64,000 nucleotides of DNA, from NCBI GenBank assembly GCA_010909165.1, contig MU008164.1, positions 248,001-312,000 on the forward strand, written 5' to 3'. Origin of the DNA: Anthoceros angustus. Lineage: Eukaryota; Plantae; Anthocerotophyta. Shown one piece after another: positions 1-64,000 of the stretch; the first letter of the stretch is position 1, and every line of letters starts with the position of its first letter. The position numbers and the translations under genes were made by a program. A model generated the notes under the pieces. It saw only the letters and a program-made list of their open reading frames with translations, did no database searches and was not told the origin of the DNA.

Positions 1-748
1 CTCCCCAGTGGCCGCCGTGCTTGGTATTGAGCTTGGCCCGGAGGCCGATGACGGGCCTGACACCGAGCTCCTGGCTGGCTTTGATCACAACTTCCAGCTC
101 TTCCACCTGCTCGAGGACGATGATCGCATTAAGCTTCATGTCCCGAGCTGTAAGCGCCAGAGCCACGTACTCATAATCCTTGTACCCATTACATATGAGC
201 ATGGCACTGGGGCTTGCCTTGCACATGCACGACATGACAGTGAGCAGCTCGGGCTTGGACCCAGCCTCCAACCCGTAGTCGAAGTCCTTTCCGAAAGCCA
301 CGATATCTTCCACAATCCGACGGTCCGGATTACACTTCACTGGAAAAACACCTCGAAACACCCCCTTGTACTGCCGGGCTGCAATGCCCCTCACAAACGC
401 CCGCTGTAACGTCTCCAGTCTGTGCTTAAGGATATCCGGAAATCTGATAATAAGGGGCATCCTCATCCCCATCTTCACGACAGCGCCCTCCACCACATCC
501 ATCAGGTCGATGCCTTCTTCAGGCTGGGTTTCCTGTCCGTGCGGATGCACGCATATGTGCCCCTTCTTATTCACCTTGAAGTACGGTGCCCCCCATCCGT
601 CAACCTTGTAGATGTTGGCCGACTTTTCAACGCTCCAAGGCAGGCCAACTACTGCAGCGGCTCCGGCATTGGCTCCTTCATGACCAGCTTCAGCACATGC
701 CTTACCAACCATGGCAGGAGTCACGGGGGTTGACATCTGGGCGGCCAT
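1..748 (-). CDS. ADC: Arginine decarboxylase, plant/cyanobacterial type; 5' part, open off the left window edge
   Basis: Manual translation from ATG at 748 is open to base 1: MAAQMSTP...WSVEKSANIYKVDGWGAPYFKVNKKGHICVHPHG...LIIRFPDILKHRLETLQRAF...GVFPVKCNPDRRIVEDIV...GLEAGSKPEL...LICNGYKD...IIVLEQVEEL...RPVIGLRAKLNTKHGGHWG. These are the hallmark ADC/SpeA motifs, including the PLP lysine in PVKCN. Missing from the ORF track because there is no stop in the window. Confidence 0.97.
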   Translation of the reverse strand, partial: MAAQMSTPVTPAMVGKACAEAGHEGANAGAAAVVGLPWSVEKSANIYKVDGWGAPYFKVNKKGHICVHPHGQETQPEEGIDLMDVVEGAVVKMGMRMPLIIRFPDILKHRLETLQRAFVRGIAARQYKGVFRGVFPVKCNPDRRIVEDIVAFGKDFDYGLEAGSKPELLTVMSCMCKASPSAMLICNGYKDYEYVALALTARDMKLNAIIVLEQVEELEVVIKASQELGVRPVIGLRAKLNTKHGGHWG

Positions 749-2409
749 TTGGTGCTTTCAGCTGTCGTCCACAAATGCACACAGACTTGAGATCTCAGTT
801 AACAGTGTCTTCTGTTTCACTTTTCACCACTGCCACTCCTGTACTGGCAGTGAAAACGGGATCTTGAAGGAGGAAGAACTGGAACGGCGGGCAGAAGCTG
901 TGTGAAAGGTTAGCAATGTTAGCGGAAGCTCAAGAGGGTGCAAGCTTCCACGTTTTTTTGCAAGTTGCAGAGCACTACGTCTTCGTTCGTCCGGACGGAA
1001 GCAAAACCAACCCACCGCTAGCTGAAAACCTAGGTGCAACACAGCCCAACACGTTTGTCAGCCATCATAAAGCTTGCTGCAACACAGCAATGTGAGCTTT
1101 GTACAGCAAAGTTGATCTACACAAATAAGAGAACAGCAATTGGGCAGCAAAACGTTTTCAGGGCATACCAGCTGGCTCTCAGTAGGCTCCTTCCTACCAG
1201 TCCTTCAACGGAGCGGATCCGGATCCAGCAGCAACCGCAAGAATGTAGCAGTTCCTTGCAAAGCAAAAGCGCCGAGGTGTGCGCAGGCAAGCTTGCAGGC
1301 GGCTCGCAGCTGGCTCTGGATGGAAGAAGGGCAGAAAACGCTCAGAGGAGTCTGGATTAGAGAGGAGGGACGCTTGTAGAGGCGCTGCAACGGCTTTCAG
1401 CGAGGGTACGGCAGGGCACGTACACGAGCCCAGCATATGTGGAGGAATTCTGGGATATCCTGCTAGACCCTCCTGCCTGAAGGCAGGCCCAACTGGTGGG
1501 CACAGGCCAGGGTGGGCGGGAAGCTCCTGGAATTCTGAAGGTAACATCGATTTCAAACGTCCACAGCCTCCGGGACTTGAAGACTCTTGAGTCGTCTTCT
1601 ACAGACTGACGGCGACAGACCAAGCGAGTGCCAGCGCAAATTATTCCCGCTGCCCCCCCCCTAGCCCTGCACGTTGAACCACACCGACAACGGCGTCCGA
1701 GCGCGGCGGTGGCAAATGGGAGAGTCCAGCTCACAGACCTGTCGATAAATTGCACAAGACTGCTACTCCACCATATCACTAGTCTAACGTATATAGACTA
1801 CCTCGAGCGGCCACTCTCACATATATAGAGTACCTGGAGAGTAGATCGAGAGGCCTGGAGGGCTGTTCCACCTGCTTTGCACCTAAACAATTGGGACATA
1901 GAATTCATGCATTCCAAGCGCCTTGGGACTCAGGAGTGGAATTCATCTACAGACTTTGGATTGCAATCTACTAGCGAGCTTAGGCTAGACCTAGGGAAGA
2001 GGGGAGTATAGTGGGGCCTAAGTGGTCCATGCGAGTCTTGGAGATGCCTTCGGGTGATCTGTATGAGAGTATTTTTTAGAGTCGAGCGAGGTCGGCGCGG
2101 CCAGGTGGACTGGAACGACTTTTACTTGAACAAATTTGCCCAACCGGGCTCGAAGATTGTGAAAAAAGATGGTTTCCATCGCGGCATTGATCCGCCCGCA
2201 GGCTGCTTTATCTGTAGAGTTCTTATGTCGTCTGGTGTATGTGCACCGCACGTGATGTCTGTGCACGTGATGTCTGTCGTTTTCTGGGTTTAAGTTTAAC
2301 TTTATTAAAAATGTCTCGCCCTGAAAGGACTCTGAGGGAGTCCCGCACGCCCTTCCTACCCAGATACAGATACGGATACAGATACAGAAGAGGTAATCTC
2401 GTGCAGGTA

Positions 2410-2993
2410 CAGTCGGCCCCCCCTAATTGGGAAATCTATAAATGGGATTCCTCTCTAAATGGGACCTCCCATCCTACTCCCTTTAGTTTACAATGTAATA
2501 AATAGGACTTTTTCCTAAATAATAATTGGGACCTTTTGAAACATACATTCATATTAGTTTCTCCTCCCTAAATGGGATTTCTAAATGGGATTTCTAATTT
2601 TTTTACTAAAAAAAATTAAAAAAAGAAAAAAAAGAATCGATTATTTCAGAGCACAATAGACTTTTAGTTGTGATTGAAGACTCTTAAGCTAAGCTTTTTC
2701 CTTTATGATAGGTAGAGGTTTTTTGATGTTGCTTGGAGAGAGTGCTAGTTTTCAAACAACTATATAGAGAAGTGGTAAAATTTATTTTTAGTGAAACCTA
2801 TCAATCAAAATTTAAAATTTTCTTTTTTTGGGTATTTTTTTATTTTTAGAGTTTATAATATTTTTATTATTTTTAAATAGGGAAAATATAATCGGGACAC
2901 CTCCCTTAATGGGACCTCTAAAGGCACTCCGAACCAGTCCCAATTACGGGTGGATCAATCTCAGCAGAGACTACATGCGAGGGAGGTCGCCTG
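2410..2993. mobile_element. Possible pogo/Tc1-type MITE
   Basis: TA|CAGTCGGCCCCCCCTAATTGGGA at the left and GGGAGGTCGCCTG|TA at the right, with TCCCAATTACGGG about 40 bp inside. AT-rich non-coding interior with repeated CTAAATGGGA. The TIR match is imperfect. Confidence 0.4.
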
Positions 2994-3369
2994 TAAATGG
3001 GGCAATTTTGACTCTAATCTAGGACTCTCTCATCTAGGACTTCTAATGCTACTTTCCATCTTACATTGGGCTCTAAGCTATAGGGCTGCATACTCATGTT
3101 TTTAATTTGTTTAGAGCGCATAATCGTGGCGCTACGTTGTCTTCCTAAGGTGCTATGTCTTTCTAAGGTGCTGTCATTTACGTTGCTCTTGTGGTGTTTA
3201 GTGACGCTTTTATGTTATGGACCTCCTACTCTCCCTAGTTCTGACATACTTCGGCATTCGGGGATTTTATTCCCACAGTTGAGGTCCACCATAACCCCCT
3301 TGTGGCTTGGGACAAACTCTATCCATACCCTTCATTCACAATTCTCTTAGTGGCCACTAGGAATTTGCC

Positions 3370-5385
3370 CAACAATAACGGCGGTGCTGTGCTGATTTGG
3401 TTCTTTGCAATCATTGTCACAAACAGCTGGTGAAGGCCAGATCTTGCTTTCTCCGTGCTTGTGCACTCAAAGAGGAAGTGGGTTTCATCATCTACCCGTC
3501 TTTGGTCGCATCTTCTGCACAAACGCTGCTTGGCACTTGCCCTCTGCCTTTGATGATTTGAAGGTTTGAGGACCTCGATTGGAATCGAGCCAATTCTCGA
3601 ATCATGTTGGCTAGAAGCGAAGTCTGCAACTATTCTTGTGTGGTGTACTCGTCCCCTTTGTGCACACAGCTCACATAGTGCCTCATGTCTGTTGTTAATG
3701 TGGTGGGTGACCACACCTTTTTCAAATAGGGTGAGGAGGCCTGTAGTGGGAGGGCAGCGGCCATGTAACGGACATGGATTTGGGGGGTGTCCATCACCAT
3801 CGAGTTGCGGCCATGGCCGTAGAAAGGGGAGTGACTTGGGTTTAGCTGCAGTGACTAGGCCGGTGCACGAAAGGAGGGCTATGTCAAGAGGGCAGCAGGC
3901 TGATAATAGGCGTGTGTTTGGAGAGTTCCCATCACCGGGTAGTGACGGGCAGAACTGCACATTGTGGACGAAGTTGAGGTCGAGGCGATGAGGCGGTGAG
4001 CGGCATGAGGGATGTATTTGGAGGCGGAAGTGATATCATGTACGGTGGAGGCAAGTGTGTCGTCACCAGCAAGTAACAAGCATGTGTCTAGCGTGGGCTG
4101 CGAACACAACGGGGTGGGAGTAAGAGGGGCGGGTGGCGGAGGGAGAAGAAGAGTGGGGCAGAACCCATGGTTGTGGCAGGGGCAAAAAGGCACGTAGCGG
4201 CCATGAGGGAATTGTCCAGGGGGAGTGAGAAAGAGGCTGGAGGCAAAGGGGGGACACGTGATGGTAACAACGCCGAAGGCAACATTGGCGTAGAGGAGGA
4301 GGCAAAGGATGAAATTGAGGATGTGCCTAACTTCGTGCCGGACACATACTTGGCACACTCCACAACCGGGCCCCCTTGGAGGCTACACTGAAGAAATAGA
4401 TGTGTTGAATATGAATGGGGTTCAGGGTTTATTCTTATCCATAAGTAATAGTAAGTAACTTGGGGTAATACTTAGGGTTGATTAGTCAATAGTCACACCC
4501 ATTCGTTAGGGTTATGACCTTAGGGAATAGGCATAGCTTTTCGCTTTTGCTTAAGTTGCCTTTTCATGTTTTATCAATTAAGTCTTTTCTTGATTGCTGA
4601 AAGTATGTAATTATATATTTAATTTGTTTAATTGATCTATATAGTCCTATAAATCAGTATGGTATCATAGCATACTATATAGGTTGCATCCATAAGGATG
4701 CACATAAAATTGTGCATTACAAGATTTGCACAATGATATATTATTTATTGTTTCTTAATTAGAAAATGCTTACGAAATCAAGAAAACAAAAGAAATCAAG
4801 AAAATAAATTTTCTGCTATTTTCTTTAAAAACATCTATATTAGATCTGCGGAATCGGAAGAGATCCTAGTGCACTCCATTTGGATTCTTTGTTTCTAAGC
4901 AATTCCAATGGGAATACACTATGACAACACCGATGAGATAACATATCGAATTACAAGAGAAATTAAGAATGCAAGTGTTTTGCATTCTGAAAGCAAAAAT
5001 TCAAAAATTGAACATCGTCTTTAGAGATCTTCGCGTCCATAGCTGTGGGCAGATCCCACCTTGATAGCCACCCTTTCATGTCCTTGAACCATCCTCAGCC
5101 TTTCAGTAGGCTGGTTTCCCTTGACATTGCCATTGCAATTTTCGGTAGTCTGGACATGTCCATTTGCATGATCATGGATCTGAAGTTAACAGCTTGTTGT
5201 AGGGAATGGATTTCCAGCGGGAATGCCCCAACTTCGGCTAATATATTTGCTCGGCATGTTTGCTTGCGGATTCCCAAGTGCCATCTTAGGAAATCCATTT
5301 GTAAACTGTGTTTCTCAGCATAGGGGTTTGTCTCCGAGCCCCATTTTTGGCCCCAACCATCCAGAAATGCACATGTATTAGGGAA
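3370..5385 (-). mobile_element. 5'-truncated, interrupted non-LTR retrotransposon (LINE) remnant
   Basis: 5095-5298: MDFLRWHLGIRKQTCRANILAEVGAFPLEIH...MDMSRLPKIAM, a typical post-RT LINE segment. About 3400-3620: SQH..PIEV...RLCRRCDQRRVDDETHFLFEC, the C-terminal CCHC knuckle. An AT-rich insert lies at about 4390-5040. Confidence 0.75.
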
Positions 5386-6670
5386 CGGACGCGCAGAGGG
5401 GCGTCACGGCCAAGAACGGTCGAGGCGGGTGGGCGAGACCGTTAGTCGTCGCCACGCGCGTCCGTTCACGTAAGGGGCGGCCGAGTGGGGCGAGGGCGGC
5501 TCTCTGGGGCCGAGGCGAGCCGAGGTGTGTTAAACATTTAAGAGTTGTTGCCATACACACCCAGTCTATACTTCTTTTTTCTCTCTCATTGGGTGTAAAC
5601 ATCTCTCATTTTGTCTACTTTCACACTTCATGACAAGTGTTCAAGTTTTCACACATATTCTATCGGTGTAGATGGGGTGTACACTGGTGATTTTGGTGCT
5701 ACAACTTCTTCAGAATAGTATTTCTTCTTTGACTTGTTGTAGGGTCCAGACATGAAATTTATCATTTCAAAAATCTCGTCCAATCGAGAATATTTCTGCA
5801 ACCAGAAGTCAACTGTGAGAATGTATAAATATTGTATGTGGACTTTTTTTCTTTCAAATACTAACCTCAAATAGTGCGAATAACTCCTTTTGGTTCTTGG
5901 ATAGCTACAAAAGAATTTAGACTGAGATCAATAATTTACCTCCATTTCAAGTCGAAGTAGATCCTGCTTTGCATATACCTTTTTTACTAGTGTTAAGCAG
6001 GTGCTATGAAGATTCCCCACACTGCGAAAGTGTGATTGTACATTCTGGAAGGGACAAATGTTAGAATTGTTATTTTGTGTTGAAAATGAATTGCAAATTG
6101 CATACCTTTTGGACGTTTTTTGTGGTCTCCGGATCTTGCATGAGAGACATTAAGTCCGTAGTTTTTAGCTCCTTGTTTTGAATAGCGACTGATATTTCTG
6201 TGTACAAAAAATTGAAATTATACACTATCGAAGATAGCAAAGAAAAAAAAACCTACAAGAACTTACTTCTTTGGATTTCCACATACTCTTGGAATGTTGC
6301 GTGCTCCCATCTTCATTTAGGATTGGTTGTGCTGGGTCTTTGAGACTATGCTCCCAAATTGGAACATAAGTGTTCTTGAAATCCTGGAACATTTTAGGAT
6401 ATTGAAAGTTGTTCATCCATTTGCCGTACTTTGTAAACTATGTTGAAGGGCCGTACGTTGGTGCGTTGTCTTCGACGTCATCTATCTTTCTTTTTTTGCC
6501 CTACAAAATAAGACAAGTAGCATTGATACCGGCAGAATTTGTGATGTAAATGTATTTAAGATAGACTGATTTAAGCGAACCTGAATTGATATGGCTGAAA
6601 GATCAATTTTTTCGTCAATTGCGTCTATCTTATCTTTGATTTCCTTAGCAGCAATTGTTTGTTCTCCAGC
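5385..6670 (-). pseudogene. Unknown multi-exon 'gene A', 3' portion (diverged copy 1)
   Basis: Colinear with 34480-35850 and 53800-55030 (e.g. TACTAACCTCAAATAGTGC; peptides AAKEIKDKIDAIDEKI and FQDFKNTYVPIWEHSLKDP). Homology stops at about 6670, where a transposon TIR begins. Confidence 0.6.
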
Positions 6671-6673
6671 ATT

Positions 6674-6740
6674 AACACAATAATCCTGGAAGGGGGTTAA
6701 TATATGAACCCCCTTCCACACTAACCAAACCCCCTTCACA
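6674..6740. mobile_element. Left terminal inverted repeat and subterminal repeats of a Sola-like element (probably the one encoding transposase T1)
   Basis: AACACAATAATCCTGGAAGGGGGTTAATA resembles the TIR at 22597 (AACACGATAATTTTTGAAGGGGGTTAATA) and is followed by AACCCCCTTC repeats. The partner TIR was not found in the window. Confidence 0.6.
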
Positions 6741-7979
6741 AAAAAGACACCGTTCCTGAAATGCGCAATCTGGCGAATCCACCGTCACCAGCACCATGCT
6801 AAATACCATTTGCCTCGGAAAACTTAAGATTCAACAATCCATAAAACAAATAGGACTTTGTTGGCGCCGGCTGGCCGGCGCCAGCCCGGAAACTTCCTTG
6901 CCCACGGCTATGGTTAGAAACAAGTAATGAAAGGAAATCAAGATCTCACAGTTTCAAAAACCTCTTCTGTCCCTCCAAAATAGTCTGCCCTCTACAAAGA
7001 TCCCAGGAGGGCCGGTCGAGACTCATCTTGTGCTTGGGTGGCCAGATCTAAAACAAGCTGCCAGTTGCGCATGCGTTCAATTCTACGTCGGAGGCTGGGT
7101 TTACGCGGGGCCCCGCTTCATCATCTTCTTCGTTGTCTCCTTTGTCGCACGAGGTAAGCACTTGAATTCATATAAGCACTTCCTTGACCAACAACCAAGC
7201 AAACAAATCTAATACGCAGACATATAGGTGCAACCAATAACAACAGGAGGGAGTAGCTCGCACGTCGTGGCACAAACACACTCTCCCCACGAGAACAACG
7301 CGCAAATTCCTCACACATCGCTCTCGGAGTCATAGCTTTGGCCTCCTCACAACGCTCTTGCATTGCATATATAGAGGACAAGCTATGATCTGAGCTTGTC
7401 CTCAATGGAAGGGTCTATATATACTAGACCCTGGCATCGGCATATTCCTAAGATAACATGCATTACGAAGGGGTTTTCCTCACAAAGGGGTTTTGGAAAA
7501 ATCCCAACCCTATTCCGCCAAAACAAGCTGGGTTGGTTTTTGTTGAGTTTTGTAGGTGTTCATCCATCGGATTCGGGCATTCGGCTCGGACCACTTCTGT
7601 CCGGTCATCATTTACCGCGGTGGCGCCTTGCACTCGTGTTCATGGATAATTTGTCGGTGTGATGAAGGGCTGTGTAATTCTTCCATAATTTCGGCATGTC
7701 GAGTTTCGCAATTTGTGTGGTTCTATATGTTTTGTATACCAAGTGGGGGCTAGGCGCGCGGAAGTGCGCGCCTAAACAAGGGTATGCGCAAACTTGTGCG
7801 CGCACAAGGCAAAGCAGTCGAAATATATCATTCGATCGAGGAAATATGTCTTCTTGGAGGTGCATGGATGTGGCGGAAGCCCAGGAGACATAAGTTGCAC
7901 AAATCGCGGGCGTCCACATAGACACACCTCATCTATCTACCCTATGCCCTAAAGCTACGAAGAATACCCTATCACCTTT

Positions 7980-10900
7980 CTATCCTCTACGGTGTTTCCG
8001 TCTCCTTCGACGGTGACCTTGTGCCGGATCATCATCAAACATGCCTTCAAAAGCACCAGTAGCCGTCCCGGTTCCGTTGCCTCTGCCGCGGGTTCTTGTT
8101 GCGATTGGTGCTGAACTGGAAGTCGGATGTCTTTCATCATCAGCGCCCGCTTGTCGAACTACAGCACCCTTATTTTCGGGATTTTCATCCGAATCAGCAT
8201 TTTCCTCCAATGCAACTCTCTCTGGAACTGGGTGGTCTGCCCTGTTATCTTCAACCCTATTACCTTCTTCCACGGCTGGTAGATGTTGAAGTTCGAACAG
8301 CTTTGTCTTGATGAGCTCCTGTGTACGGACTTGTAGAGTGCTATCCCTTGCAAAGGAGAACCCGTATGCCAAAATAAATGTCTCCGATATCAACATCGAT
8401 CCGGTGCTTGGTCGCTTCCTCCGTTATCGCAAACCCTCTCTATCAACTGTGGAGCCAATATCTCCTCGTAGGTACCTTCCCTCAAACGCATTGCTATTCT
8501 CTGTCACCCACCACCGGACAACTAGGTAAGGTTCGTCACATAAGAAATCCAAGTCTTCGACGCAATCCGAAAGGCTGTACGATCGTCATCTCACATGGGG
8601 ATGCAATCATATGGCCTCGTCGATCTCGGACACATCCCCATCGAATCTCGCCAACTCGATGGTGCGGCTCCCGTGGCCTAAAATTCCGATACATGTGGCC
8701 AGTTGCGGGGTTCGAGCTGCGGAATGACAAAGACATCCGAACGTCGATGGGATTTAAGTTCCGCTCGGCCTCGTCCTGTTGTACCACTCCCATGCTTTTG
8801 AAGATCTCGATGGACTCCTCCTCGATTTTTCGCAAATATCGGTGATGCCCGAGCGAGTTCCACCATACTTTGTCTTCCGAGATAGATATTTTTGCATCGG
8901 TTCTTGAGGGCTTTCCTAATGGCTCTCAATGATTTATGCGGTCGTCATGGTTTGCCATGCGATTGAAGTGGACATAAAGGCGCTCCCCTTATATCTGTTG
9001 GTATTCTCAAGGAACTCCAAACCCTCCAACGGTTCCCAATGTGAACAAGTAGAAAGTGCCTTGCCACCGAAGCTCACATTGCCACTCTTTCTTCCCTTGA
9101 AATTTTGAATTGATCGATAACTATGATTGTGCAAATTCCTTACGCATCTCGTGTCCTCTTTTACCCATCCCATTGGGCGGACAAAGCTCGAAATCGGCCA
9201 CCTCGAAACCATTTTCACTTCCGGATTGGGTGTATAAGCGATGAATCAAACTCATAAGGGTTTCGAGTGACATTGCTTTTTGTGCACGAGACTTTTAGAA
9301 AAGCACGAGAACATTTGATCAATGCATCATGTGTGCCCGACAAGAAGGAAGCCCACCTTCACCTTATCGAAGACCCGCTTCTCGACAAGCATACTCAAGT
9401 ATGCAAACAACAACATATTCTTGTTTTCTCCGCCGTGTTGTCCGTTGCAAGTAAAACGTCTTGGCGAACCATCTCATAGGTGAGAATAACATCACGGATG
9501 ATATGAATAGTTAAGTTGGCGTCGTTCGAATATTCGGAAGTTCACAAACACCGGTCTTCATAATGTTGTTGTATACCAAACAACCCACAACATGGACCCG
9601 GATGAGACCATCCGCAAAATCCTTTGGAGGCAGGAAAATGTGGAGCTCCGTCTTGCTTTGGTCCATCCGTCTATCGCCATTCCAATGTATTTGCTCGGTT
9701 GGCCTTTACACTTCAAACGATGTTTTGCAAGTTTTAGTCGCTCCGATCGCCGACCGATGTTCACGAGTTGCTCATGGACCTCATCACGGTACAAATGGAT
9801 CACATGGTCGAATTTTCCTTGGTGCGCGGTGCATGGACCCGGCCTGCGCGCACAAGTGCGCGCGCACGCTTGTGCGCGCGCGCGCGCGCGCGCGCGCGCG
9901 CGCGCGCGCGCGCGCGCACAAGTGCGCCCACCCACGGTGCGCGCGCGCGCGCGCATGCGCGCGCATGCGCGCGCGCGCGCGCGCATGCGCGCGCGCGCGC
10001 GCGCGCCGCACGTGCACGAGTGCGCGCGCGCGCGCACTCGGGGTTCCACCTGCGCGCACCGGCGGTGTGGGCAAGCAAGGGCGTTGGAGTGCTCATGATT
10101 CCATGGAAGTCAAAAGGAAACTCGGATATGAAATACCTTGTTCTTGTCGGTTCTTTGGTCATCTCGATGCTGTCTTCAACGTTCGCATTGGACGCATTTT
10201 GAAAAGCTACACTTTGGTATCTTCACTTTTGGAAAATGTTTCTTCCATAAGGCACAGTGAGAATGAGAGGCGTTGGTCAAACCACTCTTGAAACCTCCGT
10301 TTGTAGTCACGGAATATCTCTCCTTTGGTATATGAATCGGCAAGTTGAAAAGCGAAACATTGGGCATTTTTTTAGCTTGAAAAACTTTTCCATCCAAGCA
10401 ATGCATTCCAGAACATGATCTTCAGTTGGGCGTCCTTGGAACTTCAATTCCGATGACCATGGTGTGTTCGTTAGTACTCTCTGTTTCAAATGTTCATACC
10501 TTCGCCATCCAATGCAGAACACTTTTCTGAAACTTCGTACACAACATTGCAACCTGCTGTCTCCCAGGAGAAAATTGAGAACATTGCGACCAGTAGAGTT
10601 TGCTTGTTCTACCTCGAGCAATCCTTGCAAATATATTTCCTGCTGTTCTCGAGGCAATCCCAAGAAGCGATATCTCAAGCTCTCTATATTCTTCTTTCCC
10701 AATTGCAGCAAACAACCGTTGCTACAGCAATGCGAAGGCCATGCGTTATGTATTTCCTCAATGCTGCACAGCTTCATGGTCCTCTTCATTCTCCGGCTTG
10801 GATAATGTCTACGCTTCACCGGGCAATGTTCACTCGACGTTCTGAAATTGGCGTGGTCTCCAGAATCCTTGGCCTACATTCTCTCCCTTCTCCAACGGGA

Positions 10901-11200
10901 GTTGTATCGATTCTGAGAGACCGATGCCTTCCATGCTCTGCAGGTGGTGTCCATGATTGTCACCTTCTCCACCTTCGCGGCCGCAGAATCTGAGGCGGCG
11001 GCTACACCAAAACATCCATCGTGATACATTGTCACACATCCATCGGCTGTATGGCCTTCCAATTGCCCCTGGGACCTGCGACCGCAAGAGTAGGTTGGAG
11101 AAGCGCTGTGCATTTCGATAGCTCTTCAAACTTCGCAGCGAATGTCAAGCAACTCTGAGAGGAAGAAGAGCTTCGTATTTTGCAGTTGTCCATCTTCGTT
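7980..11200 (-). pseudogene. DDD transposase T1 (Sola-like), spliced, frameshifted
   Basis: N-terminal CC..C region (SHCCSNGCLLQL), LWKKHFPKVKIPK..FSKCVQC, AIDG(M)DQ at ~9670, DNT..ENKN at ~9430, GFLLVGHTHDA(I)DQMFS at ~9330, and C-terminal ETFILAYGF at ~8380. Intron donor CAAG|GTATTT at 10136. The 5' limit is approximate. Confidence 0.85.
9845..10036. repeat. (CG)n / alternating purine-pyrimidine tract inside the T1 intron
   Basis: Pure GC alternation at 9874-9917 (44 bp), with further runs to ~10036. Confidence 0.95.
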
Positions 11201-13365
11201 TGAACCTTAAAATATCCATAGATGATTATGGTGGCAGGTTTAACCCGTTATAGTAGCCGCCCATGTTAATTACCGAACGTTCAGCTTGAAATAAAGGCTA
11301 TAACGGAAACCTAGACTTAACCTTCAACCGCGATTAGTTAACCGTGGTTAGCCAAGCTGGTTAATGGCAAGCTTATTGTGCCCGAAACAAACAAAGTTGG
11401 AACACCATAAATTATGAAGGGGGAATATACAAACCCCTTCAAGGAAAAATAACCCTTTGGAAAAGACACCATCCACAAATTGCGGAAAACGGCTGGTTTG
11501 ATCTGGACACCGTTGTGTATGCATATCCTAGCGGAAAACCAACTAAAATGGCATCCCCTCAAAACCCACATGGCGCCGGTGGCATCGCTACTAAGCGAGC
11601 GCATAACAACAAAATTTGAGAAAAGACCCATTGTTAATTTTAAGAGGGTCGAAAACATCCGAACATGCGGTTTTCTCGTAGAAGCAAATCGCAAAACTAA
11701 ACACCAACACCGCTAAGCATAGGCGATTTTGCTAATCGGTCTCTGATGTTCTATCGCGAGGATTGTTTGAGAGTCCACCATTGCATCCACCGGGCCGAAT
11801 CTTCTACAAGTGCCAAATTCGCATGCGCTCCATCTCCAAAGTAAGCTATCATTCGCACAACGCCTCCGGTCTTCATTGATGTCATTTTGGGTGTCGATGG
11901 TGGGTCGGCCATCTGACAAAAAGTCCAAAGTCCATCCTCCATAAGTTCGCGGTTGTCGTCTTCAACCTCTTCGCACTCAATGCGACTTGGGCTTTCAAGC
12001 GATCTTTCTCGCTAATACATACCTCTTTGCCCATCGATGGTCCCCTTGAGTGCGGCTCAAAAGTCGCTCCTCGTCACATCGGGCAAGACATCAACGCCGT
12101 GTATGCGGGCAATGTTCACTGCATCCTAAATTGGCGTATTCCGTAATCCTTGGCCTACATTCTCTCCCTTCTCCAGCGGAGCATCGATTGAGACCTTCCG
12201 ATGCCTTCCATGCTGGAGTGGTGTCCATGATTGTCACCTTCTCCACCTTCCGCCACCAACACGGGCGGCTACCGCAAAACATCCATGCGTGATACATTGT
12301 CAGGACCCCATCGCTTATGGCCTTCCAATTGCCCTGGACCTGCGACCTGAGAGTAGGTTGGAGAAGCGATTTCGATAGCTCTTCAAACTTCGCAGAATGT
12401 CAAGCAACTCCGAGAGGAAGAAGAGCTTCGTATTTTGCTTGTCCATCTTCGCTTTGAACCTTAAAATATCCATAGATGATTATGGTGGCGTTTAACCCGT
12501 TATAGTAGCCGCCCATGTTAATTACAACGCTCACATTGAAATAAAGGCTATAACGGAAAACCTAGACTTAACCTTCAACTAGCAGTTAGTTAACCCGTGG
12601 TTAGCCAAGCGATGGTTAACATTCATGCCAAGAAAGAAACAAACAAAGTTGGAACACTATAAATTATGAAGGGGGAATATACAAACCCCTTCAAGGAAAA
12701 ATAACCCTTTGATTTAAAAGACACCATCCACAAATTGCGGAAAACGGCGGTTTTAATACGTATACACCGCTCGTGCATGCATATCCTAGCGGAAAACCAA
12801 ACCAAAAAATGGCATCCTCAAGACGAACTCCACATGGCGCCTAAGCCAACACAAGTAACAACAAAATTTGAGAAAAGACCCATTGTTAATTTTAAGAGGG
12901 TCGAAAACATCCGAACATGCGTTTTCTCGTAGAAGCAACTGCAAAACTAAACACCAACACCCGCTAACCGTGATAGGCGATTTTGCTAATCGGCGTCTGA
13001 TGTTCTATCGCGAGGGATTGTTTGAGAGTCCACCATTGCATCCACCGAATCGAATCTTCTACAGTGCCAAATTCGCATGCGCCCCATCTCCGTAAGGCCA
13101 AAGCTATCATTCGCACCCAAAGCCTCGGTCTTCATTGATGTCATTTTGGGTGTCGCCGATGGTCGGGTCGCCATACAAAGATCCAAAGTCTGTCCATCCT
13201 CCATAAGTTCGCGGTTGTCGTCTTCAACCTCTTCGCACTCAATGCGACGACTTGGGCTTTCGCCTTTCTCGCTAATACATACCTCTTTGCCCGTAATCGA
13301 TGGTCCCCTTCGGCTCAAAAGTCGCTCCTCGTCATCGGGCAAGACATCAACGCCGTGTATGCGCT
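10821..13365. repeat. Tandem duplication of ~1.27 kb that includes the element junction (TTGG plus left TIR)
   Basis: Units 10821-12106 and 12107-13365. GGGCAATGT occurs at all three boundaries (10821, 12107, 13366). Confidence 0.9.
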
Positions 13366-16300
13366 GGGCAATGTAACCTGCGCATCTCAAGTCCGCCTCT
13401 ATTGCAATACAGTTCCGGCCACACAGCAACGCAGCTAGTGTCGTAGTCCCACTGCCTGAGCATGCATCAATAACCCAGTCTCCCTCCTTGGAGAATGTCC
13501 TCACGAGTTTCATCATAAGACCCAATGGTCTCTGGTATGGGCACACTACCAACTTGTCATGAGACAGGTAAACTGTTTCTTGACGACAGTAGGGTGTCCA
13601 ATAACAAATCTTCCATTGTTGAAGGTCCCGTGCATCACATTTGGCATCATGGCAGCCCTGTCCTTCGAACATCCATCTTTCACACCCCATCCAAGCATGT
13701 AACGTATTCCACGTCTCAAATCCTCCTCTCGTTGTTCATGTTAGTCTTATCCCAAATGAATGACACCAAGCCGCCTTTGGCACACCACTTCGCATAGCCT
13801 CCCTTACCGTATGGGCTTCTTCAACACCATGCATGACGATAATTCGAAGTCGTCATTTTCCGCTTTCTCCGAAACTTTGGAACACGGCACCCATCATGGA
13901 TAAATCCATTCGTTTGTCCATTGGCCCGATGTCAAATCCACGGGAACATCCATGACCGAAGGGTGTATTTCCTTCCCTCAAAACCCACGCATGTCGAGCG
14001 TTGCGGGCTTCCACAATCGGACTGTTTCTCGATCGGAACATTGAATATCTGAGTCCTTCTTGCAAGTCCTTATCCGCCAAAGCCCGCTGCTCATTCTCTA
14101 AGCCCTTCCAATTATTGATCTCGAAAATGAAATGGCGAAGTCGTCGGGCGCTTTGTCAAGACCTCCACGTCCTTGATTCTTGCCAAACCAAACAACTGTT
14201 AGAATGCGCGGCTCAAGCACCTCACAACTAATAAGCGTGGGGCGCCGGCCGGCCGCGCCCCATCCGATCCGCGATAACGCCAGGCGCCGGCGGCGCCCCT
14301 CGCTTATTAGTGGAGTAGCCGCGGCGGCCGGCGCCGGCGCCGGCGCCGGCCGGCCGGCCGGCCGGCCGGCCGCGCCTGCCTGACCTGACCGGTGGAGGGC
14401 CGGCGCCGGCGCCCGCGTGATCGAAGATGTGGGCGCGGCGCATGATGATCCGGACATGCGGGGCGCCGGCGGCGCCCGAGAATTAAAATGGAAAGAAGGT
14501 GGAAAATGGCTTACCTTTCCGCAAATGCCGTTTGGAATCGCGAGCATTTCATCGATTGAGTGGGGATACTCTGCCGAACCTCTTCAAAAGAAGAGCAACC
14601 CAAGTGTTTAGCCATCGCCACTTGAATAATATGGAATTTCTTCGAGCGATATATCGTCATCCATTCCTTTCAGGTCAATGAGACCTGCCAGCACTTTCTC
14701 CTGCGGTGATAAGTATCTGCTGCCCACACTCCCCCGCTGGAATCCCTTGAAATGATTTCCAAGGCTTTGCAAGCATATCTTTTGGCTTCACATAGACAGT
14801 GTCTATTTTGTTAGCCTCGTCGGTCACTTTCCGCTTCACCTTGCTCTTCTTGCTTGTCCCTGCTATCACATGCTTCTTCCGCAAATGCCGTTTGGAATCG
14901 CGAAAGCATTTCATCAGTTGAGTGCTGGGGATACTCCTGCCGAACCTCTTCAAAAGAAGAGCAACCCAGGTGTTTGGCCATCGCCACTTGAATGATATGG
15001 AATTTCTTCCGAAGCGATATATCGTCATCCATTCCTTTCAGGTCAATGAGACCTGCCAGCACTTTCTCTATAGCGGTGATAAGTATCTGCTGCCCACACT
15101 CCCCCGCTGGAATCCCTTGAAATGATTTCCAAGCATATCTTTTGGCTTCACATAGGCGATGTCTATTTTGTTAGCCTCGTCGGTCACTTTCCGCTTCACC
15201 TTGCTCTTCTTGCTTGTCCTGCTATCACATGCTTCTTCGCTCGCAACTCCCCTTCCCACTTCGTAAATATCTTGTCTACATTTTCCCATACCCTACCCTC
15301 TTGTTTGATGCATAAAATGTGTCTGTTGTCAACCTTGTTACATTTATAAACATCATCTTCGCGTGCTTCATCATCCTCAATAAGCCCCAACACCTTATAC
15401 AAGTTGAATTTCCATGTCATGGTCATCTGCACACCATCCCGTTTCGCAATAATCAATTCATCACGCAAATACCTCACCTGCTCTATAAAATTCATCTTCG
15501 CTTGTCAGACATCGTATTATGGTCTGTGGCGAGGACTCGCATCTCCTGTACATTGAGACCACAGTACACATGAGCCTCCACATACTGAAACCGCTTTTTG
15601 CCCGGAGAGATGTCTGCAAGATGCTTCATTGCCGCATAAGTGTGGTTTCCTCCAAGGACTCCCATGACATATTTTTGGCCCCGAATCGTCTAGTTTTTCC
15701 ATGTCATCACACTCCGGATCAATCATACATAATAAAGGCAAAACGCCTCTTCAATCCTCCTTTCGATATAACACGCGCCAAATAATTGGCCCATGCTTCA
15801 TCCACCCTCCGTGTCATGCATCGGCGTCGTGCGATCGGCCGAAGGTTCTCCAATTTCACCAGACCGTTTCCAATACTACCTTCTTCGCATATCTTGCTTC
15901 TCGACCCGTGTCAAGGGTCTTCATCCGGATAGCTTCCGCAATCCTCTCTGATCTGTCACATGAGAATGGGAATGTCACCCACATTTTCCACCCTCTGCGG
16001 TTTGTTGCCTTTCCTCTTTGCTTTTGCGGAGGATGGTCCTCTCTCCTTCCTCCTCGATCTTCTTGAAGATCCGCCTTCCTTTTCCCTTAGGCCCTTCCTC
16101 CTCTCTCGCCCTCTGTTAGTCATAAGCGGGCGCCGCGGCCGGCGCCCCCATGATCGAAGATGTGGGCGCGGACAATGATCGGACATGCGGCGGGCGCCCG
16201 GCGGCCTGAGAATTAAAATGGAAAGAAGGTGCAGGAAAATGGCTTACCTTTCCGCAAATGCCGTTTGGAATCGCGAGCATTTCATCGATTGAGTCTTTGG

Positions 16301-18760
16301 GGATACTCTGCCGAACCTCTTCAAAAGAAGAGCAACCCAAGTGTTTAGCCATCGCCACTTGAATAATATGGAATTTCTTCCGAGCGATATATCATCCATT
16401 CCTTTCGGTCAATGAGACACAACACTTTCTCTCATTCGGTGATAAGTATCTGCTGCCCACACTCCCCATGGAATCCCTTGAAATGATTTCCAAGGCTTTG
16501 CAAGCATATCTTTTGGCTTCACATACAGTGTCTATTTTGTTAGCCTCGTCGGTCACTTTCTTCACCTTGCTCTTCTTGCTTGTCCTGCTATCACATGCTT
16601 CTTCCGCCTGCAACTCCTTCCCTTGTAAATATCTTGTCTACATTTTCCCATACCCTACCCTCTTGTTTCGCGATGCATAAAATGTGTCTGTTGTCAACCT
16701 TGTTACATTTATAAACATCATCTTCGTGCTTCATCATCCTCAATAAGCCCCAACACCTTATACAAGTTGAATTTCCATGTCATGGTCATCACGCACCATC
16801 CGTTTCGCAATAATCAATTCATCACGCAAATACCTCACCGCTCTATAAAATTCATCTTCCGCTTGTCGACATCGTATTATAGTGCATGGCGAGGACTCGC
16901 ATCTCTGTACATTGAGACCCAGTACATGAGCCTCCACATCGAAACCGCTTTTGCGGAGATGATGCAAGATGCTTCATTGCCGCATAAGTGTGGTTTCCTC
17001 CTAGGACTCCCATGACATATTTTTGGCCCCGAATCTACGGTCTAGTTTTTCCATGTCATCACACTCCGGATCAATCATACATAATAAAGGCAAAACGCCC
17101 TCTTCAATCCTCCCTTCGATATAACACGCGCCAAATAATTGGCCCATGCTTCATCCACCCTCCGTATCATGCATAGGCGTCGGGTCATCTCGAAGGTTCT
17201 CCAATTTCCACCTTTGTACTACCTTCGCTTGCTTCTCGACCCGTGTCAAGGGTCTTCATCCGGATAGCAATCCTCTCTGATATTGTCACATGAGCGGTGG
17301 GAATGTCACCACATTTTCCACCCTCTGTTTGTTGCCTTTCCTCTTTGCTTTTGCTTAGGATGGTCCTCTCTGTCCTTCCCTGCCTCGATCTTCTTGGCAG
17401 ATCCCGCCTTCCTTTTCCCCTTAGGCCCTTCCTCCTCTCTCGCAGCCCTCTGTTAGTCATAAGCGGGCGCCGGCCGCGCCCTCTCCTCCCGCCTCATGCG
17501 ATGGTGCCCTGGAGGCTGCTCTGGTGTGAGGCGCGCCGCGCCGGTTCACCTCCGCTTCCAAGAACTGCGCCGCGTCAAGAGCAGCCTGCCTCACGCTGGC
17601 CGGCGGCTCGGCGCCGGCCGGCGCCCCTCAACCACCTCCGGTGATCGCAACCCGGGGTGTTTCATAAGGCATGAACACCCCGCATCCTCGTCTGTTGTCG
17701 TCCAATTTTCTTCATCCGAGTGCCCCAGGATATCAGGCATTGGCCCATAGTCTTCATCCTCGGGGCCGAATTCGGTGCCCTCCTCGTTGTCGCTTCTCTT
17801 CCTCCTCGTCACGCACCTCGGCTCTTGCGCGCCCAGGCGCCATGACCCTCTGTTTGAGCATTTGTGTGATTTCCGCACACGTCCACGATGAACGCATTCC
17901 CCATCACGAGCCTGCGCAATGAACAATGCTCAGTGTTAGAGACAACCGACAGAAGCAAAAACATTGGAAAGCAGAAATTGGATCAGAGTTGCGAATACCG
18001 ATTGCTCCCGCCTACATTCCCGAAACAGCTGCAAAAGCCTGGCAGGTTCGCACTTCTTGATCACAAGATTGTTGAACCTGATCTCGAACATTCTGTATAG
18101 CTCGGGACCCTGTGGCACCGCATCAAATTCTTGGGGCCTTGTAATGCAGAGCAACTGTGCTACAGGATCCCCATTCGACATGTCCAATGTTGCCCACACC
18201 ACCCCCTTGCCGTTGATTCGGTGCATCCTTGTAACCCATAATCCACAGCTTGTATAAGCGTCAAAACATGCTCGTCTTGGTTGCGGATCCTGAACAACCA
18301 TCCAATCCTTGTCCAAGACCTTCACGCATCCATCCGAGCTCCAGGCCGAATGTAAACTCCTCGTATGGCGAAGGAATAGGAGCCACCCTCTTCCCACCCT
18401 TCTCCACCTTCTCTCCATGGCCTCCCAGTTTTGTTGTGGAAGCCTTTGCCGACCCAGCTTCCGGACTTGAGTGGTCTGGAAGGCCCCCTGCTGCCAGCTA
18501 GCATGTCCTCCCAAAGGCAGAGGTCTTCCATGCAAATCATCGGCGCCTTCTAGCGTCTTTGCTTTCCCTCGTTTTCTTCGTCCTCTCCTGCGGGCTGGGA
18601 TCCGGATTCGGTCGCCAGATCCTTCTTGCTTTCGCCCATCGCCATCACCTTCATTTCAAGATAGGCCAATTCGGATGGGCCTTCCTTCTCCACAATGTCC
18701 GCAATTCCAAGCGCGTCAATGGATTCACAACCTGCAAACACGGAAAGTGAAAACCACAGC
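12986..18760 (-). CDS. M1: ParB/Srx-like domain fused to a beta-class N4-cytosine/N6-adenine DNA methyltransferase; multi-exon, with indels and internal tandem duplications
   Basis: C-terminal CPYQRPLGLMMKLVRTFSKEGDWVIDACSGSGTTTLAALLCGRNCIAIEAD (motifs X-I-II; DACSGSG at 13448-13468). Motif IV-like VMDVP(R)GFD at ~13940-13955 needs one inserted base. N-terminal RRVDEAWANYLARVISKG and VLGGNHTYAAMKHL at 15630-15659 (duplicate at ~16980-17008). Intron donor GTAAGC at ~14511 and acceptor at ~14223. The 5' end is uncertain. Confidence 0.8.
14400..17470. repeat. Nested tandem duplications inside the M1 gene
   Basis: A ~360-bp pair (14517-14876 / 14877-15236, junction TTCCGC) and a larger pair (~14400-16137 / ~16138-17470, junction in GGCCGGCGCC). 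Confidence 0.8.
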
Positions 18761-21700
18761 GCTACGGCAGTCCCTCGCCCAATTTCTCCGCGTTCCTGCT
18801 GCAATCAAGGGGTTAGAGATGGCGCTCGCACTCTGTCACTCAGAAGTCGGACCTCAGCGCTCCGTCGCAAAGGGAATTGCTCGCCGTTTCTGTGAGGACT
18901 GGTTGCGCTCCACGCCGGTTTTGTATGCCCGTCAAACTTGCTTTTTTAAGCGCCCGGCCGTAACTCGTTCACCTCTCCACTGAATAATTACTTTAAGTTA
19001 GGGTTTCCTGGTTGCTCCAAATAGCCGATGGTTCGAACCCCGGTGGGCACATTATTCACGCCGCCATGTTGTACATACAGGTTAACGTCTATCGCTTTTT
19101 CCCATTGCGTGTTGGTTTGTTTTAATTACAAACCATAATGACTTTCCCGTTACTTGCCTCCACTGCAAGCATTAGTAACTTAACGACGTTTTCTTCAACA
19201 ATGGTTTTATATGGTTGGTGACTGTTATCCAGCAAACGGCCTCCCAGGAAGGCTTAGACATTTCAGCGTATCTGATGTTAGAATGAACCTTGCCTTCTTT
19301 CAATTCCTCCACTATCGTCCTACCTCGGAAGACGCCCAACAAAATGCTTCGCGCCACTCACTCGCAGAGGACGACGATGTAAGTCTTCGACTGCTTTCCA
19401 GTCGAATGTCGTCGTCGTGGATGCGTTGCGCGGTGCAAACATGTCCTCATTCCCCTGTTTGATTGTGCAGCTTGACTTTGCGGATGGTGAGGGTCAATCC
19501 CAATATGAAAGACATCTTCCAGAAAAGCAACGGACGAGGAGAAGAGCGGACAATGCCCCAGCGTCCATGAGTCACAAGACATCTCCGGTTCTCCTCGCGC
19601 CACTCGGGTCCCCAGGTTTGTTTCATCACCGGATCTAATGGAGGTTGACTTTGTGAATTTTATCCTCTACTAACCCAAGTCTTTGCACACCAGTGCCGTC
19701 GGAGGTGGCCGACATCGCCGGCTCTCGGCCTCCCCTACCATTCCGAGGTGCTGCCAGGACACCAAGAAATCTTAACCCAGTATGCCGCCTGAAGGATCTC
19801 CATGCAAACAACGGTGTGAGCAAGCAGCTAGAAACCGAGGCCCTCCCAAGGGTGGGCTCGAATGCGTGGAGGCATTGTTCGCTGGGTGTCCGCCACGCAC
19901 CATCGACGAGCGAAGAATGCGGCAATCCCATGAGGAGGCGACGATTTCCAGTCCGGACATCGACATCCGCCATCTTATCACCCCAAACCAGTGAGACTTT
20001 GGTGTGCAGACTACGAGTGTCCGGTGCAAGAGGCGAGCGGGGTCTCAATGAGGAAATGTGAAGTCGAAAGTATCAACATTGATTTGAAGGCATGTTGCAA
20101 TCGATGTGTCTCCAGTTGACAAAAGAAAGGTTTCGTGAACAACGATATCGCTATTTACGGATGGGGAGGCGAGCGAAACATTTTGGAATCCGATACAGTT
20201 GTGCGGCGATCCGGTAACGTCAAGTTGTGACTCATCTTGGGGCCGGATCCTTTTAGATCTTGCTTGCGCCTTGAGAGTGTATTGCCTCGGCCACAGGTAT
20301 GAAGAGTTGAAGAGTAGAGTCATCGAATGCACCGTGGGATGCTATGAGGCCGAATCCAAAATGATCTCACCATGCATTAAGTGCAATAGCCCGGATGGAC
20401 AATGCTTTCCTCAACATGGTGAGAGACTTCCAAATATCGAGGTCTTCAACTTACCCGACACATACACAAAACTAGAAATTTGGAGTGAATATAGGCGGCA
20501 TTGTGAACAAAGAGGTCGGTGATGCGTGACCTACAGTTCTTGAAGCTATGGAAAGGGCACTTCAACAGGGTAAAGATTCCAAAGTCTAACAGATTCTCTA
20601 CTTGCTCGCTGTGCGCTGGATTGAAAACAACTATACGAAATACAATCTCAAAGGTTGATCAAGGTAAGTTACATTGTTATCCTTATCCCTTGCTTTCCAG
20701 CATACAGAGGGTTGTTGACCATGTGGGCCAAACCCTCAATGGCAGTGGTATATGTAGTATGTGAATGTGCCCCGCTTGTGGGACATGTCCCAGTGGGCCC
20801 GGCGCCCACCTAATGTCTGTTACCTTATCTAAGGAGGGTTCCCCTGGTCATGCGGGCGCCGGTCGGCCCTGCTACCCAAGCATGTGCCTATGACATTGCT
20901 TGGGCCCCGGCATCGAAGGCACCGCTATTACCATCTCGACCTTGCGGAATGAGGTCAGGGGCGCCGGTGGGCGCGCCAACCACATTACAAGTATTCCTTT
21001 GGCCGACCTTCCGGGCTTGGAAATGCGACAAATGTGTTCGCCCATTATATCATTTAAGGTCCGTCGTAGGGTGGAGAGGGGTGGAGGAAGGTCAAGTTGG
21101 CGTGTCCATGACATACATTGCCACATGTCGGAGAGTGATGCCACGATGATTCTTGGACATCATACTATGTTTTTGTCTTGTAAGTTGACAACTTTAAAGG
21201 GCTCACAAACTACGGTGTGCATATGTTATGTGCGAGAAATATCAAACGATTGGGCCACCGGACAAGCGTGCGAAGATGACAAAACACCGGAGCAAGAGTT
21301 ATGTTGAACCACATAAGTATATGCTGCTATGTATCGATGGCATGGACGAGAAGAAAGCGAGCTACCGCACATGTTGAGGTGGCCGAAAAACCTAGACGAG
21401 GAATGCCGCATTTCGTTCACGTGGTGCATGATCCACAACTACACCCACAAAGCCACGGCGTTTTGCACGCCAACCTCCGGAATGATGCCAATTTGACTAT
21501 CGTCATTCAAGATGTCATCCACAACTATGATGGTGTGCTGCCCAAAGTGTTGTATTTGCAACTTGACAATACATGTCGGAGAACAAGAATCAGCTATTGT
21601 TTGCATATTTGAACATGCTCGTTGATATGGGCACGTTCGAAAAAGTGAAGGTGGGATTCCTCTTGGTTGGTCACACCCATGATCAAATAGACCGAGATGT

Positions 21701-22949
21701 TTTCCTGCTTTTCCAAAAGCCTTAAACACAAAGAAGCGCTACACTACCGTATTGGCAGACGTGCGGAGGCATATACTCCTCTCGGAGGTGAAGGTTCTGG
21801 AGGTTCAGTTCGGACATATACATGTCTGAGCGAGACGGGGAGGCAAGTATGCGGCGGTGAAGAAGTTGAATAATCTGTCATACCGGCGTTCAAAATTACG
21901 CGAGGACAAACTGTGTGGTCCGATCATCGAGCAAGCGGATTCAACTTCACCGCTTTGGGAAGCGGAGGCGAGTTTGGAGTTTTAAATTTCGTTCCTTCGA
22001 GGCCATAACGGTAGCTTTGATGTCCTTACGTGCAGGATAAAAAGGAACCGCGGGCACTCACACCCAGAAGGTGTGGCTCATTTGAAGGATGGGTTAGTGG
22101 GTTTGCGACCTTATGTAACGTAGAGTACAAGTGGTGGGAAGAATTCAGGTTGACCGGAGATTGCTTGTTATTGTCGAAAACCACATCGGCCTTGTTCGGA
22201 CCGTCCTTGGAAATGGTTCTCCCGTCTTTGAAGAGGAAGAGACAACGACCTTCATGTACGATGAAGCTTTGCTAGAAGAGCCTTGAGGAGCTTCCCCAGC
22301 GAGATATGTACCGGAGCATATCAAAACATTGGAAGGCAGCGTGAAATGGCGCTTGAATGGCGATATTGCGAGATCAAGAAGGAATGTTCCTCGCGTTATG
22401 CCACCGACATACACAGACCTTTACGGATTGGGAAAGTAACGGACGTGAGGTTGGATGCACCACAACCTCACTTTCTTATCCAACGGTATCGGACGGATCA
22501 TACGACGTCTGGCGGTATGTAGAGGAATATATACTACGAGGAAGCCGCAAACAAGATGGACGCAGGGAAAAAGGGGAATAAGGTATTTTATCCCAAAACA
22601 CGATAATTTTTGAAGGGGGTTAATAATCTCGAAGGGGGTTTTCCGCAAATAATCTCTGAAGGGGGTTTTTGATGGGCCCTAAAACAGCGTTTTGAAGGCA
22701 TTGCGGAAAACAGCTCCGAAAAAAGGGTGTCACAAGAAAGTTACTACTTTCCATCCAAAGAATGTTTGTGTCGAATGGTGGTAAACTCGAACCTAGGGAA
22801 TGATGCAAAGTAGGAGCGGTGAGGAAGGCCGTTCGGGCGGGACGATCAGAACTCGCTTTGGGATGGAAATGTGGTTTTGTTATGACACCACAAAAGCCAC
22901 AGGTGGTATTTCCTAACACGAAACATCGAACCGGACTTACAACATTAAC

Positions 22950-23770
22950 TCGGGACCCCGGAAAACGAGATTTCCACTCATCCCGAGTTCAATCCATCGT
23001 CATCACTTGGTCCGCTTCTCCTCCATTGTCATCACTATCTTGACACTTTGACTCGCAGTTGTATGAAGCCACGCAACCAGAGAGCTTATCCCTTATCGCT
23101 TTTTGTCCACCGATACAGATGTTTCCGTATGCTCAACACAAACCCATAATACAGGATGATTTCATTCACAAATACCTCCGTATGTTTTTAGGTAATGGAT
23201 CTTATTCCCTTTTTCCTCGGCATTGGACGGATGGGTTACCACTGGCGGACTATGTGTTCTGCACATATCTCCTTCATACGCATCTATGTGCTCGGTCCGA
23301 TACTAGTGGATAAGAAAGTGAGGTCGTGGTGCGTTTAGCTTCACGTCAATGACCTCCCAATCCGAATGGCCTATGCGTGTCCGTACAGCGCCCGAAACAT
23401 CCCTCTCGGTTTATGTCCCCATTCATCCGCCATTTCCCAGCTTGCCTTCCGCATTTTGATATGCCCCCACATATCATCACTGGGAGGTCCCTCAATAATG
23501 CCTCATCTAGCAAAGCTTCATCCGCACTTGAAGTGGTCAGTCAGTATGATCCACTTCTACACGTGAAAACCACTTCCAAGGACGTAGCACTAGCCCAATG
23601 TTATTCTCCACAATGATAGCAATCTCCTTCCGGTCCACCCAAAAGGCTTCCCACCACTTGTACTCTTCATCACCTATGGATGCAAATCTTTTAACCCTTC
23701 CTGCAAACAGGCCACACCTTCCATCGGTGATAGGATACCCGTTCCTTCTTGTCCCCCTAGCTTCACCCGC
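22950..23770 (-). pseudogene. T3: 3' fragment of a related transposase inside S2
   Basis: The reverse complement aligns with T2 21950-22600 (e.g. YKWWE, GATGAAGCTTTGCTAGA, ACCTCACTTTCTTATCCA) and with 24975-25200. Confidence 0.8.
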
Positions 23771-23779
23771 ATGCACCGT

Positions 23780-24150
23780 AGGATGGTGCTAAGGGAGGCG
23801 CCGGCCGCGCCCTCCCAAGATGCTCGCTCATGGCCGGCCGCCGCCTCCCCTAGCACACTGCAGGGCGCGGCCGGCCCTCCCCTAGCACACCACCATGGCG
23901 CGCCGCCGGCGCCCCCCACACGCCCGCCCATGGCGCCGCCTCCCCTAGCACACGCCCATGGGCGCCGCCGCGCCCTCCCCTAACACCGCCCATGGCGCCG
24001 GCCGCCTCCCCTAGCACACCGCCCATGGGCCGGCCGCGCCCTCCCCTAGCACACGCCCATGGCGCCGCCGGCCGGCGCCCCCACACGCCCGCCCATGGCG
24101 CCCGCCCCCACCCTGCCCACCCATGGGCGCGCCGGCGCCCCCTCCTCATA
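23780..24150. repeat. GC-rich minisatellite (CCTCCCCTAGCACAC / GCCCATGGCGCC units)
   Basis: About six CCCTAGCACAC-type units interleaved with CCATGG(G)CGCC motifs. Confidence 0.85.
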
Positions 24151-27100
24151 GGCTGTCTTCAAGAAAATATATATTTAGCGCCTCAAGAGTGCAACTTGGG
24201 ATTGTTGGTCTAGTGTTTGGGAAATAAGTGTAGTAATGAATAGGTTGTGTGTTCAAACCCGTATCTTCCTAACAACTCAATTTTGTTGATTTTAAGGATG
24301 CTTGCATGGGCGCATGGGCAACTAACTTTGTTCATTTTAAGGACGTTGGCATTGCCTTAAAGCCCAAGTGGTTGCATTGAGTGCGGAAGGTTGAAGACCA
24401 CGATGGCGACCTTTTGGATGAGGGTCGAGATGCTAGATGCGTGTGGCGACACCGTCGGCTGGGCCCAAGAATGATACTATTGAAGACGAGCAAGCAATGG
24501 AGGAGAACGACAACCGAGGCGGAGGATATGGACCGCCTCGAATATGGCGGTGGTACTTGACCCGCCGGCCAAAGGCATGGATGAGTCGCCGCACTCTTGA
24601 ATGGCTATTGTCGATGCCGATGACCACTTCCTTTAGCTTGTTTGTTGCAATGTTCTCACGACCATTGAAATAAGACTCGCTAGTACAAGATTGTTTTCAT
24701 TGTGTTCCACCACTTGAAAGTAAAAGTTTTCGGTTGTAATAAACATATGAAAATGGCAGCCCTCTATGCATTCTACAAAAGCAGACGGGCCCACACCCTA
24801 TTGTGCTCCAGCTCGGGTGTAGACTTGAAAGTGCATCTTTTATCAAAGATATGACCTCGGAAAGGGTGTGTGCATTATCAAAGTAGGGCACATATGTCGC
24901 TCTAGGAAAGGTGTTCTTCGTGACAAGGGGTGTCGTCAAGGTCGATATCCCCCTTCAAAAATTATCGTGTTCCAAAAACATACAGGAGGTCTATGTCAAT
25001 GATACAGTCATCCTTTATTACGGTTTTATTTTGAATGCGGAAACATTTGTATGCGTGGACAAAAAGGCGATCAGGGACAAATTGAGCGAATTGCGGATTC
25101 ATACAACCAGTACCAAAGTGTGGCGGAGGATAGCGATGACAATAATGGGGACGGGCCAAGCGATAGCGTGAACTCGGGGACGAATAGCTATTGACCGTAG
25201 ACTGACCAGCCTGAACCATTCTCATTAGGGGTTGTATGGATGTGGCTCCCCACTTCACGTGTCCATTACGCCCATCCTTTCCAACTTAATCGCGATGGAA
25301 GGGTGGGGGCGCTGGCCGGCGCCTCAATGTTCGTAAGTGCATAACTTTATCTGAAATTGAAGTAGCTGCAATGACGATTGCATATACCACGTGTTTAAGG
25401 ATGAGTATTGATGGACCGTGTCACGCGAATATGGTGCGTGTGATCAGCGGTTTGGGGGTAGTGTAACACCACGGCATGCAACATGACCCCCTACAAGGTT
25501 GTTTTCTATGCCATTCCAAAGGAAGTGGTGACCATGCGATATCAAAACATGTGGAATGTGTCCTTGTGGACATGGCGAGGGGCGCGGCCGCCGCCCACTC
25601 GTGGAACATGCCACGCCGCACCACATCCACCTGTTCAAATTCATTCTGAAGGAACTGGTGCCCAAGTGGATAGCAAACATGTTCCATGTGACCTTCCACA
25701 CAATGGTGAGGCAAGGGAGGGGGCGCCGGCCAGCCGGCGCCCCATCCCTTGCCTCACCACTGTGTTCCGAAAATAGGCGAAGGATCACACATTACACCTG
25801 AACGGGAAACGAAATTTTCTTCCCCATAAATATGTTGATGGTTTGAACCTGTCCGCGAAATTGCATAACCCTTCCATAGTGGCGTTCGATCTGCAGATTT
25901 AGCAATCTGTATTGTTGGACCGGCAGGTGTGCATAGTGGGTCTTGTTTTGGCAACAAATGGTTAAGGGAAGAGGTCACCTTCTACAATATATGAACCAAT
26001 GGAAAACTCGTATGATCCAAGAGCCGGACCCTTTTTCGGTATGGTTTTAATAATAAATGAACCCACAGCTTTTAGACCCATCACCAACCCTCTTCAGCGG
26101 TTATTCACAAAAAACCCCCATCGAGGATATTCCCCCCCTTCAAAATTTATGGTGTTTTGGGTACAAGTGATCCGGCAGTGCGCGTTTTCATGTCCGAGAG
26201 GAATACGGATTGCAGGAGCAAGAGGAATACGGATTGCAGGAGCTGGGAACCGCGACAACAAGAGGAAGAGCGCGCGCAGTCGACAGGAGCAAGAGCGCGA
26301 GCAGGCATCCATGCGTTGGGCTGGAGTGTTCTACGCTGCATCTGCGGCTGATTCTAGCCGCCGCGATCAGGTGTGTGTGCGCCAATCTCGTGCGTAAAGG
26401 CTATGTGCACTCGTGGCGCGCCTGTCCGGCGTCAGGCACCCACGGTGCGCGCTTTCTTGTGGCAGCCACCCTTGGCGCGCGCTTGTGTCTGGCAGGAACC
26501 CCCGGTGCACGCTTTCTTGTGGCAGCCACCCTTGGTGTGCGCTTGTGTCCGGCAGGCACCCTTGGCGCGCTTGCTTGTGGCGCTTGTGTCGCTGCACCCT
26601 TTTGATTTTTGACATGCGCAAGATCCGGCGCCGCTGCCAAATCGATGGTCTCGCTTGGGCGACCGCGTTTTCTGCAGGCAGGGAATCGCGATTGAGGCAG
26701 TGCAATTGGGCATAAGCTTAGGTGGCGTTTGTGGCGGCAGACATTTTTCGATTTTTGAGGGGTGTATACTATAAAGAGAACTAAATAGCGGTTTGTGGCT
26801 CCATAATTTGGCTTGTTCCATGAAATCAAAACACCTTCAACCTTCCTTTGGTCCTTGCTTGGTCTGTATTTGTCTCTGATTTCCTCTAATGCTTCACGTG
26901 TGCATGTCCATCCCATATCGGCAAGTGCGTGCAAAACACGCCAACTTGGTTGAACCTCCACCACAGCCCAAACCTCCTAAACGCAAAAGGACAGAAGTCA
27001 ATGTCGAGGCACGAGCTTCCGGGAAACGGAGGATTGCAGCAGGAGGAGGTGCGGGTGGTGGTCATGACCAACCAACATCCAGACCCACAGCTGCCGTAAA

Positions 27101-27261
27101 GTCGACTCTGCTTCCACAAGGAGCATCAGATGGGAAGAGTGGGCCTTCCCAAGGGCCATCACAGCGGCGGCCTAGGCAAAGCAAGGGAGCATCAGGGCTG
27201 CTTGATGACAGCGCATCAACATTGTTCGATGATATCGGGATTGTGCCAGGTGCGCACAAGT

Positions 27262-27376
27262 GATATCGGGATATCGGGATATCGGGATATCGGGATATCG
27301 GGATATCGGGATATCGGGATATCGGGATATCGGGATATCGGGATATCGGGATATCGGGATATCGGGATATCGGGAT
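27262..27376. repeat. (GATATCGG)14 tandem array
   Basis: 14 perfect 8-mers at 27262-27373, flanked on both sides by ATTGTTCGRTGATATCGGGATTGYGC. Confidence 0.97.
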
Positions 27377-28319
27377 TGTTCGGTGATATCGGGATTGCGC
27401 ACAAATGCGTGCACGAGGGCCCATTGAGACCTCACGGCGCGCCCCGCGCGCGCATCGTGCCCCATTGAGACATCCGTGGCGCGACTCGGCGCCGCATTGT
27501 GCTATCAACTCCGGCGCGCGCGGGCTGCACGCAACTATTGGAGGCGCCGCGCGACTGGGTCACATGGCCCTCCGGTGCGCGCACTTGGGCGTGACAGAGG
27601 TCCTACGTTCTCGCATGCACCAGGCGCGCAATGGGCACCATGAGTGCTCGTGGCCGCACTTCTGTGCGCCGCACCGGTCATGGTGCCCCATTGCGTGCGC
27701 TGCGCGCGGCGATCGATCGAAAGGCGCGACAAGTGCGCGCGCGGAGACAGAGCGCGACTTGCGCGCTCGGGGCAGCAACCGTGTGCGACTTGGGCGCATT
27801 TAGGCTCGCTCGAGTTCCCACAGCGCGCATTGCGCCGGGGATGAAAGTTCCCCAACAAGCTTGTGCGCCTTGGCATCATCTTAAGCCCAACCGGGGATGT
27901 CTCTGTTAATGTATCTGGTTGATGTATCCGGTTAATGGAGTATTGGTTGTCTTTTTATATATATCTGGGACTATCCGGCGCTTTCTCAAAGGAAATAGTT
28001 CTAGGGGTTGATGATGACGAAGATAGCCGACCAAGCATGTGAAGCGATCCTCCGTGGAGAGCGATGGAGAGGCAAGGAAAAGGCGCCAACCACACAAAGC
28101 AACCATCGCACGAATAATAGGGGCAATACGAGGATTCAATGGAACAAGAAACAGAGGTACTTGGTACCAGTATAGATATCCCGGATGACGCCGATAGTGG
28201 AGAATATGAAGAGCATGAAACCGCAAATGAAGATGTTGAGGACGGCGATGTGCAGACAAACCGGCTGAGTTGAAGCCGATGACAACAACAGAGAGGATAT
28301 ACATAGCGAGGGGGGCTCA

Positions 28320-30268
28320 AAACGTTCGTCTAAGCTTGGAAGGTGGGAAGTTTTGGCTAAGATTGGATCCGGGATGCCCGCATTAATTATCGTGTGTACC
28401 ATTACAAAGAAGGCGCTTTTGAAGTCGGGTCTCAACATAAGCGCCCGTGCGAGAGCAGCAGGATGTATCTCAAATTGTACCATAAGTGTGTAGGTTGTGT
28501 AGTTTGTCGAGAGCTCACATGTTGTAAAGCAACTCCGGGCCGGGAGGTACGGGTAAGCATTTGAGGCGAGGGACTTAAGAATTTTTGTGGAGGCCGAACC
28601 CTTCATGAGATGGGGCTGGCGGCTTACAGGACTAGGAGAGCAAAACCATTCGTACATATTTGAAGTGGATGAGGGCAATTGCAATGGCATGTTTTGTCGG
28701 TAGATTGTAGTGGCATTTCTTGTCAAGCACTACTCACATTCCGTTATACAAAACTACATGGGGGCATCTCCGTCCCGCAAGGACCCCTAAATATGGCACG
28801 AGTATGTGTGGCTAGTTCAGGTCCTGGCAAGACCCCATTGCATTGACGTGACGAGGAGCGGGTTAGGTTTTTTGTGTGGAAATTGTGCAGGAATTTCTTT
28901 TGAATTTCTGTGGGCGTTATCTGGCATCCGAAAAGTTTGAAAAAATAAGAGGAAACATTGGCGAGCGAACAAGTCAATCTTCCCTACTACGGAAGCAAGT
29001 ATACGGCACTGTTTGTTCCAAAAGCAATCTCCCCTTCCAACAGCAATCTCCCCAAGTTTCCTTTCTTAGAGTAGTTTGACTCACACTTATCCAAAAACTT
29101 GAACTACATTAATAATAAACTTGAATGTGAACTTCAACCCAAAATGAAACTTCTCTCTCTCATAACACCCCCTTTTCAACGAGGTGGGTTAGCGACAAAA
29201 TACATTACCAGACACCAGCACTAGGCCTCCAAGTAGCCCGCCGTCCTTCCACGGGACGACTTGCACCAGCACTAGGCCTCCAAGTAGCCCGCCGTCCTTC
29301 CACGGACACTTACAACAAGTCGGCTACCGCTTGTTTATTACAGCAGAGTCAACAAGAATACATGAGATCGAGAGCTCCCATCTTTGCCTAAGCTAGAGCT
29401 TAGCTCTCCCCTCGATCTCCTCTTCAACAACTCCTCCTAGCACGCCACCTCTAGGCTCCCAAGGCCTCTAGGCACCAAGTCCTATCCTCAAAGAGAGGTT
29501 CCTCATGCTAGGATCCTTCTAGACATGCCCACACTCCAGGCGCCCAAAGCCTTTAGGCTCCAAAGTCCTATCCTCACGAGTGGAGCTCCCAATGCTAGGA
29601 TCACAAGATGCTCTTCTAGGGCTATCCTCATCTCCTTTTATAGGGAGGCTTACATCATTTCCAAAGTAACTGCTAAAAGCAGACTATCTTCCTTAAGCCC
29701 TAAGCTAAATCTTACCACCACTACTTACAACTTACTAACTAGATCTAGGGCTGCATGCCTCTCATGCAAGGCTTCTTACTCTCTCGGCAGCTTAGTAGCT
29801 TTTAACCCACCGATCTCCAAGGGATCGACACATTCAGCATTACAAAATGCGAATGGGGAAATTTTACATAAAAAAGAGATGGGACATCCTGACGTGGAGA
29901 TTTTATATGAAAAAGGAGATTGGGAAATCTCATCTACTTCGAGACGAAGGGGAACAAGCTTATGGAAGGCCTCATTGCAAAACCACCTCCGGCTCCTAAT
30001 ATTGAATTGTAGCTCTAACGAAAAAGGAACAATCGGTCTAGCGCTTCCTATCTCGACCACAAACAAAACTCAGTGTGCAAATGTTTTGCGGACTGGCTGG
30101 AAAGATGCGCCGATGTTTGCGGAACAAAACATCGAATTATGTAGTGACCATGAATTTACCATACCCGGAAAAGTAGGTGAAAAGTCTCAAATCAAGACAT
30201 TCAAGCATTCTGGGGTAACACCTAAAATATCCAAGATGCTGTACCCAAACTATATACCTATTGTATAA
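28320..30268 (+). pseudogene. Unidentified coding segment split by the solo LTR
   Basis: Removing the LTR joins ...VAFLVKHYSH|SALQNANGEILHKKEMGHPDVEILYEKGDW...YIPIV in frame. An acidic stretch lies upstream (~28000-28290). No family recognised. Confidence 0.45.
28742..29830 (-). mobile_element. Solo LTR (1089 bp)
   Basis: 5-bp TSD CATTC (28737-28741 and 29831-29835). Termini CGTTATACA... (TG changed to CG) and ...GGGATCGACA. TATA-like CCCTATAAAAG on the minus strand at ~29640; internal ~50-bp direct repeat at 29213-29305. Confidence 0.8.
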
Positions 30269-31799
30269 GGCGTGTTTTAACAATTGACATTAATCTGGAT
30301 TCCGTGACGAAAAAAATAAGGACTTCGACACAAACAAAACTCTTGATGAAAAATAGGATTTCACGATGAGCTTTGTTGCCTTAAGGCCTTTTCCAATGAT
30401 TGATTGATTGATTGATATGAAGCTTGTTACACGCTGCAAGTCTCTCCCTAGGAAAACTAGCGTGACCTACAATTATAGGGGCTGAAACTATCGTTTAAGA
30501 AAGTAGGTAGGAGAAAAAATAACAGCAAAATACTAACAAGTAGAAGGATCACTGACACCACTAGAAGAAACAGCTGAGTCTAGGATCGAATTTCAAAGGC
30601 AAGCAGACAAGTTGTTGTTTCAAGAGATAAAGCAAATGCTGGCAAAGTTTGAGGACATGTTTGCTGTGGCGCGACTTTCGCTGACGGCCAGCTGGGCGTG
30701 CACGGTCCTGTGTCGTTGTAGTAAGGGGTCCGTTCCCAAGAGAATGATAGGTTCTGTTTGGCACGTCTCAACCGATTTTCACCTCACCGTGGACCGCTTT
30801 CGACTCAAAGCGCTGGCCGCAGCTTTACTACTAACTACTTTATCGTCCGCGAGCGGACCGGGCGTGGCCAAACGCGTTAAGGACTCGTTCGCCTCAGATC
30901 CTACCATCTACGTTCGTCTAGTCCGTCTTCCTTACCACTCTCACTACGCTCATCGTTCGTTTGGAAAGAGGGTGAGTTGCGGGTCCGGACCTGCTGCTCC
31001 GCGGGCCTCCGTCCGCCCCGGAGTTCCACTGCCGACGCTGCCCTATTCATTCCGACGCCGGCCCCGGCCTCGAAGAGCAAGGGTCTCGGTCGCTCGCCTC
31101 GCACACCACCACACGTTGGTCCGTCACGAGACCTTGATCCAATCTCTCCGGGGCCGCCGTGGCTCGCCTGCTGACTCAAGGCTGGCGTTAGCGGCGCCTA
31201 CAAGGGTCTACAAGGAACGCGGTATCCACCCCAAAGAAAGATGTTTACTAGTGCCGGCCTCTTATACTACGCCCAAGGGCGGCGTCTTTATTACACCCCT
31301 ATTCTGAGCTGGTGGCCAGCTCAGTGTGCCCTAGCCTGCCGCCAACTATTTCCCTCCATTCCGCCTATCTACGTCGTCGGAGGTGGGGCTGGGAGTACCC
31401 GTGATTCCGCCCCGGCGCTGGTGGCCCAATCCCTAGTCCTGGCAGTTGCGGCGCACCCAATCGGATGATCCGCGAGGCGGGGCCCCTTCCCCTTCCCGAG
31501 ACTCTATTAGGTTGAGCTACCGGCGGCGGCCTGACAACCGCGGTAACCACCAAGTCCTCTTCCTCTCTTGACTCACTGGTGGGTCCCTGCTCTGCGAGTC
31601 CCCCAGGAGGTTGCTCACCAGCAGGCGCGGTGATTCCCCTCCTCCTAAGTCTGGGCCTCGGTCCGATCTACTGAGGTCTGGACCTGGGTCTGATCTCGAC
31701 TCGGGTCCGTCCTCGTGGTCCGTGCTCGAGTCCCGGGACCTCGTGGTCCGGCCTCATGTTCTTGGACTCCCGAGGACTTCCGGTCCGTCCACACCGCCC

Positions 31800-33465
31800 C
31801 CACTTACTGTCTCAAGTCCTCCGGACTTCCCTATGGCGACCCTGGGCCCTCCTCCCTTCCTTCCCCTGGAGGGTGCGGCAGCTCATGCCTCGTGGTGTCC
31901 GTGTCCCGCCTCCCTCCCGAGGCTCCCCTCCCCGCCGGCCGCCTTCGCCTCGAACAGCGCTCCCAAGGTCCGGCCGCATTATCCCGGCCTTCATCTCCTC
32001 CCTCCTCAGTCCATCCGGGTCCGGTGAGGGTTGGGTCGGGCTCAGACCTCCAGGCCTTGAGGAGCCCGCAAGAAAAGTCCGAATCGACTTGTTGAATTGC
32101 CTCCTCCATGCGCCCGTGAGCCCGAACTCCCTTCTCCGAGGGTGCTCCGGCCATGCGGCGGGCTTCGCTATTGTGGCGTCTATCGCAAGGCCCGCCAACT
32201 GAGTCGGCGGAATTCTTGAGGCCGCCAAGGATGCCTCCGACATTTCACGCAGCCTCCGCTGCCCACATTTCTCCTCTCGCCATCGCTATAACTCGGCCCC
32301 GGCCTTGTTGGCCATGAGCGACCTCCCTCTCGCTTCCGCAACAACCAGCAGGTTCCGCCCTCTCAGCCCTCCCTCCATCCATCCCGAGGGCCCCATCTCC
32401 TCTCCAGCGCCCAGGCTCCGCTCTAGCTTCCTCCAGGTTCCGCTCCAACTCGGCGATGTCCAGCTGCTGGGTCCGCCGTCGACTCTCCTCCACCCTCCAA
32501 CAGATCCTGAGCCTTTCGACCTCAAGGGGCCGTGATCCGCGGGGACACACCTTGAGGCCCCATTCTCGCTGACTGTCGTTTCGAGTTTGTAGCTCCTGAG
32601 AAGTCTCCTTGCGATCCTCCATCTCCTGTCGCCGCTCCTCCATCCCCTTCAACTGTACCCGGAGATCTTCCATCTCCCGGGTGATGACCTCTCTTCTTTC
32701 CTCACGGCTGGCCCTCTGGCCTGCGTTTGCTCCTCGGCCGCCCGCCGCTCTTCGGCCTTGGCCGCACAAGTTGTGGCGTTCCGCTTCAGCTCTCCACTTA
32801 AGGTTTTGGTCCCTTGATGCATGGTCCTCGTCCCGTGCCTTTGCTTGCCTTTTTCGGCCTGCTGCCCTTCACACCCGAGCTTCCTGTGCTTGGTATTTGC
32901 TCCCGCCCGCGCGCTTCGCCTTCTCTTGGGCGCCTCCCTCCGGCCTCTACAAAGGTCTCCGCCTTTGTTCTTCAAGGCTGCTCGCTTGGAGCTCGCTTCA
33001 CTCACACAGCCTGAAGGATCCCTCTACCCTGCCTTGTTGGGCGACCTCGCCGACCCGCTTTACCCCCGCTTCTCCTCGCCACCCTGCGCTTCTCCTCCTC
33101 GAGGGTCTCCGCCCTTCCTCTTGGCCGCCTCCGCCTCCGACTGACCTGGAGCTCCACCATCCGCCTCTCGGGTGGCCTCCACTTCTGGTCTTCTCTGCCG
33201 CTGTCTACAGAGACCCCCAGAGCATACCAGTCCATGACGGTTGCCAGAACTCGCCTGTGATATCTCCTCCATGGCCTGGCCACCGGGAGGCACCCAAGAA
33301 GTCCGTGGGCAAGTGCATCTCGTCGGGTCCGTTAGGGACCGCCACACTGCAGTCCCGAGGGAGGCCGGACTAGGGTCTCCGGACCCAATCAGGACCCTCA
33401 GGTCGGGAGCGAGCCCGTGTACAACCAACCTCAAAGGAGGTAGACGCGGATGTTCCAGTTTCACC
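31800..33465 (-). pseudogene. Low-complexity / coiled-coil coding remnant, probably TE-derived
   Basis: Strong polypyrimidine acceptor ...CCTTGCAG| at ~33465 (minus). E/R-rich heptad-like stretch EREERREVITREMEDLRVQLKGMEERRQEMED (32245-32769 ORF). Confidence 0.4.
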
Positions 33466-33559
33466 TGCAAGGACTTAAGGTAAACCGAAAGTAGGGAAAA
33501 GAGGAAAGAGGAATGACATTGATGAGACACACCGGTGACTGGACGCCATCACCAAAGTC

Positions 33560-34400
33560 GTGCTAATCATGGACAACGATGTAGTAGAGCGAGCCTTGAA
33601 GCTAAAGACAAGGACCATATATCAATCAAATTCGAGTCGGCGCACAAAAGAGGTGCAAGGTATCGGATGAGCATGGTTGCCATCACCAAGTTGAAAAGCC
33701 TGGTTGACATCACATTACCGTGACGCCGGATCCGAAGAGTGGATGAATCGTGGGAAAGCATCTTCCTCCGGGGAAATTAAAAGGGACACATGCAAAAGTA
33801 AAGAGTGAGTACTTCCTCCGCTATGTATGATCGATCCAAGGAGTGCGAAGCGTGTAGGTCTTTGACAAAAGACCAAGTTGAAAAGGCGGATGAAGATTTC
33901 GGGAAGAAGATGTCTTTCATTGAGCAAGTCCTGTGATATTCAATGATGAAATGAAAATTGCGGTGAGAGAGTGTATTAGCATTACAATGGACCTGGAAGT
34001 ACAATCTATATTCTGGACAAGTTAGAAGGCCATGCTAGGCGACGTCATCGGCCCGGCCTTGATCGGGGAAGAAATGCTCGGCGACTTTGTCCGACTGTAG
34101 CTGGGCTGCTATGCAGTGCATTGCTAGTGTCCGCCTCATGTGTGGACACGGGTGGACGAGGTTCTCTCGATCTGGGAGAGGGTGAGCTCCTCGAGCAAGG
34201 TAACCTTGAAGAAAGGCAGCAAAGGAAGAGAGTAAATCAAACGTGGGGCCCGGTCTGGGGGGCCGGTAGCGACAGAAGAGCCATGATCCAAATTTGATTA
34301 TAAAGCCAATGCATGGGTAATTAGAGTTTTGCGAGGCATGCCTCTGTGCTTGTGAAAGAAGGATTATGTTGTCCTGCATACCGAGAAAGTGATTCAAGCG
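33560..34400 (+). pseudogene. M5: N-terminal fragment of a ParB-MTase paralogue
   Basis: Aligns by eye to the M1 N-terminal region: RRVDESW vs RRVDEAW; KMSFIEQV..TWKYNL vs KMNFIEQV..TWKFNL; HVWTRVDEVLSIWE.GEL vs RVWENVDKIFTKWEGEL. The GGNH segment is absent, and it is truncated before the MTase core. Confidence 0.65.
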
Positions 34401-34449
34401 ATTTTGACCGCGGTGCCAATGGTAAAACGCGATAACGGCGTACCAAGAA

Positions 34450-36560
34450 GTTGATCGTGTTAGGGAGCGGGCGCTCGGAACGGATTGATCGGCCGAGAAC
34501 CGGCCGAGGCCAGTTAGGCGAGACCGGTTTCTGGGTTCCGTGGCGCCCTGACGAGCCGCTCGCTCTCGGGCACATGCGTATGGGAGCGACGGGGGGCGAG
34601 GTCAGTGGCCGAGACGCCTTACCACTCGACTTCGTAATCGAGGCTGTGAGTGGCGAGGATACATGCAGGTATCTTAGAATTGTTGCTTGCCCCAGCTAAA
34701 TCACGCGCTAGAAGTCTTTTTTCTCTTTCGTAGTTTTCGCATACCTTCGCACTTCGTAGTTTTCAATTTCACTACCATGCTTACGCTTTTTGTCTTTTCA
34801 CGCTTTTGGGATTTATCTTTTCTAACTTTCTTCTCGTTGAAGGGTGTACACGCGATTTCGGATCGCTGCCTCTTGAGAATAATACTTCTTTCTTTGTTCA
34901 TTGTCAGAGTCCAGAAAGTTAATCATTTCGAAAATTTCGTCAGCACTAATATTTCGCAGTAATGGTAAATGTCGACATCGTACATATTAAATTTCACTGT
35001 AAATATGATATACTAACCTCAAATAGTGCAAACAACTCCTTTTGATTCTTGATAACTACAAACAAAAAAGTTAATATTTTACCTCCATTTCAAGTCGAAG
35101 AAGATCTTGTTCAGAATACCTTTCTCACTAATGTGAGGCAATGGCTGTGAAGATTTCCCACACTACGGAAATGTGATTGGACGCTCGCAAAGAGTATCAA
35201 CCTTAGAATTTGCATATTTGGTAAATACCAATATTAATATTTTCCTTGTTTACATACGTAAATTATTCTGAACTAACCTTTTGAATGTTTTTGTAGTTTC
35301 GGATCTTCCATCGAGTCAACAAGTCCGTGGTTTTAGCTCCTTTTTTTCAATGGCTGCTGATATTTCTACATTACCAAAACACAAATTTCATTAGTACTAC
35401 ATAACCGATTCAAGAAACTAAACTAAAAAACAATATAAACCGATAACACTTACTTTTCCGGATCTCCATGTACTGCTCTAGGGTTCTTTGCCGACCCATC
35501 TTCATTGATTACGCTACTGGATCTTTGAGGCTATGTTCCCAAATGGGAACATATCTATTTTAAAATCTTGGAAGACTTGTGGATCTTGAAAGTTATCCAT
35601 CCATTTTCCAAAATCGACAAATTCTTTCGATGGTCCATACGTTGGTGCATTATCTTCTGACTCCTTTTTCCTCTTTTGTCCTTTGAAAAAACAGTATTGT
35701 AAGTTATATACTACTTACAAATATACTAATTATTAATTACAAACATACAACAGCAATTACCTGATGAGAGATGGCTGTGTTGTTGATTTTGTCGTCCATT
35801 GCTTCAATTTTCTCCTTAATTTCCTTAGCTGCAGCAACTTGTTCGAAGAAAACAAATAGTATTTATTATGTAAACAAATACATATAATACGAGTGTTAGT
35901 TGTTTACCTCCAAAATCGATGAATTGAGATCGATGTCCATTAAACCTCGGACCGAGTCATTGTTTCCAACTCTAATTGAGTGTTGTTTGGAGATTCTTCT
36001 TAATATCGTAACCATATACAACTAGTGAGTTGAGATATATGTTCTGCTAGTCCCAGAAGTTAACCAAGTCTTTACCTTTTTAATTTTTTCCGGTTAGGCA
36101 CCGCAAAGGAGCACAAGTCCTTTTGTCCATTGATGTGAACATAGTGTGCTCCGTTAGTACTGTAAGAAAGATATCGAGTTAGAAATGTTCACAGGAGATT
36201 CAATTCAGATAATTGAAATGTATTACCTTTCTCAACTATCTTTCGTATCTCAATGAGAGGGATTTCGAACTTCAGCCTGTCATCATATCCTGGATCCCCA
36301 TGGGTGGGAACATGGTTGTTTGATTGCCAGCTGTTAAGGTTTGTTGGGTCTCTACTATTGTCGTCGCTTTCTCGAAAAACTGTCATTTTAGCCATGGATT
36401 CATCAACCAGAAAATGGATTTGGCGACTGTAGGCAGAAATGATCATTACCTTCTTGGATGTCGACCATTTCATCGTTGCTCTCATTCTCGGATGCCATTC
36501 TGCAATAAAAGCAACGGTCAGGCCAATGTACAAACTTGAACTTTTGGAAATGCAGTGCTA
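34450..36560 (-). pseudogene. Unknown multi-exon 'gene A' (copy 2)
   Basis: About nine exons separated by short GT-AG introns, e.g. GAGAAAG|GTAATA at ~36227, TTCTAAC..TTACAG| at ~36161, AAAAG|GTAAAG at ~36075. First exon MRATMKWSTSKKVMIISAYS...EIRKIVEK is conserved in copy 3. Confidence 0.7.
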
Positions 36561-38509
36561 CCGGAGCCATCGCTTACGCAGTTTCAGACTGGTGCGGCAT
36601 GTTATGCATGCATGCCGTACTCAACTGAGAAAATATACTACGGCAACACAAAGATCGATATGACTTAGCGCTCAAACCGGTTTTCGTCTACGCCTCCGTT
36701 AAGATACTCGATACGACATGCAATACCTCCAACGAATAGTTAGCAAAAACCGGTTAGAAGTAAAATATGTTTATGGACTTTTGAACTTCGCCGAGCGGCT
36801 GGCAAGATGCCGATGCATGCCACCGCTTAACGGCGCATGTTGCGGCATGCCTATAAATACCTCGGCATAAAGTTGACTCGACAAGTTGTTGATCACGACG
36901 CGATGTTGACTCAAACGCTACGACCGACCACCAATGCCGATAGCTACATTTGAACCCGAGGTTTAAAGACAATCGCATGCCTAAAGGTGAACGATGAAGT
37001 CGCACTTCATTTGCATGCGATGACCTCTAAAGGTTGAGACGGTGCGTTAGCCTCAAGCATGCAGTGGCCTCGAGACACTGACGCAGGAGTCACTCTCGAA
37101 TCAGTTACGTCCGGACGATTAAGCGAGATTAAGCGAGATTAAAGAGACAGATTAAGCGAGTATGGCAAATGTCAAGCAGATTAGAGACAACACTATCGAA
37201 GACTTGTTAGCGTTTTCTTGGTCGCCAGATGCGACTTTGAAAGGAAAACCGCAAATCAGAAAGATAAGTTTGGCTACCAGAGCAAACGCTCCTCGATGAC
37301 TTCTTGCAGCGCTGGACTCTGAAGGGGCTATGTGCAGAGGTGTCTCTGAGACTTTCTGCAGCAACAAATCAAGGTAAGAAAGGCAGTTCTTGCAAGCAAA
37401 CTTACAGCAGCGATAACAGGCTATTCACGAGCAAAGGCTGGAAGCAAGAGTGCGCGAGACAGCCGGGTGTTAGCGAGGCTGCAATGAAAGAATAAAGGAG
37501 ACGCGACACGACGTAAGAGTGTTTGACGTCGTACCCACGGAGGACGCCAAGGCGAGACCTCTTGTTGTCTCCTTGGCGGTGGCAAGGCGTGAGCTACAGG
37601 ACGGTGAGTGGAAACCGGCCCGTCGAAAGGGCAATCAAGTATTGACTTGCACACGAGCCCAACTCTTACGCCAAGTTAACCTTCGGCGTTGCGGAGGTAT
37701 CCTGCGTAAACAACAAAACATGAGCATAGGCACAAAGGCAAAGGCGACAAACATGTTCAAAGGCATTCCAAACTCCGCGGCGGTTTTCTCACCTTCTTGC
37801 TAATCGCGAACTGCCTTCAGTAGCGTGCTCTTCACCTGCGAGGTTAGCCAAGTCGGCGCCTGAGGTATGTACTTCACGGCCGTCGCCAGAACCAAGGCGA
37901 GGTAGCCAAGCCTGTGCATGTTTGCTCGAGGGCGTTCTGAGTCGAAACTCGCTATTCACTGAGAAAAGAGACAATGCTGGGCGGCGTGGTGGGCGGTAGG
38001 CGCTCGGTGAAGGCAGCACCTTTGCTGCTGCGAGGTGGGCAATGGGCGTAGATAAGAGAAAGGAGGCGTGGCTTCATGGGGGCGGGTGAGGCGAGGGTAG
38101 GGAAAGGAATCCAGAGCTGGCTGACTATGGAACACGGCGAAGAGGACCCGGTGGGCGCGTACATGGGGCGAGGATGACGGCTCGGCGGCGTGCGGGCGTA
38201 GAAGAAAGAGGAGCCCGCGGGCGGGTGGGCGATGAAAGTAGGTCCGAGGCGTGAGTGCTCGTTAAATAGTCCGAGTTAGGGTTCGGATGCTTGAAGAGTC
38301 CGTAGGCGTGTTCATTGGCCAGGTTCGTTTTACGCCCGCCTTTAAGAGGTTCTAAACAAGGTTAGGTGTTGCATGGCTAGTGGAACAAGGTGACTAGGTT
38401 TGGTTGAGGAGGGCGCGCGCTGGCATGATCTAAGCGGTTTAGTCCGCTCAGAGGGTTAGGTTTGGTTTTTTCAACTGCTCGGTAGAGAGAAGTGGCGTGA
38501 AGCAGTGAG

Positions 38510-38540
38510 AAGGTTAGGTTTGGTGGCCTATATAAGCGGG
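38510..38540 (+). promoter_or_regulatory. Candidate TATA box with telo-box-like TAGG(G)TTT motifs upstream of the recombinase region
   Basis: GGTTAGGTTT..CTATATAAGCGGG at 38513-38540; same arrangement at 57557-57585 and 59177-59207. Confidence 0.45.
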
Positions 38541-38549
38541 TTCACGGAC

Positions 38550-40000
38550 AGCTTTGGCCTTTAAGCTGGTGCGGCTTCCGAGGCGGGGACCCAGGCCCCA
38601 CCGCCCGCTTTGGCTGCGCTTCTGCTGCATCCCTCCCTTCTACTCCCTTCTCTTTCCCTATGTCCCTACGCACATGCCATTTCACGTCCGATTTCCAAGG
38701 TTGTTTTACAGTTTCAAGTTTCTTTCATTCTGGCTTTTGTCCGAGGGCCAAGGCGTTTGGTTTCTCAGTCGTTGCGGTCCGAGGGCCAAGGTGCCTTTTC
38801 GTTTTCGCTATCAAGGCGCTTCTTGTAAGGCCGAGTTCTGTTCCCAGCTCTTGCCCTGTTTTTAGTTCTTTGCTTCGTCGCAATCGTTGTTTCTCCTCCT
38901 ACCGTCTTGTGGTGTTTGCATCTGGTGGCTCTGTCTTTGTTATCTTGCGTCTTCTATAGTTGGTCAGAGTCCGTTTCCAAGGTTTTTGTTGATGTGCTTT
39001 CGACGGCCGAGGAGTTCTGGTTTCGATGTTCCTTAGTTTACGCTTCTGGTGTCTTTCTATGTTATACGCTTTATGCTTTCTGGTCCGAAGGTCAAGGTCT
39101 TCTTTGTGTTTTAAGGTTTCTTTCATTGTTGCTTTTGTCCGAGGGCCAAGGGTTTTGCTTTCTTCGTTGTTGTTGTCCGAAGGCCAAGGTGTATTGTCGT
39201 CACCACTGTGCATTCGTTTCTTTAAAGGACTTAATTGTCTAGCACTCGTTTTGTTCTTGCCTTCCATTTGATTTACAAGTAGCGTGCGTTCATTAAATGC
39301 GCCGTCTTGCTTATTTGCTCGTGTTCATCTGCTTTCCGCTGGCTTATGTTTGTAGGTCATCGCCACTACCACGTTGTGCTTACGGTAAGTGCTGTTGTTT
39401 GTGCGCTTTGTGTGAACAAGTTGTTTCGTGGCATTCTTGACTTTCAGTGCTTGTTTCTTGTGGTGTTTGGCCTCAAATGTTAATGTGCTATTCCCCTTGA
39501 TCCTTTTGTCGTTACCTTAAACGTTCAAGACACACACGTGAAGTGCCTTGGATGACAGGAGTAATATCTTGTCGTCGGTTTTGTCTTGTGTTTTCATCTG
39601 TCTCTGTTTTGATTTTCTCTATATCCTGCTATGTTGTTTTTAATCGATCATGTTTTTTGATCGTTGTTGTTTGTCTTCGTCTAGCTCACATGTCTGTTGG
39701 TGTTTTTTGGCTAGTGTTCTCGTCGGCGGGGTGTCTGACTGTTTCTATGTTTTATCTCCATTGCTGCTATTCTTCTTTTGAAGTAATATTTGCTCTCTCC
39801 GATGCGAAGGCATCGAGCCTTGAGGATAACTGATCGTTGGCCTGTTTGACTATTGTATCTGATTAGCTGCTTTTCTCAAAGTGTTGCAGAAATTGTTGTC
39901 TGCTTATGCATTTATTAACGCTTTGTTTACGGGACGCCCGAGTCCTTTGTTGCGTGTTATTCTTTCTTTCGTTCCTTTGTTTGGTTCGTTTGTCATCCAG
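38550..40000. repeat. T-rich degenerate repeat region with recurrent CCGAGGGCCAAGG
   Basis: At least six CCGA(G/A)GGCCAAGG motifs at 38740-39190; an expanded homologue lies at 59250-61280. Confidence 0.7.
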
Positions 40001-41599
40001 TTCTGTTACTTATGCTCTTGTTTTCCATGCAGAAGAGCTTGCGTTCTTCCATGCATCTTCGCCATTGGGCAGTTCATTTTGAAGGTATTTGCCTTATTCA
40101 ATTGAGTTGTTCACATTGTCTGTGCCAGACAATAATTTGTGTATATGGTTTGACAAGTTGCAGTCGATTCTTTGGTTATCGTTCGGTTTCCTTCATGATG
40201 CGCGCCACCGCTTGTCCGCCTCAAGGGAAGGTAGTTAAGTAAATGTCTTCTTGCCGCCACCGCCCGGGTCACGCTTGTTAGTCACCGTCACGCTTTGTTA
40301 GTCACTATCTGGGTCACGCTTGTCTGGGTCAACGTTTGATTTGATGTGTGTTTAGTTTAGTTTTCTTCGTGTGACATTTTGTTCTTGTTGATTATATCAT
40401 AGGGGTACTCATGTTTGCTATTTTTATGCTGTGTTCTTTGTTAACTTTGTCTGTAACTATCGTGATTGTCTGTTTCTGCCTTGTGGTTTGTTCTGTTTGG
40501 TCATGGTTGGTGTTGCTTGGGTCCAAATTTGTTTCTATTGCGCTGCTGTGTTAGTTGTACGGGATTCTGTCTGGGACCTCTTGTTTAATATTGTTTTGCT
40601 GACTGTTGCAGACCAGCCCACGCCTCCAGAAAATTCTTAGGGGTGTTCAGGATTTTGGTAAGTGATGTGTATACCCTTGCCTTTTGTGTTTTGTCCTTCA
40701 GTTTCTGTTCTTCAGACAAAATGTCTGCTCCTCATTAAGATCGTTTCTGTGTAGGCAAAACAGGTCATCGTGTGAAGGGCTGGCCTGCCAACATTCTAAT
40801 TCTGGTCTGTCTGTGAATCAGGATAACCGTTTGCCTGAGTTTGAAGTTCCGGGTGTTTCTTCAGGCTGTGTCTGACTGATCAAGGCTCTGGTTGTGTCCT
40901 GGGGCTAACATTCTATATTCTTGTGTCATTAATATTTCAGTTGCCAGAAAAGAGTGTTTCAGGAAGTATGTGGGGTTTGTTAAAAATGGAAGTTTCGCTC
41001 ACTAATCGAAAGTGGAAGGGATCTCAAAAATTTAACTAATGTGTATAGATCAAAGGATGTGTCTCTGCAATATCTCCCACAGCCCTGTCCTTCTTTTGGA
41101 TTGTGTTATAATCAACTTTTAGACCCTTCAGCAGGTTCTCATTTGGAAGCATTCATCTCCATGTAAGTCTTTTCATGTTGGTTTTTGCAAGTTCATTAAC
41201 TGGTTCGGATGTTTTTTTGTGTTTTGACATACTGGTGCTTTGCGATGGTACCCAAAAGAAACCCATCAGCTCTTGGACCGGGAAAACAAGGGTCCTCGGT
41301 CAAGTCATGGCTAATACAGACACTAGACAAATGGCGTCCCGCTCCACCGCAACTCATCCACCGCAGGATGATGGTAAAGTTGATGGTGTCTTGGTGCACA
41401 AAGGAAGGAACATATTTAGTTCCAAAAAGGCATTCCTAAACCGCCAAGGCACTTCTCATCCAAGAAGGATGCTTTCGACGTGGCAGGTGAGTTTTGTGCG
41501 AAGAGGAGAAGGGTGGACACTGACTGTGGCATTGGTTGAAGGTCCTCTTCGAGATTACTAACTATGTCCCAGTTGTCTCGAGAGAGAGGGGTCCGGTTT

Positions 41600-43700
41600 G
41601 TGGGTGAGAATGATTTCTTGATAACGATTGATCCCATGGTTGTGAGTGCCAAGCCTGCGAGTCTAGAGATTTGTGTCTGCTCAACAAGATGCTTTACAGT
41701 GGCTTTTCCATGCACTGTTTGTGGTTCCCGACCGAGTCATCCCCGATCAAGAAGTGCTCGATATGTTTGAGAGGCTAAAGTGTCTGGTCCCAAGATGACT
41801 TTGCCATGGGTATGGAGGAAATTGATGATGAAGTAATTTCGAGAGCAGGATTTGACCCACAGTCCCAGAGGGAGTGTGAATGATGCTTTGAGTGGTGGGG
41901 AGGATAGGTCCGGGTCAATAACCGTGTCAAGTCGCCTGTGGCCTTTATGAAAGTGAGTGGGGTGATGGGATACTGCTTGAGGATATCCTCACAAGGATCG
42001 AATCTTATTCGATATCCTTTTTCCATCAAGTTCGAATCAAGGACAATGCAGATTTTCTCCGTAACGAAGTTGATGTTCTTACTTGTTGATTTTGATACCT
42101 TTTTGAGCCCCGCCTTTGAGCATTGATGATCTCGTGAAAGAATCGGATCATCACCGAAATCAACTTCACCTCTTTTCGACATGACACAATCCGTTGGTCC
42201 TTCATTATGGACGCAACCATACCATGGAATTCCATGAAACATGGATTATCGAACATCGAAGGATTTTGTCATGATCGTTAAAATTCGAAACCCATGATGA
42301 GACATCACCGCACAAGTGAGATGCAATGCTCATGTGAAGGAATATTGTTGGTTTTGGGGTGCACTTTGATTGTTCATTTATGGTCTTTAAACGGAGCCCT
42401 TATGCCTATATTGTTTGCGTGTGTGCATATTTTGCATGACTAGGTTTGGAGTTCGAGGTGGTGAAGAGTTACATAACCCGCTCATTAGGACTTCTCATTT
42501 TCATGATTCAGGACCTTTTGTTCAAGATGTTTAGTTTTTGTTTTCTTTTGTTTGATGTTTTGATGTGTATCAGAGCTCGTCTTCATTTGCGTGTATGAAC
42601 GGCTTTCAAAAATTACAAAGTGGACATGAAGAATTACCAGAGTGAGCATACAAAAGGTCAAGATCTACGAAAGGATGTTATCGAAACTTTAAAGTCAAGT
42701 ATTGATCACTCTCCCAAGTGGTCCGCACATAACAAAATCACAATCTGTTTCTCTTCAATTCAACCATTGATAACCCAAGATCAATGTAAGTTTTGGTTTA
42801 TTGGGCTTAAGTTTTGTGGTTTGTATTTACTAACTATTTGTTGTTTTTGTTTAGGCAGGCAAAACTTCGTGTTTCAAAAGGAATGTCAAGGTTTATGAAG
42901 ACCATGGTGAAGCAATTGGGCTTGTTGCCATTACACCAATAAGAGCCGTGTAACAATGATTACACGTTGACGATGGCTCGTGCCCTCGATGCCGAGAAGT
43001 GTGACTGGCCAAAGCGGACCTTTTGTTCGAGGGTGTAGTCTTTTGTTTTATTGTTGTTTGATGTTTTGATGTATCAGATTGAGCTCCTCTCATTTGTATG
43101 AAGAACATTCAAAAATTACAAAGTGGATATGAAGAATTACCAGAGTGAGCATTTTCAAAAGGTCAAGATCTGAAAAGGACGCCATCGAAACCTTTAAAGT
43201 CATTGATCACTCTCCCAAGTGGTCTCGCACATGACAAGAATTTGTCAATTCAGGGTTTCTCTTCAATTCAACCATTGATAACCCAAGATCCAAATGTAAG
43301 TTTTGGTTTATTGGGCTTGAGTTTTGTGGTTTGTATTTACTAAGCTTGTTTTTGTTGTTTTTGTTAGGCTTGGTATGCAAAACTTCGTGTTTCAAAAGGA
43401 ATGTCAAGGTTTATGAAGACCATGGTCAAGCAATTGGGCTATACTACACCAATAAGAGCTGTGTAACGATGATTACACGCTTGACGATGGCTCGTGCCCT
43501 CGATGCCGGGAAGTGTGACCGGCCATAAAACGGATCTGGATTTTCAAGGTAATATGTTTTGAAAGCTTGTGACATTTGAGTCCTTTGTGTTCCTTGTCGA
43601 TGCCTGATGTTTTGGGATATGACCTCGGTCAAAAACAGTACCGCAAAGAAGAGTTCTTGTTCCCGGTGAACGACGATCTTATCGGAGCTTTTAAATGAAG
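41600..43700 (+). pseudogene. Crypton-like tyrosine recombinase, spliced (copy 1; one exon inverted, ~0.5-kb tandem duplication)
   Basis: FGVRGGEELHN at 42445-42477; SKNYKVDMKNY; YTNKS(C)RVTMITRL at 43445; VTGHKT at 43515-43532. The 5' limit is approximate. Confidence 0.8.
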
Positions 43701-45333
43701 AACTCAATCGGAGAGGATGATTTAAGGGTGTTCTTCCACAACGGTTGAATGTAACTCAAAATAGTATTTTCGAGTCACCAAGATCGCCCTTGCAAGTGCA
43801 ACACGTTAATAATGTAAGTGTTTGAGATTTGTTGCAAGTATGTAGGGACTTGTGTCAAAATCGTGTCGACTTGTTTTGATTTGTGTGTTACTTCGTGGCT
43901 ACCCCGTTATTCATCATGAAAGGCACTGAACAATGTTGGGACTGAATCGAGTTTTTCTCGCACCATGTGGTCCACGTGTCTTGAAGTTCAAAGTTGGTAT
44001 TGTGAAGTTTCTTTGTTGTAGTCCGCCATGTTAGTTTTTAATCATACTTGGTTTTTGTTTTACCGGCGGTGTACCTTAAAGCGTTGCCAAGGCATCCAGA
44101 TGGATACTAGCACAACCGGGGTGTTCTAGTGAAATTCCATATGTTGACAAGGTTGATTCTTTGTCTTGTTTGTTGTTTTCACTTTTGGAGTTTCGATTGT
44201 GTTCTTCTTGGCGATTGTGAATCCGACTAGTGTAAGCGACCTTGTCCCTCATTTCAACATTGATACCGAGGGAAGTCGATGCAAGGTCCTCGTTGAGGCA
44301 TTGTGCAGTGAGTGTGATCACCATCCGGTTAACCAGATGTAAATGGCCGTGGTAGCACCTCCGATATCGACAGGCACGCGAGTCTCAAAATGAAATGGAA
44401 GTGGCTTTGAGCGGCTTGACTCTGCCTCTCCGAATCCGAACGTGGACAACGACCATTAATCAAACAGAATTGGAGTTTCAACGGCATAAGGATTTGGAGG
44501 TTTATAGAGAGACAAAGGCGGTGCGCTTGAATTACGAGTTCTAAGCAAAGAGAGAAAGCCCTTGAGATTCGAGAGAGGAGAAAGAGAGGAGAGCAAAGAG
44601 TTAGCAAAAGGAAAAAAAAGAAAAAAGATGTTTCAATATTGCGAAAAAAGCATGCTTATGATTTTGCTATTGAAAATCGAGATATGTATTGTTTGATTGA
44701 AAATTTGTGTTTTATTAGGTTGTGACCTTGAGAGTCAATTTCTCCTCATCAATTGGTTGCCAATTATGATAATCTTGTACAAGTACCAATCAAGCCAAGT
44801 GGTCGTGAAAATTACATTTTCAATCTGTATAATTGTACGAAATTTCCCAAAATAAGGTGAGTATAAATATTTTTATTCTTAGTGTTTACTAGTAGCATTG
44901 CACAGTTTGGGTGCTAATTTTTGTTTTGTTTGTAGGTTTCTTGTTGAAAGCAGAGTTCACTCTATACGGTATTTACTCTTCATTAGTTGAATTCAGATTA
45001 CGCTATTCTGACATAACAGAAACTCCGCAAAGAAAAGGTTTCTTGTTGGTTTTTGTATATCCCGATCCGCATGAATATTATTTAACAGAAAATGTTTTCA
45101 CGATTAGCGATTTTGGTGGGATGTCTAGAATGAGCTTCTACTAGACGCCTCGGTATTCACTTGGTCGCCATGTTTTCTACTCTAGTGCCTCGCTTTTCCA
45201 CCTTGATGGTAGATCATATTCACCCCACTTGGCATGTTTTCACTATATTGTAATGAATTTTAATTGTCTTGGGTAAAATAATGACCAAAAGGTCGATCTC
45301 TCTAAAAATTCACCGCACTACCCAAAAAAAATC

Positions 45334-45364
45334 AATCGCGGCCGAGGCCCCGCAGGCCGCGATT
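45334..45364. other. 10-bp GC-rich hairpin
   Basis: AATCGCGGCC-(11 nt)-GGCCGCGATT in an AT-rich spacer about 250 bp upstream of M4. Confidence 0.6.
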
Positions 45365-45611
45365 TTACGCCACATCCGCATAAAGATTTTGCTCGGATCG
45401 AGGTGCAATTCATTTGCGTGTTGAGCGAGAATACCCGAGCACTCGACACCGTAAGATATAGCGAAATTTCAACCGTATTTAATCACATTGTAAGTACACA
45501 ATGTATTGTCCGCTTCCGAGTTAGCAAGTGCGCATATTAGTTTGCGCGTCCGCGTTGCACCTATGAGCGTCTCCATCTGCGGAACCAAGCGGTGAAGAGT
45601 ACAAAGAGAAG

Positions 45612-46400
45612 ATGATACCCGATAGCTTCAAGAGCACATCAATGCGGCAAGAAATTGGAAGAGGGTGGAAGATTGGAGAGAGTCAAGAGGAAGACAACGA
45701 CGCAAAACTAGACATTTTCCATGTTCGAAAAGCAAGCAAAGGTCCGTTACGGGTAATAGCGGTGATATTCGTGAAATGGCTGCCTACTTGGGGAAAAGAG
45801 AATACAAGTGTTGGTCGTCGATTTACCATGGGGCAAATCGGAGACATGGGATAAGGAGATGACATGTGAGGATATGGAGAAGATAATGGATGGATTCATG
45901 ACAATCACGAATGCAAGACTTTCGCGTGATATTTATGCATGGACGAGACGGATGCGGGATGTCCGAAATGCCTGCGAAAATGGTGTGAAAAGGGGGTTTA
46001 TACAATGGTGCAGGAGAAAGACAATTTGGTCTCGGACGAGGACTTTCTGAGAACTGCGAGTACATGTGTGGGGTATGGTGTTCACCCAACTGAAGATATG
46101 AGGTCACGGTGCATTGTCCAATAGTCGGTAGAGATTGGAGCAATGCTGCGTTTATTTGACATAAGCGCGATCGTGAAGAAACTTTTGAATGTGTCCAACG
46201 ATGGCCATGTTGTTTCTCCTTACCAAAAGCCAATAGGGTTGATGGTCCCTATCGACCTATTCACGTAAAGAGGGAATGGGTTATAGATGGATGCTCGAAG
46301 CGGAGTGGAATACTGCGGCATTATCGGAAGGGCGGAACTGATTGGTCTGTTGACCAAGAAAGAGGAGCAATATTCATCGAATGCTGTATTATAGGCCATG
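45612..46400 (+). pseudogene. M4: divergent beta-class amino-methyltransferase
   Basis: DIREMAAYLGKREYK(V)LVVDLPWG (DLPW at 45820-45831), then VVSPYQKPIGLM (46215) and EWVIDGCS (46274). Motif order IV...X-I; frameshifted. Confidence 0.78.
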
Positions 46401-46879
46401 AAGTGTCGTACAACACTATAATATTCATACGGCGGAATTATGTAAGTTATGAAAAAATTGCCGCCGCTTGGTACTTTTCATCTGATTACTAATTCACGAC
46501 AAACACCGCTTTTGAAAGCACTGCCGTGCTGCTAATCATTGATTGGGATTTCAATTTTGTCTCCAAGTTGTTTGAAATGAGGGTGCTAAGGTGAAGGGAG
46601 ACGTCGCTCACAAACGACAATGCTCAGTTATAAGTAGAGTACGTCCGTTCAGATATATTCAAAATAGGCCTCATGGCCAGACACATAACAACTTAGTACT
46701 GGAAGATCCGGGATGACAGCAACTCCAAGGACAGCGCCCCCTACGACATACCGAAAATGTTTTGGCCACCTAAGGAAGTTCAGGGTCCGAAGATTCAACT
46801 GCACACAAACCGGCTACACTATCGGGAACTAAGGTCACGTTTCTAAGACGTTTTTGTCCGCCTTCTCCGAAAGTGTCAA

Positions 46880-47800
46880 TCCATCCATCGCCTGGGCGCC
46901 ATCATCTTCCTTCCGTCAAAGGTTGAGTACCATAGAAGGCCCAAAGGTTCGTTGCCCCTCATCGAGAGGGTCTCCCCTTTCTTTCATTCTCTCTCGACCT
47001 TGGGGCACAATTTGAGCCTTCCCAATATCCTTCTCGCCACGCAAACCTCCTTGGCCTGAATTGAGATGGACCTCGGCGATGCGGCCTGTGTCACCTCCTC
47101 CGCATCCGGCGAAGATTATATCCATGTACATGCCGGAATGAATTCTCGCACATGCATCCAATATCCATTCCCTTCCTTGGAGAATGTCTTGATAAGCTTC
47201 ATCATCAAACCTAAAGGCCATAGGGTAGGGCATAACAAGTTTGTCAAGTGAATGGTATACCGCTTTTTCACAACGATGGTGGGCAATCATCGACCGACCA
47301 TCATTGAAAGTGCCCCGCAAAGCATTAGGTAACATGACACACTGCAACTCGTAGCTTTTCTTGACCCCAACCGAATGACATACTCCCCAGACGAACCCAC
47401 CCTTGTCGTTGTTGATATTTGTCTTGTCCCACACAAATGAAACAAGTCCACGCCTGCACCACTTCCGCATAGGCTCGCACAATATGTGAATCTTCCACAC
47501 CATGCATTATGATCATCCTAAATCCTCTCGCATTCGTTAAGTATTGAAGAAATGCAAAACATTACCCACTTGCCAAGCATCAAACCTTCCATCCTTAGGG
47601 CCCTTGTCGAATCCATGGGACATCCATCACAAGCAAAGAGTACCTCCTCTTCCTCACAAAACCTCGCATATCCCGGACATCTCGAGCATGAACTGACATC
47701 GCACTTTTTCTCCGATCAGGATGTTGAATTGCAACCGTCCTCTTCTATGTCCCTATTCACGAGCTCCCGTTGCTCATCCTTCAAGCCCTTCCATGTGTTG
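46880..47800 (-). pseudogene. M2: beta-class amino-methyltransferase with an internal inversion
   Basis: EVNTWKGLKDEQRELVNRD...YSLLVMDVP; RMIIMHGVED; FVWDKTN; LDKLV..P.LGLMMKLIKTFSKE; WILDACA. Colinear with M1 and M3. Confidence 0.8.
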
Positions 47801-48266
47801 ACCTCATAAATAAACTGTTGAAAGTTTTCAGGGTACTTGGTGAGGACGTAATGTCTTTTGTTGCTGCACAAAAACAAAGTTGTTTGTCAGTATTAATGGG
47901 AGAGGGACTTCGACGGCATGCCCTCCCCGCACAGGGCCTCCAGGGGTCTGGGCCCAGGCATGCCGCCGGCATGCCGCCTCCTCAAAGGCTACCCCTCAGC
48001 ATAGACGCCCCAACTTCCCATTAAGCGGGCGCAGATGCCGCGCCCCAAGCGGAATATGGAAAATCGGGCGTGGGAAGGAGGAAGGAAGAACGATAATATT
48101 TTAAGCGGCTGAATATACATCAAGCAGCTTTGACGTGAATATATGCAAACGGGGTTTTCGAATATTGAAATGCGATTCACCGTCAAGACCCTAAACACGC
48201 CGTAGTGACATTACGCCAGATGCCGGCGCCCCAAGTCATGCCCAAACGTTACGTGCCTTGGCGCAT

Positions 48267-48581
48267 GCCGGCATCCAAGATTCATGGCCTTTGGCAATGA
48301 ATGCCGGACGCCGGACAAACACCCTTCCGCCGCCGGCATCCAAGATTCATGGCCTTTGGCAATGAATGCCGGACGTCGGACAAACACCCTTCTCGCCGGC
48401 AGATCCAAGATTCATGGCCTTTGGCAATGAATGGACGTCGGACAAACACCCTTCTGCCGGCATCCAAGATTCATGGCCTTTGGCAATGAATGCCGGACGT
48501 CGGACAAACACCCTTCTGCCGGCATCCAAGATTCATGGCCTTTGGCAATGAATGCCGGACGTCGGACAAACACCTCCTTCC
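48267..48581. repeat. Five ~62-bp tandem units with internal dyad symmetry
   Basis: Unit GCCGGCATCCAAGATTCATGGCCTTTGGCAATGAATGCCGGACGTCGGACAAACACCCTTCT; no unique spacers. Confidence 0.95.
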
Positions 48582-48871
48582 GGCCGAAACTACCAATCTG
48601 TAATGGCTTCTCTGGACTGCTCAACATCTGTTAGACACCCTAGGCTAGTGGCTAAGAAACCACCTGAAATGTGATGGCTTCTCCGGACTGGCTATTAAAA
48701 ACAAGGAGCATGGGGGAGCATAAGGGCATGAAGAAGAAGAAGAAGAAGAATGAGGGCATGAGGGCGCTGGCATGCCGGCGCCCTCACTTCAACATATAGT
48801 TTGTGCTTCCAATTGGTTGTGTGCAAGAAAGTTAATGAAGTGGTAACACCCGAAAATTATGAGTAAGAGGT

Positions 48872-49055
48872 CTTGGGTTCAAGTCCTCTTTTAGGGCGCC
48901 GGCATGCCAGCGCCCTTTAAAGGTAAACTTTCCTTGGGTTCAAGTCTTCTTTTAAGGCGCCGGCATGCCGGCGCCCTTTAAAGGTAAACTTTCCTTGGGT
49001 TCAAGTCTTCTTTTAAGGCGCCGGCATGCCACCGCCCTTTAAAGGTAAACTTTCC
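48872..49055. repeat. Three 61-bp tandem units with a palindromic core
   Basis: Units start at 48872, 48933 and 48994. The middle unit holds the perfect 20-bp palindrome GGCGCCGGCATGCCGGCGCC (48956-48975). Confidence 0.92.
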
Positions 49056-50699
49056 CTATTGTGTAGGCTTTAAAGGTAAGCTTTTCCTATTGTGTACAGA
49101 ATAGATAATGTGGATTGAAATGAGAGCACAGTAAAAGTGATAGATGATTGGTTTGGTTTAAAATTCCTTATCTGCTTTTCCTTTGATAGCACTAATCCAT
49201 GAAGAAGGTGGGACTCGACAAGTACAAAACACACACCACACACATGCAAACGGCAATTGCATTCCATGATTTCGAGAAGATGGAAACAGGGACTCTCACC
49301 GCTGCATGTTGAATTTCCATTGTCATCTCCAATACTTATTACACCCCCCTCAAAACCGTTTTTCCAAAACCATATACCCTTTATGCACTGAATGAATAGC
49401 AAAAGGCCTATCCCGTGGCCTCTTCACTGCCACCAACAGAGTGTCATGTATGGGCATCATTTCAAGGTAAATGTGTGCCTACCGAGGCTGTATATCCCTT
49501 TTTCAGCCCAACTCATGGCATGTTCCTGGCTTCCTACACACACAACAACCGTACTTTTAAAACATTTTTTGTGGAAACTGGCAGGAACAGGCGTTTCTTG
49601 CCCATGTTCCCGCCGGTTACCAGTATATTCATTGGAAAAGCCGCTTCCTGTTTATTCCGATGATATGAATATTATGGTGTTAGACGAGGAAGAGTTAACC
49701 ACCAAACCACACAAACGTGGACATTCGGTTTTTTTTGCCAAAGAGATGGCAGCAGGGAGATTAGTTAAGCCCAGGGCCGCAACGCTACACTTGGTTCAAG
49801 GAACATGCGCACCCATCGACCTTCAAGACTTGAGTCAATCACAGGGGCCCTAAGAAGAAGGAGAAAGATGGCAAAAGGTCCGGAAAACCCTAAGAACCCA
49901 CGGAAAGAAGTGCGGGCCGGAAAAGCGACCCTACTTGGGACAACCAACATCCGAGACGCTTTGGCTTTGGCAAATCCCAAGGTGGAGAAACGCCATATCT
50001 TCCTCTTGCTATTTACGATCCGCAACGGCTACAGGAGAACGATGACATCGTCGTCCCGAGGACGGAAAGACAACATTCGCCAAACTAGCTAGAAACATAC
50101 ACCGTTGTCAACTGTTGGAGACTGTTTAAATGTGAGTGGGCGCACAAGTTTGTGCACAAATAGCGTGGCCAATCTAAAGGAAAAAGCTGATCGTGAATGT
50201 CTCTGGATGGTTTTCCCTCGTAATTCCGATGCACAATGTGATATATCTGTATCACAACAATAATTGAAATGTTTTGGGTGACATGTCAGGGGAGAAATAC
50301 CAAAAAGGCTGATTCCAGTGCGGATTTCCGACGTGTGCAGAAAGGGGTCCGGAAACGTCCATGTGCCAAAAGGGGTTTCAGGAGAAACCTCTTTCAGAAC
50401 AGACACTGTTAGATATCCTATTGGCATCAGCATATGCCAGAAACATCCTAAGAATACACTATAATATGCAAGGAATATGCCAAAGAATATTACTTGAGCT
50501 TATCCACTTAGCTATTGCTAACTATGTTTAATTAACACTAATCAATGCTTAATTAACATAAGCACCTTAGATTAATTAACACTAATTACTTACTTAAAGA
50601 TAAGTAATTGGATTAATTAATTCTAATCAAACACTAAACCCAAGTGCAGAGATTAGTATCACACGGCATGACACCTTCCTCCTTGTCGCCACCACTCCC

Positions 50700-51761
50700 G
50701 CATCGCCATACAAGATCTCCGGGGTTTGCTGTCCTTCCTCACGAAGTCCCTATTGCGCTTTCATCCTCCTTGCACTAAGTGGAACAACCCAGCCTTCAAA
50801 CAATTTTTTCGCTAATACAAACTTCTTTAGCCTGTATGCCGCCTCTCCGTGCCGAATGAGCTCCTCTTTCCAACTGCAAAACTCGAAACCATGTATGCGT
50901 TAGGATATTACCTAAGACAATGGAGGTCGCCTATGGCAATAGAATTGCGTCCGTAGCAATGGCCAGTGTTGTAGTCCCACTTCGCGCAACAATCCGTAAT
51001 CCAATCTCCTTCTTGAGAATGTTTTGATGAACTTCATCATCAACCCGAGAGGTCTTTACTGCACACCACCAACTTGTCTTGAGACATGTACACCGCTTTC
51101 ACCACAAGATTCATGTGCAATGACGGATCGTCCATTTTAAAAGTCCTCAGTAATATTGGGCGTCATAGCCGCCTTGTCTTCGAGCCTTCCTTCACACCGG
51201 CCACCGTTATGTACCCAATCGCCTCAAATCCACCGCTATTACTCATGTTTGTTTTGTCCCAAACGAAGGATACCATACCATCCTTGCCACATAATCCACG
51301 CATGCACTCTCTCACGAGGTGAGCTTCTTCCACTCCGTGCATGACAATGAGCCTGAATTCGTCCGCCGTCGTCTTCTCTTGGAAGCTTTGGAAAATTGTG
51401 CTCATCATGCCTGCATCCACCCGACTATCCATGGGACCAATGTCAAAGCCTCTTGGGACATCCATAACCATAGGGTATAAGCCCGTGTCCGAAGGAATCC
51501 CCGCATCTCCATAATAATTCTTTTTTTCACTTGATAGTAACATTCTTTCTCAGACCCTGGAACAGTAAACATATGCAGTCCTTCTTTCAAATCCTTGTTA
51601 GCGATTGCACGCTGCTCATCCTCAAGACTCTTCCAGTTGTTAATCTCAAATATAAAGTTCTTGAAATCCTCGGGCAACTTCTGCAAATTCTCCACATCCT
51701 TTATTTGTTGAACGCCAGGTCAAGAAAAAACGTTAGAGCAGGGACACCATATGCCTATTGT
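50700..51761 (-). pseudogene. M3: beta-class amino-methyltransferase domain (partial duplicate at 52928-53275)
   Basis: LPEDFKNFIFEINNWKSLEDEQRAIANKDL...AYTLMVMDVPRGFDIGPMD (DVPR at 51451-51462, identical in the duplicate); RLIVMHGVEEAH; VSFVWDKTN; GRNSIAI; KEVCISEK. Acceptor GGTTGTAG| at 51762. Confidence 0.82.
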
Positions 51762-54425
51762 CTACAACCAAGAGGCACCCGATGACGAAGGAGGATGTCC
51801 GGCCGGCGCCCTTCACATCCTCCTTCGTCATCGTCGCCCTCCCACAGTTGGTTATGGGGTGAAGGCCTGCACGATGCCATGGGCGCCGGCCGGCCGACGC
51901 CCGTCATCAGGGTTTGGCCCTGCCCCCTTAAACAACACCTCGGTCTCCTCCCTGGGCCGCCTTCTCCTTGGTTGTGCTAGCCTTCCCAGACATTAGGCTA
52001 CCCGATTTCCCATGCCCAATCGACAAAGGCACCTCCGTGGTGCTTGATGGCTTTGTTGGTAGCCCACACCGAGATAGTCCGCACGCCTTCTCCAACATCC
52101 ACAGCAAATTGCGCCGCATCCTTCTTCTTGCCGCCAGCCGTGATTTCTTTGCTTTGGGCATAGGGTCGGATGGTCTACCTTTGGCTCTCCTCTTCCTTCC
52201 TACTTCGCTCACCGCCACCATCCCGAACGTGAACTGACGCTCGGGCGTCACGGCCGAGCCGAGGCCGTTAGGCCGAGACCGTTCTAGGCCGTGGCGCCCG
52301 ACGAGCGTTCGTTCTGGCGTAAGGGGCGGTGCGGGGCGAGGCCGCCCACTCGACTTCGACCGGCGGTATGGGATCTGCATCTTTAGAACTGCCTTGTGCA
52401 ACCACTTTAAAAGTCTTTTTCTCTCTCTTTCCACTTTCACTTCGCGAGTTTTCACTTTCACGCTGCTTCGTTTGCCTTTTCACAGTTTTGGGATTTATCC
52501 TTTCTAACTTTCTTCTGCTGGCGTTGAAGGGGTGTACACCGGCGATTTCGGATCTGCTCTGTCTTCAGAATAATACTTCTTTCTTTGTTCATTATACGGT
52601 CCAGAAAGAAAGTTAATCATTTCGAAAATTTCGTCCAAACGGGAATATTTCTGCAGGCAATGGTAAATGTTAGATATCGTACATATTCAATTTCACCACT
52701 GTAAATATGATGTACTAACCTCAAATAGTGCAAACAACTCCTTTTGATTCTTCGATAACTACAAACAAAAAATGCAGTTAATATTTTACCTCCATCTCAA
52801 GTCGAAGAAGATCTTGCTCGGTAAATACCTTTCTCACTAATGTGAGGCAATGGCTGTGAAGATTTCCCACACTACGGAAATGTGATTGGGCGTTACGCAA
52901 AGAGGTATCAACGTTAGAATTTACATATTTGGAAAATTGTGCTCATCATGCCTGCATCCACCCGACTATCCATGGGACCAATGTCAAAGCCTCTTGGGAC
53001 ATCCATAACCATAAGGGTATAAGCCCGTGTCCGAAGGAATCCCCGCATCTCCATAATAATTCTTTTTTTCACTTGATAGTAACATTCTTTCTCAGACCCT
53101 GGAACAGTAAACATATGCAGTCCTTCTTTCAAATCCTTGTTAGCGATTGCACGCTGCTCATCCTCAAGACTCTTCCAGTTGTTAATCTCAAATATAAAGT
53201 TCTTGAAATCCTCGGGCAACTTCGCAAATTCTCCACATCCTTTATTTGTTGAACGCCAGTCAAGAAAAACGTTAGAGTGGACACCATATGCCTATTGTCT
53301 ACAACCAAGAGCTGATGATGGAGGATGTCCGGCGCCCTTCACATCCTCCTTCATCGCCGCCTCCCATTGCTGGTTATGGGGTGAAGGCTGACGATGCCAT
53401 GGGCGCCCGCCGACGCCCGTCATCGTGGTTTGGCCTCGCCTTAAACAACACCTCGGTCTCCTCGGGCCTTCTCCTTGGTTGTGCTAGCCTTCCCGGACAT
53501 TAGGCTACCCGATTTCATGCCCAATCGCGGCACCTCCGTGGTCGGTGCTTGATGGCTCGGGTTGTAGCCGCGCCCACCGAGGAGATAGTCCGCACGCCTT
53601 CTCCAACATCCACAACAAATTGCGCCGCATCCTTCTTCTTGCCGCCAGCCGTGATTTCTTTGCTTTGGGCATAGGGTCAGGATGGTCTACCTTTGGCTCT
53701 CCTCTGTCCTTCCTACTTCGCTCACCGCTTACCATCTGAAGCGTGATGAACGGACGCTGAGGGGCGTCGTCGAACGGCCGAGGCTGAGGCCGAGACCGTT
53801 CTAGGCCGTGGCGCCCGACGAGCGCTCGCTCTCTCGTGGGAGCGGGTGCCGGGCCGCCGACGCTCCCCACTCGACTTCGCATCGAGGTAGCCGAGGTCTG
53901 TCATCTTTAGAATCATGTTGCCTTGTGCAACCACTTTAAAAGTCTTTTTCTCTCTCTTTCACAGACTTCGTAGTTTTCACTTTCACGCTGCTTGCCTTTT
54001 CACGCTTACGATTTATCCTTTCTAACTTTCTTCTCGTTGAAGGGGTGTACACCGCGATTTCGGATCCGCGCCTTCGTAATAATACTTCTTTCTTTGTTCA
54101 TTATACGGTCCAAAGAAAGTTAATCATTTCAAATTTCATTCAAACGGAATATTTCAGCAATGGTAAATGTTAGATATCGTACATATTCAATTTCACCACT
54201 GTAAATATGATGTACTAACCTCAAATAGTGCAAACAACTCCTTTTGATTCTTGATAACTACAAACAAAAATGCAGTTAATATTTTACCTCCATCTCAAGT
54301 CGAAGAAGATCTTGCTCGGTAAATACCTTTCTCACTAATGTGAGGCAATGGCTGTGAAGATTTCCCACACTACGGAAATGTGATTGGACGTTCTGCAAAG
54401 AGGTATCAACGTTAGAATTTACATA
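51387..54425. repeat. Tandem duplication of ~1.5 kb
   Basis: Units 51387-52927 and 52928-54425. TTTGGAAAAT occurs at 51387, 52928 and 54426. Confidence 0.9.
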
Positions 54426-55832
54426 TTTGGAAAATACGAATATCAATTTTTTCCTTGTTTACATACATAAATTGTTACGGAACTAACCTTTTGAATGTTT
54501 TTTGTAGTTTCTGGATCTTCCATCAGAGTCAACAAGTCTGTGGTTTTCAGCTCCTTATTTTCAATGGCTGCTGATATTTCTGCATTACCAAAACTCAAAT
54601 TTCATTAGTACTACATAAACTGATTCAGTAAACTATACTAAGAATAATATAAACCGATAACACTTACTTTTTTGGATCTCCATGTCGCTCTAGGGTTCTT
54701 GTCGACCCATCTTCATTCAGATCGTGGATCTTTGAGGCTATGTTCCCAAATGGGAACATATCTATTTTAAAATCTTGGAAGACTTGTGGATCGAAGTTAT
54801 CCATCCATTTTCCAAAATCGCAAATTCTTCGATGGTCCATACGTTGGTGCATTATCTTGACTTCTTTTTCCTCTTTTGTCCTTTGAAAACAGTATTGTCA
54901 TTATATACTACTTACAAATATACTAATTATTAATTACAAACATACAATAGCAATTACGATGAAAGATGGTGTGTTGTTGATTTTGTCATCCATTGCTTCA
55001 ATTTTCTCCTTAATTTCCTTAGTCAGCAACTTGTTCAAAGAAGATCAGAACAAAAATTAGTATTTATTACTGTAAATAAAATACATATAATACGAAAAGT
55101 GTTAGTTGTTTACCTCCAAAATCGACTGAATTGAGATCTGTTGTCCATTAAACCTCCGGACCAGAGTCATTGTTTCCAACTCTAATTGAGCTGTTGTTCG
55201 GAGATTCTTCTTAATATCCTGTAACCATATACAACTAAAGTGAGTTGCAGATACAGTCGTTGTACAGTCCTACAGAAAGTTGCAGAACCAAGTCTTTACC
55301 TTTTTAATTTTTTCCAGTTGGGCAGGCACCTGGCAAAGGAGCTGCAAGTCCTTTTGTCCATTGATGTGAACATAGTGTGCTCCGTTAGTACTGTATCAAA
55401 GATATCGAGTTAGAAATGTTCACAGGAGATTCAATTCAGTTAATTGAAATGTATTACCTTTCTCAACTATCTTTCGTATCTCAATGAGAGGGATTTCGAA
55501 CTTCAGCCTGTCATCATATCCTGGATCCCCATGGGTGGGAACATTGTTGTTTGATCGCCAGCTGTTAAGGTTTGTTGGGAATTTACTATTGTCGTCACTT
55601 TCTGGAAAAACAGTCATTTCAGCCATGAATCAACCAGAAAATGGATTTGGCAGCTGTAGGCAGAAATGATCATTACCTTCTTGGATGTCGACCATTTCAT
55701 CGTTGCTCTCATTCTCGGATGCCATTCTGTAATAAAAGCAACTGTCAGGCCAATGAATAACTTGAACTTTGAAAATGCACGGCGTGCGATCTTGCAGTGT
55801 AATTCTTTGTGCACAGTGCGCATGTTGTGCAT
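53505..55832 (-). pseudogene. Unknown multi-exon 'gene A' (copy 3; 3' end duplicated at 51928-52927)
   Basis: Exon-by-exon match to 34450-36560. The 3' exon encodes an R/S/K-rich tail (MPKAKKSRLAARRRMRRNLLWMLEK) lying just upstream of M3. Confidence 0.7.
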
Positions 55833-55994
55833 GCGCGTACTTTCAGCTGATAAAATATACTACGGCAACACAAAGACTATATGACTTACGCTCAAACTGG
55901 TTTTGGCATGCGTCTCCGTTAAGATATTCTGAACATGCAATTTCAGCTTCCAACGAATAGTTAGGAAAAACACGGTTAGAAATAAAATATGATT

Positions 55995-58900
55995 ACGGAC
56001 TTTTGAACTTCGTCAGAGTGATCCAATATCAAGAAAGTTGCAGCGCGCCGATGCATGCCACCGCTTAACGGCGCATGTTCCGGCAAGCCTATAAATACTC
56101 GCATAAAGTTGACTCGACAAGTTGTTGTCACGGGCGATGTTGACTCAAACATTGCTGAATGACCAATCGACTCTAGCTACATTTTGAACACGAGGTTTAA
56201 GACAACGTATGCCTAAGGAAAGGGATCTTGCGCGGCCTCTATAGGTTGAGGCAATTAGTGCGGCTCTTGCATGCAGTGCTTTGCACAGCGTCATGAGTCA
56301 CTCGAACGGTTACGTCCGGATGATTAACCGAGATTAAGCGAGAATAAAGAGGCAGTTAAGCGAGCGTCAAGCGGTCGAGAGAACTATCGAAGACTTGCTA
56401 GCGTTTCTTGGTCGAGTAGCGACTTTGAAAACGGAAACGAAACGTAGAAAGATAAGTTCGCTACAGGCTTGCCGTTCATGTCTTCTTGCGTGTTGGACTC
56501 AAGGTGTGTAGAGGAGTCTCGAGGTTTTCGCAACATACAAGGTAAGAAAAGAGCTTTTGCAAGCAAACATAGCGAAATGTATTCACAAGCAAAAGACTGA
56601 GGCAAGAGTGCGCGAGACGTGTTAGCGAGCGCAAAGAAAAGAATAAAAAGGCACACGGCGCAAGAGTGTTTGTCGTACGAGGACGAAGGGAGACCTCTTT
56701 TGTCTCCTTGGCGCTTGCGAGCGGCAGCAGTGAGTGGAAACCGTGGCGGGAAAAGCAGCACTCGGTTCTTGAGTCCAACTCGCCGTTCGGAACCTTCGCG
56801 TTGTGGTATCCTGCTAGACAACAAAAGCATGAGCATAGGCACAAGCAAAGATAACAAACAATTTCAAAGGCAAAACAAACTGGCGGCAATTTCGACCTTT
56901 GTTGCCAATCGCAAAACGTCTTGACGTGCTCTTCACCTCCGAGGGCCACGATGATGAGGTATTGCTTGTACGTGCGGAACCAAGGCGGAGGAAGCCAACG
57001 GTGAGCGTGTTGATCCGAGGCGACGCTCTGGGCGGGAAGGCAGAGCTATTCACTACGAGAAAGAAAGCGGCTGTTGGCGTGGTGGCGAGGCGTTCATAGG
57101 TGAAGGCACTTGCCGAGGTGAGCAAGGGCGTGAGAAGGAGGCTGTCGGCGTGGTGGTGAGGCGAGGTAGGAGAACCGGCGGCTGGCGATGGAACTAGCGT
57201 GAGAACTAGCAGGGGCTGGGGCGAGAGTGACACACCGCGGCGCTAGGCGGGCGTGGGGAGCGCCTAGCGGCGTGGTGGGCGCTAGAAAGTAAGTCCGAGG
57301 CGTGAGTGCTCCTTAAATAGACATGAATTAGGGTTCGATGCTTGAAGAGCCGTGCGTGTGTGTTCATTGGCGTTCGTTTCATACTCGAGGTTCGGAAATT
57401 AGGTTAGGTGTTGCATGGCTAGGTTTGGAACAAGGTGACTAGGTTGGTTGAGGCGCGGCGTGCGAATGGCGACCCTAGGTTGGTTGGGTGTCCGGCTCTA
57501 GAGTAGGTTTGGTATTTTCAAATTTGGTTGTAGAGAGAGTGGCGGCGCCGGAGAAGGGTTAGGGTTTTGGGGTCTATATAACGGGTTCACGGACTTTTGA
57601 ACTTCGTCGAGTGATCCAATATCAAGAAAGTTGCAGCGCGATGCATGCCACCGCTTAACGGCGCATGTTCCAACCTATAAATACTCGGCATAAAGTTGAC
57701 TCGACAAGTTGTTGTCACGACGCGATGTTGACTCGAAACATTGCTGAATGACCAATCGACTCTAGCTACATTTTGAACACGAGGTTTAAGACAAGCTGCC
57801 TAAGGAAAGGATGCATGCGACCTCTATAGGTTGAGACGGCGTTAGGCTCGATCTCTTGCATGCAGTGCTTTGCTGGCGGCGTCTTGAGTCACTCTTGAGC
57901 GGGTTACGTCCGGATGATTAACCGAGATTAAGCGAGAATAAAGAGGCAGTTAAGCGTCAAGCGGTCGAGAGAACTATCGAAGACTTGCTAGCGTTTCTTG
58001 GTCGAGTAGCGACTTTGAAAGCGCTAGAAAGATAAGTTCGCTACACATGGGCTTATTCTGCGTTCCGATGTCTTCTTGCGTGTTGGACTCAAGAAGGTGT
58101 GTAGAGGAGTCTCGAGGTTTTTAGCAACATTCAAGGTAAGAAATCTTTTGCAAGCAAACATAGCGATAACGAGCTATTCAAAGGCAAGAGTGCGAGGTAG
58201 GGTGTTAGCGAGCAAAAAAGAATAAAAGCCACCACGACGCAAGAGTGTTTGTCGTCGTACCCACGGAGGACGCCAAGGGAGACCTCTTTTGTCTCCTTGG
58301 CGCTTGCGAGGCGGCTTCGGACGGTGAGTGGAAAGCCGTCGGCGGGAAAATGCGGCAGACTCGGTTTTTGCAGTCAACTTTGCCGTGTTCGGAACCTTCG
58401 CGTTGTGTGGTATCCTGCGGTGAGCGGTCAAAGCATGAGCATAGGCACAAGCAAAAGACAAACAATTTCAAAGGCAAAACAAACTCTGGCGGCGAAGATT
58501 TCGACCTTTGTTGCCAATCGCTCTTGACGTGCTCTTCACCTCGAGGGCCACCGATGATGAGGGCTTATCGCTGGAACCAAAGGCGGAGGAAGCCAAGCGG
58601 TCGGGCGGTGTTCGATCGGGGCGGGCGTTGAGCTCTGGACGAAAGGCAACTCGCTATTCACTACGAGAGAAAGCGGCGGCTGTTGGCGTGGTGGCGAGGC
58701 GTTCATAGGTGAAGAGAGCGGCCTTTCTGCGGGTGAGCAAGGGCGTGGAGAAGCGCTGTCGGTGGTGAGGGGCGTGGTAGGGCGGAACCAAGCTGGCGGA
58801 GGATGGAACTAGCGTAGAACTAGCGAGGGCGAGTGACACACCAGGCGGCGTGCTAGGCGGGCGTAGAAGGGCGACTAGCAGGCGTGGTGGGCGATAAGTG

Positions 58901-59210
58901 AGTCCGAGGCGTGAGTGCTCCTTAAATAGACATGAATTAGGGTTCGGATGCTTGAAGAGCCGGTGCGTGGCGGTGTTCATTGCTGAGTTCGTTTCGCCAC
59001 GCCGAAGAGGTTCGGAAATTAGGTTAGGTGTTGCATGGCTAGGTTTGGAACAAGGTGACTAGGTTGTTGAGGAGGAGGGCGGCGTGCGAATGGCGACCCT
59101 AGGTTGGTTGGGTGTCCGCTCGGTAGAGTAGGTTTGGTATTTTCAAATTTGGTTGAGAGAGTGGCGGCCAGAGGAAGGGTTAGGGTTTTGGGGTCTATAT
59201 AAGCGGGTTC
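55995..59210. repeat. Tandem duplication of ~1.6 kb
   Basis: Units 55995-57588 and 57589-59210. ACGGAC(T/C)TTT occurs at all three boundaries; homologous to the single-copy 36770-38550. Confidence 0.88.
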
Positions 59211-62200
59211 ACGGACCTTTTGGTCTTTTTTTGTGTTTGGTGCTTGGGACCTTCCAGCCATTCTCTCAGGTTTTCTGCCTTTTCTACTCCTCTTTCTCTG
59301 TCACGCACACGCTTGACGTCCGATTTCCAAGGTTGTTTCTGATTTCAAGTTTCATTCAGCTTTTGTCCGAGGGCCAAGGCGGTTGGTTTCTCACTTGTTG
59401 CGGTCCGGGCCAAGGTGCTCAAGGCCAAGTTCTAAGGTCCATCCGCTTAGCTTTTAGTTGCCTTAGTTTTTTGCGCCTTGTGGTGCTTGCATCATGTCGG
59501 GTTTCGTCTTTTAGCTTGCCTTTTGCTGTAGTCGAGTCCGTTTCCATTGTATTTTGATGTGCTTTCGGCCGAGGAGCTGGGTTTCTGTTCCTTGCCTTTT
59601 ATGTTTACGCAAGCTTTGTCCGGCCAAGGTCTTCTTGTTCGAGGTTTCTTCATTGTTGTTTTGTCGAGGCCAAGGGTTTTGGGGCTTGACCTTCCGCTAT
59701 TCCCTCTGCTGCGTCGTCTCTGTCTCTTCCTTCTTTTCTCTATGTCCCCACGCATCGCTTGACGTCCGATTTCCAAGGTTGTTTCTTTCAAGTTTCATTC
59801 GGCTTTTGTCCGAGGCCAAGGCGGTTGGTTTCTCACTTGCGGCCAAGGTGCTCGCGGTCAAGGCGCTTCTAAGGTCCAGCTCCTAGCCCTTTGTTTTTAG
59901 ATGTCTTAGCGTTTTGCGCCTGCCTTTGTTGTTTGCATCATGTCGGTTGATTCTGCTTTTGTTAGCTTGCTTGACAGTTAGCTTTGTCTTAGCGTTTCTT
60001 TTATGTTTCGCTTGCCTTTTATGTTTACGCTTTATGCTTTCCGTCCGGCCAAGGTCTTCTTTGTTATTCGAGGTTTCTTCATTGTTGTTTTGTTCGAGGC
60101 CAAGGGTTTTGCTTGTTGCCTTGTCGTATTCCCTCTCCTTCCAGGTCTGTCTCCTCTTGTTTTTCTCTATGTCCCCTCGCTGCGTTTGTCCGATTTGTTG
60201 TTTCTGATTTCAAGTTTCATTCTCACGAGGGCCAAGGCGGTTGGTTTCTTTGTTATGTGCCAAGGTGCTCGCTTTAATCTAAGGTCCAGCTCGCTGTTTT
60301 TAGATGTCTTAGCGTTTCTTTTCGCCCGTCTTGTGGTGCTTGCATCATGTGTTGTCTTTTGTCTTGTTAGCTTGCATGCTGTTAGCTTGCATGTTGCTCA
60401 GTTTCCTTTTATGTTTCGCTTTATGCTTTCTTCCGGCCAAGGTCTTCTTTGTTATTCGAGGTTTCTTTTATTGTTGTTTTGTTCGAGGCCAAGGGTTTTG
60501 CGTTGTCGATTGTGTCTGCCAGGTGTCTTTTGTCTCATGCTTTCGACTATAAGTGTTACACTCGTTTGTTCTCACTTGCCTTTTATGTTTACGCTTTATG
60601 CTTTCCGTCCGGCCAAGGTCTTCTTTGTTGTTTTGTTCGAGGTTTCTTTGCTCGTGTTCTCATTTTGCTCTTGTTGGTTGTTGCTTTTGTATCATCATCA
60701 CTTGTTGTCGATGGTCTTTTTGTGTGACTATGTTGCTCAGTCTTGAGCTTTTCTTTGTGGTATTGCCTTACATGTTAATGTTGTCGCTTGTTCAGTTACT
60801 TTACGTTCAACACTCGTGGCTTTGATACCATGTAATGTCTTGTATTACATTGTGTCTTGTGTTTTCATCTCTGCTTTCATTTTCTATATATGCTATGTCT
60901 TGTTTAATAAGTCATTTTGTTTCGCTTGGTGTTTATCTCGTTTTACTCAAACATTCTTGTTTATCCTTATGGTGTCTTTCGGAGCGTGTCATTGTTATCT
61001 TATATGTCTGCTTTTGTTCTTCTTTGTGAAGTATAAACATTGTTCTGTTTTACGATTAAGGCATCGAGTTGCTTTGACTTGATTTGTAATCTGCTTGTTT
61101 GTCTATTTCAAAGTGTTGCGTCTTAACTCCGTTCGAGTGTTATTCGAGGTTTCTTTTATGTTCTTATTTTCATGCGGAAGAGCTTGTTCCATGCATCGCC
61201 TTTGGGCAAAACATTTTAAAGGTATTTGTTTTGTTCGAGGCCAAGGTCTTCTTTGTTGTTTTGTTCGAGGTTTCTTTGCTCGTGTTTCTTGTTTGTTCGT
61301 ATTTTGGAAGGTAGATCACTTTTCCGCCACCGCCTTTGCTACCGCAGCGAATTGTCTTTTCTGTCATCCTTTTGTCGTGGTTAGTCACTTTCAGGTTTGT
61401 CTAATTTGATGTATATTTAGTTTCGTGTTTTATGTCTGACTTTTTGTTCTTGTTTATTGCATTATGTCGGGTTTCTGTGGTTTGTATTTCTTGGTCATGG
61501 TTGGTGTTGCCTGGGTTCAATCGTGGTTCTTTTGCGCTGCTATGTTTGTTTCATCGATGCTGGTTTGTTGTTAACTCTTTTTCTGGCCTTTTGTTGCAGA
61601 CCAGCCCACGCACCAGAAAATTCTTAGGGTTGAATTCAGGATTTTAGTAAGAGATGTTTACACCCTTTCCTTTGGTTTTCAGTTTCTGTTCTTCAGACAT
61701 TCCGAAAATATCTGCACCTCACTAAACTCGTTTCATTGTAGGCGAAATTTGTCATCGTGTGAAGGGCTGCTCTTCCAACATTCTAAGTCAGTCTCGTGTC
61801 GGGGATAACTATTTGCCCGAGTGTGAAATTCGGTGTTTCTTGGATGTCACGATCAAGGCTCGTTGTGTCTTTGCTAATCTATCAATATTATTGGCGAGAA
61901 AAAGTGTTTTGAAGTATGTGGGTTTGTTAAAATGGAAGTTTCTCTCTAACTTAAAATGGAGGGATCGCAAAATCTAACAATGTATAGATCAAAGGATGTG
62001 TCTCAATATCTCCCACACCCTCCTTCTTTTCGATTGTGGTATAATCAACTTTTAGACCCTTCAGAGTTCATTTGAAAGCATTCACCTCCATGTAAGTCTT
62101 TTCATATTGGTTTGCAAGTTCATTAACTGTTCAAATGTTTTTTGTGTTTTGATCACCGGTGCTTTTCTTTAGATGGCACCCAAAAGGAAACCGGGCTTGG

Positions 62201-62399
62201 ACCGGAAAGAAGCAAGGGTCCTCCAAGTCATGGCTAAGCCGCATTACTAGGCATGTGTCAAGTCGGGTCCTCTCTGCAACTCATCCACCGCAGGATGATG
62301 GTAAAGTTGATGGTGTCTTGGTGCAGTGAAGGAACATATTTAGTTCCAAAAAGGCATTCCTAAACCGCCAAGGCACTTCTCATCCAAGAAGGATGCTCG

Positions 62400-64000
62400 A
62401 CGCCGGTGAGTTTGTGTAAGAGAAGAAGGGTTGACACTCGACTGTGGCATTGGTTGAAGGTCCTCTTGGAGATTACTAACTATGTCCCATTAATCCGAGA
62501 GAGGGGTCCAGGTTGTGGGGAGAATGATTTCTTGATAACGACGATCCCATGGTTGTGAGCCAAAGCCTGTCTAGAGTCTAGAGATTTGTGTCTGTGGTTG
62601 AGCAGATGCTTTTCTGAGGTGTTCCATACTGTTGTGGTTCGACCGGAGTCATCCCCGATCAAGAAGTGCTCGATATGTTTGAGAGGCTAAAGTGTCGGTC
62701 AGATGACTTTGCCATGGGTATGGAGGAAATTGATGATGAAGAAATTTTGAGGAGGATTTGACCCGTGTCCCGGAGGGAGCTGTGAATGATGCTTTGAGTG
62801 GTGGGGAGGATAGGTCAAAGCGGGAATAAGCGGTGTCAAGTCGCCGGGCCTTTATGAAAGTGAGTGGGGTCGGGGATGGGATATCGTTGAGGATATTCCT
62901 TACAAGGATCTAAATCTTATTCGATACCCTTTTTCCATCAAGTTCGAATCAAGGACAACAGGAGATTTTCTCCAAACGTAAGTAGTGATGTTTTCTTACT
63001 TGTTGATTTTGATAGTTCGACTTTCCTTCACATGGTGATTCGATCTTCACTTGTGCGGTGATGTCTTTCTTTCGTGGGTTTAACCGATTTTAACAAGGAA
63101 GTGCATCCCAACCAAAGCCGGCTTGGTTCGATGTTCGTGATCAACATGTTTCATGGAATTTTCCATGGGTGCGTGGTTGCGTCCATGAAAATCAAAGGAC
63201 CTTGGGATTGTGTCATGTCGAAAAGAGGTGAAGTTGATTTTGATGATGAGTGATTCTTTCACAGAGATCATCAATGCTCATTTGGGCGGGGGGCTCAGAA
63301 AAGGTAATATTGTTGGTTTTGGGGGTGCACTTTGATTGTTCATTTTTGGTCTCTTAAACTTGGAGCCCTTATGCTTATATGTTTTGCAGGTGTGCATATT
63401 TTTGCATGACCAGGTTTGGAGTTCGAGGTGGTGAAGAGTTACATAACCTGCTCATTAGGGACTTCTCATTTGCAGATTCAAAGTGGACCTTTTGTTCAAG
63501 AGGGTGTAGTCTTTTGTTCATTGTTGTTTGATGTTTTGATGTACTGTATTGAGCTCGTCTTCATTTGCAGGTATGAAGAACGGCATTCAAAAAATTACAA
63601 AGTGGATATGAAGAACTACCAGAGTGAGCATTTCCGTCAAAAGGTCAAGATCTACGAAAAGGACGTCATCGAAACCTTTAAAGCTGTTATTGATCACTCT
63701 CCCAAGTGGTCTGCACATGACAAGAATTTGTCAATTCAGGGGTTTCTCTTCAATTCAACCATTGATAACCCAAGATCCAATGTAAGTTTTTGGTTTATTG
63801 GGCTTGAGTTTTGTGGTTTGTATTTACTAACTGCTTGTTTTTGTTCGGCTTGGTATGCAAAACTTCGTGTTTCAAAAGGAATGTTGTCAAGATTTATGAA
63901 GACCATGGGGCAGTGGGCTTGTTGGCTACTACACCAATAAGAGCTGCCGTGTATGATTACACGCTTGACGATGGCTCGGTGCCCTCGATCTTTGGGAGAA
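62400..64000 (+). CDS. Crypton-like tyrosine recombinase, spliced (copy 2, runs off the right edge)
   Basis: Exon 63016-63303 (D..F..F...MK...K..EV..DDE), intron 63304-63389 (GTAATA...TTTTGCAG), then CAYFCMTRFGVRGGEELHNLLIRDF; YEERHSKNYKVDMKNY; WYAKLRVSKGMLSRFMKTM; YTNKSCRV at ~63930-63953. Confidence 0.82.

Follow-up and report, generated by a model that had tools for sequence, protein, structure and literature searches.

The 64,000-nt stretch of Anthoceros angustus DNA analysed here (the window; contig MU008164.1, positions 248,001 to 312,000) very probably holds a decayed cut-and-paste transposon of the Sola1 superfamily that carries an ancestral ParB-methyltransferase accessory gene, divergent from its transposase gene. 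Both the concept and a Sola1 example have already been published for a brown alga, i.e., the Ectocarpus element Sola1-1_Ec32 has the same architecture (Genome Biol 2025, PMC12477816), and the claim of the original prediction that such a family had not been described has to be withdrawn. To the published case, the locus adds the element type in this genome (at least as fossils), an accessory-protein family in Ginkgo, a fern, Chara and a sea cucumber, signs of purifying selection on the gene, a catalytic motif that is variable at its key aromatic position, and element-restricted palindromes as testable candidate binding sites.

Element boundaries and gene layout

The element spans 11401-26156 and is delimited by a pair of TIRs with TTGG on either side. 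The two TIRs are identical at 22/23 positions and reach ~28 nt when one 2-nt indel is tolerated, which agrees with the ~28-bp TIRs and the identical TTGG TSD that had been predicted; no such pair is expected by chance. The annotated features are as follows (strand given where applicable).

10820-13374: tandem duplication across the left junction (10820-12105 vs. 12106-13374, ~84% identity)
11397-11400: left TSD, TTGG
11401-11423, + strand: left TIR, outer copy, AACACCATAAATTATGAAGGGGG
12653-12675, + strand: second copy of the left TIR; the flank is repeated too and ends in TTGG
12989-13735, - strand: C-terminal half of the methyltransferase with PYQRP, motif I (DACSGSGTT) and C-terminal tail; Pfam N6_N4_Mtase, E=7e-12
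13856-14190, - strand: N-terminal half of the methyltransferase with motif IV; frameshift near 14137, in-frame stop near 13856
14227-14480: GC-rich palindrome cluster within the accessory gene (core GCCGGCGCCGGC), possible binding sites of a protein
14877-17481: internal tandem duplication (14877-16147 vs. 16250-17481, 88% identity) plus a 360-bp extra repeat
14883-15134, - strand: conserved middle (helical) domain, from tblastn with Ginkgo, Chara and metagenome homologues
15199-15689, - strand: putative ParB-like domain (VLGGNHTYAA ... DHN ...) and subsequent helical part; frameshift at 15495-15504
17939-18655, - strand: 239-aa ORF between the two genes; N-terminal exon or third gene
20139-21740, + strand: Sola1-type DDD transposase pseudogene with Cys-rich N-terminal part
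22597-24971, - strand: nested non-autonomous element of a related subfamily, TIR AACACGATAATTTTTGAAGGGGG, TSD CCAA at 22593-22596 and 24972-24975
26134-26156, - strand: right TIR
26157-26160: right TSD, TTGG

The left junction lies inside the first tandem duplication (1.25 kb). The 3' end of the methyltransferase gene was doubled along with the TIR and its flank, which explains the further left TIR at 12653, flanked in the same way. TTGG is present at either candidate left end (11401 or 12653). Counted from the inner left TIR, the element is ~13.5 kb long, and subtracting the duplications and the nested element leaves a core of ~9.4 kb. The internal duplication doubles the ParB and middle-domain exons.

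Two genes are arranged head-to-head inside the TIRs as predicted, namely the DDD transposase on the + strand and the exons of the ParB-like/amino-methyltransferase gene (15689-13253) on the - strand. That both genes are spliced can be upheld in part: one canonical donor (CAAG/GTAAGT at 20662/20663) coincides with a homology break of the transposase, but several other breaks turned out to be frameshifts or stops. For the ORF at 17939-18655, no similarity to the N-termini of ParB-methyltransferase family proteins was found; a SET domain, for which the ESM atlas had given a weak feature lead, found no Pfam or PDB-sequence support and was dropped. Neither an Rfam match nor a host gene was found in the window. 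As regards the evasion of 5mC silencing that the original prediction put forward as a possibility, CpG o/e is ~0.9 inside the element and likewise in its surroundings.

Transposase and superfamily placement

All three motifs of the predicted DDD triad were located on the + strand, i.e., IDGMD at 21333, LQLDN at 21556 and GHTHDQID at 21669, which places the catalytic aspartates at 21336 (D1), 21565 (D2) and ~21690 (D3). The spacing of D2 and D3 (~40 residues) equals that of Sola1-1_Ec32, and the three Asp motifs align with those of Sola1-1_Ec32 and of L005, a metagenomic relative described below, whose transposase covers 21264-21740 of the window in tblastn. The Ectocarpus and window transposases have in common QxDNT, followed after 32 aa by VGHTHxQID, as well as N-terminal motifs when compared by eye. 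BLASTP of a 64-aa Sola1-1_Ec32 segment vs. window 21594-21722 gives 17/42 identities (E=3e-9). The 4-bp TSD, a Sola trait, is present both here (TTGG) and around the nested relative (CCAA). Placement in Sola1, in line with the superfamily originally proposed, is thus supported for the predicted transposase, with one 42-residue alignment, the shared motifs and the classification by the authors of Sola1-1_Ec32 as its homology basis.

It is quite improbable that the element belongs to another cut-and-paste superfamily, with DUF7869 marking a separate group. This reading could appeal to the Pfam match of the transposase, which is DUF7869 only (our literature search found no paper mentioning this domain), and to the TIR terminus, which is AACAC here vs. 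AACCG in Sola1-1_Ec32. It conflicts with the direct match to the Sola1-1_Ec32 transposase at identical D2-D3 spacing and with the TSD of 4 bp. Furthermore, the best BLASTP match of Sola1-1_Ec32 is Repbase Sola1-1_PPa, and DUF7869 clusters are most frequent in Mucoromycota and Arthropoda, Rhizophagus being the main fungal Sola1 host reported. We retain the Sola1 assignment in the following.

Methyltransferase module of the accessory gene

The prediction of an amino-methyltransferase in beta order, with YQRP and DACSGSG, is borne out by the motifs (YQRP at 13537 and DACSGSGTT at ~13456, both on the - strand) and by the Pfam match of ORF 12989-13735 to N6_N4_Mtase (PF01555), which covers profile positions 162-213; at its N-terminus, the ORF has ~40 residues that are not in frame. 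Motif IV (~13950) lies upstream of motif I on the - strand, i.e., the module shows the permuted order IV, TRD, I that is common to all family proteins. The (H/Y)-x-Q-K-P motif followed by motif I (D-x-F-x-G-S-G-T) has its counterpart in PYQRP ... DACSGSGTT, and these columns do not vary across the aligned family.

The family profile matches M1.HpyAVI, MboIIA, CcrM and RsrI with D-x-P-Y aligned to DPPY. As a stand-in for the broken window copy, we modelled the family member P0008, which has the Arg variant of motif IV (pTM 0.80). The top Foldseek matches of the model are CcrM, MboIIA, BceJIV, HpyAVI and RsrI (E=1e-12 to 1e-10), and across beta-class N6A/N4C methyltransferases the values range from 1e-12 to 1e-9, with the rotifer N4CMT among the matches. 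From this model, the module is predicted to have the fold of beta-class amino-methyltransferases.

Motif IV deviates from these enzymes. In the window, the predicted DVP.G residues are present, but only when reading through a 1-nt deletion at 13953-13937 (ATG GAT GTT CC- CGT GGA, i.e., D-V-P-R-G). The canonical (D/S/N)-P-P-(Y/F/W/H) is found neither in the window copies nor in the family as a whole, which has D-[FILV]-P-[YCHR]-G aligned to the DPPY of M.MboIIA. Copies A, B and C all read D-V-P-R-G, and P0008 reads D-L-P-R-G. The fourth position is C in Chara paralogues and H in Ginkgo; several members, from Chara, L005 and P0061, retain Tyr (DFPYG or DIPYG). Motif IV has no second proline, and the copies of this genome lack the aromatic residue too, so methyl transfer may not occur. 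On these motif comparisons, conventional 6mA/4mC catalysis by the D-V-P-R-G subfamily appears doubtful.

Decay of the copy and selection on the family

Judging from its frames, the window copy is dead and both of its genes are pseudogenes, contrary to the working copy implied by the original prediction. The methyltransferase domain has at least 4 frameshifts and two stops, with one lesion inside catalytic motif IV, and the transposase core is frameshifted between D1 and D2 as well as between D2 and D3. The two tandem duplications and the nested insertion are further marks of decay.

Between subfamilies, pN is 0.16-0.37 vs. a saturated pS of at least 0.8, for segments that were picked by protein similarity and are thus biased towards low pN. 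Furthermore, three lineages use different codons (CGT, AGA and CGA) for the motif IV Arg. An Arg kept via three codons, together with pN far below pS, points to a selected state rather than decay, and the accessory gene was probably held under purifying selection.

Such a selected Arg is also what one would expect if the accessory protein of the plant subfamily were a pseudo-enzyme that binds SAM and DNA without methyl transfer and acts as a ParB-like repressor, partitioning factor or insulator for the element. We regard this as a real but somewhat less probable option. Besides the conserved Arg, it would account for the replacement of DPPY by D-V-P-R-G or D-L-P-R-G and for the C and H found at the same position in Chara and Ginkgo. 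The full conservation of motif I and the QKP motif, a predicted fold that is the one of active N6A/N4C enzymes, and the Tyr kept by several members speak against it.

Putative ParB-like domain, middle domain and palindromes

The N-terminal segment VLGGNHTYAA is found at ~15653 on the - strand and, through the duplication, a second time at ~17001. While the HMM check suggested by the original prediction succeeded for N6_N4_Mtase (E=7e-12), it yielded no Pfam match to ParBc; the best match was DUF6551 with E=0.0037, for one member only. Likewise, the 192-position family profile retrieved no sequence at all from the PDB at E up to 10. The window motif LGGNHTYAA lacks the Arg within the ParB motif itself (G-x-x-R or (D)G-x-H-R), and the family version, I/V-G-G-G-H-S-R-E-A-R, sits at the strand-to-helix junction of the structure model. 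This model is of low confidence (pLDDT 63.3, pTM 0.41). In Foldseek, 13/14 of its top matches are ParB, Spo0J, Noc, KorB or PadC, with a best E of only 8e-3; VIA gives Z 4.0-4.7 over 77-81 residues of ParB N-domains compared with Z 3.6 for sulfiredoxin, and the second half of the model resembles HTH-type helices. These model comparisons weakly suggest that the N-terminal domain is ParB-like.

The GC-rich palindromes could be the sites of such a domain. GGCGCCGGC occurs 34 times vs. 0.31 expected and is confined to these elements. Palindrome arrays adjoin the ParB exon in L005 and in the Chara locus L004 as well, with sequences unrelated to the GC-rich ones of the window element. We consider it rather unlikely, though worth stating, that D-[VL]-P-R-G defines a selected subfamily that forms, together with the GCCGGCGCCGGC-type palindromes, a ParB/parS-like self-recognition system encoded by transposons of land plants. 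If true, the D-[VL]-P-R-G protein would no longer work as a DPPY enzyme does; it could read or regulate in a SAM-dependent manner, or act as an enzyme on a different substrate.

Recurrence of the gene pair

Neither the methyltransferase ORF nor the neighbouring transposase ORF gave a match in word-indexed protein searches. An exhaustive HMMER search with a single ORF as query yielded 1825 accessory-protein matches, including proteins from Ginkgo, Chara, a fern and a sea cucumber that are colinear with the window exons; each of the single proteins P0159, P0004 and P0066 runs colinear with the exons 15689-13253.

Two loci pair this gene with a transposase and have intact ORFs with DFPYG or DFPCG as motif IV. 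The metagenomic L005 is an intact element of 8.85 kb with an AACAC TIR, a DUF7869 transposase and the ParB-methyltransferase on the opposite strand, and the Chara braunii locus L004 shows the same head-to-head gene pair. Neither is annotated as a transposon; both were recognised in this analysis. No clean TSD was found at the flanks of L005 (ATGG / GATA). L005 shares its AACAC TIR terminus with the window element, and its length is near the core size of the latter. Being intact, L005 is a better experimental object than the dead window copy.

Within the window, the nested element, whose TSD is the reverse complement of TTGG, still carries, at 24359-24487, what remains of the methyltransferase 3' end. 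A further TIR-bounded element at 46412-49681, for which no clean TSD was found (GTAC / AGAC), also contains a methyltransferase remnant. Both remnants are diverged (66-73% DNA identity).

These observations bear on the scenario of a Pack-type passenger, in which this single copy would have captured the methyltransferase gene, once only, from a host or a bacterium; the original prediction had named a one-off capture as its own refutation. As a capture would allow, the window has a single full-length copy, and neither Chara P0032 nor the Holothuria homologue was found to have a transposase within 10 kb. The scenario is nevertheless highly improbable and already contradicted: the pairing recurs in L005, Chara L004 and Ectocarpus, and the remnants in the two further window elements occupy the same TIR-relative position. 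The data support the gene being an integral, recurrent passenger of the transposon family.

Proposed mechanism

In working relatives, the DDD (RNase H-like) transposase would recognise the AACAC... TIRs and subterminal GAAGGGGG repeats, excise the element and reinsert it at TTGG/CCAA with duplication of the 4 bp. The accessory gene, divergent from the transposase gene, is very probably an ancestral component of the family. Its protein is predicted to consist of an N-terminal ParB-like part with helices, a helical middle domain and a SAM-dependent amino-methyltransferase fold of the beta class. The ParB-like part may bind palindromic arrays within the element (here of GCCGGCGCCGGC type), which would place the methyltransferase module on the DNA of the element itself, presumably for marking this DNA or regulating the two divergent genes. 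More generally, a DNA-binding domain in fusion with a DNA-modifying module could allow a transposon to mark or regulate itself, which bears on the entry of 6mA/4mC, i.e., non-5mC marks, into eukaryotic genomes.

Comparison with known systems

Sola1-1_Ec32 is a 21.5-kb element with 282-bp imperfect TIRs, AACCG termini and an accessory protein of 1104 aa (PMC12477816), which we liken to the one studied here by its published description. It has a Sola1 transposase, a 4-bp TSD and the QxDNT ... VGHTHxQID core as here. In contrast, the element of the window has a core of ~9.4 kb, TIRs of 23-28 nt starting with AACAC and the target TTGG, and its copy is dead.

With the bacterial enzymes CcrM, M.MboIIA, M.RsrI and M1.HpyAVI, the accessory module shares the predicted fold, the order IV-TRD-I, QKP and D-x-F-x-G-S-G-T, and with ParB-methyltransferase fusions of phages and plasmids the putative N-terminal ParB-like module. 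It differs from the bacterial and phage enzymes by its location in a eukaryotic transposon, by D-[FILV]-P-[YCHR]-G instead of DPPY and by the extra middle domain.

MpDN4MT1a/b of Marchantia and N4CMT of bdelloid rotifers are likewise bacterial-type amino-methyltransferases in eukaryotes, acting as 4mC writers. In contrast to the gene studied here, they are host genes, and the descriptions consulted report a ParB-like domain for neither. A link to MpDN4MT1 was considered and dropped, the motif there being TSPPY.

Finally, accessory genes of Plavaka/EnSpm elements from the red alga Bostrychia (PAG2 and PAG3; bioRxiv 10.1101/2025.02.11.637652) also combine a transposon-borne N6A-type DNA methylase or ParB-like domain with chromatin- or DNA-modifying modules. 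They belong to another superfamily, and the combinations, i.e., ParB with a 2OG oxygenase and methylase with SET, reside in separate genes. As in L004 and L005, inverted-repeat arrays adjoin the ParB-like gene.

Element boundaries and architecture

The overall reading of 11401-26156 as a real transposon that pairs a transposase with a methyltransferase gene is correct. Its presumed novelty is not, i.e., a Sola1 transposon carrying a ParB + N4C/N6A methyltransferase gene on the opposite strand has already been published (PMC12477816). The family is thus already described and our additions are modest: a broader range of hosts for the accessory protein, the insertion target TTGG/CCAA, a variable aromatic position in motif IV with Arg kept as a subfamily, palindromes confined to the elements, and a metagenomic, apparently intact relative (contig L005) fit for experiments.

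The predicted ends are real. AACACCATAAATTATGAAGGGGG at 11401-11423 agrees in 22 of 23 positions with the reverse complement at 26134-26156, where shuffled sequences lead us to expect no such match by chance, and TTGG is found immediately outside both terminal inverted repeats (TIRs). The similarity continues for about 5 more bases if a 2-nt indel is allowed, which fits the predicted length of ~28 bp.

Duplications and nested insertion of the studied element
10820-12105 and 12106-13374: left tandem duplication, ~84% identity, contains the left junction
14877-16147 and 16250-17481: second tandem duplication, with an additional repeat of 360 bp; the exons of the ParB-like and middle domains are present twice
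22597-24971: nested non-autonomous relative, 2.4 kb, TIR AACACGATAATTTTTGAAGGGGG, inverse orientation

Since the left junction sits within a tandem duplication, the TTGG-ending flank, the TIR and the element's initial ~715 bp are present twice (second TIR at 12653), and either left end gives the same target-site duplication (TSD). The nested element is flanked on both sides by CCAA, the reverse complement of TTGG, and retains parts of the two arms of a related element, among them a residual methyltransferase 3' end (24359-24487). Without duplications and nested element about 9.4 kb are left, close to the ~9 kb estimated before.

Tandem duplications with a period of 1.25-1.6 kb occur four times in the 64-kb window (10820-13374, 14877-17481, 51387-54435, 56147-59066), some of them near-identical; they stem from a genuine local process or from misassembly. 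CpG observed/expected is ~0.9 in the element and most of the window, and these repeats therefore show few traces of CpG loss by deamination.

The studied copy is dead because of frameshifts, stops, both tandem duplications and the nested insertion. Its methyltransferase domain changes frame near 14137, 13943, 13790 and 13660-13580, with in-frame stop codons close to 13856 and 13720. A frameshift also breaks the ParB exon (15495-15504), and the transposase core is frameshifted between its first and second and again between its second and third catalytic aspartates (D1-D3). Some of the 1-nt indels could be assembly errors.

Transposase

All transposase motifs of the original prediction were recovered on the + strand (IDGMD 21333, LQLDN 21556, GHTHDQID 21669). 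ORF 21280-21609 matches Pfam DUF7869 barely above the gathering score (27.2 bits, cut-off 26), and in the ESM atlas it neighbours DUF7869 clusters of Mucoromycota and Arthropoda. For comparison we used the transposase of Ectocarpus Sola1-1_Ec32 (Ec32), whose sequence is given in the supplementary material of the Ectocarpus study. The authors assigned Ec32 to Sola1, with a best BLASTP match to Repbase Sola1-1_PPa and a 4-bp TSD (PMC12477816). A Cys-rich motif in the N-terminal part is common to both proteins (FMLCKICTLLKSTI in Ec32, FSTCSLCAGLKTTI in the window). The first aspartate lies in MMDGANQ (Ec32) vs. IDGMDEK (window), followed by QVDNT, 32 residues and VGHTHIQIDQ in Ec32 and by QLDNT, ~32 residues and VGHTHDQIDR in the window. 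A 64-residue Ec32 segment aligns by BLASTP to 21594-21722 with 17/42 identities (E=3e-9).

Regarding the predicted introns, one homology break in the transposase falls at the canonical donor CAAG|GTAAGT (20662/20663), which makes at least one transposase intron plausible. Several further breaks are frameshifts or stops rather than introns.

A second Sola1-type transposase gene (9255-10819, - strand) is located shortly to the left of the studied element, so the latter inserted next to, or into, a relative. The catalytic core of this second gene aligns in one frame over 177 residues to the L005 transposase (35% identity, E=1e-17), and a Cys-rich N-terminal ORF of 170 aa is located at 10307-10819.

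Accessory gene

The peptides quoted for the - strand are all present, i.e., VLGGNHTYAA (~15653, again ~17001), YQRP (13537) and DACSGSGTT (~13456). The predicted DVP.G motif is readable as ATG GAT GTT CC- CGT GGA (13953-13937), but only across a 1-nt deletion. Homologous proteins map onto the - strand in colinear order.

Parts of the accessory gene located by protein mapping
15689-15199, - strand: ParB-like domain
15134-14883, - strand: conserved middle domain
14190-13856, - strand: methyltransferase N-terminal half
13735-13253, - strand: methyltransferase C-terminal half

Profile search supported the methyltransferase call, with ORF 12989-13735 (-) matching Pfam N6_N4_Mtase (E=7e-12, profile positions 162-213), but not the ParB call, for which neither Pfam nor the PDB sequences gave a match. 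An exhaustive HMMER search with the methyltransferase ORF returned 1825 proteins (E up to 0.001). Matches that also cover the upstream exons come from unnamed Logan and JGI contigs and several eukaryotes: Ginkgo biloba (Gb_37443, Gb_14868), Chara braunii (at least 13 paralogues), the fern Adiantum nelumboides and the sea cucumber Holothuria leucospilota. The Holothuria family member is encoded by HOLleu_02510 (L003:10001-17366, CM055961.1), with no Sola-type transposase seen within 10 kb.

The family profile matches solved beta-class enzymes (M1.HpyAVI, MboIIA, CcrM, RsrI and N4C enzymes), placing the family's D-x-P-Y-G opposite DPPY of MboIIA. The model of P0008, a natural Arg variant of the family (pTM 0.80), matches CcrM, MboIIA, BceJIV, HpyAVI, RsrI and rotifer N4CMT with E=1e-12 to 1e-9. 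Based on these profile and model matches, methyltransferase fold and beta motif order are established for the family.

The ParB claim is the weakest part of the reading. The domain model, built from 16 sequences, has a pLDDT of 63. Its best 14 Foldseek matches in the PDB are nearly all ParB, Spo0J, Noc, KorB or PadC, with a best E of only 8e-3, and VIA-align yields Z of 4.0-4.7 vs. the ParB N-domain and 3.6 vs. sulfiredoxin, both within the tool's uncertain range. The published annotation of the Ec32 accessory protein agrees with the assignment (PMC12477816). Overall, we consider a ParB-like N-terminal domain likely.

Between both genes lies a 239-aa ORF (17939-18655, -) with mainly SET-domain clusters as ESM-atlas neighbours (score 0.90, low recognition); a SET-domain identity was supported neither by Pfam or PDB sequences nor by comparison with the N-termini of family proteins.

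Recurrence of the pairing

Judged from sequence, the pairing of transposase and ParB-methyltransferase is recurrent, since it is found in L005, Chara braunii and Ec32, and two further TIR-bounded elements of the window contain methyltransferase remnants. A one-off capture, i.e., other copies lacking the methyltransferase, had been raised as the alternative and did not hold for the same reason.

L005 (JGI metagenome 3300064063, 8915 nt) is apparently an intact relative of the studied element: its 28-nt TIRs start with AACAC as in the window and are 8.85 kb apart, with DUF7869 transposase ORFs facing a ParB-methyltransferase of 789 aa (P0066) on the opposite strand, both frames being open. It also holds an acidic ORF of 243 aa that probably forms the accessory gene's first exon. 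In Chara (L004:5663-16351, BFEA01000586.1), a Sola1-type transposase that lacks annotation and shares 47% identity with its L005 counterpart is head-to-head with the ParB-methyltransferase P0154; the partner gene is annotated 'hypothetical protein' CBR_g44364. Ec32 has the same opposite-strand layout (PMC12477816).

Within the window, methyltransferase remnants occur in the nested element 22597-24971 and in the following one.

Further TIR-bounded element
46412-49681: 3.3-kb element with methyltransferase copy D, TIR AACACYATAATATTCATA; 18-nt TIRs AACACTATAATATTCATA / AACACCATAATATTCATA

Here, a few hundred bases separate the remnant from the left TIR, similar to copy A in the studied element; no matching TSD was found (flanks GTAC and AGAC). 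Another methyltransferase fragment is located just outside its left end (46005-46340, +). Another left-type terminus of this family at 6674-6900 consists of AACACAATAATCCTGGAAGGGGG, GAAGGGGG/CCCCCTTC repeats and AAAAGACACC, followed by a palindrome of GGCGCCGGC (6863-6882). Its flank is CATT, and we found no partner end within the window.

Motif IV and selection

Family-wide, the pattern of motif IV is D-[FILV]-P-[Y/C/H/R]-G. Three copies of the window (A, B and C) show D-V-P-R-G, and the fourth, copy D, has a 2-nt deletion at that codon. Because three different Arg codons are used (CGT in copy A, AGA in B and C, CGA in the unrelated contig L002), the sequences suggest that Arg is a selected residue rather than a product of decay. 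When copy A is compared with copies B, C and D, which are 34% diverged, pS is at least 0.8 (saturated) and pN 0.16-0.37, the latter biased downwards as segments were picked by protein similarity. Despite this bias, the accessory gene has evidently been evolving as a protein. A near-identical tandem duplication of 1.5 kb (51387-52900, 52928-54435) has copies B and C as its two halves; neither TIR nor transposase was identified around them (50800-54435).

Repeats and candidate binding sites

Two short repeats are enriched in the window. GAAGGGGG occurs 10 times (2.3 expected), always at element ends, and the 9-mer GGCGCCGGC 34 times (0.31 expected), always inside Sola-like elements, e.g., in 14241-14470, 23797-24139 and 48222-49025. 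The latter builds palindromes such as GCCGGCGCCGGC. In the 46412-49681 element, the perfect 24-nt palindrome AGGGCGCCGGCATGCCGGCGCCCT is repeated three times in a 3 x 61-nt array (48872-49055). Both L005 and Chara L004 have arrays of long palindromes, unrelated in sequence to those of the window, directly upstream of the ParB-coding exon.

Palindrome arrays of the relatives
L005 5676-5941: palindrome array
L004 12359-13039: palindrome array, 680 bp, ~56-nt units, within an intron of CBR_g44364

As candidate binding sites, the palindromes would fit a possible ParB/parS-like self-recognition. Inverted-repeat arrays beside a ParB-like accessory gene are also described for the red alga Bostrychia (bioRxiv 10.1101/2025.02.11.637652).
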